DNA from: Bigelowiella natans CCMP2755
Lineage: Eukaryota > Protista > Cercozoa
DNA: 64,000 bases
Reading direction: 5' to 3'
Assembly: GCA_000320545.1 (NCBI GenBank)
Contig: ADNK01002290.1
Location: forward strand, 186,001-250,000
The translations under genes were made by a program, and so were the position numbers. How positions within the stretch are numbered: the first letter of the stretch is position 1; each line of letters begins with the position of its first letter. The notes below the pieces were generated by a model that did no database searches, was not told where the DNA came from, and worked only from the letters and a program-made list of their open reading frames with translations. Shown one piece after another: positions 1-64,000 of the stretch.

Positions 1-112
1 AGATGATACTTCATTACAGCGACAATCAATTCTGTTTGTCATAATGGCATAATGCAGTAGAATGGCGGGTGATTTATCCGATAGGGGCTCTGGCACACAT
101 TGAGCACATAAG

Positions 113-1440
113 ATGGGGAAAAAGAGGAGTGCACGAAGTCTCGCCCGTCCTCTAAATAGCTATGCGTCTAAACGGAAGTCCCTCGTCGCTTCGACTGAAA
201 CTAATGTCTGCGAATCTTCACCGTCTCGTAATCCAGCAGCACAAAAGTGCACCATTCAACGGGAAAAGAGGAGTGAAGGCCACATAATCTCGAGGGAACC
301 TCCTCCATCGAAGAAAAGACAACGACACAGCTCCTCCCGTGCAAAGGGAAAGATAAGCCACCTTAGGTGGATTGCGGCAATTATCCTCTCCTCTTTGTAT
401 TGTCAGCAGTATTTCTTCAAGTTCGAGCCAGGTGGTACAACAATATTTGAATACCACCACCGATGAATCAAAAGGAAATGACGGTAAATACTTGTGTGAT
501 AGCATCCACGAACCTTGCAAGTAACCCTGGCTTCCCAGGTTTGAAGTAGTAGGTTGACAGATGCAAAGCTCGAGCATTATTCTCACAAGAAATCATTTGA
601 TCAAATATGAAGGCCCTTTTGGACTCTCGGGAGGTTTTTTGAGCAGATTTGGGCAATTGCCTCCCAACAATGCAGGAATGAATGACATGGGAGGGGGAGG
701 GGGGTATGGTGGTCCTATGGAATTGTGGAGAAACGCTGGGGTGATTCAAAACACACACAAAAAATGCTAGGTAGCATCCACAGAAAAAGGAAATAAACAC
801 ATTTGTTCGAATACGTCTCTGCGATGATAATTTAAAGAAAAGATGAGTTTACATCTTCTTTCGTACTTTCTCAGACAAATAATAATATGCTCTCTCGTCT
901 TGGAGGAGGCGATGAATACTCGAGCAGCAGCCGCAGCAATCCAAGTTATGGCGGCTACATTGGAAACAATCCAAACTACGGCGGTTACAGCTCAAACATC
1001 CCTTCTCCACCACAGCCGCCATTTAACCAGGATCTTCGATATTATGGAGGTCCCGTTCCAGGAGTTGGAGGTGGAAGCGGTGGGATGATGTTGCCCCCAA
1101 ACAGAGGCGGTAAGTAAGTGAGCAAGTAAGAAGTAGCAGTAGCATAGCATCAGAGAGCTACTACGTGCTAATGATTTTATTACAAAAAATATGGCACATC
1201 TGATTCATCATACATCATGAGAGACAATCAATGGAAACATACAATTGACCACATCTCAAATCCTAAATCACACGTTTGACGATATTTGTTCCTGGCTGCT
1301 GTTTATTCACGAATAAAGGCAACGGACCACCCCCCATCCCCCCTCCCCCTGGCCTTGGAGGCGGTGGAGGATATGGAGATTGGAGGGATATCGCATACAC
1401 AAACACAATGCGGTACTACGTGTTTGATGAAGCTTACTAA
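113..1440 (+). CDS. Multi-exon Gly/Pro/Tyr-rich low-complexity protein, function unknown
   Basis: ORF pieces 561-770 and 887-1110 (GGYGG, PSPPQPP) with a GT donor near 1110. A last exon at ~1319-1440 reads GNGPPPSPPPPGLGGGGGYGDWRDIAYTNTMRYYVFDEAY-stop. The 5' exons and start (113) are uncertain. Confidence 0.45.
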
Positions 1441-1641
1441 TTTTACCTTCTTGGCACCAAAAAGAAAGCTAGACGATAAATGGAGAGGGGGGAGAAATTC
1501 TGATCGTTATTCCAAAAATATTATTTATTCATTTGAATTATAAAAGGTTGCCTCTATAAATTTTCCTTCATAGTTAGAGGTGTAAAATTATTGATGTCCA
1601 ACGTAGATAGACTTAATAATTGTGCATATTCTCTGTCATAT

Positions 1642-2863
1642 CTACCTTGTCCGGCTCCTCATTATTATATTCCGTAGACGACTCTACTTATCAATGATGC
1701 ACGATCAGGTAGTAAGATGCTGCAACCTACCATTTCCTACTCGAGCAGCTCATCACGAATCATGAATAGTGTCTGATTTATAGTGTCTGATGTATGTAAA
1801 AAATGCACGTGCATGCTCTCCATAAAATGCAAATATATAGTTCATGGACCAAGTATACCGGCACAATATGCGGAAAAGACTCAAGGTAAAGAAATTATTT
1901 GATGACAGTATCATACTGGGAGGGATGTTGTGTTGAAATTGATATGACTATTATTATCGTCTTGTTGTTGTTGTTGTTGTTGTTGCGTAAAGTGGGTGCT
2001 GTTATTCTCGATGATAACGGTATTCATCTTGGCGTGGCGACTGACTCCTCTATCAACTGTACTCTTGCAGGTACTACTCTAGTAGTAGTAGTAGTAGTTG
2101 TTGTTGTTGTTGTTGTTGTTGTTGTAGTAGACGTAGTAGTGATTAGCAACTTGAGCCAATTATGACGCAGCTTCTACTTTATGAACCTTGTTTTTCTTGC
2201 TCCTCGACTCTCTGTATCGTACTTCTTCGATCTGCTGTAATGGTCATCATCGTTTTTGCTTATTCCTCTTCTATTGTCCCTTCTTTTTCTTTTTCTTTTG
2301 TTTTCTTCTTCGTCGTCATCATTTCTGTGACGATGCACACCAGGCTGCAGGTGTTGTACACGGAGTTCGCTCTCAATTTGAGCTAGTTTATTCCACGCGC
2401 TACTATCAGATTCGAAGGTGTGAATGGTGCTGCATTATCATCAAGTGGTTTTTGTCTTTTGTAGTAATTCACAACCATTCCTGTGCATTATTGTTGCGAA
2501 TGTCTACTAAAATCTCTACCATCTTCTGTCTTCTTTCTTTTCTTTATTGATGATCGTTGGTCAGATATGAGCAAAGCGTAGCAGCCCAGGTATGACCTTT
2601 CGAGGAGGAAAGAAAGAAGGGATATGCTCATTGTTCATGAAATAAATGTCTTTGCTCGGTCTGCATTGGGAGAACTGTTGGAACGTCTTAAGTCAATGGT
2701 GTTTCTTAGCGAAGTATCAATACCTCCTACTCCTACTCGTAGATTAATGAAGCAGCAGCATGAATAGCAACACATTTATCGATTCCGCTCTCTCATGTAG
2801 CTATTGTTATCAACAGGTCTGCGGACTTAGCGACACAGATTCTTTCAACAAGCTATCACGGTG

Positions 2864-2912
<49 letters not shown>

Positions 2913-3864
2913 TCATATTTCTTAATTGCTAAGAGGTTGCATCGTTGTATTACAGCTACTGCGGATATCGCACGGTCCTTCCTCCCCACAATAGAGGTGT
3001 TGCTACTGCTCAGCCTTGTGCTGTTATTTACTCTATTCTAGCAAGTTGTACATGATTCAAGGGAGAGTGATCAAGGGAGATGTTGATGATGAGGCTGCTA
3101 TTAGGGAGCGCTTTTCATAACGATGGTGGTGATGATGAGGTTGATGATGATAAGAAAGAGAACCCGTATTGTTTAACTTTAAACCTGAGTACTACTACTC
3201 CTCCTCCAACTACTATTACTATATTTTCAAAATAACCCTTTCTAAACAGCCCGTTCAAGGATAGAGAAGACGGTTCCTATAATCAACTTTGAGAGGTGAT
3301 AATAATACGAATACTAATAATCATGATATGACCCTCCTGGAGTGGATGCGGGGAGTTTTTCTTCTTCTTCTCTTCTTCTTCTTCTGCCAATCTGAGCTCC
3401 TTTTCTTGCTGTTGCTTCTCATATGAAACCACTCTTCTTATCGTGCATAGATGCTCCACGAGCCCACCCAACGACGAAGATGACATTACGATCTGGAGCA
3501 TGTTTGGTGGACCTCAGCAGCAGCAACACGGTATCAACAACAACAACAACAACATGTCACCAATCTGTACGTGTGAACGGAAGCTGAGAGGGATAATCTT
3601 AGGTTGCCAAACAACAATCATCGTTATCCGCTGTCGTGTTGATCGACATCCTTCTCCGTTGTTGTTGTGATTTGTTTTCCTTTCAGATGGGGGCAGCAGT
3701 AGTTTCCGAGCACAGAGTACTGAATGCATGCAATGGATTCTGGTATGTACATATAGTACTGAATGCATGCAATGGATTTTGGTATGTATGTGAGAAGATG
3801 GGAGAGAGATCAATCCCCTGCACCAATTCACCGAAGAAGAAGGAGAAGAAGAAGAAGAAAGATG

Positions 3865-3943
<79 letters not shown>

Positions 3944-4017
3944 TATATAATATTGAGAGAGTGTGAGGGTAGTGCATTTGATAAGAACATGAGTACAGAA
4001 ATGTAGAATGCTTTATA

Positions 4018-4048
<31 letters not shown>

Positions 4049-4780
4049 GCATAAGCTGATTATGTTTGTTGTGATGTTTGTTCTTGCAACGTATGGGCAC
4101 AATACTTATCCGCTTTAAAGCCTGGAAATGTCTCCCTATATGAAGCTCCAAAGCCCTATGATCGCAGCGTAGAACTGGTGCGTACAACGACAGCAACATC
4201 AGTCTGTGGAATGAGGATGATGATGATGAGGATGAATGTTTTTCTTCAATTGTCTCTGTTCTGTCATCATCACCAAGGTTGCGTTACCTGCTAGGAGTGT
4301 AGCAGTCAGCCGCTGGTTCAAAGGCAGAGGTCTCACACACAAAATTTCAATATTGAGTAACTAATAAAAAAAAAGAAGTACCCTAAGCTTTAAAGCTCCA
4401 TCATGTCTTTTTGAGCTTTAGGTTATCTTCTCACCCTGCCGTCGCATGTATACTTTGTTAAGCTTCTTCCTATGTTGGCCTGTGGTGGTGATGGTTTTCT
4501 TAGCGAATATAACCACCGTTAGACGGAAAGCAGCAGATTTCTTCAATCGGTGAGAAGATGTTTAGACGCTATTAATACCTACTACCTCTGAATCATCCTC
4601 ATTGCTTCTCGCGTCTTACTTGATATTGATTTCTCAGATTAGAGAGAGAAGGTTTTGTCGTTGACCGCACACAATGGCAGCTTTTTAGGTAATTGTTGTT
4701 TGGTATAATTCATTCTAACCATTGCCCACGGGTTGAAATCCACATCTCTTCTCTTTCTTTCGATCAGATACAACGATGCC
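1642..4780 (-). CDS. Probable multi-exon gene, low-complexity protein of unknown function
   Basis: Open minus-strand segments bounded by GT/AG (e.g. TSSHRLKKSAAFRLTVVIFAKK ~4440-4560, HRLMLLSLYAPVLRC ~4100-4210, poly-E/K 3283-3500), separated by microsatellite-filled introns. No recognisable domain; limits approximate. Confidence 0.3.
2869..2904. repeat. (TA)n microsatellite
   Basis: Perfect AT dinucleotide run. Similar runs at 3868-3905, ~58187-58217 and ~60380-60414. Confidence 0.95.
3716..3788. repeat. 39-bp-period tandem duplication (2 copies)
   Basis: agtactgaatgcatgcaatggattYtggtatgta starts at 3716 and again at 3755. Confidence 0.9.
3868..3949. repeat. Compound (TA)n(CA)n microsatellite
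   Basis: Seen directly. Confidence 0.95.
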
Positions 4781-5396
4781 ATTGCGTTTCCAAGGTAAAA
4801 ATGTGACAATAGGAGACATCATGTAGATGCAAAGATAAGAATCCGAGTTTTACTTCTTAGTTCCTGTTTGAATTAGGTATCGTAGGAATGAAATCGCAGT
4901 GCCAGTGCTCAACGTGCGTTCTGTTCTCGGCCATTAATGAAACCCGAATAAATCGCACACACGTATCTGTATGTGAGAGTTAAGCAAAAACAGCATCGTC
5001 CAAGGGGAATGCTTTCGAGAAGCGAACTGGATCCATACAGTGTCGTTCGCTCGCAGAGTACCGAACCGTCCACGGCGAAAGAAAGAAAGAAAGAAAGGGG
5101 ATGCGAAACCTGCATTCTGCTGGCTAGAATTGAGTTTTCCTCAAGTTCAACTGCGTCGTCAGCGGTCTCTGGAGCTCCCCGGTTGTGTTTAGTGCCTTGT
5201 GCTCTTTTTTCTCTGTTGTTTGCCAGGAACTGTTTCTGTGGTCTGACAGGCTGCTCTCATCGCATCGTGTGCAAACAATCCTTGATCTAGCCTCCTCTCA
5301 TGCACGTGCGACAGATGTTCAACCCTGCGCGCGGTGCGTGCTAGCGCTAGAGCGCGTGGAAACATGCACCTTCGTGGCTCGCAATCCTACTTGATA

Positions 5397-6553
5397 ATTG
5401 ATTGTCTGAATTTGTCAGTTCAACTCGACCTGCATGCCAGCGTGGCAGCAGGCCAGCTTGCATTCTGGCACATCCCTGATTGTGCGATGACCAAACGATG
5501 CGAACAATGCCAGAATGCACGCTGGCACGCACCAAACGAAACGTGCAATTTGCATGTCGTTCTTCGTGAGAACGTTCAAAAACACACAAGAACAAGTGGC
5601 AATGAACGCTGACTTGCAGCAAGCACTTCCTGCAATCAGCGCGTTTGCACGTCACGCGCCAGCCTGCTGGCAGCGTGCACCACAACTGGCACAACCAAGG
5701 GCACCACAGTTCCCGCAAGCCACTCACTTGAAAACGTGACGCACAAAAGACAACGCAGGGAAAAACTGCAAGGGAAGGATGCACGGCAAACTAGCAAATG
5801 TGAGACCTTCGTTCAGGAGGTGTGGCTGCACCAGCATGCACCAGCTGGCCAGCGCAACAAGGCAAACGTGCTGACAAACAAGCAAGCAAACGTGATGAGG
5901 AATCACACTGGCACACTTCTGAAGTGTGGCAAGGCACGTTTGCAAAGTGCGAAACACAGTGCCTCGAACCAGCTTCAGTGAGGACTGAAAGGGCAAGTGA
6001 AACTCTGGAACTGAACACCGTTTTGAACGCAACGAACGTGACAAGCCAGCAAGACACTTGCAAAGCACGAAACGCAGTGAAGCGTCCACGTGGATGCGTG
6101 TGCACTCACGTGTTGACAAATGCAAAGACAACGATGAAAAGCTGCACTTCCAAAACGTTGCAAGACGTTCACAGTGCACGAAGCGCAGTGCCTTGTTCGT
6201 GTGAGCTCCATGCAGCCAGCCAGTGAGGACCAACTGAAGACCAGCAGGATTGTGAAATTGGCACACTGCTAGACTAGCCATCATGGAGAAGTGTGACCAA
6301 CAGCAATGTGGCGGACGAGGCAATGCACGTGCTTTGAGCAGGAACTCCCTGAAAGCTGCATCCAAGCGACGATCCACGGTCGGCAATTGACGGTCGGGCA
6401 ACACAAGGGAGAGCTGCACAACGATGTGTCATCACACTTTGCAACAATTTTTCGGCTCTTTGTGCAATTCTCCAACCCCACAAGCATGCCAATTCCCCGA
6501 ACTTCCACAAGCATGGCAGAGTGACAGAGCACTGAACGTTTTTGCCTCAGATT
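5397..6553. other. TpA-depleted domain 1 (probable hypermutated repeat or foreign DNA, origin unidentified)
   Basis: By-eye scan finds only 3 TA dinucleotides in ~1.15 kb, all in CTAG (5791, ~6269, ~6274). TA returns abruptly at 6554. Overlapping Tyr-free ORFs on both strands. Confidence 0.85.
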
Positions 6554-7219
6554 TAATCGGCCTGTAAGTCTTCATAACATTATGCCATTAGATTGACCAG
6601 AAATCTACAATGACGACATCTAAAAAATGTAAAAAAATCGAAGGAAGACATGGTGTAAGATGGTTGGATAAAAATTCGGTGATTTCTGTGGCTACCGTAT
6701 GCGCAGTGGCTCATCTTTCCCGCCGTATTAGAGAAAATCACCGCAGGGATGATAGATTTTTACGCTTTTCTCTTGTCGCAATTCCTCTATCAGCACGAAA
6801 TGAAGACGCAGCAAAAAAATAGCATGTATTTTCGGATCTGATGAAAAATCAAGCGCGGAGCCGATAGTCACAGTTGAAGAAAGGTGTGAGCAGGTGGTGG
6901 TGGAAGTAAATGGAGAAATTCAGTAGCCACAGTATGCGTCTCGCCCCTCGGAATTTTTGCACAATATGATTTAAGTGACCAAAGTCTCTGTTGTAGCATT
7001 TGTCGGCCACGGTCTATTCTTGCAGCACTATTCCTTGTCCAACCACCACAGTGTGCTTCAATTTGAATTAGTGCGAGATCGATGGTGAAACTGGAGAAAG
7101 GGTCCGGGGAATATGAGGGGTATTTAGGGGAAGAGAAAGACGTTTAAGAGTAGTTAGCTACGACCGGTTCATGACGTATGAAATGTTTGTCCTCTACTCT
7201 AACAGACAGCAAAAGAAAC

Positions 7220-9450
7220 ATGATGCGGTCTTTATCCCGAAGGATTCTCCTCAGACCCCAACGATCATTGCGCCACCTCTCGTCCCTCTCGAACCTTCTA
7301 TCCGGATCTATAGCTGAATTAGATCCAGAGATTACTGAGATTATTAATGGAGAGAAGAAACGCCAAACGGAAAGCTTGAACCTCATTCCTTCAGAGGTGA
7401 TAATAATGGTGATGATGATCATGATGGGTGGTGGTGGTGGTGGTGGTGGTGGTAGTTATGGTGTACTTCTTGGAACACGAATACAGGAGTCGTTATTCCT
7501 CTCTAAAATATCTTGCATCAAAACTTGTTAGAACTTCACCTCGAAAGCTGTACTTGAAGCACTCGGATCCGTGATGCAGAACAAGTACTCAGAGGGCTAC
7601 CCAGGAGCTCGGTAATAACAAACGACGAGTACTAGATTGGCTTCTTCTTCTCCTTCTTCTTTTTCTCCTTCTTTTTTTTCTGCTTCTGCTTCTTTTTGTG
7701 TTGACGGATAAATCTGGCTGCTGCTGCTTTATAAGGAGGTGGTGGTGGTGGTGGTGGTGGTTGTGATATATGACGAAACGTGTTTCTACTACTACAAGAT
7801 ACTATGGTGGAAACGAGTTCATCGACCAAGCGGAGACCCTGTGTCAAAAGAGGGCTCTAGAGGCTTACGACCTTGATCCTGAGAAGTGGGGCGTTAACGT
7901 TCAGGTAATGTAACAGTATTATTCCGCAACTGCGAGAAGATAACCACCAAAATACTTTAATATATTCATCTTATTCTCCTAACGATTATACGCTTTCATC
8001 ATGATCCATTATTAGCCAATGTCTGGATCTCCGGCAAACTTTTATGCGTACACTGCTCTCCTCAAGCCTCACGAACGTATCATGTCTCTTGACCTTCCTC
8101 ACGGAGGACACCTTTCCCATGGATACCAAACACCAACGAAGAAGATATCGGCTGTCTCTACCTACTTTGAAGTTCTCCCATATCGTCTAGATGAGGGAAC
8201 AGGTTTGATTGACTATGAAGCTCTTGCAAAGATGGCAACTCTTTACCGTCCGAAGCTTATCGTTATGGGAGCTTCCGCGTACCCACGTCATATTGACTAT
8301 GCGGCAATGAGAAAGGTAATTCAATGAAGTTTGCTTCATAAAGGAGGAAATAAGAAAGGCGTATATAACCGAAGAGATGGATACGTTTGATACCAACCTC
8401 CAAGAAAAAAATCGTTGCGCAAATGATGTTTTATCAACCAACTTGGGTCGTCGTTACATGCTCCCCAAGATCATTGGAGTTGTAATGAACATCAAGATGC
8501 AGCAGCACATAAATTGTACTCACAAATGTGACAATTTCTTGGCATTTCCTTCGTACGGTTTGACAATATGGTCGTGATTCTTTCATGATTCTTTCATCAT
8601 TCATCAGGTTGCAGATGCCACCGGGTCCTACTTGTTAATGGACATGGCTCACATCTCCGGTCTCGTAGCTGGGAAAGCTTTACCTACTCCTTTCGAGTAC
8701 GTGTCAATCAAGCTGACTATGCTGCTTTTTCTTGGAGCAACAACTGATGTGAATGATGTCATATATGCCATCTTGAAGCTTCGTAGTAGAATTTCTCTCA
8801 CCCATTATATATCCGCAATGTCGCACGCCGAGTGCCATTAATTTAGCATCAATATCGCTCGTTGCGTGTTGTGTGTGTGTGTGTGTGTGTGTTTGCATGC
8901 AAGGAAGTAGCCTTCCTCTGATCTTCTTACAGTAATCATCATCATCATCATCATCATCATCTGCTAGATACGCTGATGTGGTTACCACTACAACGCACAA
9001 GTCTCTAAGGGGGCCCCGCGGAGCTATGATCTTCTACAGGAAGGGCGTCAAAAAGGTAGAATATCAAGTGGTTTTGTCATGCAAATACGCCACATGAATG
9101 TTATATAGTCGTTAGTTGGTGGAGGTAGCATTTTGTTCGTCTCTTCCACAAGTTATAGTGTACTAGTAATAATACTGCAAGTATCTAAAAAACAAGGGCG
9201 TTGCGTCATCATTCTGTTACCGTCTCACAACGAGTATCTACCTTAAGAGTAGGAGCAAGATATCTTAGAACTTGAATGCCGACTCCACAGGTAAACAAAA
9301 AGGGAAAGGAAATAATGTGGGACCTTGAACAAAAGATCAACATGTCGGTGTTCCCTGGTCATCAAGGTAAAATATGCACTCATTTCAACCAGATAAATGC
9401 TGCTGAAAGAAGTACCAATATTTTGAGTAGAATCTGCGTACATACACATA

Positions 9451-9482
<32 letters not shown>

Positions 9483-9790
9483 CTTTTATGACTTCTAATG
9501 CATAATAACTGACGTTGGAGTCTTTTGGGCTGTTTGGTTGCTAAAGAACGGACCACATACCGTACAACACATGAAGCAACAAAAATAAAGTTAAACCACA
9601 CTCCTCATCATTTGTTGAAAACAATTAGGAGGACCGCACAACCACACCATTACTGCTCTAGCCGTGGCTCTCAAGCAGGCAAACACTGAGGAGTTTCGTG
9701 AATATCAGGCACAAGTAATAGTCCTGTTAATTTGTACAATTCCCCTCACCACCACTACTACTATACTACTACTATTACTATCCTCATCCC

Positions 9791-9826
<36 letters not shown>

Positions 9827-10562
9827 CAGGTTCTTAAGAATTCTGCTGCAATGGCAAACCGAATGCAAAAACTTGGGTACAGCCTGGTGTCCGGTGGTAC
9901 CGACAATCACCTGATGCTAGTAGACCTTCGTGAGAAAGGGGTTGATGGGGCAAAGGTCGAGAAACTACTGGACCTTGCTAACGTCACAATCAACAAGAAC
10001 ACAGTTCCTGGAGACAAGGTACTACTGGTTCACTACTACACCATTTATCTACCTATCACAATTGTAGTAGTTGAACTCAACGAACCGACCGACCGACCAA
10101 GTTATCTAAATTTCGTACCCACTCGTTTCATAACAAGCACGTTTGCACTACCTTTTTACAATACGTCATCTCAGTCCGCGATGGTGCCTGGCGGGATCAG
10201 AATGGGAGCACCTGCACTCACATCTCGAGGATTGATGGAAAAGGATTTTGAACAAGTAGCAGAACACACACAGCTCTAGTTCGTACCGATGATCATGTGG
10301 TCACCAATGGCGACTGACAAACCACATATTCAGGTTGGAGAATTCGTCCATGAAGGAATTCAGCTAGCAATTGAAATTCAAAAGGAAGCTCCTTCAAGCA
10401 AGGTGGTGTTCTATTCCTTGAAATGTGCAAAGTAATATTCTCATGGAAAATATGCTTTCCCAGCTGAAGGATTTCGTACCATTGCTCGAAAATGATGGCG
10501 TCTCCCAACTCAAGGAAGAAGTGTCGAAGTTTGCGTCTTCATTTCCATCAATTGGGCAGTGA
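7220..10562 (+). CDS. SHMT: Serine hydroxymethyltransferase, mitochondrial type, 12 exons
   Basis: Exons 7220-7396, 7532-7611, 7799-7904, 8016-8315, 8608-8696, 8968-9055, 9291-9366, 9629-9714, 9830-10018, 10175-10255, 10334-10402, 10464-10562, all GT-AG. Motifs [40 protein letters not shown] lysine in [27 protein letters not shown]. Arg/Ser/Leu-rich presequence [22 protein letters not shown]. An upstream in-frame ATG exists at 7178. Confidence 0.97.
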
Positions 10563-10999
10563 TATCCTTAATCCTGAACACTTTTTACATCCATTTGTAA
10601 ACATTCACTTGCATGAATAGAAGAAGCTGTTCTAATCAACACTGTGATGTGGCTCATGATTTTCCCCCTAAATGTGATGTCCATTCATTGGCCTTGAATT
10701 TTTTTGGTTGGTGATGTGAAATGAAGCCCATGCGATTACTTTCCTCGCTGAGGTTCGTCACACGTGCGCTACGCTCGCCTCAAGAAACCCCCCCTGCTAG
10801 CCTGCAGGCTTGTCCCGCCTAGTCGCGCACGCATTGACATGCCAGCATGCTAGCTAGGTAGCATGGCCATGCTAGCATGACAACTGAGTGATCACACACA
10901 ATGTAGCCTCTGTCAGTGTGCATGATGTAGAAATTTGGCGTGGCGTAGCTTGCGATGATGGCACGCAGTGGTGCTGGTCTCTGGGTCTACTAGTCTAGT

Positions 11000-13735
11000 T
11001 GGCACGGCAGACGTGGTGGTGCAACGCTGAAACGATCCAACGTGGGGAGCCTGGAGAATCGAACCTTGCATGATGAGAACGATGACTAGATCAATTTGCC
11101 AATGCACCGCACAAGCGCAGCACAAGTCATCCAGATCGCACGTGCGTGCACATGCAGCATGGCTCCGATCTGGTGGTGGTCCAACTAGATGAACTGAGTG
11201 GAGCGAGCGAGCACGTGCACGTTTGCACGCACTGTGGACACAACGTGACAAACGTGGTGCCACACTGGCAAAGTGCATGCATGCCAGCATGCGTGCGCGC
11301 ATCACACGCACAGCCACGTGCACAGTGCCAGCGTGCGTGCCTGTCATGCTGTTTGTTTGTGCACGCTGACTTGTGTGGTGTGCATGCAGCAATGTGTGCA
11401 GCAGTGTGCACGGTGGAACGTTTGCAGGTCTGGACTTGGGGAGCTGTCAACAGTTCCGCGACTGATGTGTCGTTCATCATCCGTCACGTGTTCATTCATG
11501 GAAGGCGATCGAGGCCGCTTTCGTCTCTTCCCAGATGCGTGTTTGCCAACGCAACCGCACCTGCAACAGGGCAACACAACACACAAAAGATGAGTGCATC
11601 ATTGATGACTTTGACTTGTGAATTGTGTTGTCGGCATCCAAACAGCTCATCAGCATGCACGTTGCTTTGAGCAAACGCCCTGCACTCCAAGCACGGGAGA
11701 GGTCGAGAATGCAGAAATCAAGAGCAGATTTCATGCTCCTTCTCTTTCACTCTTTCACTTTGATGACAGGTTTCGTGATCATCATTGCACTCATGACTCT
11801 GTGCAGGCAAGCTCCACAAAAATGCATGCAGGTGAGTGCCATGGAAACAGTTGCTGCTGTTTGCTTGCAAACACTCTTTGCTGACGTGTTTCATGCATCG
11901 AAACTCCAATTCGCCTCCGGAGACAGGGTTTCGCAAATCCACATCCTGCAGAAAAGTCAGGGTTCAGTTTTCTCAATTGTTCATGACAAATCGCGCACCT
12001 TCTCGTCCGAGTCTTTGAGTTCTGCTTGGGCAATTTTCACCCCACTTGGTGTCTCGGAACACAAGTTGCACATCCAACGTGTGATGATTGAGTGCAGCAG
12101 AGCAACTTGCACACACACCGTCCCGGCACAAACTTGACCCATCCATTGCAGACTGCAGACAACACGATGCAATGCCAACTCCCCCCCCCCTCCCTCCCCC
12201 TTTTCCAGCACGTGCAAGCTCCAGAAGCTGTTTGCCAACCGCCCTGGGGGCTGGGACGTCGATGGAACCGTTGGCCTGAGGAAAAAACACGAGGGGTCAG
12301 GCGTGATGGTCAGCAGTGCGTTGCGAAGTGAAAAAACGGGGTTTGGGTGGGATTTTCCACCCGCGAAGCTTGCACACTCAAACAGCATTCGCACCAAACT
12401 TGGAAAAAAGAAATTGAAAGCAAGTCCGTGTTTGGAGTGTCTGAAGTGCGGGAAAAGCAAAGGTGGTCATTGGAATTTCAAGGTGCAGGGAACAAACGGA
12501 GGACTTCGTGCATGCTTGGGAGGAGCACCATCCCGAGGATTGGAACACCTCATTGGAAGTGGACCGCGCGTTCATCAGGGCACTCACGTTGCGAACCTGA
12601 TGCGTTGAGGGCGGAAGCTCCGTGGATGGGACAAGTGCACCGCGGCAAGCAAAACGTTCCACGGGACTCTCTGATGTCGGCAGAATGCACAAACGAAGAT
12701 GAGGCCATGATGAAAGTTGGCCAAACGCAGTCATTTGAACTCACTGAAGGTGATGCCCCCCCACGGTGTGCACCTGGTGCCCCAAAACTCGACCAGCAAA
12801 AAAAAAGAGGAGGCGAATTGGTGTTCAAGGAAGGAAAAGATGGGAAAAAAATGCCTGTCATGGAGAAGGAGGGCTGGCTAGGAAAGGCTGAAGGGAGAAA
12901 ACAAACTTCACGGGAAAGGGGACTGTGGAAAGAAGGCACGACAGCAGACGGAAGATCATCGAAGTGGGCAGGCGAGCGTGAAGACACGAGTGCTGCAAAA
13001 ACGCTCGCAAAGTGCAGAGACTTTGCGAGTGAAGAATCAGCATTGAAAAAATTCTTTGAAGAACACGGACATGCATTGGTCATGAGTCCGAAGGGCCACT
13101 CTGAAGTGGCTGGATCAGGAACAGAACGTTCCTGGGGAAAGACCAAACGTGACCGGCGGAGGATGCCCATTGAGCAACGCACAAGTTCTCGCTTCTGCCA
13201 GGACTTGAACAAGCTGTTCCACAAGAACTCCCCACCTTTGGAGAGAACGTGGAAGTGTGCACGTGAGGCAAGAGACTGTCGCCGCACGTGTCAAAAACTG
13301 GCAGAAGAGAAACCTTTGGAAAAGAGTGAATTGCACGAAATGGAAAGGATGATGGCCGAACAAAAATGCCATCGGTCTGTCCTGAGTTCCCACGTGTCAC
13401 ACTTGCGAAATGCACAAATTGACAACGTGACGTGACGTGTGAAAACACGTGCACATGGCACAGCACTTGTGTCCTCTTGTGTCGCCAAAAATCCTCTTGA
13501 GCGTGCTTGGATGGTCGAACTCACGCCCCAAAAAAACAAATGGAATGGCCTGCCAATCGCACCCACCTGCTTCGTGGCATCCCCTCTTCAAGCTCCGCCC
13601 TGATGTGGGCTCTGCGATGGATGATGCCGCCCAACGATGCGTCACACACACACGAAAGGACGAAGTTTGAGTCCATTTTCAAAAATCCCCTGCAATCGAT
13701 GCGTTTTTTTTTTTTTTGAAGTTGGGATTTTTTTG
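11000..13735. other. TpA-depleted domain 2
   Basis: ~2.7 kb with only 3 TA found by eye (~11086, ~11185, 12878), all in CTAG. Confidence 0.9.
12200..13435 (+). mobile_element. Degenerate DDE transposase relic (IS630/Tc1-mariner-like superfamily), frameshifted and hypermutated
   Basis: Motifs in order: WDVDGTVGLRKKHEGSGVMVS, GFGW, K(C)G...GG(H)W, SSGH...DAL, GKQ..RDS, KVGQTQSF, EGWLGKAEG..Q..ERGLW, LAKCRDFASEESAL, SPKGHSEVAGSG(T)E(R)SWG (cf. PKxHxExAGxGIEYSWG around the catalytic Glu), ARD(C)RRT(C), K(C)HRS. Frameshift near 12480-12570. Termini not found. Confidence 0.8.
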
Positions 13736-14307
13736 CTACATGCAAACATTTAGTGCAAATGGAACACAAATGTCATGTGTTTGTGTCTTCGTCAAGTTGA
13801 CATGACGTGAATTTGCAGGGTGCGACTTGCAATCAAATGCTTTCTTTCTCGGCTATTCATTTGCTTTTTGGTGTGTCGCTGTTTGACAACTTTTCGATCG
13901 AACCACCCTACAGGTAGTAGGACATTAGGTCAATACCCTAGTCATCTAAATACAGTGTTCACAATCACGTTGTCGCCACATGAAAGTGAAGTCATCATTA
14001 GCACAGATCGGGTTGTGAATTTTATCGTGCGACAATAACAAATGGGTGAAATCGCCAGTATGAAATCCCAGAGTCGGAACGTAGGAAAGAGACAGCTCCG
14101 AAAGGCAATGTATTTACAGATGCAGATCACGATTGCGTTTTGTGTTGTTTGCGGGGATGTGAGTAGCGTGCGCATGCAGCGATAGCAACAACTGATTTGA
14201 TTAGACTAATATACTCACATGTTCAATCATATTGAGACTGCGGTTTGTTGTTCCATACTGTGCGTAGACACACAAAGCCCGTTGAGGACAACATAACTTA
14301 GCTCACG

Positions 14308-16138
14308 ATGAAATTCGGAAAGAAGCTGTGTAAGTACATGCAGTTGAATGAGGACTCCGCAAACATGCTAATAAACTACAAGTCCCTGAAGAAAGCCATA
14401 AAAGAGATGCAGGCGGGGGACAAATCCGAGACTGATCGTGAGGAGAAGGAAATATATTTCGGCCACCTGCTGCTCAGTGAGATCAAGAGAGTCGACGCAA
14501 ACTTTCATCAGACAATTTCTTCACTGGCTCAAAAGAAATCGGCAATAAACCCTCCATCAGACGAAGGCAAAGATGTGTCCTCGGATGACGAACAGCTTGA
14601 TCAGAGTGCAAAACAGCTAACGAACTACGCGCACCTCAACACTGAAGCCGTTCGTAAAATAGTAAAAAAGTTCAAGAAGAAAGTCCTGGAGGAACCGTCA
14701 CCAAGGATCGAAGCGAAGCTCAGCAATAACGTATTGGCCCCTGATATGAAGCTGTCCAGCCCTGGCAGCCCATCCGCGTTGGATCGAATAATCAATCGCG
14801 CGCGTGAAAGGTCCTATTTCTCAAAAGCAGCATCAACAATACGATATAGACCCAGGATCGATAGAGAGGCGAGCACAGCGTTGTTGCCCGCACAGTCGAC
14901 AGTAGATAAAAATGGGGGATTCACTGGGGGACAAACAGTATCCATTCGGCCGTCAGCTTTGGCATATACAAAGGTTGGGATTAGCTTCTCGCTGTTGATG
15001 GTTATGATTTACCAGTTAAGTATTGACCTGGGTGTCAATGGAGAATATGACTCACTCGGCCAAATTGAGAGCTATGCGGTATTTCGCTCGCTCGGCCTGT
15101 TATGTCTCTTGGGCTTTTTTTGGACGATTACTCGCATCATCTGGAAGCTCTCAAGAGTTGGTATATTACTTCACTTTGGTATAATATGATCTGTTCTTCG
15201 CTGACGTTCTCCGTACTCATTCTTGTTCAGATGAAGAGGAGATCATAGTGTGCGCATGGACTGAGACTCCTGCGCACACAATTGAGTGGTGGCTCAGCAT
15301 GTTCATCACCTTCGCTTTGACGTTTGTGTTGTATCTGTCTGCCTCCCACTGGTCCGTTGGCAACAAGCACTTGCACATCTTTCCTCTCGTTCTATTATTG
15401 CTGTTCTCCATCGTCGGACTCTCGCCTTATCGGAGATTCAGGTTCTATAATATGGCAGGATTGAGCATATTTGAATGTGGTCTCATGCTGCCCGGATTCC
15501 ATGCAAACCCTTTCAGGAACACGCTAGGCTACCTTCAAAGAGTATTCCTATCTCCATTTAGGTCGTATTCAAGTATCACATTTGTTGCTATGGGTGCATG
15601 GCCAAAATTGTACTCTGAACATATATGGTGAAAGTCTCTATGATCTTTGTGGGATGATGTTCTCTCTTAACGCTCGAATATGATTCTTCTCTTGTGGTCA
15701 CAGCGAACCTTCGTTTACAGCGGTCCTCGTGGCCGATGTCATGACCAGCCTTTCACCAATATTCGCGGATCTTGTTTTCACTTCGTGTTACTACGGGAGT
15801 AGCATGTTCCAGCTAAATTTTCCTTCATCTCGAAGGAATATCTGTTGGCGCTCCAGATTTGGGATAAGAGGTGTAGTTATGGTGATTCCCTTGTGGCTTC
15901 GATTGGCTCAATGTTTCAGGGGCTACTACGATGCAGGAGAGATAAAAAGCCTCCTGAATGCTGGTAAGAGGCGTTGTTAGGGGCACAAGATCATCACTAT
16001 GCTCATCTCTCATAACGATTCAGGCAAATACTCCTCGTCCATCCTGGTGGTTGCACTAGGGGCTTTCCTAGACAAGGAAAAGTCAGCCCCTATTCGGATC
16101 ACGGCTGCTATATTTAAGTGCGTGTGCTTGTCTATCGC

Positions 16139-16182
<44 letters not shown>

Positions 16183-16821
16183 CTCTCTCTCTCTAGGACG
16201 ACATGCCATTCATTTAGTTTTGTGCGGTGTCATCAGTACCATGTTCGTCACATATTGGGACTCCGTAAGGGATTGGGGGTTATGCTCGTGCCAGCACCGG
16301 ATGCTAAGACAGAGGCTCAAATTCCCGCAATGGGTATACAAGCAAATACTTGTTGATACCGTGAATGGAGAGCTTCAATTGCTATGCGTCAGGTGTATTA
16401 CTTCGCGCTTTGTACGAATCCTGTTCTCCGGTTGCTCTGGACTCTAGTTCTCGTCAACTTTCGATTCGAAGAGGATAGCGATTTTTCGCAGGTAGAACTA
16501 TGCACCGATCCGCCCATTCGTTTCCACATGGGGTTTCAGACTTGACAGAGGGGGGGAGCTCTTTATGACTATTTTGCTGTCCCAGGCTTTCTATCTGCCA
16601 ATTCTAGCAGCCTTTGAAATTTATCGGCGTTCACAATGGTAAGGAACTGTATTCTTTGTGAAAGCACGTTATTGGAGATCTCTCATGATAGTGTGTTTCA
16701 TTCCAGGATGGTGTTGCGCGTCGAGTGGGAAAATGCCAAAAGGGAGATAAGCTCACAAGATCAAAACAATAATGCTTTACAGAATTCTTTCGTGGAGTCG
16801 ACAGAGATGTGCAGATTGTGA
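14308..16821 (+). CDS. SPX-EXS domain phosphate exporter (PHO1/XPR1/SYG1 family), multi-exon
   Basis: SPX start MKFGK..., NYKSLKKAIK, and lysine cluster LNTEAVRKIVKKFKK. EXS motifs ADVMTSL, RLAQCFRGY, NAGKYSS, YWDSVRDWGL, YYFALCTNPVLRLLW, EIYRRSQW-MVLRVEWE join across GT-AG introns. Stop at 16821. Confidence 0.92.
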
Positions 16822-17335
16822 AAAAAATCATATACATGTGCCGTCGCACACATAATGCCAAAACATATCAACAAACACTTGTAAACTTAACGTCTGCCTT
16901 GATTGAATTTCATTGTCATTTGCATTGCATTGTTGCAATCTAGCAATCATAACAGCCACATGCTAGCATGGCCGGACGTCTCTAGATTTTGCCAATCATT
17001 TGTTTGCCGCACGCAACGCGTTGCGCTCATGCATTCTTCATCTCTTAGTCATTCATTCAGGCATTCAGTTGCATTGTCTGACAGCATGCAGATGATGCAG
17101 CCTAGCTTGGCATGAATCTGAGGCCGTGCGCGGGTTGTTGCTTCACTGCAGTAGGCAGAAGAGCTGTGACTTGGGGCATTGACAAGTTTGTTGCCACGCC
17201 GTGTTTCAATGGTTTTTCAAAGAATCAAACGACAAATCCATTGAACAAAAAAAAACGCAAAAAAGAGCTTGAACAACAAACACTTAACGATCACCATGTG
17301 AACGAACGCTTCGGCGTGAAAAGTGTGTGTTGCTA

Positions 17336-18317
17336 GTGTTGTTGTGTGTGCAGTGTGTGCGTTTCCAAGCAAAAAGTGTGGCGCGCAGCGCCCTGTCTCC
17401 AGCCTCCAGCCTCACACACACAGCGTGCGCAGCCCGCAACTTTTTCAGGGGCCATTGCAACCTCTGTGCGCAGTTGAACAGGGGTCATTGATGAGCTCTG
17501 TTGCGCATTGACGGAGGCCAGTGGAGCGCGAACAGAGGTCACCGTGGCCCATCCTCCGTTTGCCAAGCGGTGTGCCAAGGACATTCGACCCTGGAGTCTT
17601 TGTGTGCAAAGGAGAAACCGGCATCTGCATCATCAGATCATGGATCGACGACCTCATTGTTGTTTGCGACAACCCCAAGTTGCGAGAGAGACTTGTCTCT
17701 GCTCTCAATGCCAAGTTCGGCGCAAAGGATCTGGGTGGACGAACCAAGCTTGGTGTTCAGGGATGCAAGTTCGAAAGACAAAGAAGGTGATTGTTGCTTG
17801 TTGAACCAACAACCGCTCATCGAGCGTTTGGTCAATGACTTTGTGGAAGACGGTGAGAAGCACTGTTCACTGCCAATGGATCCTCGGATGAAACTGTGTT
17901 CTGCAGGACATGCCAGCATGGGGACATTGCGCGCGCGCGTGTGTGTGTGTGTGTCATGTGACACGTGTGCCACGCTGAAAGACATGGATCATCTCCTTCC
18001 ATGCAAGAAGTGTGAACATCAACAGCTCAGATCAAAAAACCAATTGACGGCCATGATGAATCGCAATGCGACGAAACGAAGCGTCTGACAATGACAGAAC
18101 ACGAGAAAAAAGGGCTCGCATCGCTGCACGCACTGCGCGCACCGCCCGACGACATCGACGACATCGACGGCAGGACAGCAATGCTTTCAAATGCATGCAA
18201 CGTCTGATGCAAGAAACAAATGGACTTGACCCAAGCGCCATGGCTGCTGCTCCGCACAGCTCCATTGGGATGACCATTGAAAATTTTTGATCATTTCATT
18301 GCACCCGTCTTGCACAT
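17336..18317. other. TpA-depleted domain 3 (core; partially depleted flanks ~16900-18650)
   Basis: No TA found in ~980 bp. Flanking survivors are mostly CTAG/TAG. Confidence 0.9.
17521..17900 (+). mobile_element. Ty1/copia reverse-transcriptase relic
   Basis: DPGVFV...IIRSWIDDLIVV...LNAKFGAKDLG, then after a frameshift LLNQQPLIERLVNDF...SLPMDPRMKL. This matches the copia RT order DPC-YVDD-KF..KDLG-SQ..YI-TPM. Confidence 0.8.
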
Positions 18318-18661
18318 CTAGGCATGCTAGCATGTGCAGATTTGTGTGTGTGTGTGTGTGTGTGCACATGCATGTGCATAATGGACATCACATTGCTGTT
18401 GCTGTGTCCATTGTCCTGTGTGACATGGGACATGCGAACACGGCCATAGACGGTGGCGCCTTGCCCAGTTATTAGAGCACATTGACGATGCATGACAATG
18501 GACATGCATGCACATGATGTGCACTGTGTCCATGGTGCGAGGCAACATGTGATGCTCTAGATGCTGTGATTTCACCCCATGAATTCATTTCACACAAGGA
18601 GCCAAGGAAAGCCTAATCCATGCTGGCCACATCTAGATGTTTGGGCGATTATCAACTGCAT

Positions 18662-21600
18662 TTAGATGCGCTTGAATGACAGCACAGCTAGAAATCCACA
18701 TTGTAATGGCCTGAGGGGATGAAGCATTCTCCTAGCATGAGGGTTTAGAAACTTAGTCAGTTTGAATCCTGCTATGGGGTCTACTTTGGATCTTTGACAG
18801 ATGAATCCCAAACTATCACCAGCTTTAGCACAATGTATAGAGAATGAAACTGTGCGCAAAGAGTTGTGACAAATTTTGCATTCACCTGGTTCAAGAATTG
18901 GCCAATCAAAATCGTAGTCAATGGGAGTTAGAATGCTTTCTAAACTTCGGTCGTCATCTTCGCAGTATCTAATGTTGGCAAGATCCTCATCTCTATCAAG
19001 AGCAGCAGCCCCGAATAAAAATTCGCGGATTGTTTTGGCTTTCAACAGCAAAACTTTCTTCTGGATAAATTTTTGGAAACTTTCTGTCATCTTGCATTTG
19101 CAGGACACCGAAGCAATTAGAATTTCAGAGAGCTTTAAAAAGGTTTGTCCAGGAGTGTCGGAATCATCAAGCTCGTGTTGCACATGCGGAAGAATCTTGG
19201 TGAGGTTCTAGATTAGACAGGATTTTCCATTCGATGTTGTAATCAGTGTAAATATGCAATGTATGTGAATAAGGATCAAGTCAGAAATCTTCTAAATTTT
19301 TTGTAAACCTTGCCACATTCTGCCTTCATCATAGAAGAAACCTCTTCGATGAGCACCTGGAATGCATGATCGCCATAAATCATTGGCGATACTGAAATAT
19401 GAGAATCCAAAATGAGTGCTTTAGTGGAGCGAATCTCGTTCGTTGACCCTCCATCATCTTTCAACTTCGGCGAGAAGCTAACATACGCAGCAATCTGAAA
19501 CAACAATCTAAGTGAGGTAAAGGAAGTATTCTTTGAAATATGTATAATTAGGCATAGGTACAACTATTTTAGTACATCAACCCTAATGAAGCTCTCAAAT
19601 CTATATTTAAGATCTTTTATCCAATGATCAATTCCATGTTGAAGCCGATCGACCTCACTAGAGTCAAATTCACTTTCAGAATCATATTCATCGCTACTTC
19701 CGTAGATATATTGATCATCCAGGACGCACTGTACCCATTGCGCGGCAACTTCATCGTCATCTATATTTTCAGGAACATCATTTAAAAACCCTAAAATCTC
19801 ACATCGATTGCGGACTTCTTTACAAATTTTTTTCCCGAGAATTTGAAGAATATGCTTAGCCACTTTAAAAACTAAAGGCAAGTATTCCTTGTTCCCACAG
19901 CATATAAGGTAATAACAAAGACTTTCAATGCCATATGAATGAGTTCCAACATCCAAGTGTGATCCTTTCTCTCTGTACGACCTCAAAGTGACGTGGAGCA
20001 TGTGCTTCGCAAACTTCACATCATTTTTGTCGATGACAATTTTAGCAAGAAGTTCCCAGGTTTTTGACGGTCGCATATATGAAGAGAACACAGAGCTGCT
20101 TAATTCCATCCTAGATGCTTGTTGTCCCCTTTCTAAGAGCCAACCCTTTAGTTGGGATTCGATAGATTGCTTATCATCATTTGTGCAACAAAATCGAAGG
20201 GCCTGTGTTGGAAAGAAACATGCCGACGTAAATTTGCAGGGAAATATAGTTCTTGTTTTTGCATCAATGCCCAGTCCAATGTTTAATGTTCAAAGTATCG
20301 ATTACTTTCTCATAAAGAAACACGGTGGGAGCCCGCATGAAACGAGCTACAATCTTAGTGCAAAAGATATGCTTCAAGTCTGAAGAAAGTACGCTGCCGT
20401 TGTCCGTTCTTATAGCGTTGAATCCTTTCCCGTCGAAATCTATCTGCTTATATCATCTTTATCAATATGACTAATAGACTGAGCAGTATGATGTAATCTT
20501 TACCTTCTCAGCCAAAGATACCCAATTAGACAGTTTCTCGGGGGAGAGTACGATCTCAGCAAGGTTGAGTATCAATATCCAGCTACTCCAAACCTCGAGA
20601 GATGAAGTGAGAAGCAGTGAGAAAAATGGGAAGGAAGGAAAAACAACTACGGAAAAATCAATTATTGCTTCTCTAACTGAGGGCACACACATGAGGGTAT
20701 CATACTTGTTGCCAAATTGGATTCCGTTTGCAGCCATCGAAACTAAAATTTGGATCATGATAGTTTATAATCCATTGCTTGGAGTGCCCTAACGAAGTAA
20801 ATTACAGGGTATTAAAATGAAATAGACGACTCTCAATTGTGGATTTGGCTTGTTTTAACAAGAATCTAAAGATCTAAAGATTAGCACCGTTTAGGACACT
20901 TAGTTCGTTGTGCAATGTTTCCATAACAAAGAGATGATACTCGACCATATTTTCATCTAGAATGAGGTAGAATCATTTATTGCAAAGGTAGATGCGTTTT
21001 CCTCGCAATTATTAGTTAATCATATAAGCGTACGAAACCTCGGTCATCTTTCCTTGTTTGCTCTTCACAGAAAATTTTAATGTGCTCCAAAAGTTTAAGT
21101 ATTTCGTCGCATAGATTGAACATAATCTGATGTTCCATCTTGGGGTTCATTTTGAGATTCTTTTGTAGACTGAGATGAATTAAATTTCAGCCCCAAGTTT
21201 CGACGCAACATTTGTTCTAAATGTAAGAATGTGTACCGTATAAATAACTCCGTGACGATACTTTTTAGGTTCTGATCGGATTGTTTCCTGTACACAATTT
21301 TCCTTATCCTTTTTCGATTCCCTTCTTTCTTGAGAATTGAAAGATTTAAAGGTATTTCGTTATCCCCTTGATCTAAATTCTCATTACGTCTGGCTTTAGC
21401 GGCTTGAGCATATGCTCTTGTGTTTGTGTGACAACAAAATGAATGAGAGAAAGCCCAGCAGATTGTATACAAGAGAAATGAAAGGAAAAAGGAGGATTTT
21501 CTCCAAATGACAAATGACATCAAGACATGAAGAGCTGCATGTAGATGCAGTAGATACTTGTTACCCACAGAGTGGTGTCACGTATGTAAAAGGATCATGA

Positions 21601-22600
21601 AATCATGAAATGAACACATATAAAATGGAAATGAAAACATTCACGAAACAACTAAAGGAAAGATGTAGAAGCCAAAAGCAAGGACATGGATGTAGATAAC
21701 CTCGCAGCTTCTTCGGCTACCGCAAAATAACCCAGGTAGTAACTGTGATTTCGCAATTTATCATTCTTCATTGAAAGTGTCAAAACAAAGTAGACCAAAA
21801 TTCACATGAATACATCCATTGAATAGCTCAAAAAATTCTATTTGACATTTAACATTTGTTAAATAGACCTTTTTCCTTTGATCACGATTTTAGCTCCGAA
21901 TTTTCTATATTGTTTTTTGTAATAAACACCGAGGTACTAGATGTCAACAAATTCCATGTCAGAATGATCAGAAACAACATCAACACAACGAACAGATGTA
22001 CGATGTACACGCTGGAACCTTAGCTGCAAGAGCTCTTTCTTCCTCAATGTTCATCACATTTTCCTTAGGTTTCATTTTTTCCATTAGATGCTTTGGCTGG
22101 GGCATTGATTGATTTGGAGTTTGAATGGGAATTGTAGTAGATTCCATGACACCAACAACGAGTGTTCGCGTTGACAAAAACGGTGGCAAAAGTGTCTGAA
22201 TTTTGTTGTTTTTCCTTGTCGTAACTGCCATTCAGGACGTGTCAATTTTTCGAGAAGAAACGTCTTCGCGGGGATTCACATCAATCAATCAATCGTTCCA
22301 TCTTTGGAATTTCTTGCAGTGCACGTCAGTTGGTGCCAGTTCAAGCTCCCACTTCATTCATTCATTGAAGCATCCTCGCATTGCGGTGTCTGTGGATGGA
22401 CACTTGCGAATTGTGCCTCGCATCCATTGGTTGGTGAGATGCCATCAAGTGAAGGCGGGCATCGGAGAATTGATCTCACTCTTCCTGTTCAGACCACCTT
22501 CTCCATTGGATGGGTGAGGAGCGAAGATCTCGATCTCAGTTGCTCACTTTTTGCACGACGTTCGTTTTGGTTTGTGAATTTGAATCGCTCATTTTTGGTT
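18662..22600 (-). CDS. Multi-exon gene of unknown function, possibly 5'-damaged or pseudogenising
   Basis: Successive minus-strand ORF blocks 21980-22231, 21095-21420, 20471-20758, 19564-20190, 19276-19500 and 18662-19200 (C-terminal CKIC..HC..C). The putative 5' exons at 22230-22600 lie inside TpA-depleted domain 4 and contain stops. Confidence 0.45.
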
Positions 22601-23220
22601 GTCGCACGCCCAAGATGAACAAGATCCACGCATGCACTGGTTTTTTGTCGTCACGGCCGGCAACTGAATTGTGTCCATTTTCACCCTTTTGTTCAGATGT
22701 TGCGGCTGGTGCGAGCATCCTCATCCGGCAAACGCGGGCTCAATGGCGGCTCCATCAAAGACGTTCTTCGCGCCGTGAACGACGAGGTAGTGGAACCGTT
22801 GGGTGTTGGGCAAGAAACACAGAATGTGTTGCAGGGCAGGCGCAGTGGCGCACCAGTCCAAGGAAGGAAGGCCTACTTCGAGGTGATCGGCCTCGACAGG
22901 ACAAGAACGTGCAAGGCCAGATTGCAATGATTGCATCGGAGAAAGATCTGATGAATGAGAGAATTGACTGGCTTTTCTGTTCCAGGACCAATGTTTCGAC
23001 TCGTGCGAATGATCATCAGAGGCTGTGAAAGAAAAAGCAGCTTCAATGTGGTGCGGGTCACATGGCCATCCATTTGTCCATTCAAACTGCTGCGCGCACG
23101 TCACAGCTGAATGACCACCGCTGTGTTGTGTGCGTGCTGAACACCTGCACCACAGCTTGCTAGCTTGACAGCTAGACAGCACTGGCTCCAAACCTGCAAT
23201 TTGTGAGAATTTTTGTGCAA
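22224..23220. other. TpA-depleted domain 4 (partial to ~23520)
   Basis: 4 TA in ~1 kb: GTAG 22788, CTAC ~22874, and two CTAG at ~23160-23175. Confidence 0.85.
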
Positions 23221-23512
23221 TTAGCCAGTCCTGCATGCTGCATGGCATGCCTAGATGCGTGCACAGCGCACGCGCGAAACATGTGTAACCGCACAGACAC
23301 AGTGCACATTGTGTGCATTGCACGTGTAATCACTCCTTGCACACTTTGGCACGCTAGCACGACAGTGCCTGCTCCAGTGCTGTGGTTGAAAACACATTGC
23401 ACTCGTGGAAATCTCAGTTGCGCAAATGTGCACAGTGCTGAACTTTTGTTGTTTTGTGCACGTTTTCCAGAACTTGTCGATGCTTCAGTGCATTGAGTTG
23501 TTCGCAGCACAA

Positions 23513-26065
23513 CTAGAGAGAATGGATTAGATCTGACATTGAGGTGGGCGCTCTTGAAGGTACAGGTGACTCATGCTTTTTGTCCATAGCGCCACTTTTT
23601 GAGGCATCAGCGTTGCCATCATTAGCTCTATTCTTTCGTTTCCCTTGTCCATGTTTGCGTTTTTTCAATAATTTACTCAATCTAGCTTTCATTCCTTTCC
23701 CCCATCTTTCGAAGCTACCAGCCATTGTCACTGTGATAGTATTCGTTGAAATGTCATGTAGTCATTTTAATGCATTTCAAGTAGAAAATATTGATGTTAT
23801 AAATTACGTTCGCAAAAGGCTACAGTAACCGCAAAGGATGTGAGGATCGTTGATATTCTCAGGCTTTTCCTTGGTTCCATATCCTGCAGTAGATGATAAT
23901 CAATATTGTGTCGTACATCACCCAAGTCTCGAGTCGTATTAAAGTAAATGTTTCACAAGCTAAAATCTTATCTTACATCTCCTTTTCTTCCTTACACATG
24001 CAATTATTTTACCTTACTATTAGCTGCAACTGATGCTCCTTCTTCAGCTTGAACATCTAAAAAATAGCTGCTAGAGCTTTTTGCTCTTACCGTAGTTACC
24101 GTTGGTGATTTTTTGCTCTCAGCATTATCTTTTTGATCCCCGACGAATGCTCTACCGGCTCGCTGAAGTATAATAAATGCATTTCCTTCATTGCAAAAGC
24201 TGTTGTTGAGAGTTGCATGGATTGTGTTTTTACAAAGACACTTGAAGTGGTCCTTTGCTCCGGTAAAAAATATAGAACGGATGCACAACAACAAAAACCA
24301 CAAAATGCGACTTTAAGAACACCTGAAGGAAAGCCGCGAGAGGCTGCTCCTGCCACTGCCATTGTGTAGTACCTGTGAAGAGACAAAAAATGGTGAGGAT
24401 GACAACACAGATCCATAATCTAAATTCCAAAGTGTCAGGACTGAAAGTTGATGATAGCTAATACTTTTCCACAGTCTGTGACTTTTGAAACAACGAAGCG
24501 GTACTGATTATTTTAGTATTTATATTTATATAGTTACTGCTGCTGCCCTTGTAGGAATGTTCAACCGATCTGCCATTTTCTGTTTTGATATAATCAGCAG
24601 CATCAGTAGAGAGCGAAGTGCTGATTGTCGCATTTGATCCTTCCTCAGCTGTTCCTCCATCCTCTTGCTCTTGTCGCCCTCGCTTTATGTAGTCTACCAG
24701 GTCCCCAAGTGTCAAAGACGTAGCTTTCCTCACAACCGTCAAAATACGTTTCGCTACAGCATTAGGTAGACTTTTCGCTGCGGCTTCTCCCAGACTATCA
24801 GATTCTTCCCATCCCTCCTCCATTCTTCTCAAGTTTGCTGGTGGTGATAATGAAGAAGAAGAAAATTTAGGATCAGGGTCGTTGTTATCGATCATGTTAG
24901 CATGAACTCCGACTGGTGCAGGAGATTCGCACTTCCCCTCCCTCTCATCACTGTTGTCGGAGACTGACGGGTTATAAGTTCGGTTCTCACAAATAGTTGA
25001 GAAAATGTTCAAGTCTCCTCTTTGCTCTTCTTGCTCCTCTGTCGTCGCCTGTTGTCGAAACCTAACTACTTTATCCATGCTTTGACCCATAAAATTACGG
25101 AAAGATGCCGGTAGCTTGGCGCAAGTGTCTCCTATCCTTTTTGGAATACGTCCTAAATAGTCCAGATGGTTTTTGAAAGTGCCACCACCAAGCCCTTCCC
25201 CAGAAAAATATGGAGAGCTGATGGCAGAATCCTGTTCTCGCTGTTCTTTAAGCTGCGCTGGCGTGAAGAGGAAGAATTGGCTGGCTCCGTTGGTTACTAT
25301 GATTCGACGACGTACCGGGGGGGGATGAGGCCCTGCCTGGTGCCTATTTGATGCCAATACTTCCATGACGCGGCCTTCCTTCGAAGAACGAAGAGAACGA
25401 GTGATATCTTGACCACTGTCCTTCATCACCATTCTGCTTTCAGCATTCCCCTTTTGAAATTGCATTATAGCAAACAGGCCGCCCGGCAGCAGTGCCGTGC
25501 GTTTCTCTTCCTCCTTTTCTTCTTTACTTGAGTAGCCCCAGCCCCCCACGTCCTCTTCGTCCAGGCTTCTTTCGTCTCGTTGAGCTGAGCTATAGGGGGC
25601 TGCTGTCTTTGTGTCCATGCCTAGTAGCATCGCTGTAGTTCTCCACCTTTCGCGCAGCCACTGCGATATGCCACCGTCCTTTCTGGCACAACCACTTTCA
25701 CGATCACCGTCATGGCCAAATGATGATGATGATGGTGGTGATGATGATTGTGATAATTCAGGATTGTTATTGCTACTGCGGTGGTCAAAGTAGTTCTTCA
25801 AACTATTTTCGGCCCATTCGTCACGGCTGCCGCCGCTATCTACATTACTGCTGTTACTACTTCCGTCTCCTCTTTGCCTTGAACTCAACAGAAATACTGC
25901 AGCAGTTTGATTTCTTACATTTCTGTTGTCACCGGTTTTGTCGCGATCAGACCCATCGATAACGACGTCTTTTGCATCCCCCCTTCAGGAAGAAAAACAG
26001 GAGTGATAAATGTACAAAATGATGATGCACACCCAACTAAGTACGAGCTTAAACTGTGGCCAACT

Positions 26066-26100
<35 letters not shown>

Positions 26101-27181
26101 CCCCCCCCCCCCCCCTTCATACTCCTCCCCTTTCTTCCTCTTTTTGTATTTCCTTTTAATCAAATTTACCCAAAGAGTGTGGAATCTTGTTCGACGTCAT
26201 GATCTTCTTCGTCGCTGTTTTTTACATGTTCTACTCTATGGACATGATCGTTGGGAGACGTGAAGCGTGTGAAGGCGTGGCGAGTGACAGTGAAGTTGTT
26301 TGGTGGATTGCCTTCGATACGCACGAAGCTAACATTCAGCACTCCGTGCATGCTGCCATCATCATCCCTTTTTGCGCGAAGTAGCCTGGTCTGTGCGCTA
26401 CTATCTACGGTGGCAAATCGAAGATGAGCGCCATCATCACCATTATCTTCATCATCTTCTTCAGTGAAACTCCCCTCTTTCTGCGATATTGCGTATGGTG
26501 TTGCTGATGATGATGTAAGCTGATGGTGATGACGAAGTATCAACATCTCTCTGAGAGCCTTAAATTCCGCTTCAGTCTCGTTGAGGCGTTTGCGAAGCTC
26601 TTCGCTGTGCCGCCTCCTCATCTCCCGCAATTGTAGTAATCGGAGGAAAGGGTCATCATCAGAGCTACCACCTTCTTTATCTACGTTGCTACCATCGAGT
26701 CCGACAAAGCCAGCAGCATGATGAGAAGATGGTGATGGTGGTGATGATAATGATGCTAGTTGGGTGCTGTTGTTCATCCAATTTTGATTATGTTGTCGCC
26801 TAAGATCGATAAGCCTTTGCCATTCTTTATCTTCAACGTGGTCTTTGAGAACATCCTGTAGTGGGTTGTGTAAGCTGTTCTCCTCCCTCTCCTCCTCCTC
26901 CTCCTCATCATCCTCCTGCTGCTGTTGAATATGAAAACGGCGAGGTTGCAATGGCTGTGGGTCTTGTCGAGAGTGCTCATCGGTACTTTCCTTCTGAAGG
27001 GGGTTACTGCCTGAAGTAGCCGTTGGAAGGGGGGGAAGCGAGGGATGGAATGGCTGCATCGAACTTCGTTGCGCCAAAAGTGCATTAAGCATTCGCTCAT
27101 TTTGCTCAATCAGGTGACGTATCAACTGGGACGGAGAGGTGATTTATGAGAAGGGGGGAGTAGTAGGAGAGGAGGGGGGGA

Positions 27182-27212
<31 letters not shown>

Positions 27213-28580
27213 AGAAAGGTCAAACTACTTATTGTGGTAATAATAATGGTAATGGCAGCAGTTGAATGAAAGTAGATGTTGAATTTTGATTTTTTCTAAA
27301 CGATTCTCAACGTTTCAATTTTATTTTTGGTTTCCTTCCCATATTATATTTCCATTGCCCATCGTCTCCATCATCTTCACCACCATTATCCTCAACAGCA
27401 AACATCAACAATATAATTATTGTTTGCGTTATCCGTACCTCTGTCTGCTCGGAGGTCACTTGAGTGCCCACAGGAGAAGGGGAAGAGAAGGCAGCAGAAG
27501 TGGAGGGAGGAGGGGAGGATTGGTGATGAGCAACGAAGCCATGGTGAGACTGCTCAGGGGTCGACGAATAGGAATGCTGCTGCTGCTGCTGCCGCTGCAA
27601 AGACTTTTCGTATTGGTACTTGTAAGAAGAAGCAGCGGGAGAAGTATCTGACGCTGAAAGAGGTGAAGGCGGAGAAGAATAGAGTTGCTGCTTCTGCTGT
27701 TGTTGTTGTTGCGAGATATTAGACGCCAACAGCGACTTGCCTGCCTCTTCTGAGAACGAAGGTGACGCTGACACTAATCCTGAATGTGCCTCGACCTTCA
27801 TACTTGCGCCACCACCCCCCCCCGCACTGCCACTGCCACTGTTAGCACCATTAGGACGAGAAATCCCCTCATTGCCCCCTTCCCCCTTGCGTCTGTTCTC
27901 AGAAAATAGTGCAGCAGAAATAACATCTTCACATTTTGGTTTGCAGCTACTACTCTCCTGATTCAGATCAGTTATTTTGGCTGCGACGTTGTCGCTCCTT
28001 TCTTCCTCATCATCATTATCATCCATATACTTCCCAGCATCTAAGGATGGGGCGTTGGGCTGTTTTCCACTCTTGTTCTTCTCTTCCAAGGAGAAAAGTT
28101 TTGATTTCGAATCACTACCAAAGGCAAGAGATTTACTACGCTGAGCGTCATCGACAGCGGTGGTAGCAGAAATACTTGGGTCTGACGTCGCATTAAAAGA
28201 TGATTCGAAGGTTGCTTGCTGGTTCTGCATTGCGCTGAAGAAACGGTGGAGCGTCGACTTGACCTTGCCTGCAAGTAGGAAAAGACGAGAGATTCTTAAA
28301 GATATACGATGGCGAAGTTGTCTTCTTCTTTGCCTAGAATTTTACCTGTCTTTGACTCTTCTTCCTGCTGCACAGCTGACAAGCCATTGTCCACAGCAGC
28401 AGCAGCCCCTGTTAAAACAAACATGCAGCAAACATATGGGAATGCAAAAACCAGTGTCATTCGTCTTTAGTCGTGGAGTCATCCGCATGCATGCTAGATG
28501 AAACCAGCATTATCAATCTGTGATAGATAAGGCACCTTGTTCAGCGACGACGGCCTGATGAGTTAAGGCCCATGCCTAAG
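23513..28580 (-). CDS. Large low-complexity (Ser/Glu/Gln-rich) multi-exon protein with coiled-coil segments, function unknown
   Basis: Long co-oriented ORFs 27307-28230, 26166-27125, 24458-25888, ~24096-24350 and terminal 23513-23731. Start uncertain; could be more than one gene. Confidence 0.6.
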
Positions 28581-29361
28581 AAAGTTGTTAAAAATGATTG
28601 TTGCGGGTATGTCGACATCTCATGCGATAATTTGATGGTTCCGACAACGAATTTAAGGCACGCAGCCAGTATCCTATGTAATAGTCCAGTACAAAATCAT
28701 TTCGAAGCTGCACATAGCGGTTCCGCGGTTAATTTCTGCGGCGACTCAGTTGAAGCGCATAAAAAACCCTAGACAATTAAACCACGAGTGCTTCCTCACC
28801 GTAAGCAAAATAAGCAGCATTTCGTTCTTCGGGAGCACAGGAACGAGATCAGCCCACCCTCCTTTCAAAATAGGTAGGTTGGGTGGACAGGGAGATAGCC
28901 CCAAATGCTCAGCGCCCCGTGCTGTTCTCTTATTTCAATAATTTGAATGTGTAGGCCGGTAGCGCATCGGAAGATAGTGGCCCCATTGTTATTATCAGCA
29001 TCAAACCTACTACAAACTGCTTGCCTTGGGAATGGGAGAGTGGACAACACTTTTCGGAACAATCGGAATAGAATATGTATTTTACGATTTTCTCTGCATG
29101 AAAAATGATCTATAAACATGTCGAGGCAATGTGCCCGAGCAACAACAGGTGAATTAGACCAATTTGGTAGGGTTATTGCCCGTATAAAAGTTGATCTTGG
29201 TACTACTAATCTCTGTGCTAATGAATAAATTAAAAAAATTTAAATTTCAATTATCGAAAAATACCTTCGATAATCTTCCATCATTTTCATGCTGAGACTT
29301 TCTCCTCGATAGAATTACACGCAGCTGGAAGTGCTGTCTACGTGGCAGGCGCAGCAGCCCG

Positions 29362-31163
29362 ATGTGGATGCTCAAGGGCCTCACCACCGCCCTAGGTTGA
29401 CTTAAAGCTAGCCTCGGCAATGAATCTAGCTTTCTTTTCGAGGAATATCCATGTTTTCATTTCTGGAAGTGGATCGTTTGGTCTAAGCCTACAATAACTC
29501 ATGTAGGGCTGGTGGTTCTAACAAGCGGGAAGTCGCTGCTCAGTCGCAGGCTTTTGCCAAGGGGACGAGGTTTTGCGAGAGTGCCCCATCACCTGAAGCC
29601 TGCTTTGGGTCACTCGACGCTGCACCGTAAGTACATTTGTTAAGAGAAACGCGCCCACGCCTTCATTCGAAGCATCACATAGGCTCCAGAGCTGTTATAG
29701 CTACAGAAGTGATGGAAAATGAGCTGCGATTACGATCGCCGGAGCTTGGCATTCCCTTGCATTGGATGGAAGTAGGCTATAGCGACGTTTCACAGACGGA
29801 TGAGCCTGTGATCATATTACATGGATTGCTGGTAGTAACCTATGAGGCAGCTACTATGTGAAAAATGGCCGTTTATGGATTCCATTTGTGAGCCCTCTTT
29901 TCTTTTTTATGTGTATACACTGAGCGTGAAGATAGAAGGGGTCATGTAAATCATATTACCTTATGACTATCATGCTTATTTTTAGGGAAATAGCATGAAT
30001 TTCAATACTTGGGCAAAGGATCTTTTCAAATCTCTAGACACAAACCGTCGAATCATAATTCCAGATCTCAGGAATCATGTCAGCATACCAGTGATTCAAT
30101 TATACTCCGAACCAATCTGACAGCCTCCTCTACTACCTATCAGGGTCAAAGTAGTCATGTATCTAGCATGAACTACAGAGAATTGATGGAGGATGTTTTA
30201 CGGCTGATGGATGATCAGGGGATTGCAAAAGCTGAGGTTAATACAGTGGCCGAAGCTAATCGCAAGATTGAGATGATATAATGGTAGTTTTTTTTTAAGT
30301 TCATCGGGCATTCTCTGGGAGGGAAAATTGCTTCGGGAATTGCCCTCTGCCATCCAGAGAGAGTCAAATCTCTAGCTGTTTTGGATATTGCCCCTGTAAA
30401 ATATTCGGAAGAGGTGAGTTTTGTAAATATAAATTTCGAGTATAAAATGGAAGAAAGAAAAGAGACACCTATTATCATCAGGACGCAAGCTGGTGGCAAG
30501 TGGATTCGGTTGTGGATGCAATGGCTTCTTTATCGCTCGACGTGAGTTTTACTTTGTTTCAAACCGAAATTAATTGAAAACGAAGATTTTTGCTTCGGCC
30601 TCTTCAGACAATAAGGAGTAGAGAGGAAGCCAATGAGCTCCTGAAGACGAAGATCGACGACCCAATATTAAGACGATTTGCGCTGACGAATATAATTTTT
30701 GATTCGCAAGCGAACATTTGGAAGTGGAGAATAAATATACATTCAATTAAGAAGCATTTGCAGTCTGTTCGAGACTATGATATAGGGCAGGGTAACCAAA
30801 ATCTAGAGGATCTTGGTCTACGATACGAAGGTACATGGGTTAATGTCTACCCCAAAACGTATCACAGACTATCTCTCATTACTTTATCTTTACAGGTGAA
30901 GTATTTTTTGTTTCTGGTCGCCGATCAAAGTACATCGGCACTAGGCATCTACCTACAATTGCCAAGTTATTCCCAAAGTACAGGATGGTAACGTTGAAGA
31001 ACGCAGGACACTGGGTAAGTAGATAAAATCATGTTTTTTTATTGCACTATTTGCGCCCCGATGATCGTCCACTTTTATGTTTTCCCCAACATTTCAGGTG
31101 CATTCTGAAGCTCCGGAGGAAACTGTGAAGTACTGTAAAATATTCTTGGATCGTGGATATTAG
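29362..31163 (+). CDS. Alpha/beta-hydrolase, ABHD11/YbfF esterase family, with N-terminal targeting extension
   Basis: Spliced motifs PVIILHGLLGNSMNF, PDLRNHGQS, nucleophile elbow IGHSLGGK, LDIAPVKY, WRINI, catalytic His in NAGHWVHSEAP. Stop TAG 31161-31163. Start model: exon 29362-29395, exon 29507-29626, then 29682 onward. Confidence 0.9.
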
Positions 31164-32205
31164 ACGTACAGCAAATGTCTATAAATGCTCAAACAATTTA
31201 AGTCGGTTTCACGGATTTCTGAGCTCTAGATACTGAACTAGATTCTCGCCGATAGAAACCATACAATGTGCGTGATAATAATGATGAACATGAGAATGAA
31301 GCAGTATGTATGTATGTATTCTCCTAGAAATATCGATCGAAGTCCAGAGTGAGTAGTTTTCAGAAAGTCAGCGATGCCAATAAGTGTGCACTCTTGCGTT
31401 GAGGCTGCTACATGTGCTGGATGAGGCTGTAAGCTTCTTCGCGACGAATGTATGCAGTCCGATACAGAAGCGTTGCCTTAACGCAAGTGTATTACTTAGC
31501 CTAGCACAGCTGACGAATGATGCCGTCTTTGCATTGTTTGTGTATACTCCATTACTGCATGATGTGTGGACAGGCCAAATGGTACGACTGACTATGTTAT
31601 GTCTATGGCATTATAGCATGGCTATATGTGCATGAGGATGATGACGCGTATGCACCCCATAATAGCCTGTGCGATGCCACGCTCTAGCACTGTCGCTGGA
31701 TGTTCGCATCGAACCAGCGAGCGTGTGTACATCTAGTATACTCGAGATTGCAATGTGTGTGAGTGTACGTACGATATAGTTACGCTCGCGTGTTATAGTG
31801 TCTATATAATGATGCAGTTGACATTGAATTAATTGACAGTATCTGACTCGAGATGATAGTAGACATGCAATTCGAGCTGTACAACGACAATGCGCGCGAT
31901 AGATAGCAAGACCCGCACTAGCCACAGCACTGAGCATAATAGGCCGCATGTGTATATGTGATATATCGTCTGCCAGTCATGTATGCTGCAGCAGTAGGAC
32001 TGTTCAAATAGCAACGCACATGTACTACCCTTATTGAGATGCGTACTAAGATTAAAATTTGATGCAATCAAGATGATTTCATCCATCATTGTTCAAGGTT
32101 CATCAGCAAGAAGAACCCTGATCATAGTTTGTGTTGTTATTACGTGGCTTAAAACATATCACCTCGCGTGGCGCGGACAGTAAGCCTTATAAAGATTCTA
32201 TAAAT

Positions 32206-33578
32206 TTAAAGTTCATTATTCAAGATGAACCGGTTGCCTTCTGACTGTGCTCCATGGTACCGAACGTGGCCCTTAGCCAGATATCTAGGTAAACAATATC
32301 GACCAGAATTAAAGGATTTCAACGAAATAATTATTCATTAAATATCATAAAAATGTGCAATCTTTAGGAATTAAAGGAGTACGCTGCAGGCTTTTTTGGA
32401 GGAGAGAATTTTTTCTTCTGGAGAACTGCAACTTCCCTGCCATCGTCATCCTGGAAATACGAAAGTATATGTGCTTCAGGGAGGTGCATCCTAGTACACT
32501 AAAAACTCGAAAAAATCCTACTACCTCGGCATCAGATTTCATCATCACATACAGATTTTCGCCTTGCTCTTGAGCTCTTTTCCGTTCATTGTTCGACACA
32601 GGAGTTGCGTCTAGAAGCTTCAACTTTGGGAGCATATAAATGATTAACAATCTGGAAAAATTAAATCGGACATATTAAGTGTTGTACCAATTGTACCAAA
32701 TTTTTTGCAAACACACAGAACTAAACTACTCGATTGATACACAAAACTCTCTCATTTCCGTCGCTCTCACCCGGCGACCACAACTATTGCATACCAATGC
32801 AACACCTGTTTTAGTTGGTATTTCTACCTGTAGCGCTTGTATGCATTATCTAATGATCCATCTTTAAAGTACATTTCTGGACATAGTGGGTTCTTCATCA
32901 TGCTCAAATATGTTAAGTTCGGCGTCTGAGAGCACAGGAAATTCATTAGAACTAAGACCAACAAGGAGACGATAAGAAGAAAGTAGAAATTATTTAATTC
33001 ACCGCCTGATATCAAGTGCACTTAAGTGCTACTAGCAAATACTTTTTTAATTGTATACATTCGTCTCATATCCATCATCGCAATTCCAACCAACAGTCAG
33101 TAAACAAACTATCTGCTTCTTATAATACTTCTACCTGTTTTTTCAAGATGTCCATTACGCCGGTGATGCTACTTAACTGGTTATTGTTCAACCAGAGAGT
33201 TTGGAGGGATGGTATTTCCGGAAATCCTTTTAAATTCTTTATTCCATTCTTATCAAGAATCTGATATCAAATCAAAACCTTACTGGGATATGATTAAACT
33301 GCTAGTCTTATTCTGTGTATTCTTTTTATCAATCACTCAATATTAATTCCACTATCTATTCAGGGCAAAACCAGCCGCTTGAGTAATGTGGTCTTGGCCA
33401 AGATTGAAAAGTTCTGAATGGAGTTCTCTGTAAGATCCAAGTGGTTGCAGGACTTATCAATATCCGAGGGAATAGCTTTTAGCTTCCTTTCCCGTAGGGA
33501 TACCTAGCCCATCGCCATACATGTCGGTCAATCCTCCCACATTTCACATATTCTCACGAGAAGCAATTTTCTAATCAT
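32206..33578 (-). CDS. Leucine-rich repeat protein, LRMDA/C10orf11-like
   Basis: LRRs HLDLTENSI, LILDKNGI, LQTLWLNNNQL, LTYLSMMKNPLCP; LRR cap YRLLIIYMLPKLKLLDATPV; C-terminal RYHGAQSEGNRFILNNEL-stop, typical of the LRMDA family. First exon tentative. Confidence 0.8.
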
Positions 33579-34571
33579 TTTACAGAATCATAGAATTGGG
33601 GTTCGAAATACGAGAATAGCCTTCTGAAAACATGCCTATTAAGTTATCTAATCGTCGATACTTTTTTTTTTTAAACACACTTGGACAGTGCTAACGATCT
33701 TAATCGGGAAAGGAAAAATCACACAGGAGCGAGGTAGTTATTATGAATTCTGTGACGCAATTTTTTTGGTTGTATATGCTGCAAAGTGGTAAAGAAGATT
33801 TCTAAGGTTCCACAGTATTTTTGGAGCGATGAACCCAGGAACAAAAGTGTAATGCTAAGCGTTAATTACTACCTTATTGGACATGTTGGACGTTGGGTCG
33901 AGTTTTGAGGCGGACTGTATCAGTATAAACTAGCGACAACATTGTAATTTTGTCTCTAGTGTAAAATCTATAATATTCAATGAAATATGAAATATGGACA
34001 TGCATTCATAAAACGACAAAGTTTACACGTTGTCTTCATACAAAAGAATACCCTGTTTTACGTTCTACCCCGACTTGTTTCTTGCAAAATTCTGATGCTT
34101 CAAATAATAAATGTCCTCAACATATATCTAAGCGACAACCCGCACAGTTGGCTGCAACGATATCAAGGATATTCAGGAAGATATCCTATTGGATTTCTGC
34201 GGAAAGAAGATGCCATTACAAGCTCCTTTATCAAATCATTGTTCAAATCGTACAATCTTGGCCTATTTTAGAGTATCTTCAAGAAAATATTGAACCAATT
34301 TGCAGAGAATATATCTGAAATATTATTATCTCTCCGCGGTAGCCTGCAAGATTTTCAAGGTGGTGCTTGCCGATTAAAAAAGGTATGGCACTTTTCTTCA
34401 GATACCTGTGACTAATGATGTCGTACGTGTAATATACACACCCTTTTCCCCAAAAAACACGTGCGTTATTCTCGCCTCCAGAACCTACCAGGAGCGAGCA
34501 CACAAACACACACCCATATCTTGCTTGTCGCTCCCCCCCCAGCAAAGCAACACACATCGAAACCGAGACGG

Positions 34572-35513
34572 ATGTATCAGAGCACGGATTGGGAGGCGAA
34601 ACGTGCTGTCGATGGGTCCAGGTACAATCCGGAACATTTCTCGCATGTTAATATTTACCGAAAGAGCCCGGTTATTATCACGTCGAGCTGCGATGAACAA
34701 AAGTCAACATTGCACTGTTGTTCCTTGCACTCTTTTTGCACCGTTTTTTTTAACGGCACATGTTGTCACTGTACTTAAATATCACCTCTCAGATACTGGT
34801 ACAGTCCCGGCCTGAACAAGTACTCTTGGGCTGTTCCAGAGGAACTGAAAACACAGGTCACTTTTTTCGTTTCATCAAATAATTTGGTGTGAGTATGATT
34901 CCTTACTCGTAAGGCCGATCGAAATCGTGAGGCTGGTGAATGGTACTGGCTAGAGCATCCAGAGCATGGCTATGTGCCCGCAAAAAAGAACCCTGGAAGC
35001 GGGTAAGATTTATTAAGTGCAGAGAATGGCCTAAATATTAACAACACCAACAACATAACAGGTATAAAATCGCCTCTGGTGAAACAGTATATGTGAAGAA
35101 GGGTGCAGAGAAGCCGCGGAGATTGAACTGTAATAAGCCTAAATTTTTTGGCCATAACTAGCTAATCCCCAGAATCTTGACGACAAGAAATGATTTCCAC
35201 TCTTCTGCTGTCCTTTCTCCGTTTTCTACTTGTACTAGGGTTGAATCTTACGAACTCTGAAAATGACCTTGTGATGCTTGAGAACGTCAATCCCGCTGTG
35301 ATCTTATTCCACGTCAAGCAGCGATACCACACAAATCAGGTGTGATATGTTTTGATTGTGTGATTGGCTACTGTGTGGCGGTTGTGCAACACAATGGAGA
35401 CAAAAAGAAACGTCACGCAAAATCGTGCTCACGTGAACGTTTTCATTTGATTTATGTCCGTGTACGTATTTATATATGTTTACATTTGCACGTGTGTGTT
35501 TATATATCTATGT

Positions 35514-35551
<38 letters not shown>

Positions 35552-36700
35552 GTTTGTGTGCATATGCGCGCAAGCTTTACCCTGATCATGTGATAAAATT
35601 TCCAGATATATTCATTCGTTGGCCCAATTTTGATATCATGCAACCCCTACAAACTCCTTCCTCTATACACCCCTGCGATTCTTAATGACTACATCAAACG
35701 GTAGTATTAGTATTATCACTATTGTAGTAGTAGTCTACTCGAGTAATGGCAAATTGGTCTAAAATATTACGGATGATGATGATGATGATGATGATCAACG
35801 AATGACTATAAAGGGACAATCGCTATCTGGAACCTCACGTATACTCAGTAGCAAACACAGCGTACAGGGATTTGGTATCGCATTCCTTGTCGCAGAGTAT
35901 TGTCATCTCTGGTGAATCTGGTGCAGGAAAGACCGAATGCACGAAGCAGGCCCTCCAATTCCTGGCGGAAATAGCAGAATCAAACGAAAACATCGAGCAG
36001 ATGATTCTTATGGCTAACCCTGTATTAGAAGCTTTTGGAAACGCTAAAACGGTATTAGTATGTACTGATACTATCCCCAAAGAAAAATAGTAGGATCAGT
36101 CTAAAATCTTAAAGATTTAGAGAAAATTTGAAGAAAGATTTAGACACGAGGCAAGCGTCATGTTCTTCCCGGATAAGCCTCTTCCTTCAATTTCCTTCCT
36201 CCTTCCCCTCCTTCTAATATCTTGCCATCGGACTTCATTCAGGTGCGTAACAACAACTCATCTCGGTTTGGCAAGTACCTAGAGGTGTTCTTCAACCAGC
36301 GCAACAACATCGCTGGCGCTAAGACAACCAACTACCTCCTGGAGAAGAGCCGCGTGTGCTTTCAGGCGAAGGGAGAGCGCAACTATCATGTTTTCTATCA
36401 ACTTGTGGCTGGAGCATCGGCACAGCAAAAGAAGTGGTTTCGTATCAAAGAGATGCAAAGCTACCACTATCTTAACCAGAGCGGCTGCGACAAGGTTGCC
36501 GGCGTGCCAGATGGCCGACTTTTTAACGAGGAGCTGCTGCCTTCCATGCGCCAACTCGACTTCAAGGAGGATGAGATCAACAGTAGATAACTAACCAACA
36601 TCCAACTGATATAATGATGATGATGATGAGGATGATGAGGATGATGTTCGACAACAAAAACATCCTAATTACATGAATGCTGATTATAGTCAGGGGCGTG

Positions 36701-36741
<41 letters not shown>

Positions 36742-39700
36742 CGCATACGCATTCAAACGGTGTTTAATTCATATATAAAGGCATCTTCCGCATCACCTCT
36801 GGAGTACTGAAGATCGGGAATATCAGCTTCAACACGATCGGCGAGCGCAAGTGCAAGGTGGTGGCTCAGGAGGAAGTGCGGGACGCTGCCAGCTTGCTCG
36901 AGGTAAATGCCAAGGACTTGAACGAGGTGGTTACGAAGACAAAGCTCAAGGTCATCGGCCAAGCGCCCATTTCCGTAGGCCTTAGCGCCCAGCAAGCTAC
37001 CTCTGCCCGCGATGCACTTGCAAAGTTTGTGTATGAGAAGATGTTTGACTGGCTGGTCAAGAAGGTCAACGCTGTGGTTGAACCCTCCGGAGCAACACGC
37101 TACAGCATTGGAATCCTTGATATCTTTGGCTTCGAGATCTTCGAGGCCAACAGCTACGAGCAGCTCTGCATCAACTTCACAAATGAAAAGCTGCAGCAGT
37201 TCTTCAACTTCCATACTTTCAAGCAAGAGGAGAAGTGCTACCGCGAGGAAGGCATCAAATACAAGAAGGTGCCCTACATAGACAACCAACCTGTTTTGGA
37301 TCTTATCGAGAAAAAGCCCAGCGGCATCTTGCCTATGATAGATGAGGAGCTCATCGTACCCAAGGGCACAGACCTCACTCTGATCAAGAAGATGCATTCC
37401 AAACATGGCAACGATGCCAACTACCGAGAGGAGCGCAAGAAGCGTGTTGATCTCTTCACAGTTCTCCACTACGCAGGGGAGGTTACATACGACTCCAGAG
37501 GCTTTTTGGAGAAGGATCGTGACCGTCTCAACGATGAAGCGTAAGAATAATAATCACAATTTTCAAATACGCACTCATATTACTACTGCTGCTGCTGCCA
37601 AGCTGATAATTATAATAATGATAATAATGATAACAACAACAACAACAACAATATTAATGCATAAATGTAGTAGAGTGGTACATAAAGTTGCATCTCATCA
37701 TATTATGATTGATCAGGTATGCTCTCCTTTCGAAATCTACTTGCAAGTTCCTCTCCGCAATGTTCCCTGCCAAGAAAAAACGCAAGTCCGCAAAGCAGAG
37801 CACGCTAGGCTATCGTTTCTCGAAGCAGCTCGGGACATTGATGAAGGCACTTCATGCGACAGAGCCGCACTACATCCGCTGCATCAAACCTAACCCTAAT
37901 AAAGCCCCCCTGCAGTTCTGTGGCAAAATGAGCTTCGACCAGCTGCGTAACTCTGGAGTATTCGAGGCTGTCAAGATTCGTAAGGCAGGCTATCCTTTCC
38001 GCTACACGCATACGGAGTTCTTCTGGAGGTTTTCATGCACGATGCCCGAAAATCGAGGCAAATGGGGCCGTGATATGATCGGGAACTGCACTACCCTCAT
38101 CAAGAACTTTGGCCTTGACACCAAGGTAGTGCAGATTGGGCGCTCCAAGGTCCTTTATCGAGCGCCACAACATCGATTAATGGAATCGAAGCGACAAATT
38201 GCCGTGGAGCGCGTCGTCCGTTTCCTACAAAGAGTGTCACGTGGGTTCATTGCACGATGCCTCTTTAAGAGGATGAAGAAGATCATTCCCGTCTTGGAGC
38301 ACGCGCTCAAAGTTCGCAGTACGGACGCTCTCAAAGCCGCTCTCGCCCAAGCTGACACAGTTGGTTTCGAAATGAAGTTGATCAAGGACGCGCGTTGGCA
38401 ATTGCATGTCTTCGAAGAGGAGGAACGGGTCGAGAAGCTCTTGCAGACTCTTGTGCATGAAAATCCAGAGGAGTGCTTCGGAGAGCTCGCTGCCACACTC
38501 AAGACGTGCGAGGAGATCAAATACAGCTCCCCAATAGTCGAGCAGGCACGCAAAATCTTTGTGGTAGCACGCAAAGTGCGGGATGAGATCGATGAGGAGG
38601 GTGAAAAGGCTTTGGCATCACTGGAGGTGCACCAGCTGAAGAACACTCTTGACAAGGCGAATGCGCTCAAATTCCCACATCGCTCCCCAACGATCAATAA
38701 AATCATCGAGCTTTTGTACAACACCGCAAAGGATGAATTCGTCAAGCTGCAACTCAAGGCGTCTCTCAAACAGGGTGACAAGGCCCGGTTCATTGCTACC
38801 ACAATAAAGTTGAGAGAACTATCGCTCAATCGCACCAAAGAACTGTTCCGCTTCAGCCGTTTCAATCTCCTCTATGATTCAGAGGCCTGGGCCGGTAAGA
38901 AGCTCTTTTGCTTTGACAAGAAAGCACTTGCGCAGAGCTATAGGCGGCACACATCGCAGCCTATCCACCACTCCTTGATCAAGCTGTGGGACGACAAGAA
39001 GAATAAGAAGACAGCGCTCGTCCTCTTCAAGAATATCTTAGGCTACATGGGTGACCGACGCTATCAACAGGGGCAGGAAGTACTGCTCGCACAGGAAATC
39101 CTTAGCATGTGCGTCGATGTAAACGATCTTAGAATCGAGGTCTACTGCCAGCTGATGAAACAGCTCACTAGGAATCCAAGACCAGAAAGCATCAATAAGG
39201 GATGGGACCTTATGATGCTTTGCGTGTCCACCTTCCCGCCCCCCCCCGTTATCGAAAACTTCGTCGAGTTGTTTATTCGAGAAAATGCTCCCAAGAAACG
39301 GGTGGATCCGATGATAAATAATATGCACCACAAGATGTACGATCTGAAAGAGTCTGGCAGCACGCCTACCACCCCCTCCGCAAATAAAATGAACGATATC
39401 TTGGACGGCCGCTTGAAACGGGGGTCAATCTGTCACGGCTACAACACTTCCATCGCAGAGTTCGACCAGATCAAAAAGACCGGGCAACAGGAGGTTACCA
39501 ACGCCATCAATCTAGGTGCCAACGGCCTACCAACCGCTCCGGATCAAAAGCAAACCAAGACTGGTGGTGGTGGTGGTGGCGCGAAATCAATGAAAAGTCG
39601 ACAACAAGAGCGGCCTGTTAGAGAAGTCATACCACAGAGGCCACCGCGACCGGCAAATCCGCCACCAAATGCTGGGCTGCCACCTAACTGGAAAACGGCT

Positions 39701-39778
39701 ACGGATCCCGAGTCGGGAGATATTTACTACTACAACACAATTACCAAGGAAACATCATGGGACAAGCCAACAAGTTGA
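34572..39778 (+). CDS. Myosin with N-terminal WW, motor, IQ, MyTH4, Pro-rich and C-terminal WW domains (class IV-like)
   Basis: P-loop [60 protein letters not shown]. MyTH4 motifs LFKNILGYMGDR and EVYCQLMKQLTRNP..GWDLM..FPP. C-terminal WW LPPNW...YYYNTITKETSWDKP. Exons 34572-34621 + 34793-34856 splice to a WW: WEAKRAVDGSRYWYSPGLNKYSWAVP. Confidence 0.95.
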
Positions 39779-40480
39779 AGGAAAAGAAGACTGGAAACCG
39801 ATTCCTTTGGATGAGCACACACTAGTCTAGCAATGCTCATATAGTTGCAGTACAATATTTCTACTTTTGTTCGATTCGTCGCATTGAATGTACTACTAAA
39901 TGTCGCGGAATTCTGATTCCTGGATCACAGTGTATGAGAGTGTAAGAATGGGCGAGGGGTGACGCTACGTGCTCACAGTCGTTCTCTCCGCTGTCTGAGC
40001 TGTGGATTCCGAATCAACATTAGCACACGCACACCGAACATGGCATGGCTAGCTCGCTCTAATGCACAACACGCTAGCACGGCTCCATGTATGCAATGCA
40101 GCGTCGTAGCTGCTGCGCGTGTACACTGCGCTCCATCCCGCACACAGAATGACTGCGATTTTTGTCATGGCATCTACTTTGGCTAGATCGATCGCACACA
40201 TATCCACATCACACCTAGTTAGCTACTCGGCATGGTGGTTGTCACGCGCTGTGCCTTGTGAGTGCGTAGCTCATCATCGTCTCGTATGACATGTGCACAT
40301 GTGCACATATCAGACGATATCTAGATGTGATGGCAGCGTAGCCTATTGTAGACAGATGACTTTCAATCATGACTGCACACAAGGTAGTTGCAGCACGTTG
40401 TACAATTGCAACCTTGTTTAATGATAGACAATATAATATATGTAACATTTATACATTACTGTGTCTATTATTTTAATTAA

Positions 40481-42970
40481 CTACGTGCGGCATTCCCCAC
40501 AAGAAGCCATTCGTTTGCCTCCGATAACTGGTGCGAAGTAGTTGTATTTGGATGACGATGGGTTCTCAAAATCTAGGAAAGCATGCTTTATTGTTATGAG
40601 AAGAGATTTCAGCCTCTCCAGAACACCAACAAGATCATCCCGTGATGCCAATCCGTTGCTGCAGCAGATGGGCTGGCAAATATCGCCCGTCGTCGTCGTT
40701 GTCATCAGATTTGTCCCCGCGTTTGAGTCACTGCTACTATTATTTAATTGGGCATCATCACCATCTTTGATCCTCCCATCAAGCACCAGCACTCTATGGT
40801 AAATCGCATCCCCTAGTTTCTTCGCTGCTTTCTTTAGGGACGGCAACGTTGTGCCCCTGAATGACTTCTTGCTCTTGTAAGTGCGGATTTTGGTCATCTT
40901 CCCATCTTTGTCGCGCATGAACACGAACCGCCTCAGGCCGATGGCAGATGCCACGATGCTACATGTCTCTGCGATGATTCTGGCGTCCATAAAGCTTATT
41001 CTTATCGAAACCATAGCTATGAATTGATCAATTAGCTCCACAGCGTGTTGAGATGCCAGGTGCTCTTCCTTCGTCGAGTCCGTACGAAGCCATTTTGTCC
41101 TTAGTAAATCCTTTAGCACTCGGACCAAAGCAAATTGCAACGCTGTACTTGTAGTCGCAGCAGTGGTAGTTGTGGCAGCTGTGAGTGCATTATCTAAGGG
41201 GGCGAGAAGTAGCGCTTTGTAGAGTCTAGAAACGTGTTTTGGTGCAATTTCCGCCATAATGCCTTGGATGAGAATTACTTCCTCCCTTGCTGCTTCTGCT
41301 TCGCCTACTTCCGTTGATGTATCAAATAAAGCTTCTGAATTATAATTCAACATGAGGGCTAATGCTGCTAGAATATCATTGATTCGCGATTCATCGATGA
41401 CGACGCCAGTCCTGTTCTGCAATTGCACTGTCAACCTACGACGGAGTAGGCGGAGCTCAGGAAGGTCTTTACCAGAAAGCGTCAATGAGACGATCACCGA
41501 GGTCAGCATATGTAAAGCTCGGGGTCTCCTTTCTACCTTCTCCTCTTGTTGTTGATCTTGCTGCTGGGTTTTGGAGAAATTGGAAGTTTGGCCAATAGCT
41601 TTGTCACCCACGTAGCATACGTAGCTCGCCAGTCCCGTCACATCTAAGTTGGAAGAAGAGAAATACCCGCAGTTATCATTCTGATGATGTTGTTGCTGCC
41701 TTTTTGAGTCTTTTGATAGTAAGGCCTTATTTTCTTCTTCGCCTTCCGTTTCCGTCTGTTGATCTTGGTTGTTAAAGAATGAAAGAGGAAGACCAACGAT
41801 TTTCTTGAAAATTGATTCCCTATTCCGAACAACGTGATCGTAGCAAAACCTAAAAGGTTCGATCTTCAACGTTCCGAGCATCTTTGTTGTTAAGTCAGAG
41901 AGCCTCTTCATAATTGCATTCTGTTGTTCAGCTGGCCGAAGCAATGCACGAAATCTCATTATTATTAGGAGGAGTTTGAGAAAGGCAAGCTTCACCGTGG
42001 TCTCCGATTCCTCCATACCATCGCGTTGTAGCTTCGTAAATATTTCGGATGAAAAATTAACGCTCGCTTTCAAATAACATTTGAAGGAATTCTCGACTGA
42101 GTCTCCGAAGCTGACGATATGCCGACTGCAGCTTTCATATGCAAATGCATCACCTTGGCTTTTCTTCTTGACCAAAGAGCGTACATGGATTACTGCCTCA
42201 CGAATTCGCACCAGCTGTAGCTTGATCACTTCGGTAAATGACTGCAGGTGCATGGATCTTCTTCGTGAAGGTTTCATGATTTTGAACGCTGTCTGAAATA
42301 GTAGCAGTGAATCCTCAAACAGAACGGTGCCCCGCACAGCTTCATCTACGACCACTGAGCCCTCAACGAAAGCATCTGCATTTCGCATGGCTGATAAACC
42401 GTTCTCAAGGAGTAGCATCGTTTCACGAGGAGGACAGTTACGACAAAGCCAAAGAAGAGATGACATTGCAGCTTTGCGAATCTCCGGATGCTCGCACGGA
42501 GTGTTCATCACCTTTCCCCCTTCTTTTGACTCCGTAGGCTTCGCCCCTTTTTCTTCGTAATTTGTATTAAATTCTTCGTTATTTGTATCATCATCCTCAG
42601 AGTTCCATTCACCCTTAAGGCCACCATGTGTGTCTTCTCCCCAATCAGCTTCTTCTTCACCCACGTCCTCATCCCATCTGTCTTCGCTGCTACCTTCCTC
42701 TTTCGTGTTGCAGTCGGTTGAAGAATACACTGCACATAACAAGATTTCGATTAGTTCGAAACCTAGTTGATGAAATTCCTCCTTTAATAGGTTCTTCGTG
42801 ATCCATTGAAGCACCGATATGAAACTGGAATGGTGCTCCCTTGCGTTCCCTAGCGTTTTTTTCACAGTTTGTAATAGCTGGTGGTTGCTATCCCATGATG
42901 GTGATGATGCCACGCCATCCACATTCCTGCTTTTATATTCATGAAGACTTTCCCCCAGCGCCTTCAACAT
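40481..42970 (-). CDS. Alpha-helical protein, weakly glomulin/ALF4/Ybp1-like; long single ORF
   Basis: Uninterrupted ORF with first ATG at 42970 (~829 aa). LGFELIEILL and CRNCPPRETMLLLENGL resemble the GWDL and SPxE motifs of glomulin/ALF4/Ybp1. CDS is confident; family is tentative. Confidence 0.7.
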   Translation of the reverse strand: MLKALGESLHEYKSRNVDGVASSPSWDSNHQLLQTVKKTLGNAREHHSSFISVLQWITKNLLKEEFHQLGFELIEILLCAVYSSTDCNTKEEGSSEDRWDEDVGEEEADWGEDTHGGLKGEWNSEDDDTNNEEFNTNYEEKGAKPTESKEGGKVMNTPCEHPEIRKAAMSSLLWLCRNCPPRETMLLLENGLSAMRNADAFVEGSVVVDEAVRGTVLFEDSLLLFQTAFKIMKPSRRRSMHLQSFTEVIKLQLVRIREAVIHVRSLVKKKSQGDAFAYESCSRHIVSFGDSVENSFKCYLKASVNFSSEIFTKLQRDGMEESETTVKLAFLKLLLIIMRFRALLRPAEQQNAIMKRLSDLTTKMLGTLKIEPFRFCYDHVVRNRESIFKKIVGLPLSFFNNQDQQTETEGEEENKALLSKDSKRQQQHHQNDNCGYFSSSNLDVTGLASYVCYVGDKAIGQTSNFSKTQQQDQQQEEKVERRPRALHMLTSVIVSLTLSGKDLPELRLLRRRLTVQLQNRTGVVIDESRINDILAALALMLNYNSEALFDTSTEVGEAEAAREEVILIQGIMAEIAPKHVSRLYKALLLAPLDNALTAATTTTAATTSTALQFALVRVLKDLLRTKWLRTDSTKEEHLASQHAVELIDQFIAMVSIRISFMDARIIAETCSIVASAIGLRRFVFMRDKDGKMTKIRTYKSKKSFRGTTLPSLKKAAKKLGDAIYHRVLVLDGRIKDGDDAQLNNSSSDSNAGTNLMTTTTTGDICQPICCSNGLASRDDLVGVLERLKSLLITIKHAFLDFENPSSSKYNYFAPVIGGKRMASCGECRT

Positions 42971-43331
42971 TGGATTCCAGTGGGGGGAGAGCGACCCCGA
43001 TGCGAGTCCGAATCGACGCCGGCGAGGGGAAGGGAGGAGGAGGATAACGAAGGATATCACTGAACTGTAGGGGATCTATATAAGACGACAAGCCAGTATA
43101 TCTGAGATTGGACGAAAATCCCATGTCGTCTGCAGCAGCATTCGCATTTTTCTCTTCGAATAGAAAGAGCGTTTTGGTGGTGGGCCACGGCTTTGCTTTC
43201 ATCAGTTGGAAGGAAGGAAGGAACGAACGAAAAAGGAAGCACAAGACGTCTTTTACATCGAGACAACGAAGAGCAATTGGGGTAAAGCATCTCTACACAC
43301 AGCCACACGTACAGTCATCGCATAGGACATC
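42971..43331. promoter_or_regulatory. Probable short bidirectional promoter
   Basis: ~360 bp between divergent start codons at 42970(-) and 43332(+). No specific element identified. Confidence 0.4.
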
Positions 43332-45923
43332 ATGAAAGCAGTTGGCGCTGCTTCAAACGAAGAGGAGGCTGGCATGTTCGAGTTGATAAAGACATCGACT
43401 TCTCAGTTTCTTGCACTTCAATCTGTGTCTCGGCACGTCAAAATTAATGAGGAGGCTGTTGCAAAGTTTGCAGCTACTATCGGGCCAAAAGAACTACAAT
43501 CTGCGACACGCACACCATTCCCTCTGAAATTTAAGGTCAGTCATGCTGCGCAGTCCCAGCGTGGCATAGATGAGTCGAATTTATTTCCCAGCTAAAAATC
43601 TAACCGATTTCGTTAATAAATTGATAAATTTTGTCAGGATCGGGCATCCGAGTTGAATTTTCTCGGGCTTCTTCATGCTCTTAACTTTGGCTCCGGTTAC
43701 AGGGAGTTGCTGCACCAACACTGTAATCGCGGTGCGTACGAAACAATCGCTCACGGCTGCATCGGAGCTCACATCTCCCAGACAATCAATGCGGACTTTC
43801 TTCTGAACCTTAAGCTCGTCGATATTCCGCAGCTTTTTGGTATCCCTTTAGACATGGATGTAGAGATAAAGCCTGCAATTCATTCCACGAAACATAGTCC
43901 TGTGCGGCCCCTTGCGGCAAAGATTGTCGCTGTTTGCAATAAGATGGGTCGTACAATGCGCGCTCGACAGTGGGAAGGATTCAGCGACTTCGTCATGGAA
44001 ACACTTGAAGATATACGAGGAGTAGGCCCAGGGGGGCAATCGAAGCAGCGCAAAGGTAGCAGTCGACCCGCTGCAGACTTCGTGAAAGAGCTTGGCAAAG
44101 CTTTCCCCTCCGTTTTCAAAGATGTTTACGAGTTCAAACAGCAAAGTGGTGATAGTACCAACACCATAGAGGAAGGGAAAGAAAACAAACAAGATCCTGC
44201 CTCCACAAGTACCACGGTGGGGATGGTGCACATCTACAAAAAAGCACAGCTTCTCGTGAACGAGCTGCATAGAAGATTCAAGGACGAAGACCCCTCACTT
44301 TTTGACTTCGAGGACATCGATAACATGACTGTTTGCGCTGACAACGTGCTGCCTGCCGCTTTGCGTCACTATGGAATATTGGAGTATTCGGAGGAGCTTG
44401 GGAGGAGAGTTGACTCACGGTGCCCCCTCAAAAACAGGGAGATGGAGTGCGCAATGCGTGCCGGGAGCATTGTTGCTTGCGAGATGATTCTGAAAGAGCT
44501 GAAGGCACGATCTAGTGATTGGAATACGAAGGTAGCAGTGTTTCAGAATTAGTGATTTGATGGTAGATGAATGAATGGTCTAATGCATGCAATGTCATCC
44601 ACCATTCGAGTCTATTTTGCAAGAAATTAAATTCAATCTAACAATGCCTTTTGTTTTTTTTCGATTTCATCATCGGGGAACAAGAAGCGGAGAAAGAATG
44701 TCGGTGAAAACCCAGGCGGCAAGAAACTTGAGGCCACCTATTCACATCCAAAATGTCGACCCCTCTCAGATTCAGATCTCAAGAAAGCAAGTCAAGCATT
44801 CTTCATATTCTTTTCTTATTAAATTTTGGTGTTCATCATCATCATTATTAGCATCATGAATATCAGTAACAATACTGAGCCAATATTATTCCGTAGGGGA
44901 ACAACAACTAGAAGAATTGGAAGATCATAGCTACGGCTGCATCGTGCTATCTTCTTCCGCCTCTCGTTCTTCTAGCGAGAACGAATCTGAACAACAACTG
45001 CCGCAGCATACATGCGTGCTGCTAATCAAGCCCAAAAAGACAAGCAAGGGCTATGTTTTTCCAAAAGGCCATCCTGATCCTGGTGAAAAGATGGAGGATT
45101 GCGCATGCCGAGAGACAAGGGAGGAAACTGGGGTGACACCGTCAGGGCATCTTCAAAGTGCTTATGCTGAAAGGGGCTACAGCTTCATCGGAAAGCTTCA
45201 TAGCGACAAATGGAAGAAACATGCAGCATACCCTGACGAAGCAAAGCGGCCCATCCTTGTCGTGCATAAAATCGTTCGTCTATACTTCGCCTGGTGCTCT
45301 ACATTGGTAAGAAACTGGAATAGATGAGAATCTGTGAGGGGGTAAGGTTGAGATGGAGGTCTGTGACATTCTGTTGGTCTTATGTTGTTACCGTTGCTCC
45401 TTCTGCGCTAATATTTATGAGCCTTTAGTCCATTACTGCTAGAGAATAAAAAGAAGAAGATGAAGAACAGTCTGGAGGAGAAACAAAGATTTTTTCCTAT
45501 TTTTATATTTGTGTCATTTTTACTTTGCTACTTTTAAGTGCCGCCTCCTCCCCCCCCCCTCAGAACACATCTCAACTGCGACCCAATTCAGAGGCTCATG
45601 AGGTGGTCTGGGTACCATTACAGGAGGCAGAACAAAAGTTAACATTCCAAGAGGATAAGGACATGTTACGAGAAGTGCTTCGTACTAATCAAGTTATGAC
45701 AAAGTTGAGTGCCCTCAAGTGGGAAATTCCCAAAAAATATCAAAAGGGAAGTGCAGGTGATAGCAAGCAGGGTGTGGATAACCGTAGAGACGATTTTGAG
45801 GATGATCCGAGCAAGCTAGCTACTAGCGATGCCTTGGACTTCTACTTGTGGAGGGAAGTAGGCAAATTGCCTCAAGTGCGAAAGGAACCAAGACATCTCA
45901 TGCAAGATACCGTGTTCTATTGA
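43332..45923 (+). CDS. Queuosine salvage protein (QNG1/DUF2419 family) with an inserted Nudix hydrolase domain
   Basis: Exons 43332-43535, 43638-44531, 44685-44790, 44897-45306, 45564-45923 splice in frame. Q-salvage motifs HVKINEE, ALNFGSG, FPSVFKD, YKKAQL, TVCADNVLPAALRHYGILEYS, ECAMRAGSIVACE and terminal LDFYLW...RHLMQDTVFY. Nudix box FPKGHPDPGEKMEDCACRETREETGV. Confidence 0.85.
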
Positions 45924-46648
45924 AGCAAGCTGGCATATCTAGTATATGTGTGTGCATATCCACATATGTGAGCATTGTAGTAACTTAGCTAATTCGAAAT
46001 GTTCTTCACGTAATAGCGTACAGGCGTGTTACTCGAGTTGGCCATGCTAGCATGATAGAAGTGCATATGCTCAGTGCATATACTAGACATATGATGCTAA
46101 TAGTGTACGGTATAGTGTTGCTATCCGTAGATGTCGCAGCTATACAGTATAGCTAGCAGTAGTTTCCTAGAATCACAATGCGCGACTATTGCTGACACAT
46201 AGCAAGATGTAGACCACAGTAGAGTGCGCACGTACATCTAGACATGCGCATGACACCTACTCCAAACGAGTGCTGTGTATAGAAATGCACAACACGCGTG
46301 CATATTGATCATTGTCTATAGCTTGATAGCCGTACGGACAAAATTGTTATTAGCATTGCTAGATTGAAGTATGTTTACATGTGTATGTGTGTAAATGTTC
46401 TTTTTTTAATTAATAATGCTTCTCGTACGACGTCTAGACGTACACGGGGAAGCCCTAAAGTAATGTGGGATCTATGTGCTGCCCCCCCGTGTTAACTCTT
46501 AGGAGTGTTCAGGGTGACGAGAAGGTGTCTAATGGCTATAATATTGATGACTGATACAATGAGTATCCAGATACCAGTGTGTAAAACACATATGCCGGCG
46601 GTGTTTTGCATGATACGATCTCATTTGATGTTAAACTGCATTTCAGCA

Positions 46649-46800
46649 TCATCTAGTGGCTAAAGCGTCCGTTGCCAGCTTCAGTGGCACGGAAGACCTT
46701 CGTCTGGGTTTTACAGGCGTGTTCAATTTGAGTAACTCGCTCTCTAATGTGACCTCCTCAGCCAATTTGTTCCTCACTGCATAGTTAACAGAGCACATAC

Positions 46801-46835
<35 letters not shown>

Positions 46836-49228
46836 GCACACAATGAAGGCAGATGCTTTCAAATAGGTTCCCTAATTGTGATAGCATTAATCATTACCTA
46901 ATTTCTGCAAGTTGCTTCGCTCTCCTCGAAGCCGCTGGAGTTCATTTTCCAACTCGCACACACGTTGGTGCTCTTGCTTCAGCAGCTAAGAGGAAGCAAC
47001 AGAGTGACCAAGATCATTATGGCGTTGGAGGACATATTTGTGCTTTATATCTCTTTACTCATCATTTTGAACACCACTTCTATAAAATTAAAACAGTAGT
47101 AATCATGCAACCTGACATCCCTTAGTCTTGAGCTGGTCTAGTTGTGCTTGGACCCGCTCAGATGCCTATGGTTGTGTTCCATCGGGTATAATAATGTCAA
47201 CAAAGTCAAAAGACCACAGGTGGCCCAACCACCAGCAGGTGCTTTCTACGAAGAAACTCGAAGAAGCGTATTGATACAAAAATTACCCCCGAAAAAACAT
47301 TCCCACACCCACACCCCCACACCAACACCACTAAATCCACAGTGGAATATACCCCTATCAATTGTCGTAGTAATCGCTGGTAGTAGTTAGTAGTAGTAGT
47401 AGTAGTAGTAGTAGTAGCACAAACACATGGTAGAAGTAAAACACCTCCTCGCTGCTAGCCTCTTTGATCTGCTGAACGGCATCAACGTGTATGAGAATGT
47501 TACTTTTCGTTCTATCGGGCTCTACCCAAGACGTCTTGTTCAGAGCAGGGTTGAAGTAGTACATACACTCAGTTTTCTCATCCAAGTACCTATTAATAAT
47601 GATGTGGTGATGAAACAGATGACGTTAGTAGGTAGGGTGTTGGATATCGTGTGATATTTCTAAAACATTGACAAATTAAAACTCACGCTCCCCCACCCCC
47701 CCCCCCACCGCCCCCCTCTCTTCTCTTGTTCAACCCTATCCATATATCCGGTAGTTTGTCCTGACAGGAAAAAGCACATAAATAGTTTGAGGCATATCAG
47801 TTGTAAGCAACTTGCAGGATCACACAACTTCAAACGCTATCTTTCGCAAACTTATTGGTGTGGTTATGTAGTCTTTGGAACTGTAAGGAAAAGAAACAAC
47901 TCCCGCTCTCTCGCTCTCGCGCGCTCTCTCTCTCTCTCTCTCACCGTAACAAGAAGAGGCAACAGCACAATCTAGTGCTTCAACATTGCTTTTGCTGCAC
48001 TATTGCTGCTACTATTGGCAGTCTACTTTTGCTATTATAATTATTATCATCATGCTAATAATCGGATCATTCTCCTCATCTTACCGGGAGACCAAGATCC
48101 TCGCTGTCAAAGGAGGCGAGGGAGAACGTAGAGGACATGCGTTTGTGCCCGACTCCATCAGCCCCTCGAGATGTACTCGACCGCCTCGCGATGGCAGTAG
48201 CCGACGAAGACAGCTCTGATCCATCCGAAAGCTGAAAATCAAACAGATAAGTTGCTTATATCCTTGAAGTCATCATAAGCCAAGCTAAAAATCACTCTTG
48301 GGAGTGCTACAGATTTAGTTGTAACATTCTGAATAGATGCTCTACTCATACCACTGAGGGGGGTGCAGACTGCGTCGAGACCTGCGACTTTATGGAGGAC
48401 GTCAAATCTTGAATGTCTGGAAGACAACATGTCAGCGTCGCTATCACTTCATCTCCTATTAATTGAGCTACCTAGATCGCACTCATCACTATTTCTTAAA
48501 TCGTTTTTACGTTCCGCATTGCTCGGCTCTTGATTGCCATCATTATGTCCTGATTCTGGAAGGCAGGCTCATGTCAAACGATGCAAGTGCGTAGAACATA
48601 ATCATACTGCCTGTAGGTAATACCTTTGTTACTCTTCTTCTCTTTGTTTGCCACAACAGGCTTAGCTGGGCGGCGATCTCCTTCAGGAGGAGTGCTATTT
48701 CCTAGGGCCTCCTGATAAGCCTTAGAGGTTTCTTCTATTTTGTACCGAAGACGCTCAATCTAAATAGGACCATAATATCATCACGACAACAGAATGCCCC
48801 TCGCCCCCCCCCCACACTCTCTTTCTCATTCACAACCTCTCGCTCGAGTCTGGCCTCGTTACGTTTTTCTTCACCCAGCATAATTTTGTATTTCTCGACG
48901 ATAGCATGTAGCCTTTCATTCTGTAATTGCATAGCCACGTTGGTCATCGTCATGCTTATAAACAGGCGTCTTGAAAAATGATTGCGATCTACAGCTACAC
49001 AACCTCTTTTGCTTCGTCAAGATTATTGTTGGCAGCATCTCCTCTCTTGGTTGACCAGGCTTCTTCTACAAGATGGCCCATCATCAGAAATAAATTACTG
49101 TGCTTATTATCAGGAGCAGATGCAGAATTACTTCTATAAGATTTGTAGACAACATATGCCATGGTAGCCATGCCTCCGACAGCAGCGGCTGATACTACCA
49201 GAGCTCTGGAGGAGGACCCTATCATCAT
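46649..49228 (-). CDS. Membrane-anchored coiled-coil protein with WW domain, multi-exon
   Basis: N-terminal anchor ALVVSAAAVGGMATMAYVVYKSYR; coiled coils at ~48810-48950 and ~46900-46985; WW DEKTECMYYFNPALNKTSWVEP at 47510-47590. Exon joins not fully resolved. Confidence 0.6.
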
Positions 49229-51492
49229 ACCCTCTTCAAACAGGAAAGAGCAACAATTAGATATTTCTAGCTGAATCTCTGGAGCTACCGCGTGAATGAT
49301 GATATATTATACGAATTTTCTTGAACATATTCTCTACTTGAGTTTTGGAAAAAATATTAGCTACTACTTGGCGAGGAATTGCCGAATGGCATCGTCACGG
49401 CGGGTTGCGGGGCTAGAGTAGGTTGTAACTGTGTTATTGTACGAACAAAACAATAAAAACGAACGATATGGAGTGATGAGGTCGAATTTGGATTGTATCA
49501 GGAGATGACGACGGGGAGGAGAGGAAGACGAAGGAGTAGAGAGTAGAGAGGACGCTTACACAGGGAGTACATCTCGACCGGAAAGAAAAACAAAGGAGGC
49601 ATCGTATGAGCAGAAGGATGAGAGATCACCTACTTGCAGCCGGGATCTGATCGACAAAGGAGGCTGAAGGAAGGGCTACTGGTCATTCGCGTACATCGAG
49701 TGTTCCAACGGTCCTTGGTTGGCCGAAGCACTACCTGTAGTTAGGAGATATCTCACGAGTATCTCGGGACGTGAAATAAACAAAAGAAGCGTGATCGAGG
49801 GGAATCAGGGGGACTATTCGTTATTAACCCACATGCAAAGAACTCTTAGGTAATTACGTCAGAACATATCCTCAAATAATCTGATCAATACCGGCATTGC
49901 CGGGCTAATTCTGGTGTGGTGACCCGTATCCTTTGGGGTAAAAAGAGTAAGATACATATCTTTCTACTTGTATGTAATATTATTTCATTAAATGACTATT
50001 TTAGCCATTTTAGTTACTGACGTTGTAATTTTTACAATTAATTTGTTGATTACAAGTTTTTTAATGTATATATTCATATCTAGAATTTTACATCCGAAGG
50101 ATGGAAGCGAGAAAGATTTTCTGTGCACTTTGCACACAAAAATACTCTACATTTTTCTTATTAATGCCGAAACAAGATCGATTTATGGTGTAAACGTCAT
50201 GATCTCGGAGAAGTCCGTGGCCTCGCATCGGATCAAAAATCCTTCAGAATGCAGCTCCTTTGGGGTAGAGATCATTTTAAAATTAAGACAAATAATGAAA
50301 CATTTATCTAAATTATGCACCCAAAAACAGTTATTTATGAAAATACTAGAATTAAATTTGGAATAAAAGTCATTAATTTAATTTTATGGTATATTACTTA
50401 AGTATTTGAATTCTGAATTGAATTTCTTCAATTCCGTGATATTGCTCGGAACGCTTGTACAAGAGATTTAAGAGTAATTTGGACAGAGTATACTCAAATA
50501 TTTTCTATCTTTATTGATATCAGTATGACGACAAAAGATTTTACAACAATATTTGCATGTTTCAGGAAGCATTCTGTCATTTACTGAGGTATAATGATAT
50601 ACATCTGAGGAAATTAATTCAAAAAATATAATACTATTTATATATTTTTGGACAGTAGTATTGCATTTATGATGTTTTTATCACTCTTATGATTTTGTTT
50701 CAATATTTTAAATACTTAAAAAATTATTGACATTTATGAGTCTTACAGGTAACGACCATGCAACTTCAGGCACTTTTCAGAGTCAAATGCTTTTCCGATA
50801 TTCCAATAATTCTGAGATGTCATGTGATTTGATGTAAAAAATAGTACGGAGCTGATAAATATTAAGTCTCTTCCGAATATTACGAGTCATTACGTCTTCT
50901 CTCTCTCTGCTTCAATGTCTGATTTTTTCACTTCCCGCTAGGAGGATTTCAAGTACCAGGATTTATGTACGAATCATTATAAATCTCCAGAATATGTGAT
51001 GCGACAACCTAAATATGTAGTCTGACGTGTTTAAAATAATGGCTTTATGGAGGAAACTATTACAGAGTACGCAATTGGTGGCTGAAAATTGACACCAGCG
51101 AGACCGGACCTCGTCTCTCCTTCCCGACCCTTCTCTCGCTTAACCCCCCCCAATCTAGTTCGACAGATACAACTTCACATTGAGAGTAATTTTTCAAAAG
51201 CAACTTAAGGTACGAATTTAGTCCGGAGAGAAAAGATTGGTCTCGTCTCTCATTTATCTGGCCCACATCTTAGATCTCGCTTGTGGAGGAAAATAGTTCT
51301 GAGGAGTTAGATAGAGAATCGTTCAAGGAACTCGGAACCAAGTTTCAACTATTTTCCTTTAGCCCTACAATAAACTATCCCGGGCTATTCGCGAACTCCG
51401 AGCTTCCCGGAATCACTAATATCCTTTCCGAGTCCTGGAATCTAAAATTCTCATTTTGAATTACGGATCAACCGAAGATTCGTACTTTTGCT

Positions 51493-53051
51493 ATGAGGAA
51501 CGGAAACAGCGGCAGTGGCTTCGATTCGTCATCATCTGGATCTGCAGCTACAACAGCGAGTAATAGTACTATTGATGACACAGATGCTGTCCTCCTCCTA
51601 AAATTGCTCCAAAGCCATGATGGTGGCCAGCAGCAGCAACATCAGCGACAAGAAGGCGAACAAACTGACGATGACCTCACTGATCACGAACCAAATAATG
51701 GGTCGACAAATACCGCTTGGACAAAGAGGAGGAAGACAGAGCCTCAAGTGGGCCAAAAATTGTCTCAATCTTCAACTGTTACCGTGAAAGGAGGAAAGAT
51801 AGACGGTAGCAAGTTAAGCATGAACTATGGTTATGAGGAAGATAAAAAAAAAAAATCAGCCATTAATCCTGAATATCAGAAACGAATGAATATTAAATCT
51901 CCTAAAACGCAAGGCTCCAGGAGAGAAGGTGGGCACAATTTACCGCAGCTCTCCAATCCCCGTGTAGCAGCGAAGAGGAAAAGAAAGGGAACGAGATACA
52001 GATACACGGTTGGAGCCTGTGCAAGGTGCTATAACAAGAAGCTTAAATGCGTGGGAGAGTCGGAGGAGTCACGATATCCATGCCAACGTTGTGTATCGGA
52101 TGGCGTGGCCAGAAATTGCGGTGCACAGGAGGCTGACAGGATATCTCTCAATCGCAACAGGCTGAGTGGTAGGCAACAAGTTCTTTTGAATCCATGCAGA
52201 GGTTTATTTTGTATTTGCATGTAATAACTTAGATATATTCTCGGTACTCGCAAAGTGCAAGAGAGTCCTGGCTCCAACAGGGTAATCCATTGATTTACTT
52301 CAAGTAGAAGTCTTGCTGAGAATATATTTCTTAGGCCGAGTGAAGCGATAGAATTGATCGGGCAAGCAGAGGGCATGTTGCATTCAATAACTCCCTATGC
52401 ATTGTCACCTTTTCCTTCGCCTGAATCCCCTGCCAAGCTGAAGCGTGCACCAAGCTACAAAGGAGCAAAGAAAGAGGAAACAAAGCCTCTGAGAGCCCCC
52501 CGCAACTCCCGGAACCCCATTGAATTCCAACAAGCAGGAGTTCCGGACCTAAAACCTCCAAAGCGCACCGTGAAGAGAAGAAGCTTCGTTAAGAGAGCCC
52601 CGAGAGCCTGCATTAGGTGTCGCAGTCGGAAGGTGCGGTGCAACCAGGATGCAAAAGCCCAGTTCCCCTGCCAGAGATGCATTGCAGATGGTTTTGCAAA
52701 CGAGTGTATGGCTCACGTAAGTTTACCCGAGGCAGCCAAAGTACTGGGAATTGTCGTTAAAGATCAGGAGACGCCCCGAGCACTTGCTGACCATAGGAAC
52801 CGACATCAGGGAATCCAATGTCCGAGGAATAGATTGTGCCTGAGGCCAGCAAAGCACCCCGGCCATTGCAGGTTACACGGCCAACGCCGTTCCCGCAGCA
52901 TCAGCAGCACCCTGAACAACACCCTGGAAAGCCCTTCTTCCACACCGACCCTAAACGAGAGGAACGTAAGAACTACCAATGAGAGTAGAGGCATCACGGC
53001 TGCACCAATTACCCCTCACGAAAGCGAGAATACAAGGGGAGTCGCCATATC

Positions 53052-53090
<39 letters not shown>

Positions 53091-53141
53091 ACAGCAACCG
53101 GGAGGGGGAAGAGAGTCCCCACGAACTACTACTACTCCGAT

Positions 53142-53179
<38 letters not shown>

Positions 53180-53277
53180 CTCCTGTGGCTATGACCCCTC
53201 AGTCTCCTCGCGACCCACCCCATCCAACTGTTATTCAGAGACATTCAGCAGTTCCCATCCCTTATCAGAAAGCATGA
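51493..53277 (+). CDS. Transcription factor with two Zn(II)2Cys6 clusters, a C/H knuckle and poly-Q/poly-A tail
   Basis: Exons 51493-52168, 52233-52281, 52335-53277 splice in frame. Clusters ACARCYNKKLKC..PCQRC..C and ACIRCRSRKVRC..PCQRC..C; extra motif CPRNRLCLRPAKHPGHC. Confidence 0.88.
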
Positions 53278-53786
53278 GGAGGAGGATGATAATTGTATTA
53301 GATAGAGATGAAGGAGAAACAAACACTGCTACACTACCTAAATACATCTTTTAGTCAGGAAGAATTACCTGAGTGTTTCTCCGTTCGAAAACTATAATAG
53401 ACTTAAATTAAAAATGGATTTATTTCTTTCCCCTTACTGATAAATGTTGAAGGAAATGATGACAGCCACAGACACCTTGAATAAACGGTGCTGTATTCTC
53501 TCAGACTATACTTAATTCAAGTGAATTTCCTTTTTCTTATTTTGGTTGGATTCCACCGCTTGATGAAATTCGTTCCCAAAACGGTAATATTTTTAAGTTG
53601 TAGGCATAAATATACTCTACATCTGATCTGGCTATTATAAGTTCGGCGTTTGATCTATATATGCTGCTGGCCTTGCAAAAAAGTAGTTACATATTTCTAA
53701 ATTTAGATTAATTGTTCCGCGAACGTTACCAACAGCACTGAACCCTTAAAATAGATAGTTTATAGACATGTGCATCTTATTAGATT

Positions 53787-53826
<40 letters not shown>

Positions 53827-54834
53827 TGATGTGCCATCTTAACCATCAACGTGTATATACATACAAAAGACACTACAAATTACTGTGTCTATAGCAGATA
53901 ATGGTTTGCCTGCTGATGATGATATAAATTCTAAGTCATCGCATAATAAACCTGGCCAGCTGGATTATTAGCTTGTTGCATACACATGCATTTATATCGA
54001 AAGATGTGTCCCTAACGTACGCACCTGCGCATGATCTAGTGATAGTGAGACGGGTGTAATGAAGCAATTCCTTTCTGTCAATTGTCATCTTGATGTAGCT
54101 GTTGATTGTGCACGTGTGGTATGCTAGTATGCATCTATTGAGCTCGGTTGACTGCAATGTATTTGACGCAGCAGCATCGTGCTCTGCACTACGCATGCTA
54201 GCTAGCTAGCATGTGTACGTCGCGCCTAACTATATATATAACAACAACTAGATAGTAGCCGTACGCTACGCAGTCTCAGATAGAGTGTGCAGCACAAACC
54301 GCATGCACGTATGTCCATAGCTAGACATTGCATCGAACATAGCAAAATGGCATGCACATAGCAATTTGTTGGTTGTGGCCACAATGACGCTACTCGCTCT
54401 AGTACTCTAGTACTGCTAGACTGCCCGATGACACATTCTAGCATTGCATGTGCAGGCACACAGGCGGTCGTGCTATCTACCGTACCGCGCGCTGAAGTGT
54501 GCTAAAATTTGCGTGCGTAATGACTGCATGATCTAGTGATCATGTTGATGCAACTCTCAACTCAATGAGCTAGTAAGGTTGATTATGAAAAGAAGCTACT
54601 ACAACTTAACTAGCTTAATCGCATCGCTGTGCAATTTTGTAATTTGTGCCTGCTGTTGGGTTCGGCTGCAGAGCATGTGCATCCAGTCCTGCAGCTAGTA
54701 GGAACTTCTTGTCCCATTTCCATTGTCTACGTATTGAGCTGTAACAGCACAAGGTCATAGGCATTTTCTTTGTCATGTGCAATATCTGACGACATTTACT
54801 CATTCAGGGTTGCTAACGTGTGGCAGTACCAACA

Positions 54835-57206
54835 TTAGCATGTTGTACGCCATAAATGAGGGAATGATGGCACATACATTTTTGTTACTTCCTTCCTATA
54901 CTCTCCTCTTCTGACCTTTCTTTCCCGCATGCCTCTTTTCGAGTGTCGTGGATATGCACTACAGTTTGTGAGGATATGATTTGAAACAGATCCGATTTGA
55001 TCGCATCATCTACAAATATTATGAATACACACCAGCCTTGGCAGCACGTGTTACATTGGAAGTTCTTGCATTGTCTTGCAGCTAGATTTTTGCATGACGC
55101 ACATACCCTCACGGGTTCACTGGCCTGTGTATATGTGAGACAAACCAATCGTGCTGGCACTGCAACGAAAGCAAGGGCGAGGAGCAGCGGCATCACATGA
55201 ATAATACGTGGCACTTGTGCAAACTTATCAGCAAGGATAGGCACTTATGCAGCATGTGTATTCCTTCCAAGAGGCCTTGAAAGCAGAGATTATTTGGCTT
55301 CCAGTTTCATCGAAATTACAGCTCATAACTCATAAACTCACAACACGCAGCATTTACGTACCTCTCTTTCATAGACGAGCTCGCTATCGTACACCTGACG
55401 GCTCTAAGCATGTTAAGACACGGAGGAGGAGGAGGAGGGTCGTTATAGGTACACAGGCTTTGTATAGTGCACACTACATGCTCAAATCTATCTTCTTCTC
55501 CTCCCCCTTTTATCTTATTCACCTCACCTGGCTACTGTTAAGCACTGTGTAGGCTTCGTTGATGGCCTTCATCCTGTTCAGTAGTTATCATCCTATCAGG
55601 CGGCAATGCTCTGCCTCCTGAATTACATCGCATCACCTGTCACTAGCATTCTCTTTGCCCTGATATTACCATCATATACACTCTTTATGGCAGGCAGGAG
55701 GAGGGGCCAACAACAGTAACCAATGATGGCACGTTCGTCATGTTTTGGTCATTAATAGTAAGATATTTTATTTTTACATCCTCATCATCTCCCTCCCCGA
55801 TCATCATCGTCGCCACTACGATGACAATCATTGTCAAAATCATATCCCATAGAAAATAACAGAGTGTAAGCTCTAGCAATTTGTACCTCCTCTGCTGTCA
55901 AGATTACCACTCACTCTAGTGCTCACCGCATCTCCTACTACTGCTACTGCTACTACTCCTATCCCTAAAACGAATGATAAGAAGAACTCAAAATTCTTTT
56001 ACTTCAGTGGTCCTTTGCCTATCCGGATGCCACTCCAACGCCCGCCGTTTGTACGACTCTCTTATCTGTTATTTAGCAGCGTGAAACCACACACAACGCG
56101 CTTGAGAATGTGATGGTGGAAGTAAATAACAGCAATTTTCCGACTCACCATATGGCCATGAGGTGGTACTGATGTTTCAGTTTTTATGTGCTGCTCCCTT
56201 CCTTATCTACCCTCTCTCTAACAACCAAAGCACCATCAAAATCAAAACCTCGTAGAAGGATGCGGACTCAGCGACTCCAAGAACCTAACCAGAAAGCAAT
56301 TCAAGAGTATCATTATCGCTGCTGCTGATTGTAGCAGCACTGGATTTATGGGAATTGCCATCAGAGTCAGAGATACATCCAATAATAAGTACCATACACG
56401 AAGTACGTACCTCATAGTGCGTTTGATTCATGCCCCTCTTCAACTCCTCTGCACTGCGCTTCAGGCTGAAGGACACGCAGCAACAGCGCGACGGTAGCAG
56501 AGTTTGAGACAGAAGAAAAAGAAATATAGAGAAGGCAATGGCAGGTAGGAGAGCGAAGGCATCATGATGATAGTAGGATGTCATTTGACTTTTGAGCGAG
56601 TAATGATGACAACTACGATATCAGTAGCCTGGCTTCCTTATGAAAACACATGGTGACCTTGGGTGTAAAGGCGTACAACGTAAAGCGCGCCTAAGGTCGA
56701 TCAGCGCCTTTTGGAACTCTGGTAATATACAACACATTTTGCAAAAGAGCTATGTTGAGTACTAAGGGGGTGGATGATAATGATAATAATCAATGGAGTA
56801 TAACCAGTATCGAGTGTAGTAGCAGCACCACCACCGCCACCAATCTCATTATCATCATCATCATCATCATCGTCATCATCATCATACGAAAACACTCCAC
56901 CACCTCCATGCTTAACGTAACACAGGTGTCTCCGATAGAGAGCCTAACGACACAGCAATACAGATTATACTATCAAAGAGCAGCATAAGGTTTAAACGGC
57001 CAGTCTATGGAACAAGTACCACTATAGCAGGCTAATATCGACGTTGCGGCAAAGGGATATTGGGTACCTTAACGTTATCACTATCTTCTTGAATTATCGT
57101 GCTACACTCCCTACCAAAACCAGAGAATAATCAAGAATGGCTGATATTGGCTACAGGAGGGCAACGACGACGAACTCCCACCATCACAAAACAGCAACAA
57201 CAACGA

Positions 57207-57241
<35 letters not shown>

Positions 57242-58184
57242 GTAACATACATCCACCACCACAACCACAACCACCACCATCACAACCGAATACATCCGTA
57301 GAAGTCTCCGTTCTTCAATAAGGCGGCACTGAGATTGCCTCGAATCTACGCGAATAGAGTATTATCATGATAGCAACGCTAGTGATCATACAATTATCAC
57401 ACGCATCCTCCTTCTTTCTTGCACAGGAACCATGTATATGCGGAACCTTTCGAGCTAAATTCGGATGCAGTATATCAGCTCCTAGCAGCCTCTTTGATCT
57501 AACGATGGCACAACAGACGAACAATTAAACATATGCTGAGAGCAATACAAACGATAAGAGGAGGAGGAGGAGGAGTGGAGCATGGGGGGGGGGGAGCAGG
57601 TGTGTGCGTATGTTCTATACTTATGAGCAGTACATTCTAATCGCCATTGTGTAGTCCTTAGAGTTGAAACTTCTGAACATCTTCCTCTGACGATATTTAT
57701 CACAAGCAGCATTAACATTGCCATGGTGGTGGTGATGGTGTGATGACATCTCCCATTGGCAGCAGCTGCACTCCCCCTTTGAGAATTCAATGATGATGAC
57801 GAAGTAAGCAGTGCCAATAATGTATAAACTAGATTAACGAGGTATAAGACTAGCACTCACCTTTTCCTCAAGAATGTGCTCTACGAGATCTCGGAACACC
57901 GAACTTGCATGCCTTCTTTCATCGGTAAGCGCACCTTAAGGGAGGAGGGTGGGGTGGAGAGGCCGACAAGCCGACAAGGAGTTCAGATTGAGGGGGGGGT
58001 TTCCGAAAGTATCCGTGTGATGCGGGGAGGGGGAGGAGGAGGAGGAGGAGGAGGAGATTGTAGTACGTAGCAAGCTGATAGAAGTCCTTAGATCTTCATT
58101 CGCATAGTAATAGTAAACGCCTTCCAAGTAGAGATCATGGTCCTTATAGCAGCACCAACGAAGTATAAATGATAGCGAGTATTG

Positions 58185-58219
<35 letters not shown>

Positions 58220-58577
58220 TGCTCAATGTCTGATGTACACATGATTCATCAAGAGCAATAGGGTACACTACAATGAGATCTTGGTCGTTGATATTGTCTT
58301 CCCACAGTTCTTTGCACTCCTCATACTTTCCAACGGCAAGGAGAAGCCAAACTACTTGCCTGCTAACGGCGACGATTCAGACGATGGGGATAAGAACAAA
58401 AGAATAGATATAGGCACTGCTTTGTACTACTGGTTTGCGCTTACCTAAATTTAATGCTCCGCTCACTAGTGTGGACGCATTTCTTTATTTCTTCCATGAA
58501 AAAGTCTGCTGTACTGGCCAAGTACAAACGTGCTTCCAACAAATGACGGCAATGTCGACCTTCCTCGCTACTACTAC

Positions 58578-58614
<37 letters not shown>

Positions 58615-60377
58615 GGTGTGGATTCCTTCATGAAAAAGCTCCAACATCCTTCGAGGAAACTCCGACCGAATTATCTCCCAAACCTAAGAAGAAGACCAGC
58701 GAAGTTAAGGCGAACATAGTTTTACTATCGGACGATCAGACAGTCTTCTCTTCCTCTCGTCTTTTCGCTTGATTCATACCAGAGTGTCCCCATGTTCCTT
58801 AACCACGTTCAGAATGGAAGATGTCTAAGATAGCAGCAGCAAGAGCGATGTGATGCAATACACCAGGACGGACGATGGCATATGAACTACGGCAATACTT
58901 GCAAGGAAAGGAAAGCGAAAGAAAGAACATGGCAACTTTGAGTGGAAGACTATCAGCCACTTCTTCATCTCTGCTGCTGATTATTGTTGATATTGTCTTA
59001 GAGAATGCGGCGGTCCCATCAGTGAAACGGGCTGCCCCCAACAAGCATCATACAAGGCACCAATTCTCCCTTTAAGGTACTACAACGACTACAACAACAA
59101 CAACAACAACAACTACTACTACTACTATTACTACTACTACTACTACTACTACTACTAGTACCAGGATTGAGTTGGAAGATAGCCGAGGGACCCTAGCATC
59201 ACGCTCACAGAATGCTTCCAACAAAGAAATCTCTTTATTGAATTTATCGTAATCAAAACGGCTGAAGGAACTGCTGCCGCTGCTTCCTGATTTTCTCTCA
59301 GAGTTCTTCACTGCGCTTCCTTCACTTTGCTCTTCTTTCTTTTCCTCGCTCTTCATCATCTCTATCATCTCTTTCGAAAGCAGTTTCTGTGTTTCCTTTC
59401 GCAGCTCAGCTCGTAATCGATGCATATCACGGCCACCATTGCCACCACCCCAACTGCTTCTACCCACTTCTCTTCCTCCGACTCCCCTCACCATCGATTC
59501 CTGATAATAGCATCGCTAATCAGTATACAGTGATAATGATTCTTGTAACTTTGCCATATCAGCATGATTACTATCACCATCATCATCATCACCACAATCC
59601 TCATTATAACTGGCTGAGAGGAATTTAAGTCAATCTTTTCGGAGATACGACTCTGACAGCCCTCCCCCCCCCCTCCCTTTCCTACTTCAACTTCACGAAA
59701 TCACCGGTTACAAAGAGGACAAGGGGTTCTAAGGCACACACCCTATTGCTGCTGTTGTCGGCCTTCTTTGGAGCTGTTAACTCCTGATCACGCAATGACC
59801 CCGTAGCCGCAGCAGCCTCCGTGCTATTCAGCTTCCGACTATTTGCTTTGTATTTGCTGCAGATCACAGCCTCCTCCTCCTCCTCCTCCTCCTCCTCCTC
59901 CTCCTCCTTTTCCTTTTCCTCTTCATTTTCAATTTTTGTATCTTTCCCTTGTTCCTCACGACGGGAGGTGCTCAAGGACGACAGATTGCTTTCATCTTGG
60001 ATCGAGGAAGAAAGACGTAGGTAGGTATTAATACACAAGGATCCCCGCGAGGGAGTTGACAGTGAAAACACGTGATGAAAAGTACGTTTAGTTTCATTGG
60101 CTATTATAGGCTAGAACAAGCAGGTAGATGGGAATAAATGCTGTTGCAGTAGCTGCAAGGAGCTCGCTAGGATTCTCTACCTTTTTTAGTCCTTTCCCAC
60201 TCCTCCTCCTCCTCCTCCTCTTCCTCCCCCCCCCCCTCCTCCTCATCGTCTTCGTCGTCTTCCTCCTCTTCCTGTTGCTGCTTCTGCAAGATAGCCTTCA
60301 ACTCATCCTCAAATTTTGAGAGAGTTTCTTTGCCAAAATCTAACCCTTATACACATCATCTTAGTTATTGTGGAATT

Positions 60378-60419
<42 letters not shown>

Positions 60420-62297
60420 GCCATTTGCATGGAGCTGCGGCATTATGGTCTCAATTCTTAAATAGGGAACCCCAAACAATAATACCGCGATCATAAGGCC
60501 AGCCTTACCTGTCATCCTCATTGTTTTCTTCTCTTTCTTTTCTGCTGCTTTCGACTGAGCAATCGTATTGAGATCGTTTGTAGCGAGTTTCTCTCCCCCT
60601 TCTACCTGATCTTCTCCAGAGTACGCAAAATCTGCAGTAGTTTCATTGTTGTCTAAACCTGAAGAGAACGAAACTCCTTTTAATTTGGGAAACAGAGTTC
60701 TTTCTATCATCAACCAAAGTGCGGTTACAGAAAGGAAACAATTCATTAACTGCGTGGAGGCCTCATGCAAGTCGACACTGTGGGATTATTTCTATTGGAG
60801 ACATGATCGTTGCGACAGTCCTCGTTCCAATCCTTGTGCTTCTTTTTGATAATAATTGGTTCGGGTGAGAATAAGCTATGTGTGTCGTCATCACTGTGTT
60901 TCTCCTGATCTCGGGAGCGTGGTTGGACATTCGATCCGCTGCAAGTCTTACGCCTCGTTGATACAATGCTTTCGTTTTCAATTACGATTCCTTCGGCAAA
61001 AAAGTAGCCGTTGTCGTGTCGTTCGAGGCCTTGACTCACCACCCGCTCATGATGTGCAGATCCATCTGACATCAAGTCGCCGTTATCACCAAATTCATTG
61101 CCATCGTAGTCCTCGCCGTAATCGCTATCTTCATCAGATTCCAGAAAAAGACGCCCTGTTAAAAAGAAGAATGTTGGCCATCACAGCACTCGTAACACTC
61201 GCAGGATTGTTGTTACCACCGAGCCCCCCGTCTACCCGTGCTGCTACTTGCTCCTTTGAGTCGATGGCACCGTTGACAAACGAAGATGGCAAACAAGTAA
61301 AAGGAGAAGAGGATGGTGATGAAATAGTTGAAGGATGCACTTCGGTAGACCGTACATGGCCAAAACCAAAGCCCAAATATCGTTCCCAGCACAGCTGTAC
61401 AACACCAACAATGGGTCTTTGAGACTAAGCATGTGGCGAACGGCAATTTTGAAGAACAAACAGAATTTTGAGGTCTTCATTTACGCTGTAAATCTCACTA
61501 CCTGGCAGTAGTACTTTTTGTCCCGCTCGTCCATCACCGTGATGAGGTTCTCCTGATGATGCGATTGTCACCGCTCTTGGCCATCATCATTCTGTTCAAG
61601 AACACAAATAGGTACCGAAGAGCATCCTTCGCACCTTGTCCTTCCCAGTGATGCACGATCGGAGTACACGAACGGAGAGCGCGCTTCCACTCGTCTACGG
61701 CTCATCATCCCCTTTGGTCTCTCCTTCGGCCTGTAGTGAGAGATGTGACATCGTGTGCACCAATGTGGTTCAGAATGAGACTTTTGCTTCCGATTCTAAA
61801 TGTGCGACAACCTTAAGCACAACCATTTTGATACTTAGAAATAATCCCTTGTCGCAGGCTAGTTTTGTTCTGCAAAATCGTTTTGCGATTCAAGTGAGCA
61901 ATTTATCCTTGTCGTAAGAAGGTTTTGTAGACTAATTTAATCCGTTACTATACGGTAAATCCTGTCTTTTAAATTAATTTTAGGGAGGATTCAGGTTGTC
62001 GCACCATCTATTTCCCCCTGTGCCGCAAATGTGATCATTCGGTATCGGCTCGGGCGAGAAGGAAACGTTCATCGTCGACCTGGAAGAATTGGATGCTGTA
62101 GTTGATGGGAAGATACATTCCTTGTTTATTATACAAGGAGGTTAGAACTCGTACAGCAATTTAAATTACACAATATTCGTGGTCTACATTCGGCGGTCTG
62201 CGGATCGTCGGACTTGACCCGCCTGGTTCAATGTTCGCCAGCCTTGCGGCTCGTCGAACTTGAGTTCTGTTTTGATGTTTTGTTTTTTCCGTAGCAT
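54835..62297 (-). CDS. TPR + J-domain (DnaJ, DNAJC7/TPR-type) co-chaperone with long acidic N-terminus and C-terminal Cys-rich zinc finger
   Basis: Small exons give THYE-VLGVAESASFYE-IRESYKRRALEWHPDR (HPD at 56021-56029)...MKAINEAYTVLN-SRQVYD. TPR-like pieces NLSAALLKNGDFYGCIRECS, LYRRHLCY, EFQKALIDLRRALRCTP. C-terminal CASCKNLAARQCKNFQCNTCC. Both ends are uncertain and 59000-62297 may be a separate gene. Confidence 0.75.
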
Positions 62298-62439
62298 GAT
62301 TTTTGTCGCAATTTGTGCAATTCTGCCACTATAGACGCGTCGCAGCTCTAGCTAGAGCTTCTCGTTATTGCACATCTAGACATGTGCGACACGCATCCAC
62401 ATCGCCCAGCAAGATCATGTGCGTGTGCAATCACATTGT

Positions 62440-62765
62440 TGTTGCGCGTAAGGTGTTCACAGGCCGAGGCGCTACGTGCACAAGTAGGCAGGGGGGGGGA
62501 AAGGCACGTTTGCTTCCTTTTGAAGAGTTGTGTTTATTTTTATTAAAGATTATATTTTTATTAAATCGTGCACTGCGTAATCATTCGCGAAGCTTTCGCG
62601 AATGCCGCCGCACGTGGGGCAGCACACTTCCGGTGTGCTGCCATGAGTCCCGCCGGAACCCACGTGCCTATGCTGTATTAATATCTACGTTATCTATATT
62701 CTATATCCGCGACAACCCCTTTGTTGTCGCACGTGACTTGTGCCCGCGTAGTGGTACGCGCTACA
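62440..62765 (-). repeat. 3' LTR (326 bp)
   Basis: On minus it begins TGTAGCGCGTA immediately after the PPT and ends TACGCGCAACA (10/11-bp inverted termini, TG...CA). Several AATAAA at ~62530-62572. Confidence 0.8.
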
Positions 62766-62816
62766 CCTCCCCCAAGTCACGTTGCTCCTTCCTTCCTTCC
62801 TTATTCCCTTAGACCT

Positions 62817-64000
62817 TCATCGCTTTCGGAACTTCACCAACCACCAGGTAATAGATTCCTCTCTAACCTTATCTCCTTTGTCGCTTACCCAGAACTCACC
62901 TTCGTCCTTAGGTTCGTGTCCATACCAGCCCTCTGCATCAAGGTCCCCCAGGACCTTATACCAGTGCTCAAAGGGTAAGTCGGGAACAGCTAGGTAGAGT
63001 AGCTGATATTTTCCGTCCTTTATTTTCATAGCTACCCTCTCCATATTTCGTAATCCAGGGTAGCCTAGATAGACAATCTTCATGCGCCAATCGTCGTTCA
63101 CCCTGACCTTATTGTTTCCATATTCCACATCGAACTTAGGTCGGGGTCCTAAACAAGGCATTGCTCGCTCCCACACAGTAGGGTTTACTTTAACATCCTC
63201 TAGGAGCTTCTCACCGATATCATAATTCTTTAGGTGACTGATGTGGCGCAAGGTGACCCTGTTCCCATCATAGATGTAGTACTGCTTCCTCCCCTTCCTC
63301 TCGGTAACCTTTGCAACGCCACCCCAGAAGGGGTCTTGTTTATTTCTCGATCTCAGATTTACCTTGGCCCTAACATACTGTCCTTCCTTTAGAACTCGGC
63401 CATCGTACGGGACCTTCTCGTCTTCGCTCTCGGTATCGTCGTCGTTGTCGTCGCCTTCTTCCCTCTCCTTATCCTTGATACCTCCCCCAGACGTGAAGGT
63501 GTCGTTTACTAACCCTTGTATCTTGTCTGGTGTGGTGCTATTTATCCTGCTTAGGTTGGCCAAGGTGCGGTGGAGTCGCTCTACCTTGGAGTTGGACTGG
63601 GCATAGTATACAGGTGAGGCATCAATATTAGGGTGTGGTAGCTGTAGAAGAGAGGTCTCATTATCCACATGTAACTTCTTTGGTATCTTGTTTATGCTAA
63701 CTTCATCAGGGATAGCCTGGAGCTCAGACTCCCAGGTACGGTAGCAGTTAGTAAGCCTCTGCTTATATAAGCCTTTGTTCTTCTTAGCAACGTTGACCTT
63801 GATAATCTTTTTAACCCAGCACTTTCCAGTGGCCACATCAACGAAGGTAAGGTAGTGATAGCCATCGTACTTATAAACATCAATTTGCACGATATCTAAG
63901 AAGTTCCTTGCTTTGATTTTCTTAGATGCACGGCTCTTGCTGGACTCCTTGGTGGCGACGCCTGCCGCCTTCAAGCTGGAGCACCTGCAGCCACGCAGGT
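62817..64000 (-). CDS. Retrotransposon integrase (C-terminal part of pol) with GPY/F module and C-terminal extra domain
   Basis: DIVQID...YLTFVDVATG, PKKLHVDN, SPVYYAQSNSKVERLHRTL (D,D,E); GPY/F-like KQDPFWGG..V..Y.I..RHISHLKNY. The frame stays open to the window edge (GCRC zinc-binding remnant). Confidence 0.9.
   Translation of the reverse strand, partial: LRGCRCSSLKAAGVATKESSKSRASKKIKARNFLDIVQIDVYKYDGYHYLTFVDVATGKCWVKKIIKVNVAKKNKGLYKQRLTNCYRTWESELQAIPDEVSINKIPKKLHVDNETSLLQLPHPNIDASPVYYAQSNSKVERLHRTLANLSRINSTTPDKIQGLVNDTFTSGGGIKDKEREEGDDNDDDTESEDEKVPYDGRVLKEGQYVRAKVNLRSRNKQDPFWGGVAKVTERKGRKQYYIYDGNRVTLRHISHLKNYDIGEKLLEDVKVNPTVWERAMPCLGPRPKFDVEYGNNKVRVNDDWRMKIVYLGYPGLRNMERVAMKIKDGKYQLLYLAVPDLPFEHWYKVLGDLDAEGWYGHEPKDEGEFWVSDKGDKVREESITWWLVKFRKR

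What the first reader, a model, noticed from the sequence alone, without database searches (positions are those of the whole stretch)
11000..13735. Reverse-RIP-like hypermutation: systematic TpA -> TpG/CpA conversion across a transposon
Seen: ~2.7 kb with only 3 TA dinucleotides, while nearby DNA has about 5 per 60 bp (e.g. 6541-6600). CpG remains abundant and the 362-aa ORF has no Tyr. Direction can be read from the transposase: positions where the family motif (as recalled) has Tyr or Ile are single TA transitions. Examples: xYG->K-TGC-G (~12447), GYW->G-CAT-W (12468), GIEYSWG->G-ACA-E-CGT-SWG (13118-13138; the CGT needs two changes), KYAR->K-TGT, RDYRRxY->RD-TGT-RRT-TGT. Established: fungal RIP and 5mC decay run the opposite way (CpA/CpG->TpA/TpG). 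Inference: a host process targets repeats and drives A:T->G:C at TpA. Candidates are DNA adenine deamination by a TadA/ADAT-like enzyme (TadA prefers a 5' T/U) or miscoding of an oxidised thymine made by a TET/JBP enzyme. I know of no described pathway with this signature, but cannot search.
Basis: partly seen in the sequence, partly recalled or inferred. Interest (0 to 1): 0.95.

Follow-up and report, generated by a model that had tools for sequence, protein, structure and literature searches.

The report
TpA-erasing hypermutation of dead transposons
A dead transposon and three other stretches in this window have had nearly every TA turned into TG or CA, which matches a host hypermutation of foreign DNA reported in a 2026 preprint on the alga Bigelowiella natans; what may be new here is that TA inside CTAG is largely spared.

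Summary
Window 11000-13735 holds 3 TA where about 168 are expected, and CpG is not depleted. The tract is not unique: four unrelated TA-free tracts lie between 5 and 24 kb.

The direction TA->TG/CA is supported in three ways:
- Missing TA (351) roughly equals excess TG+CA (338).
- The ORF is a frameshifted, N-terminally truncated relic of a large SAP-chromo-DDE-like transposase family. All 11 consensus Tyr positions are lost in it, 7 of them to Cys or His codons one transition from Tyr.
- Of 160 family proteins, only this copy has no Tyr.

The signature is the one measured directly in mutation-accumulation lines of Bigelowiella natans (bioRxiv 10.64898/2026.01.13.699255). The window's composition and Rhizarian gene relatives fit that species, but identity is not proven.

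Details I did not find in the preprint:
- The surviving TAs are almost all CTAG.
- CTA/TAG contexts survive only at tract edges.
- Each tract has graded edges a few hundred bp wide.

The enzyme (adenine deaminase or thymine oxidation) and the targeting cue remain unknown. Repeat induction is not supported.

The parts
10997..13736 (.). It holds 3 TA, all CTAG; GC is 52%.
   Evidence: missing TA 165, excess TG+CA 144, TG 269 against CA 265.
10738..10996 (.). Left graded edge of T2. No TA of the DTAH type remains; the 13 TAs are 7 CTAG, 4 GTAG and 2 CTAC.
13737..13933 (.). Right graded edge of T2. Only CTA/TAG-context TAs remain. Normal TA density resumes at 13934, about 370 bp before the SPX gene start.
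12246..12482 (+). Transposase relic, piece 1 (family profile positions 237-314).
   Evidence: hmmsearch with the A2 profile, E 9e-22, tblastn.
12484..12564 (+). Transposase relic, piece 2, shifted by one frame (profile positions 316-341, including the second catalytic Asp motif). The match is weak.
   Evidence: E 0.15; it is collinear with the two flanking pieces.
12572..13429 (+). Transposase relic, piece 3, in a third frame (profile positions 343-627, including the catalytic Glu motif region).
   Evidence: E 1e-60.
12347..13435 (+). The 362-aa Tyr-free ORF. Its 269-aa ATG-started part exists as a gene model (P0001).
5396..6553 (.). Core of tract T1 (extended tract 5060-6553). It holds 3 TA, all CTAG. 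Its content is unidentified.
   Evidence: no Pfam hit.
17286..18318 (.). Core of tract T3 (extended tract 16951-18378). It holds 1 TA, a CTAG.
17521..17790 (+). Probable Ty1/copia reverse-transcriptase fragment inside T3. It continues in another frame to about 18000.
   Evidence: RVT_2 E 0.015, below Pfam's cut-off, frame reading.
22223..23160 (.). Core of tract T4 (extended tract 22007-23560). It holds 2 TA (GTAG, CTAC) and is less saturated. Its content is unidentified.
14308..15189 (+). Neighbouring host gene (start of an SPX-domain protein) with normal TA content. It serves as the unaffected control.

Best explanation
The tract is a dead, truncated DNA-transposon copy. It has been saturated in place by a host process that converts TpA to TpG or CpA on both DNA strands. 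Three other nearby relics of mobile or foreign DNA carry the same mark. This is the process measured in Bigelowiella natans mutation-accumulation lines.

Shown here:
- The polarity of the change.
- A quantitative TA -> TG+CA balance.
- Symmetry between the two strands.
- Restriction to discrete tracts next to unaffected host genes.
- Dependence on a 4-bp context: DTAH sites are erased first, CTA/TAG sites later, and CTAG hardly at all.

Inferred:
- The chemistry is enzymatic deamination of adenine that has a 5' T, read as G at replication. It is disfavoured by C two bases upstream and by G immediately downstream.
- Targeting follows a silencing mark on foreign DNA rather than sequence repetition.
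- Activity spreads a few hundred bp into flanking DNA.

A side effect is that losing TAA and TAG stop codons inflates ORFs in all six frames, and some of these are annotated as genes.
For: TA depletion and its size. Four tracts that are unrelated to each other. Mass balance of 351 missing TA against 338 excess TG+CA, with TG about equal to CA in T2-T4.

Family homology with two frameshifts and a missing N-terminus. The 11 consensus Tyr positions became Cys x4, His x3, Arg, Trp, Phe and Asp, with none kept. Three homologue DNA loci have TA observed/expected of 0.56-0.84. Only the window copy is Tyr-free among 160 family proteins (median Tyr 3.5%).

Context: in the cores, DTAH is 0 of 221 expected, one-sided contexts 2 of 125, and CTAG 7 of 15. 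In the edges, DTAH is 5 of 68 and one-sided contexts 24 of 38.

Published de novo data: TpA-only A:T->G:C at about 6e-7 per site per generation in integrated virus DNA, plus low-TpA CDS enriched for DDE and RT domains. My hand tally of the preprint's Table S2 finds only 20 of 206 events with G 3' of the edited A, against a share of 21.5% (binomial P 6e-6).

The window's GC (44.5%) and background TpA frequency (6.1%) match the preprint's values of 44.9% and 6.0%. The nearest named gene relatives are a B. natans paralogue and Reticulomyxa.
Against: - The organism is not proven, because the window's own proteins are masked in the databases.
- No less-mutated copy of the same element was available, so ancestral states come from distant relatives (32-38% identity), not from a copy-versus-consensus spectrum.
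- T1 and T4 have no recognisable origin, and the RT call for T3 is below threshold.
- No transposon ends (inverted repeats, target duplication) were found.
- CTAG density varies locally, with CTAG-rich islands also in normal DNA. CTAG survival is therefore somewhere between 0.5 and 1.4 of background, not a firm 'immune'.
- The published 3-nt contexts are asymmetric (CTA T>C 17 against TAG A>G 3), which a simple symmetric rule does not predict.
- The enzyme is untested.
Confidence: 0.8

Rival explanations
1. The phenomenon is the same but the chemistry differs. Thymine in TpA is oxidised or modified (5hmU/5fU, by a TET/JBP-type enzyme) and miscodes as C. On this reading the mutated base is T, not A.
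For: TA is self-complementary, so T>C and A>G are the same event seen from opposite strands. Nothing or 69 separates the two readings. From my own knowledge, not tested here: 5hmU in dinoflagellate DNA is enriched at TpA.
Against: No direct evidence. The preprint found an ADAT2-like candidate, but only by homology.
Confidence: 0.15
2. The trigger is repeat-induced, as in fungal RIP: homology between copies triggers the mutation.
For: The targets are transposon relics, which are typically multi-copy.
Against: The four tracts share no similarity. The protein database returned no relative of the relic above 38% identity. The published NCLDV target is single-copy.
Confidence: 0.1
3. RNA-level A-to-I hyperediting (ADAR-like) of element transcripts occurred before reverse transcription or integration.
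For: ADARs prefer a 5' U. T3 looks like a retroelement.
Against: TG and CA excesses are about equal on the coding strand, whereas RNA editing would give TG only. T2 is a DNA transposon. The depletion extends into non-coding flanks. G 3' of the edited A is disfavoured, whereas ADARs favour a 3' G (my own knowledge). The published mutations accrue in situ.
Confidence: 0.03
4. The TA-free state is native or selected: the elements arrived TA-free, or TA is selected against in them.
For: None specific.
Against: Unrelated elements share the mark. Catalytic-domain Tyr residues are replaced and the ORF is frameshifted and truncated. Relatives elsewhere have normal TA and Tyr content. TA loss equals TG+CA gain.
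Confidence: 0.03
5. It is a base-calling or assembly artefact of a modified base at TpA.
For: This cannot be excluded from a single assembled sequence.
Against: An artefact would have to be 100% penetrant over 2.7 kb while sparing CTAG. The preprint sees line-specific heritable changes in Illumina data against an older reference.
Confidence: 0.03

Closest known systems
TpA->TpG/CpA hypermutation of integrated viral DNA in Bigelowiella natans (Mettrop et al., bioRxiv 10.64898/2026.01.13.699255)
   Same: The dinucleotide target, direction and strand symmetry are identical. TpA-depleted, CpA+TpG-enriched tracts also appear. DDE-endonuclease and RT genes are among the low-TpA sequences. Genome composition matches.
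   Different: Here the targets are saturated transposon relics of 1-3 kb, not large, still-mutating virus inserts. By the preprint's criterion of three consecutive 1-kb windows these tracts would mostly be missed. The CTAG sparing and graded edges do not appear in the preprint's main text.
Fungal repeat-induced point mutation (RIP)
   Same: It is a genome-defence-like, tract-limited, saturating transition hypermutation of mobile DNA, with some leakage into flanks.
   Different: The direction is opposite: RIP converts CpA to TpA and makes DNA AT-rich, whereas here TpA is converted to CpA/TpG and DNA becomes GC-rich. There is no evidence of repeat dependence.
ADAR / APOBEC antiviral hyperediting in animals
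   Same: Deaminase-type clustered transitions on foreign nucleic acid. ADAR shares the 5' U/T preference.
   Different: Both DNA strands are affected in situ, and a 3' G is disfavoured. APOBEC acts on C rather than A.
Tc1/mariner-IS630-like DDE transposases (for the ORF itself)
   Same: The family conserves a D...D...E pattern. There is a weak DDE_3 match. The best structural matches of an AlphaFold model (pLDDT 81) are Mos1 mariner, SETMAR and other RNase H-like folds.
   Different: All matches are below significance (Foldseek E 8e-3; Pfam below cut-off). The family carries N-terminal SAP and chromo domains and has no Pfam model.

Membership tests
B. natans-type TpA hypermutation tract | Strong TpA depletion together with CpA+TpG enrichment in a discrete tract | tested here: met
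   TA observed/expected 0.02, TG 1.71, CA 1.46. The preprint's thresholds (Rho TpA <=0.43, Rho CpA+TpG >=1.52) are met in parts of all four tracts.
B. natans-type TpA hypermutation tract | Direction is A:T->G:C at TpA | tested here: met
   Seven of 11 consensus Tyr codons are now TGY or CAY and none is kept. Missing TA is 351 against excess TG+CA of 338.
B. natans-type TpA hypermutation tract | Both strands affected (TpG and CpA products) | tested here: met
   TG 269 against CA 265 in T2; 112 against 100 in T3; 90 against 86 in T4.
B. natans-type TpA hypermutation tract | Target is foreign or mobile DNA | tested here: inconclusive
   Met for T2, a transposase relic. Weak for T3, RVT_2 E 0.015. 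T1 and T4 are unidentified.
B. natans-type TpA hypermutation tract | Sequence comes from Bigelowiella natans | tested here: inconclusive
   GC and TpA frequency match. Rhizarian relatives and a Bigna1 paralogue were found. The window's own proteins are masked.
B. natans-type TpA hypermutation tract | Elevated de novo mutation rate at the locus | not testable with these tools
   This needs mutation-accumulation or population resequencing data.
Fungal RIP | C->T at CpA, producing TpA-rich, AT-rich DNA | tested here: not met
   The direction is opposite and GC rises to 52%.
Fungal RIP | Dependence on sequence duplication | tested here: inconclusive
   There is no similarity between tracts in the window and no close relative in the database. 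The whole genome was not searched.
DDE transposase (Tc1/mariner-like RNase H fold) | Catalytic D, D, E in an RNase H-like fold | tested here: inconclusive
   The family consensus keeps all three motifs. The window copy lacks the first, because its N-terminus is missing. The fold and Pfam matches are weak.
Ty1/copia reverse transcriptase (T3) | RVT_2 domain above Pfam's gathering score | tested here: not met
   15.3 bits against a cut-off of 31.6. The homologue search was blank. The resemblance remains a lead only.

The most novel reading that the evidence does not exclude
The mutator reads a 4-bp palindromic context. DTAH sites are erased, CTA/TAG sites are several-fold slower, and CTAG is 25-100 times slower; alternatively, CTAG is protected by a modification. 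This rule is not in the preprint's main text. It argues against a housekeeping ADAT2/3, whose tRNA substrates often have G after the edited A. It gives a concrete in vitro test for the enzyme. The process would then be a general, non-repeat-induced transposon-inactivation system in a rhizarian, spreading a few hundred bp into host DNA, and far more widespread than the 124 published clusters: four tracts lie in about 20 kb of this window.
Probability: 0.45. Interest if true: 0.7.

Novelty: already known. Interest (0 to 1): 0.5.

Why it matters
A dinucleotide-specific A:T->G:C hypermutation of foreign DNA is a defence-like process with no worked-out mechanism, and it is known from a single preprint. 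This window adds four points:
- The process has run to saturation on ordinary transposon relics, both DNA and retro elements, not only on giant-virus inserts.
- Its tracts have graded edges close to intact host genes.
- It has a 4-bp context rule that could help identify the enzyme.
- Erasing TAA and TAG stop codons creates false long ORFs that get annotated as genes. That is a practical warning for annotating this genome.

Tried and rejected
- Looked for similarity among the four tracts (repeat finder, blastn, tblastx): none beyond microsatellites.
- Looked for terminal inverted repeats around T2: nothing convincing.
- Pfam scans of 30 ORFs from the tracts: only a sub-threshold RVT_2 hit.
- Homologue search with the T3 ORF: blank. 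The length window may have excluded full-length pol proteins.
- Look-up of the window's own gene model: not on record, so the organism could not be read off.
- tRNA and Rfam scans: nothing.
- The preprint's supplement lists gene IDs only, so the window could not be matched to its cluster list.
I redid the step by parsing the hmmsearch output file.
- I first read CTAG as fully immune (ratio 1.43). Splitting cores from edges and finding CTAG-rich islands in normal DNA weakened this to 'by far the most resistant context'.
- I considered that CTAG might be created by the process. TA-targeted transitions cannot produce it. Creation by C->T at CCAG/CTGG is possible but would not explain the near-background density.
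Full report
OBSERVATION. Window 11000-13735 contains 3 TA dinucleotides, at 11087, 11186 and 12879. TA observed/expected is 0.02, against 0.72 for the whole window; TG is 1.71, CA 1.46 and CpG 0.78. At the background TA frequency of 6.14% about 168 TA are expected, so Poisson P is about 7e-68. The 362-aa ORF 12347-13435 has no tyrosine.

The tract is not unique. The longest TA-free gaps in the window define four tracts, with cores at 5396-6553, 10997-13736, 17286-18318 and 22223-23160. The next-longest gap anywhere else in the window is 202 bp. The four tracts show no detectable similarity to each other by seed extension, blastn or tblastx.

DIRECTION OF CHANGE. Three independent lines agree that TA was converted to TG or CA.
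- Mass balance. Against the background dinucleotide frequencies the four cores lack 351 TA and carry 338 extra TG+CA. GC rises to 51-53%. TG and CA are about equal in T2, T3 and T4, so both strands were hit.
- Homology. The ORF belongs to a large uncharacterised protein family, with 3229 representatives at E <= 1e-3. A profile of 50 members matches the window in three collinear pieces in three different frames: 12246-12482, 12484-12564 (weak) and 12572-13429. These cover profile positions 237-627 of 647. The copy therefore has two frameshifts and lacks the N-terminal third, including the first catalytic Asp motif. At the 11 profile positions whose consensus is Tyr, the window has Cys four times (TGY), His three times (CAY), and Arg (CGT), Trp, Phe and Asp once each. 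None is Tyr.
- Relatives elsewhere are normal. Three homologue loci have TA observed/expected of 0.56-0.84. Among 160 family proteins the window's gene model is the only one without Tyr; the median is 3.5%.

'KYAR' is not, because the family has Phe at that position.

WHAT THE ELEMENTS ARE. Family members carry N-terminal SAP and chromo domains and a C-terminal domain with a conserved D...D...E pattern. One member gives a weak DDE_3 match. An AlphaFold model of a full-length member has mean pLDDT 81. Its best PDB matches are the Mos1 mariner transposase, then SETMAR, Tn5 and other RNase H-like folds, but none is significant (best E 8e-3). 'DDE transposase' is therefore likely but not demonstrated. 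No terminal inverted repeats were found.

T3 contains a probable Ty1/copia reverse-transcriptase fragment that is split by a frameshift. Its RVT_2 match has E 0.015, below Pfam's cut-off, and a homologue search found nothing. T1 and T4 have no recognisable content.

T2 is intergenic. Its right edge lies about 370 bp upstream of the start codon of an SPX-domain gene (14308) whose TA content is normal.

CONTEXT RULE. The surviving TAs are not random.

I delimited the tracts only by the absence of TAs that are neither CTA nor TAG ('DTAH'), so the counts of the other two classes are unbiased. Over these 7672 bp, densities relative to background are as follows:

| Context | Density relative to background |
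|---|---|
| DTAH | 0.017 |
| One-sided (CTAH or DTAG) | 0.16 |
| CTAG | 1.43 |

Splitting the cores from the edges gives these observed counts against expected:

| Region | DTAH | One-sided | CTAG |
|---|---|---|---|
| Cores (5869 bp) | 0 of 221 | 2 of 125 | 7 of 15 |
| Edges (1803 bp) | 5 of 68 | 24 of 38 | 21 of 4.6 |

The CTAG excess at the edges reflects CTAG/CATG-rich islands, which also occur in normal DNA at about 40040-40110, 45960-46260 and 54100-54450. CTAG survival is therefore best stated as 0.5-1.4 of background, against less than 0.02 for everything else.

In T2 all 13 one-sided sites lie in the 456 bp of edges and none in the 2740-bp core; if they were spread uniformly, P would be about 1e-11.

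A simple model fits these numbers. Suppose C two bases upstream of the edited A and G immediately downstream each slow the reaction about 5-10-fold, and the effects multiply. CTAG carries both features on both strands. One-sided sites carry one feature on each strand. The one-sided contexts do differ among themselves, though: relative to background density, ATAG/CTAT survives at 0.02, while GTAG/CTAC survives at 0.24 and TTAG/CTAA at 0.21.

LITERATURE. A full-text search found one directly relevant paper: Mettrop et al., bioRxiv 10.64898/2026.01.13.699255. It reports the following.
- In 15 mutation-accumulation lines of Bigelowiella natans, 231 of 302 nuclear point mutations fell in an integrated giant-virus region and a virophage region.
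- The rate there was about 6e-7 per site per generation.
- The changes were almost exclusively A>G and T>C at TpA.
- Mutations appeared in only some of the lines.
- 324 low-TpA CDS are enriched for DDE-endonuclease and RT domains.
- 124 TpA-depleted, CpA+TpG-enriched clusters of at least 3 kb exist genome-wide.
- An ADAT2-like protein is proposed as a candidate enzyme.

The main text does not contain 'CTAG', 'flanking' or 'context'. Its Table S2 gives 3-nt contexts. My hand tally for scaffold 10 is as follows.

| A>G context | Count | T>C context | Count |
|---|---|---|---|
| TAT | 34 | ATA | 33 |
| TAA | 32 | TTA | 35 |
| TAC | 22 | GTA | 30 |
| TAG | 3 | CTA | 17 |

So G follows the edited A in 20 of 206 events. 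The corresponding share among this window's background TA half-sites is 21.5%, giving binomial P of 6e-6. This independently supports the context rule. The asymmetry of 17 against 3 is unexplained.

ORGANISM. This is not proven. The window's own proteins are masked, and its gene model is not in the contig index. Circumstantial evidence points to B. natans. GC is 44.5% and background TpA is 6.1% of dinucleotides, against the preprint's 44.9% and 6.0%. The named relatives of the window's myosin gene are a B. natans paralogue and the rhizarian Reticulomyxa. The signature itself has been reported only in this species. I put the probability at about 85%.

MECHANISM AND RIVALS. The following points are shown:
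- The polarity of the change.
- Symmetry between the two strands.
- Tract restriction with graded edges.
- The context dependence.

The following are inferred:
- Enzymatic adenine deamination, as the preprint proposes.
- Targeting by a silencing mark rather than by repetition.
- Spread into flanking DNA.

Thymine oxidation cannot be separated from adenine deamination by sequence, because TA is self-complementary. RNA-level ADAR-like editing is contradicted by strand symmetry, by a DNA transposon being a target, and by the disfavoured 3' G. Native TA avoidance is contradicted by the loss of conserved Tyr, by the frameshifts and by the normal relatives. Repeat induction has no support here or in the preprint, whose viral target is single-copy. 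An artefact cannot be excluded from a single assembly but is unlikely.

CpG is about 98 above the background frequency in the cores, and one Tyr became CGT. Both suggest that the T and the A of a single TA are sometimes both converted.

CONSEQUENCES. Without TAA and TAG stop codons, the tracts hold 26 of the 35 ORFs of at least 100 aa that lie between 4.5 and 24 kb. One of these is an annotated 269-aa gene model. By the preprint's cluster criterion these tracts would mostly be missed, so such relics are probably much commoner than 124 per genome.

VERDICT. The phenomenon has, however, been described and measured experimentally in a 2026 preprint, so I rate it already known. The additions worth following up are the CTAG/DTAH context rule, the graded edges and the saturation of ordinary transposon relics. 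Nothing here concerns human sequence, an animal or crop virus, or a toxin.

Noticed in passing
window 10868, 16959, 18323, 46043 (exact); near-matches at 10838, 11280, 17909, 54120, 54194-54213, 40070: The 12-nt palindrome CATGCTAGCATG occurs 4 times exactly. With up to 2 mismatches it occurs 19 times, against 3.7 expected. Three of the exact copies sit at edges of TA-free tracts. It is part of CTAG/CATG-rich intergenic islands that also exist in normal DNA, and may be a regulatory or dispersed-repeat motif.
   Followed up: partly
window 4500-24000; gene model P0001 = 12626-13435: Losing TAA and TAG stop codons inflates ORFs in all six frames of the tracts: 26 of the 35 ORFs of at least 100 aa lie there. 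At least one is annotated as a protein-coding gene, which is a source of false gene models.
   Followed up: partly
preprint Table S2, not the window: In the published de novo list, T>C at CTA (17) far exceeds its strand-equivalent A>G at TAG (3). Four T>C events are listed in ATG or ATT context, although the text says all the GC-biased mutations fall on TpA. Several TAs were hit on the T in one line and on the A in another.
   Followed up: no
tract cores; codon 13127: CpG is about 98 above the background frequency in the cores, and one consensus Tyr is now CGT. This suggests that both bases of one TA are occasionally converted (TA->CG).
   Followed up: no
window 50001-51000: An isolated AT-rich kilobase (GC 30%) in a window that averages 44.5% GC.
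   Followed up: no
window 59001-60000; 59078-59161; 57186-57271: Strong negative GC skew (-0.35) around a (TAC)28 microsatellite, with an (ACA)29 array nearby.
   Followed up: no
window 51493-52224 and 52354-53277 (+): Two adjacent ORFs with Zn(2)-Cys(6) binuclear cluster domains, a 'fungal-type' transcription factor domain, in a probable rhizarian genome.
   Followed up: no
window 37709-39778 (+): A large exon of a myosin with MyTH4 and WW domains. Its closest named relatives are a B. natans paralogue (46% identity) and a Reticulomyxa class VII myosin.
   Followed up: partly

Follow-up and report, generated by a model that had tools for sequence, protein, structure and literature searches.

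A predicted Nudix hydrolase nested inside a QNG1-family queuosine-salvage glycosylase of Bigelowiella natans

Queuine is a micronutrient, and QNG1, whose function was assigned only in 2023, frees queuine from queuosine nucleotides. Solved structures of this family (DUF2419, PF10343) come from S. thermophilus (7UK3, 7U07 and 7U91) and human (7UGK and 8DL3). The preferred substrate of QNG1 is queuosine-5'-monophosphate (Q-5'-MP), which is converted to queuine and ribose-5-phosphate, and candidate sources of Q-5'-MP are an unidentified kinase or tRNA decay (PMC9881137). The same work assigns the roles of the catalytic and pocket residues, including a terminal tyrosine whose free carboxylate lies in the active site, places Y232 and K233 of the solved enzyme in the ribose/5'-phosphate pocket and not in the base pocket, and reports that a C-terminal tag inactivates QNG1 (PMC9881137). 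The second system of relevance here is the group of Nudix Ap4A hydrolases (human NUDT2, 3U53; C. elegans, 1KTG; Aquifex, 3I7U), with the T. thermophilus Ap6A hydrolase Ndx1 (1VC8) and mycobacterial MutT1/Rv2985. The combination of the two in one nested protein is unremarked in public protein sets, and a literature search for QNG1 or DUF2419 together with Nudix finds no paper on such an architecture.

We find, with near certainty, that a 64,000-nucleotide stretch of Bigelowiella natans nuclear DNA (the window) carries a five-exon gene that is expressed as one mRNA and encodes one 657-residue, presumably bifunctional protein, in which a Nudix module interrupts QNG1 (Table 1). A public transcript contig of 2257 nt (L011; JGI 3300017095 Ga0186110_102538), the product of which is also MMETSP Transcript_47241, labeled 'type:complete', aligns to the window by blastn in five blocks (43168-43536, 43636-44531, 44682-44791, 44897-45306 and 45563-46034) at 99.9-100% identity. 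It reproduces the 43535/43638 junction as well as the three that the original prediction had listed for checking, 44531/44685, 44790/44897 and 45306/45564, and so bears out a single mRNA that includes the Nudix exons. All four introns are GT-AG, with lengths of 102, 153, 106 and 257 nt. Searches of the window were run exon by exon, and the full-length protein that was folded is P0216, the L011 product recovered by database search, which differs from the exon-by-exon translation at one residue and carries both PF10343 and PF00293 by Pfam.

Table 1. Features of the nested gene in window coordinates; residue numbers are those of P0216
Feature	Position	Strand	Content and evidence
5' UTR	43168..43331	+	Up to the end of L011; in-frame TAG two codons 5' of the ATG (blastn, sequence)
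Exon 1, 68 aa	43332..43535	+	QNG1 N-terminal part, family profile positions 6-58
Exon 2, 298 aa	43638..44531	+	QNG1 core, profile positions 61-313; Pfam 6e-22, custom profile 2.6e-82
IYKKAQL motif with Lys269	44232-44252	+	In exon 2; alignment to solved St enzyme
CADNVLP motif with nucleophile Asp303	44334-44354	+	In exon 2; alignment to solved St enzyme
Glu339		+	In exon 2; alignment to solved St enzyme, residue tallies
Exon 3, 35 codons + 1 nt	44685..44790	+	First half, remnant of the paralogue's small beta-rich domain
Exon 3, second half	44733-44789	+	N-terminal extension of Nudix module (..CRPLSDSDL..); Nudix profile positions 4-22
Exon 4, 136 codons after a split Arg codon	44897..45306	+	Nudix fold; Pfam 3.5e-12; stand-alone Nudix family profile positions 25-142, E 2e-49
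Nudix box	45067-45135	+	In exon 4
Nudix-family-specific insert	45175-45270	+	In exon 4
Exon 5, first part	45564..45704	+	Nudix last strand and C-terminal helices; Nudix profile positions 151-190; NCBIfam MutT1-like stretch
Exon 5, middle	45705..45812	+	Linker leading back to QNG1, poorly conserved; pLDDT of model <50 at residues 601-611
Exon 5, end	45813..45923	+	QNG1 C-terminal helix and tail, profile positions 316-350; Asp630, Trp634, His649, Tyr657, then TGA
3' UTR	45924..46034	+	Up to the end of L011

The sequence elements named in the original prediction are all present where it placed them, and the Nudix domain is, as it proposed, a true insertion in QNG1 and not a neighboring gene. A custom profile built from 37 ordinary QNG1 proteins (350 positions) is covered collinearly by exons 1 and 2 followed by the final 36 residues of exon 5, so that the QNG1 part of P0216 consists of residues 1-366 and 622-657, and the anticipated return to the terminal LDFYLW...TVFY stretch is recovered at an E-value of 1e-8 (Z=1000). 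The custom profile is needed for exon 1 and for the tail, to both of which Pfam alone is blind; the Q_salvage match itself, on exon 2 and on P0216, scores 79 bits against a cut-off of 25. In the alignment to 7U07/7UK3, with residue tallies, P0216 retains the equivalents of K199, D231, E267, D298, W302, H316 and the terminal Y323, with Lys269 and Asp303 corresponding to K199 and to the HhH-motif nucleophile D231. From the last 36 residues come both the Asp and the Trp of the base pocket, held in LDFYLW at residues 629-634 (the D298 and W302 equivalents), and the C-terminal Tyr, the codon of which lies directly 5' of the TGA. Since QNG1 tolerates nothing beyond its last residue, an added domain must sit N-terminal or inside, and nesting was probably forced by this catalytic C-terminus.

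The ADNVLP variant had been taken as a possible sign of a different base specificity, a suggestion that the comparisons do not support. The residues that differ in P0216 are N and V at the positions of Y232 and K233, which line the ribose/5'-phosphate pocket, and D-N-V occupies the nucleophile site in ~140 of 170 retrieved QNG1 relatives, nearly all of which are without a Nudix domain. D-N-V is a trait of a QNG1 branch and not specific to the fusion; a conserved Lys after the Trp is likewise found in P0216 and in most protist homologues. With the 5'-phosphate pocket residues replaced, even the preference for a 5'-monophosphate is therefore unproven for this branch.

The insert of ~255 residues holds positions 4-190 of the 197 of a stand-alone protist Nudix family profile, with the module itself at about residues 383-585 of P0216 and a PF00293 score on P0216 of 59 bits against a cut-off of 21. 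The Nudix box (residues 459-481) conforms to GX5EX7REUXEEXGU throughout its fixed positions, the first U being Thr, and the same consensus fits the B. natans paralogue and two chlorarachniophyte-like relatives (L001 and P0077); the catalytic Glu residues are invariant. Profile searches rank NUDT2 (1e-16), the Aquifex enzyme (1.7e-16) and the C. elegans enzyme (1.9e-15) ahead of Dcp2, DIPP and MutT, with NUDT9 and NrtR-type matches lower, and fold Z-scores give the same order. Ap4A hydrolases as a rule carry a conserved Tyr ~17 residues after the Nudix box; here an invariant Tyr 15 residues past the box aligns with the NUDT2 Tyr and is followed by the 29-residue family-specific insert. Profile and predicted fold thus point to an Ap4A-hydrolase-like module with an intact box, in line with the original prediction, and hydrolysis itself is a prediction. 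NCBIfam gives only sub-threshold generic Nudix matches on this region, and the matches from a protein atlas search are limited to 'Nudix hydrolase' and an archaeal protein annotated as a putative Ap4A hydrolase. A ZPR1 match in the exon-5 linker (E 5e-5) is taken as chance, the linker being non-conserved.

An AlphaFold2 model of P0216 (pLDDT 89.8, pTM 0.72) recovers both folds, as had been proposed for a structural check. Model residues 12..657 superimpose on residues 5..323 of wild-type StQng1 (7UK3) with Z 32.8 and rmsd 2.4 Å (311 of 319 residues aligned), and the match to human QNG1 (7UGK) has Z 31.5, consistent with an HhH-glycosylase-like fold of the QNG1 part. Residues 408..586 match the Aquifex Ap4A hydrolase 3I7U over 133/133 residues (Z 17.2, rmsd 1.7 Å). 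By model and motif, both folds are complete and both catalytic motifs intact, with the Nudix module inserted on two flexible linkers in the last surface loop, just before the QNG1 base-pocket helix.

The same architecture is found in a second B. natans copy (contig C255), in an uninterrupted 674-aa open reading frame (L001) and in a fragment (P0077), the latter two from chlorarachniophyte-like transcripts. Between the two B. natans copies, which have diverged to a dS of ~1.1, dN/dS is 0.13 overall, 0.14 in the Nudix exon and 0.11 in the tail exon, and lies within 0.09-0.34 across every exon; the fused architecture is under purifying selection. The small beta-rich exon kept by the paralogue has been lost from the window copy. 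A genome search finds neither an ordinary QNG1 nor a stand-alone copy of the protist Nudix family in B. natans, in which TGT genes are present. A third Pfam match, on contig C915, amounts to 25 bits over 26 residues, is unsupported by the B. natans exons and is not counted as a copy. At an Amorphochlora locus (L002), the matches to the L001 protein reach no further than its residue 289, shortly before the contig itself runs out. A metagenome scan with exon 4 recovers just an HPP-fused Nudix protein (L009) and a weak match (L010), neither of them a B. natans record, and a word search with residues 175-506 of P0023 returns only itself and bacterial GrpB-Nudix proteins; that search misses P0069 and P0216, so its negative outcome carries no weight.

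The most economical idea, and a plausible one, is that the Nudix domain provides Q-5'-MP for the glycosylase. The Nudix domain would cleave a putative diphosphate-linked queuosine compound, for which Q-5'-di- or triphosphate, or a Q-carrying dinucleoside polyphosphate or NDP-X, are candidates, to give Q-5'-MP, which the QNG1 site would then split into queuine and ribose-5-phosphate. We predict that both sites are active, and consider this likely. A hand-over of substrate from Nudix to glycosylase is what we infer only with reserve, and the explanation as a whole, a nested bifunctional protein with Nudix-to-QNG1 coupling, is put forward tentatively. That the nested Nudix yields Q-5'-MP in this way, and that Q di/triphosphates or Q-dinucleoside polyphosphates are real metabolites, seems on balance unlikely.

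An argument from fusion is weakened because fusions of the Nudix module to unrelated partners also exist: SIR2 in two clusters (P0144/P0206 and P0205), rhodanese (P0085), the HPP membrane domain (L009) and a DUF4743+Nudix arrangement, which by domain matches mark the family as a promiscuous module. The QNG1 loop also accepts other inserts, with a beta-rich domain in P0002 and low-complexity stretches of 59-97 residues in six other QNG1 proteins, and the other long QNG1 proteins are without an informative enzyme partner. Both observations favor an independent housekeeping enzyme, an Ap(n)A/NDP-X hydrolase inserted into a permissive loop, that acts on a substrate unrelated to queuosine and gains only co-expression from the fusion, having been retained because it is the sole copy in the cell. 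The nearest solved relatives, as general Ap4A/Ap6A hydrolases, fit this reading as well, and without a stand-alone genomic copy selection on the Nudix activity alone would account for its dN/dS. Against it, two paralogues separated by a dS >1 and at least two additional lineages have all retained the nesting and not split it back into separate genes, and only a few residues lie between the insertion and the base-pocket helix. We regard an unrelated housekeeping role as a serious possibility, albeit one somewhat below even chances.

Sirtuins release O-acetyl-ADP-ribose, which some Nudix enzymes hydrolyse. The SIR2 fusions in two separate clusters are therefore compatible with a Nudix domain that acts on the ribose-phosphate side, e.g., on ADP-ribose-type compounds, or that serves as a nucleotide-binding regulator, and ribose-5-phosphate is the other product of QNG1 (PMC9881137). 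Profile and fold matches are closest to Ap4A hydrolases, however, and not to ADP-ribose pyrophosphatases, and the invariant catalytic Glu argues against a purely regulatory role, making either variant improbable. A truncated QNG1 gene with a separate Nudix gene next to it, or a decaying duplicate, might be suspected from a JGI gene model (P0001; genome model 55419, 346 aa) that halts at a TAG within intron 2 and from the lost beta-rich exon, but this is refuted at the mRNA level by one transcript contig that joins all five exons in an open frame of 657 codons, and is rendered most improbable by the lack, in exon 3, of any in-frame ATG before the Nudix fold, by the constraint on every exon, and by the loss of D298, W302, H316 and the terminal Tyr, all needed for activity, from any protein ending after exon 2.

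The fusion brings a predicted pyrophosphohydrolase to within a few residues of the base pocket of QNG1 and so turns the question of how the glycosylase is fed into a concrete hypothesis that can be tested in vitro, a lead toward a step upstream of queuine salvage. If the coupling of Nudix to glycosylase is true, eukaryotic queuine salvage would have an upstream pyrophosphatase step, which in chlorarachniophytes would be hard-wired beside the glycosylase active site. The gene is also a clean natural case of domain nesting probably forced by a catalytic C-terminus, and it amends two public gene models for B. natans, both of which cut off activity-essential residues. The weight of these findings is moderate, because the architecture is restricted to one small algal group and its function is predicted and unproven.

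In comparison with the solved QNG1 enzymes, the B. natans protein has a full-length profile match and has in common with them the Lys, the nucleophile Asp, the Glu, the base-pocket Asp and Trp, the His and the obligatory terminal Tyr; it differs in the insert that separates the base-pocket helix from the last core helix, and in D-N-V instead of D-Y-K/R in the ribose/phosphate pocket and the Lys after the Trp, both shared with most protist homologues. A QNG1 protein with a small beta-rich domain and without Nudix (P0002, GCA_977009605.1) has the same insertion point and a closely similar tail, and both L001 and the B. natans paralogue carry a homologue of its small domain. This suggests either a stepwise history, with the small domain first and Nudix added after it, or loss of Nudix. 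The Ap4A/Ap6A hydrolase and MutT1 group gives the best profile matches (1e-16 to 3e-13) and the best fold matches (Z 16-17, rmsd 1.6-2.5 Å over the whole target) and likewise has an intact box, whereas the B. natans module belongs to a separate protist family, with members known from sequence alone, that has an N-terminal extension (..RPLs..Dl.rA..) and, in the insert after the Tyr, invariant D, W, H, R and P; the B. natans copy is, in addition, nested in another enzyme. Stand-alone or otherwise fused members of this same family (P0082, P0100, P0111 and P0123, P0095 from Polykrikos, and the SIR2, rhodanese and HPP fusions P0144, P0205, P0085 and L009) are 38-52% identical over ~185 residues and have the same extension and insert as the nested copies, which can form one clade. 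These related Nudix proteins are free or fused end-to-end, and only the chlorarachniophyte-like ones lie inside QNG1.

We find that the gene at 43332-45923 on the forward strand encodes, in one polypeptide, two complete enzymes with both catalytic motifs intact and conserved: a queuosine-5'-monophosphate N-glycosylase (QNG1, PF10343) and, nested within it, a Nudix domain (PF00293). The window corresponds to contig C1447 of a 91-Mb assembly and is nuclear DNA from a chlorarachniophyte alga, in which introns are short and of the GT-AG type; all four introns of this gene have GT-AG borders; exon 3 ends in phase 1, with intron 3 interrupting an Arg codon. Exon 2 matches Pfam Q_salvage (6e-22) and exon 4 Pfam NUDIX (3.5e-12), and every motif quoted in the original prediction is present where it was placed. 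Five blocks of an assembled transcript, L011 (2257 nt), match the window at 99.9-100% identity, and their ends are the predicted junctions 43535/43638, 44531/44685, 44790/44897 and 45306/45564, with UTRs reaching 43168 (5') and 46034 (3'). At least one assembled transcript thus carries all exons in a single mRNA, rather than skipping the Nudix exons or dividing into two messages. Its product, P0216 (657 aa, 'type:complete', MMETSP + JGI; PF10343 + PF00293), was retrieved by a word search with the Nudix region of a paralogue, and differs from the exon-by-exon window translation by a single Gly/Asp substitution.

Exons of the QNG1-Nudix gene, in window positions
Feature	Position	Strand	Evidence
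exon 1	43332-43535	+	sequence reading, transcript
exon 2	43638-44531	+	sequence reading, transcript
exon 3	44685-44790	+	sequence reading, transcript
exon 4	44897-45306	+	sequence reading, transcript
exon 5	45564-45923	+	sequence reading, transcript

On the minus strand at 40481-43060, an intronless, partly low-complexity open frame of 859 codons lies head-to-head with this gene, ~270 nt from its ATG, and a (CA/TG)n microsatellite occupies ~46790-46840, ~750 nt past the last base matched by L011.

The five exon peptides were searched with a QNG1 profile built from 37 proteins of ordinary length. Exon 1 corresponds to profile positions 6-58, exon 2 to 61-313 (2.6e-82), and the final 36 residues of exon 5 to 316-350, the extreme end of the model (1e-8 at Z=1000). 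Since these segments match in order, the whole QNG1 profile is accounted for, and what lies between positions 313 and 316 is additional; this collinearity on both sides bears out the proposal that the Nudix domain is an insertion and not an adjacent gene. In the solved StQng1, the helix and tail past the insertion point supply D298 and W302, which hold 7-deazaguanine, as well as H316 and Y323, the invariant final residue, which contributes its free carboxylate to the active site; C-terminal tags inactivate the enzyme (PMC9881137). P0216 keeps these residues as Asp630, Trp634, His649 and Tyr657, followed by TGA, along with counterparts of K199, D231 and E267; in sequence, residues and fold it is a QNG1, save for two phosphate-pocket residues.

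The top match of exon 2, JGI Bigelowiella natans model 55419 (P0001; 346 aa, window 43332-44552), is identical to the window across its coding parts, and by comparison with L011 contains two errors, a false intron within exon 2 and an end inside intron 2. A protein stopping after exon 2, as this model has it, would be dead, because the base-pocket and active-site residues D298, W302, H316 and Y323 come after the insertion.

An exhaustive search with L001, a transcript-like contig from a different JGI sample that holds an uninterrupted 674-aa ORF, returned many proteins of ~180-240 residues with 35-52% identity to the inserted part, the stand-alone relatives being proteins of marine protists, Polykrikos and Picozoa among them. 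In a profile of 13 stand-alone proteins (197 positions), exon 3 residues 17-35 cover positions 4-22, exon 4 covers 25-142 (E 2e-49) and exon 5 residues 8-47 cover 151-190; the insert is therefore essentially one entire stand-alone Nudix protein, down to the N-terminal extension that belongs to the family and a 29-residue stretch, specific to it, in which D, W, H, R and P are invariant. The family signature reads LHxDxWxxHxxYPDExKRP. The likeness to Ap4A hydrolases first noted in the sequence holds, as the profile ranks human NUDT2 (1e-16), Aquifex and C. elegans Ap4A hydrolases, CT771 and Ndx1 above Dcp2, and the Nudix box agrees with the consensus at every fixed position. By sequence, residues and fold the protein also falls in the Nudix superfamily, where it is closest to the Ap4A hydrolases. 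A phmmer match of exon 5 residues 20-106 (window 45621-45881) to mouse ZPR1 (2QKD; E 5e-5) spans the Nudix end and a non-conserved linker, and was judged to be chance.

AlphaFold2 models are confident for both the L001 ORF (pLDDT 87, pTM 0.70) and P0216 (pLDDT 90, pTM 0.72), and low confidence in the latter is confined to residues 371-382 and 601-611, which we take to be the two tethers. By VIA-align, model residues 12..657 superpose on wild-type StQng1 5..323 (Z 32.8, rmsd 2.4 Å, 311/319) and 5..657 on human QNG1 (Z 31.5); as the superposition extends to residue 657, the QNG1 tail is predicted to be back in its normal place. Residues 408..586 match Ap4A/Ap6A hydrolases (Z 16.5-17.2) and mycobacterial MutT1/Rv2985 (Z ~16).

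A second B. natans QNG1-Nudix gene lies on the minus strand of G000:C255 at ~9250-12300 (L007 4258-7294). Its six exons repeat the window layout plus one extra exon, encoding a small beta-rich domain (..VGHKVKLQDLKK..GRHGVELL..), and likewise end in TVFY-stop; its JGI model 91892 (P0069, 643 aa) connects QNG1 with Nudix, but continues into the final intron and misses the catalytic tail. In the window copy the small domain has been lost, the sole remnant being KRRKNVGEN.. at the start of exon 3. Between the copies dS is ~1.1 and dN/dS is 0.18, 0.09, 0.34, 0.14 and 0.11 for exons 1-5 (overall 0.13); on this comparison they are old duplicates under purifying selection, Nudix and tail exons included.

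The L001 ORF (QNG1, small domain, Nudix, tail) matches the window exon for exon, the fragment P0077 runs from Nudix into the QNG1 tail, and in P0002, from another assembly, the same loop holds the small domain alone. That domain, at P0002 residues ~350-410 (L003 4699-6090) and L001 ORF residues ~380-420, is without a Pfam match, resembles Cadherin only weakly (E 0.02-0.3) and is modelled by AlphaFold2 at low confidence. The Amorphochlora amoebiformis orthologue (L002 6001-12332) has introns of 1-2.5 kb, and its matches stop at L001-protein residue 289, near the contig end. The nested Nudix domains can be grouped in one clade, with weak support. No protein joining QNG1 and Nudix was found outside this small group among the 150 best of 1863 matches from 1.84 billion representatives. 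In the B. natans genome neither an ordinary QNG1 nor a free-standing member of the nested Nudix's family was found; TGT genes are present. A candidate third Q_salvage copy at G000:C915:19575-19652 (L008 ~6300-8300; 25 bits, 26 residues), accompanied nearby by two even weaker pieces, could not be corroborated using the B. natans exons and is either a relic or chance. The architecture is already in public protein sets, unremarked (P0069, P0216), and our literature search found no paper mentioning it.

The ADNVLP variant had been read as a possible sign of different base specificity, a reading we abandon. Among ~170 QNG1 relatives retrieved, a sample skewed to protists and nearly all without Nudix, the residues after the catalytic Asp are Asn in 140 and Val in 136, and Tyr-Lys in two; in the solved enzyme the replaced residues, Y232 and K233, contact the ribose and the 5'-phosphate rather than the base (PMC9881137). 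ADNVLP is therefore a branch trait which, if it matters, would bear on phosphate and ribose binding, not base choice. A conserved Lys in this branch, four residues past the Trp, where the solved enzyme by spacing has Gln306, may compensate for the changed phosphate pocket.

Nudix enzymes convert nucleoside-diphosphate-X compounds to nucleoside 5'-monophosphates. The preferred QNG1 substrate is Q-5'-monophosphate, which may come from a kinase or from tRNA decay (PMC9881137). The simplest coupling, which we put forward tentatively, is that the two enzymes are linked through this compound, the Nudix domain trimming a diphosphate-linked queuosine compound to Q-5'-monophosphate beside the glycosylase site. 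The main rival, about as likely, is that an unrelated Ap(n)A-type hydrolase is simply carried in a tolerant loop; in its favor, the same Nudix module is found on SIR2 (twice), rhodanese, an HPP transmembrane domain and DUF4743 plus a second Nudix (P0144, P0205, P0206, P0085, P0095; L009 33-1184). Action on ADP-ribose-like or ribose-phosphate compounds, at which the SIR2 fusions hint, or a regulatory role, is improbable. The loop demonstrably tolerates insertions, as six other QNG1 members carry 59-97 extra residues there, and other long QNG1 proteins place QNG1 at the extreme C-terminus; a second domain would be accepted only in front or inside, because the last residue of QNG1 must stay free.
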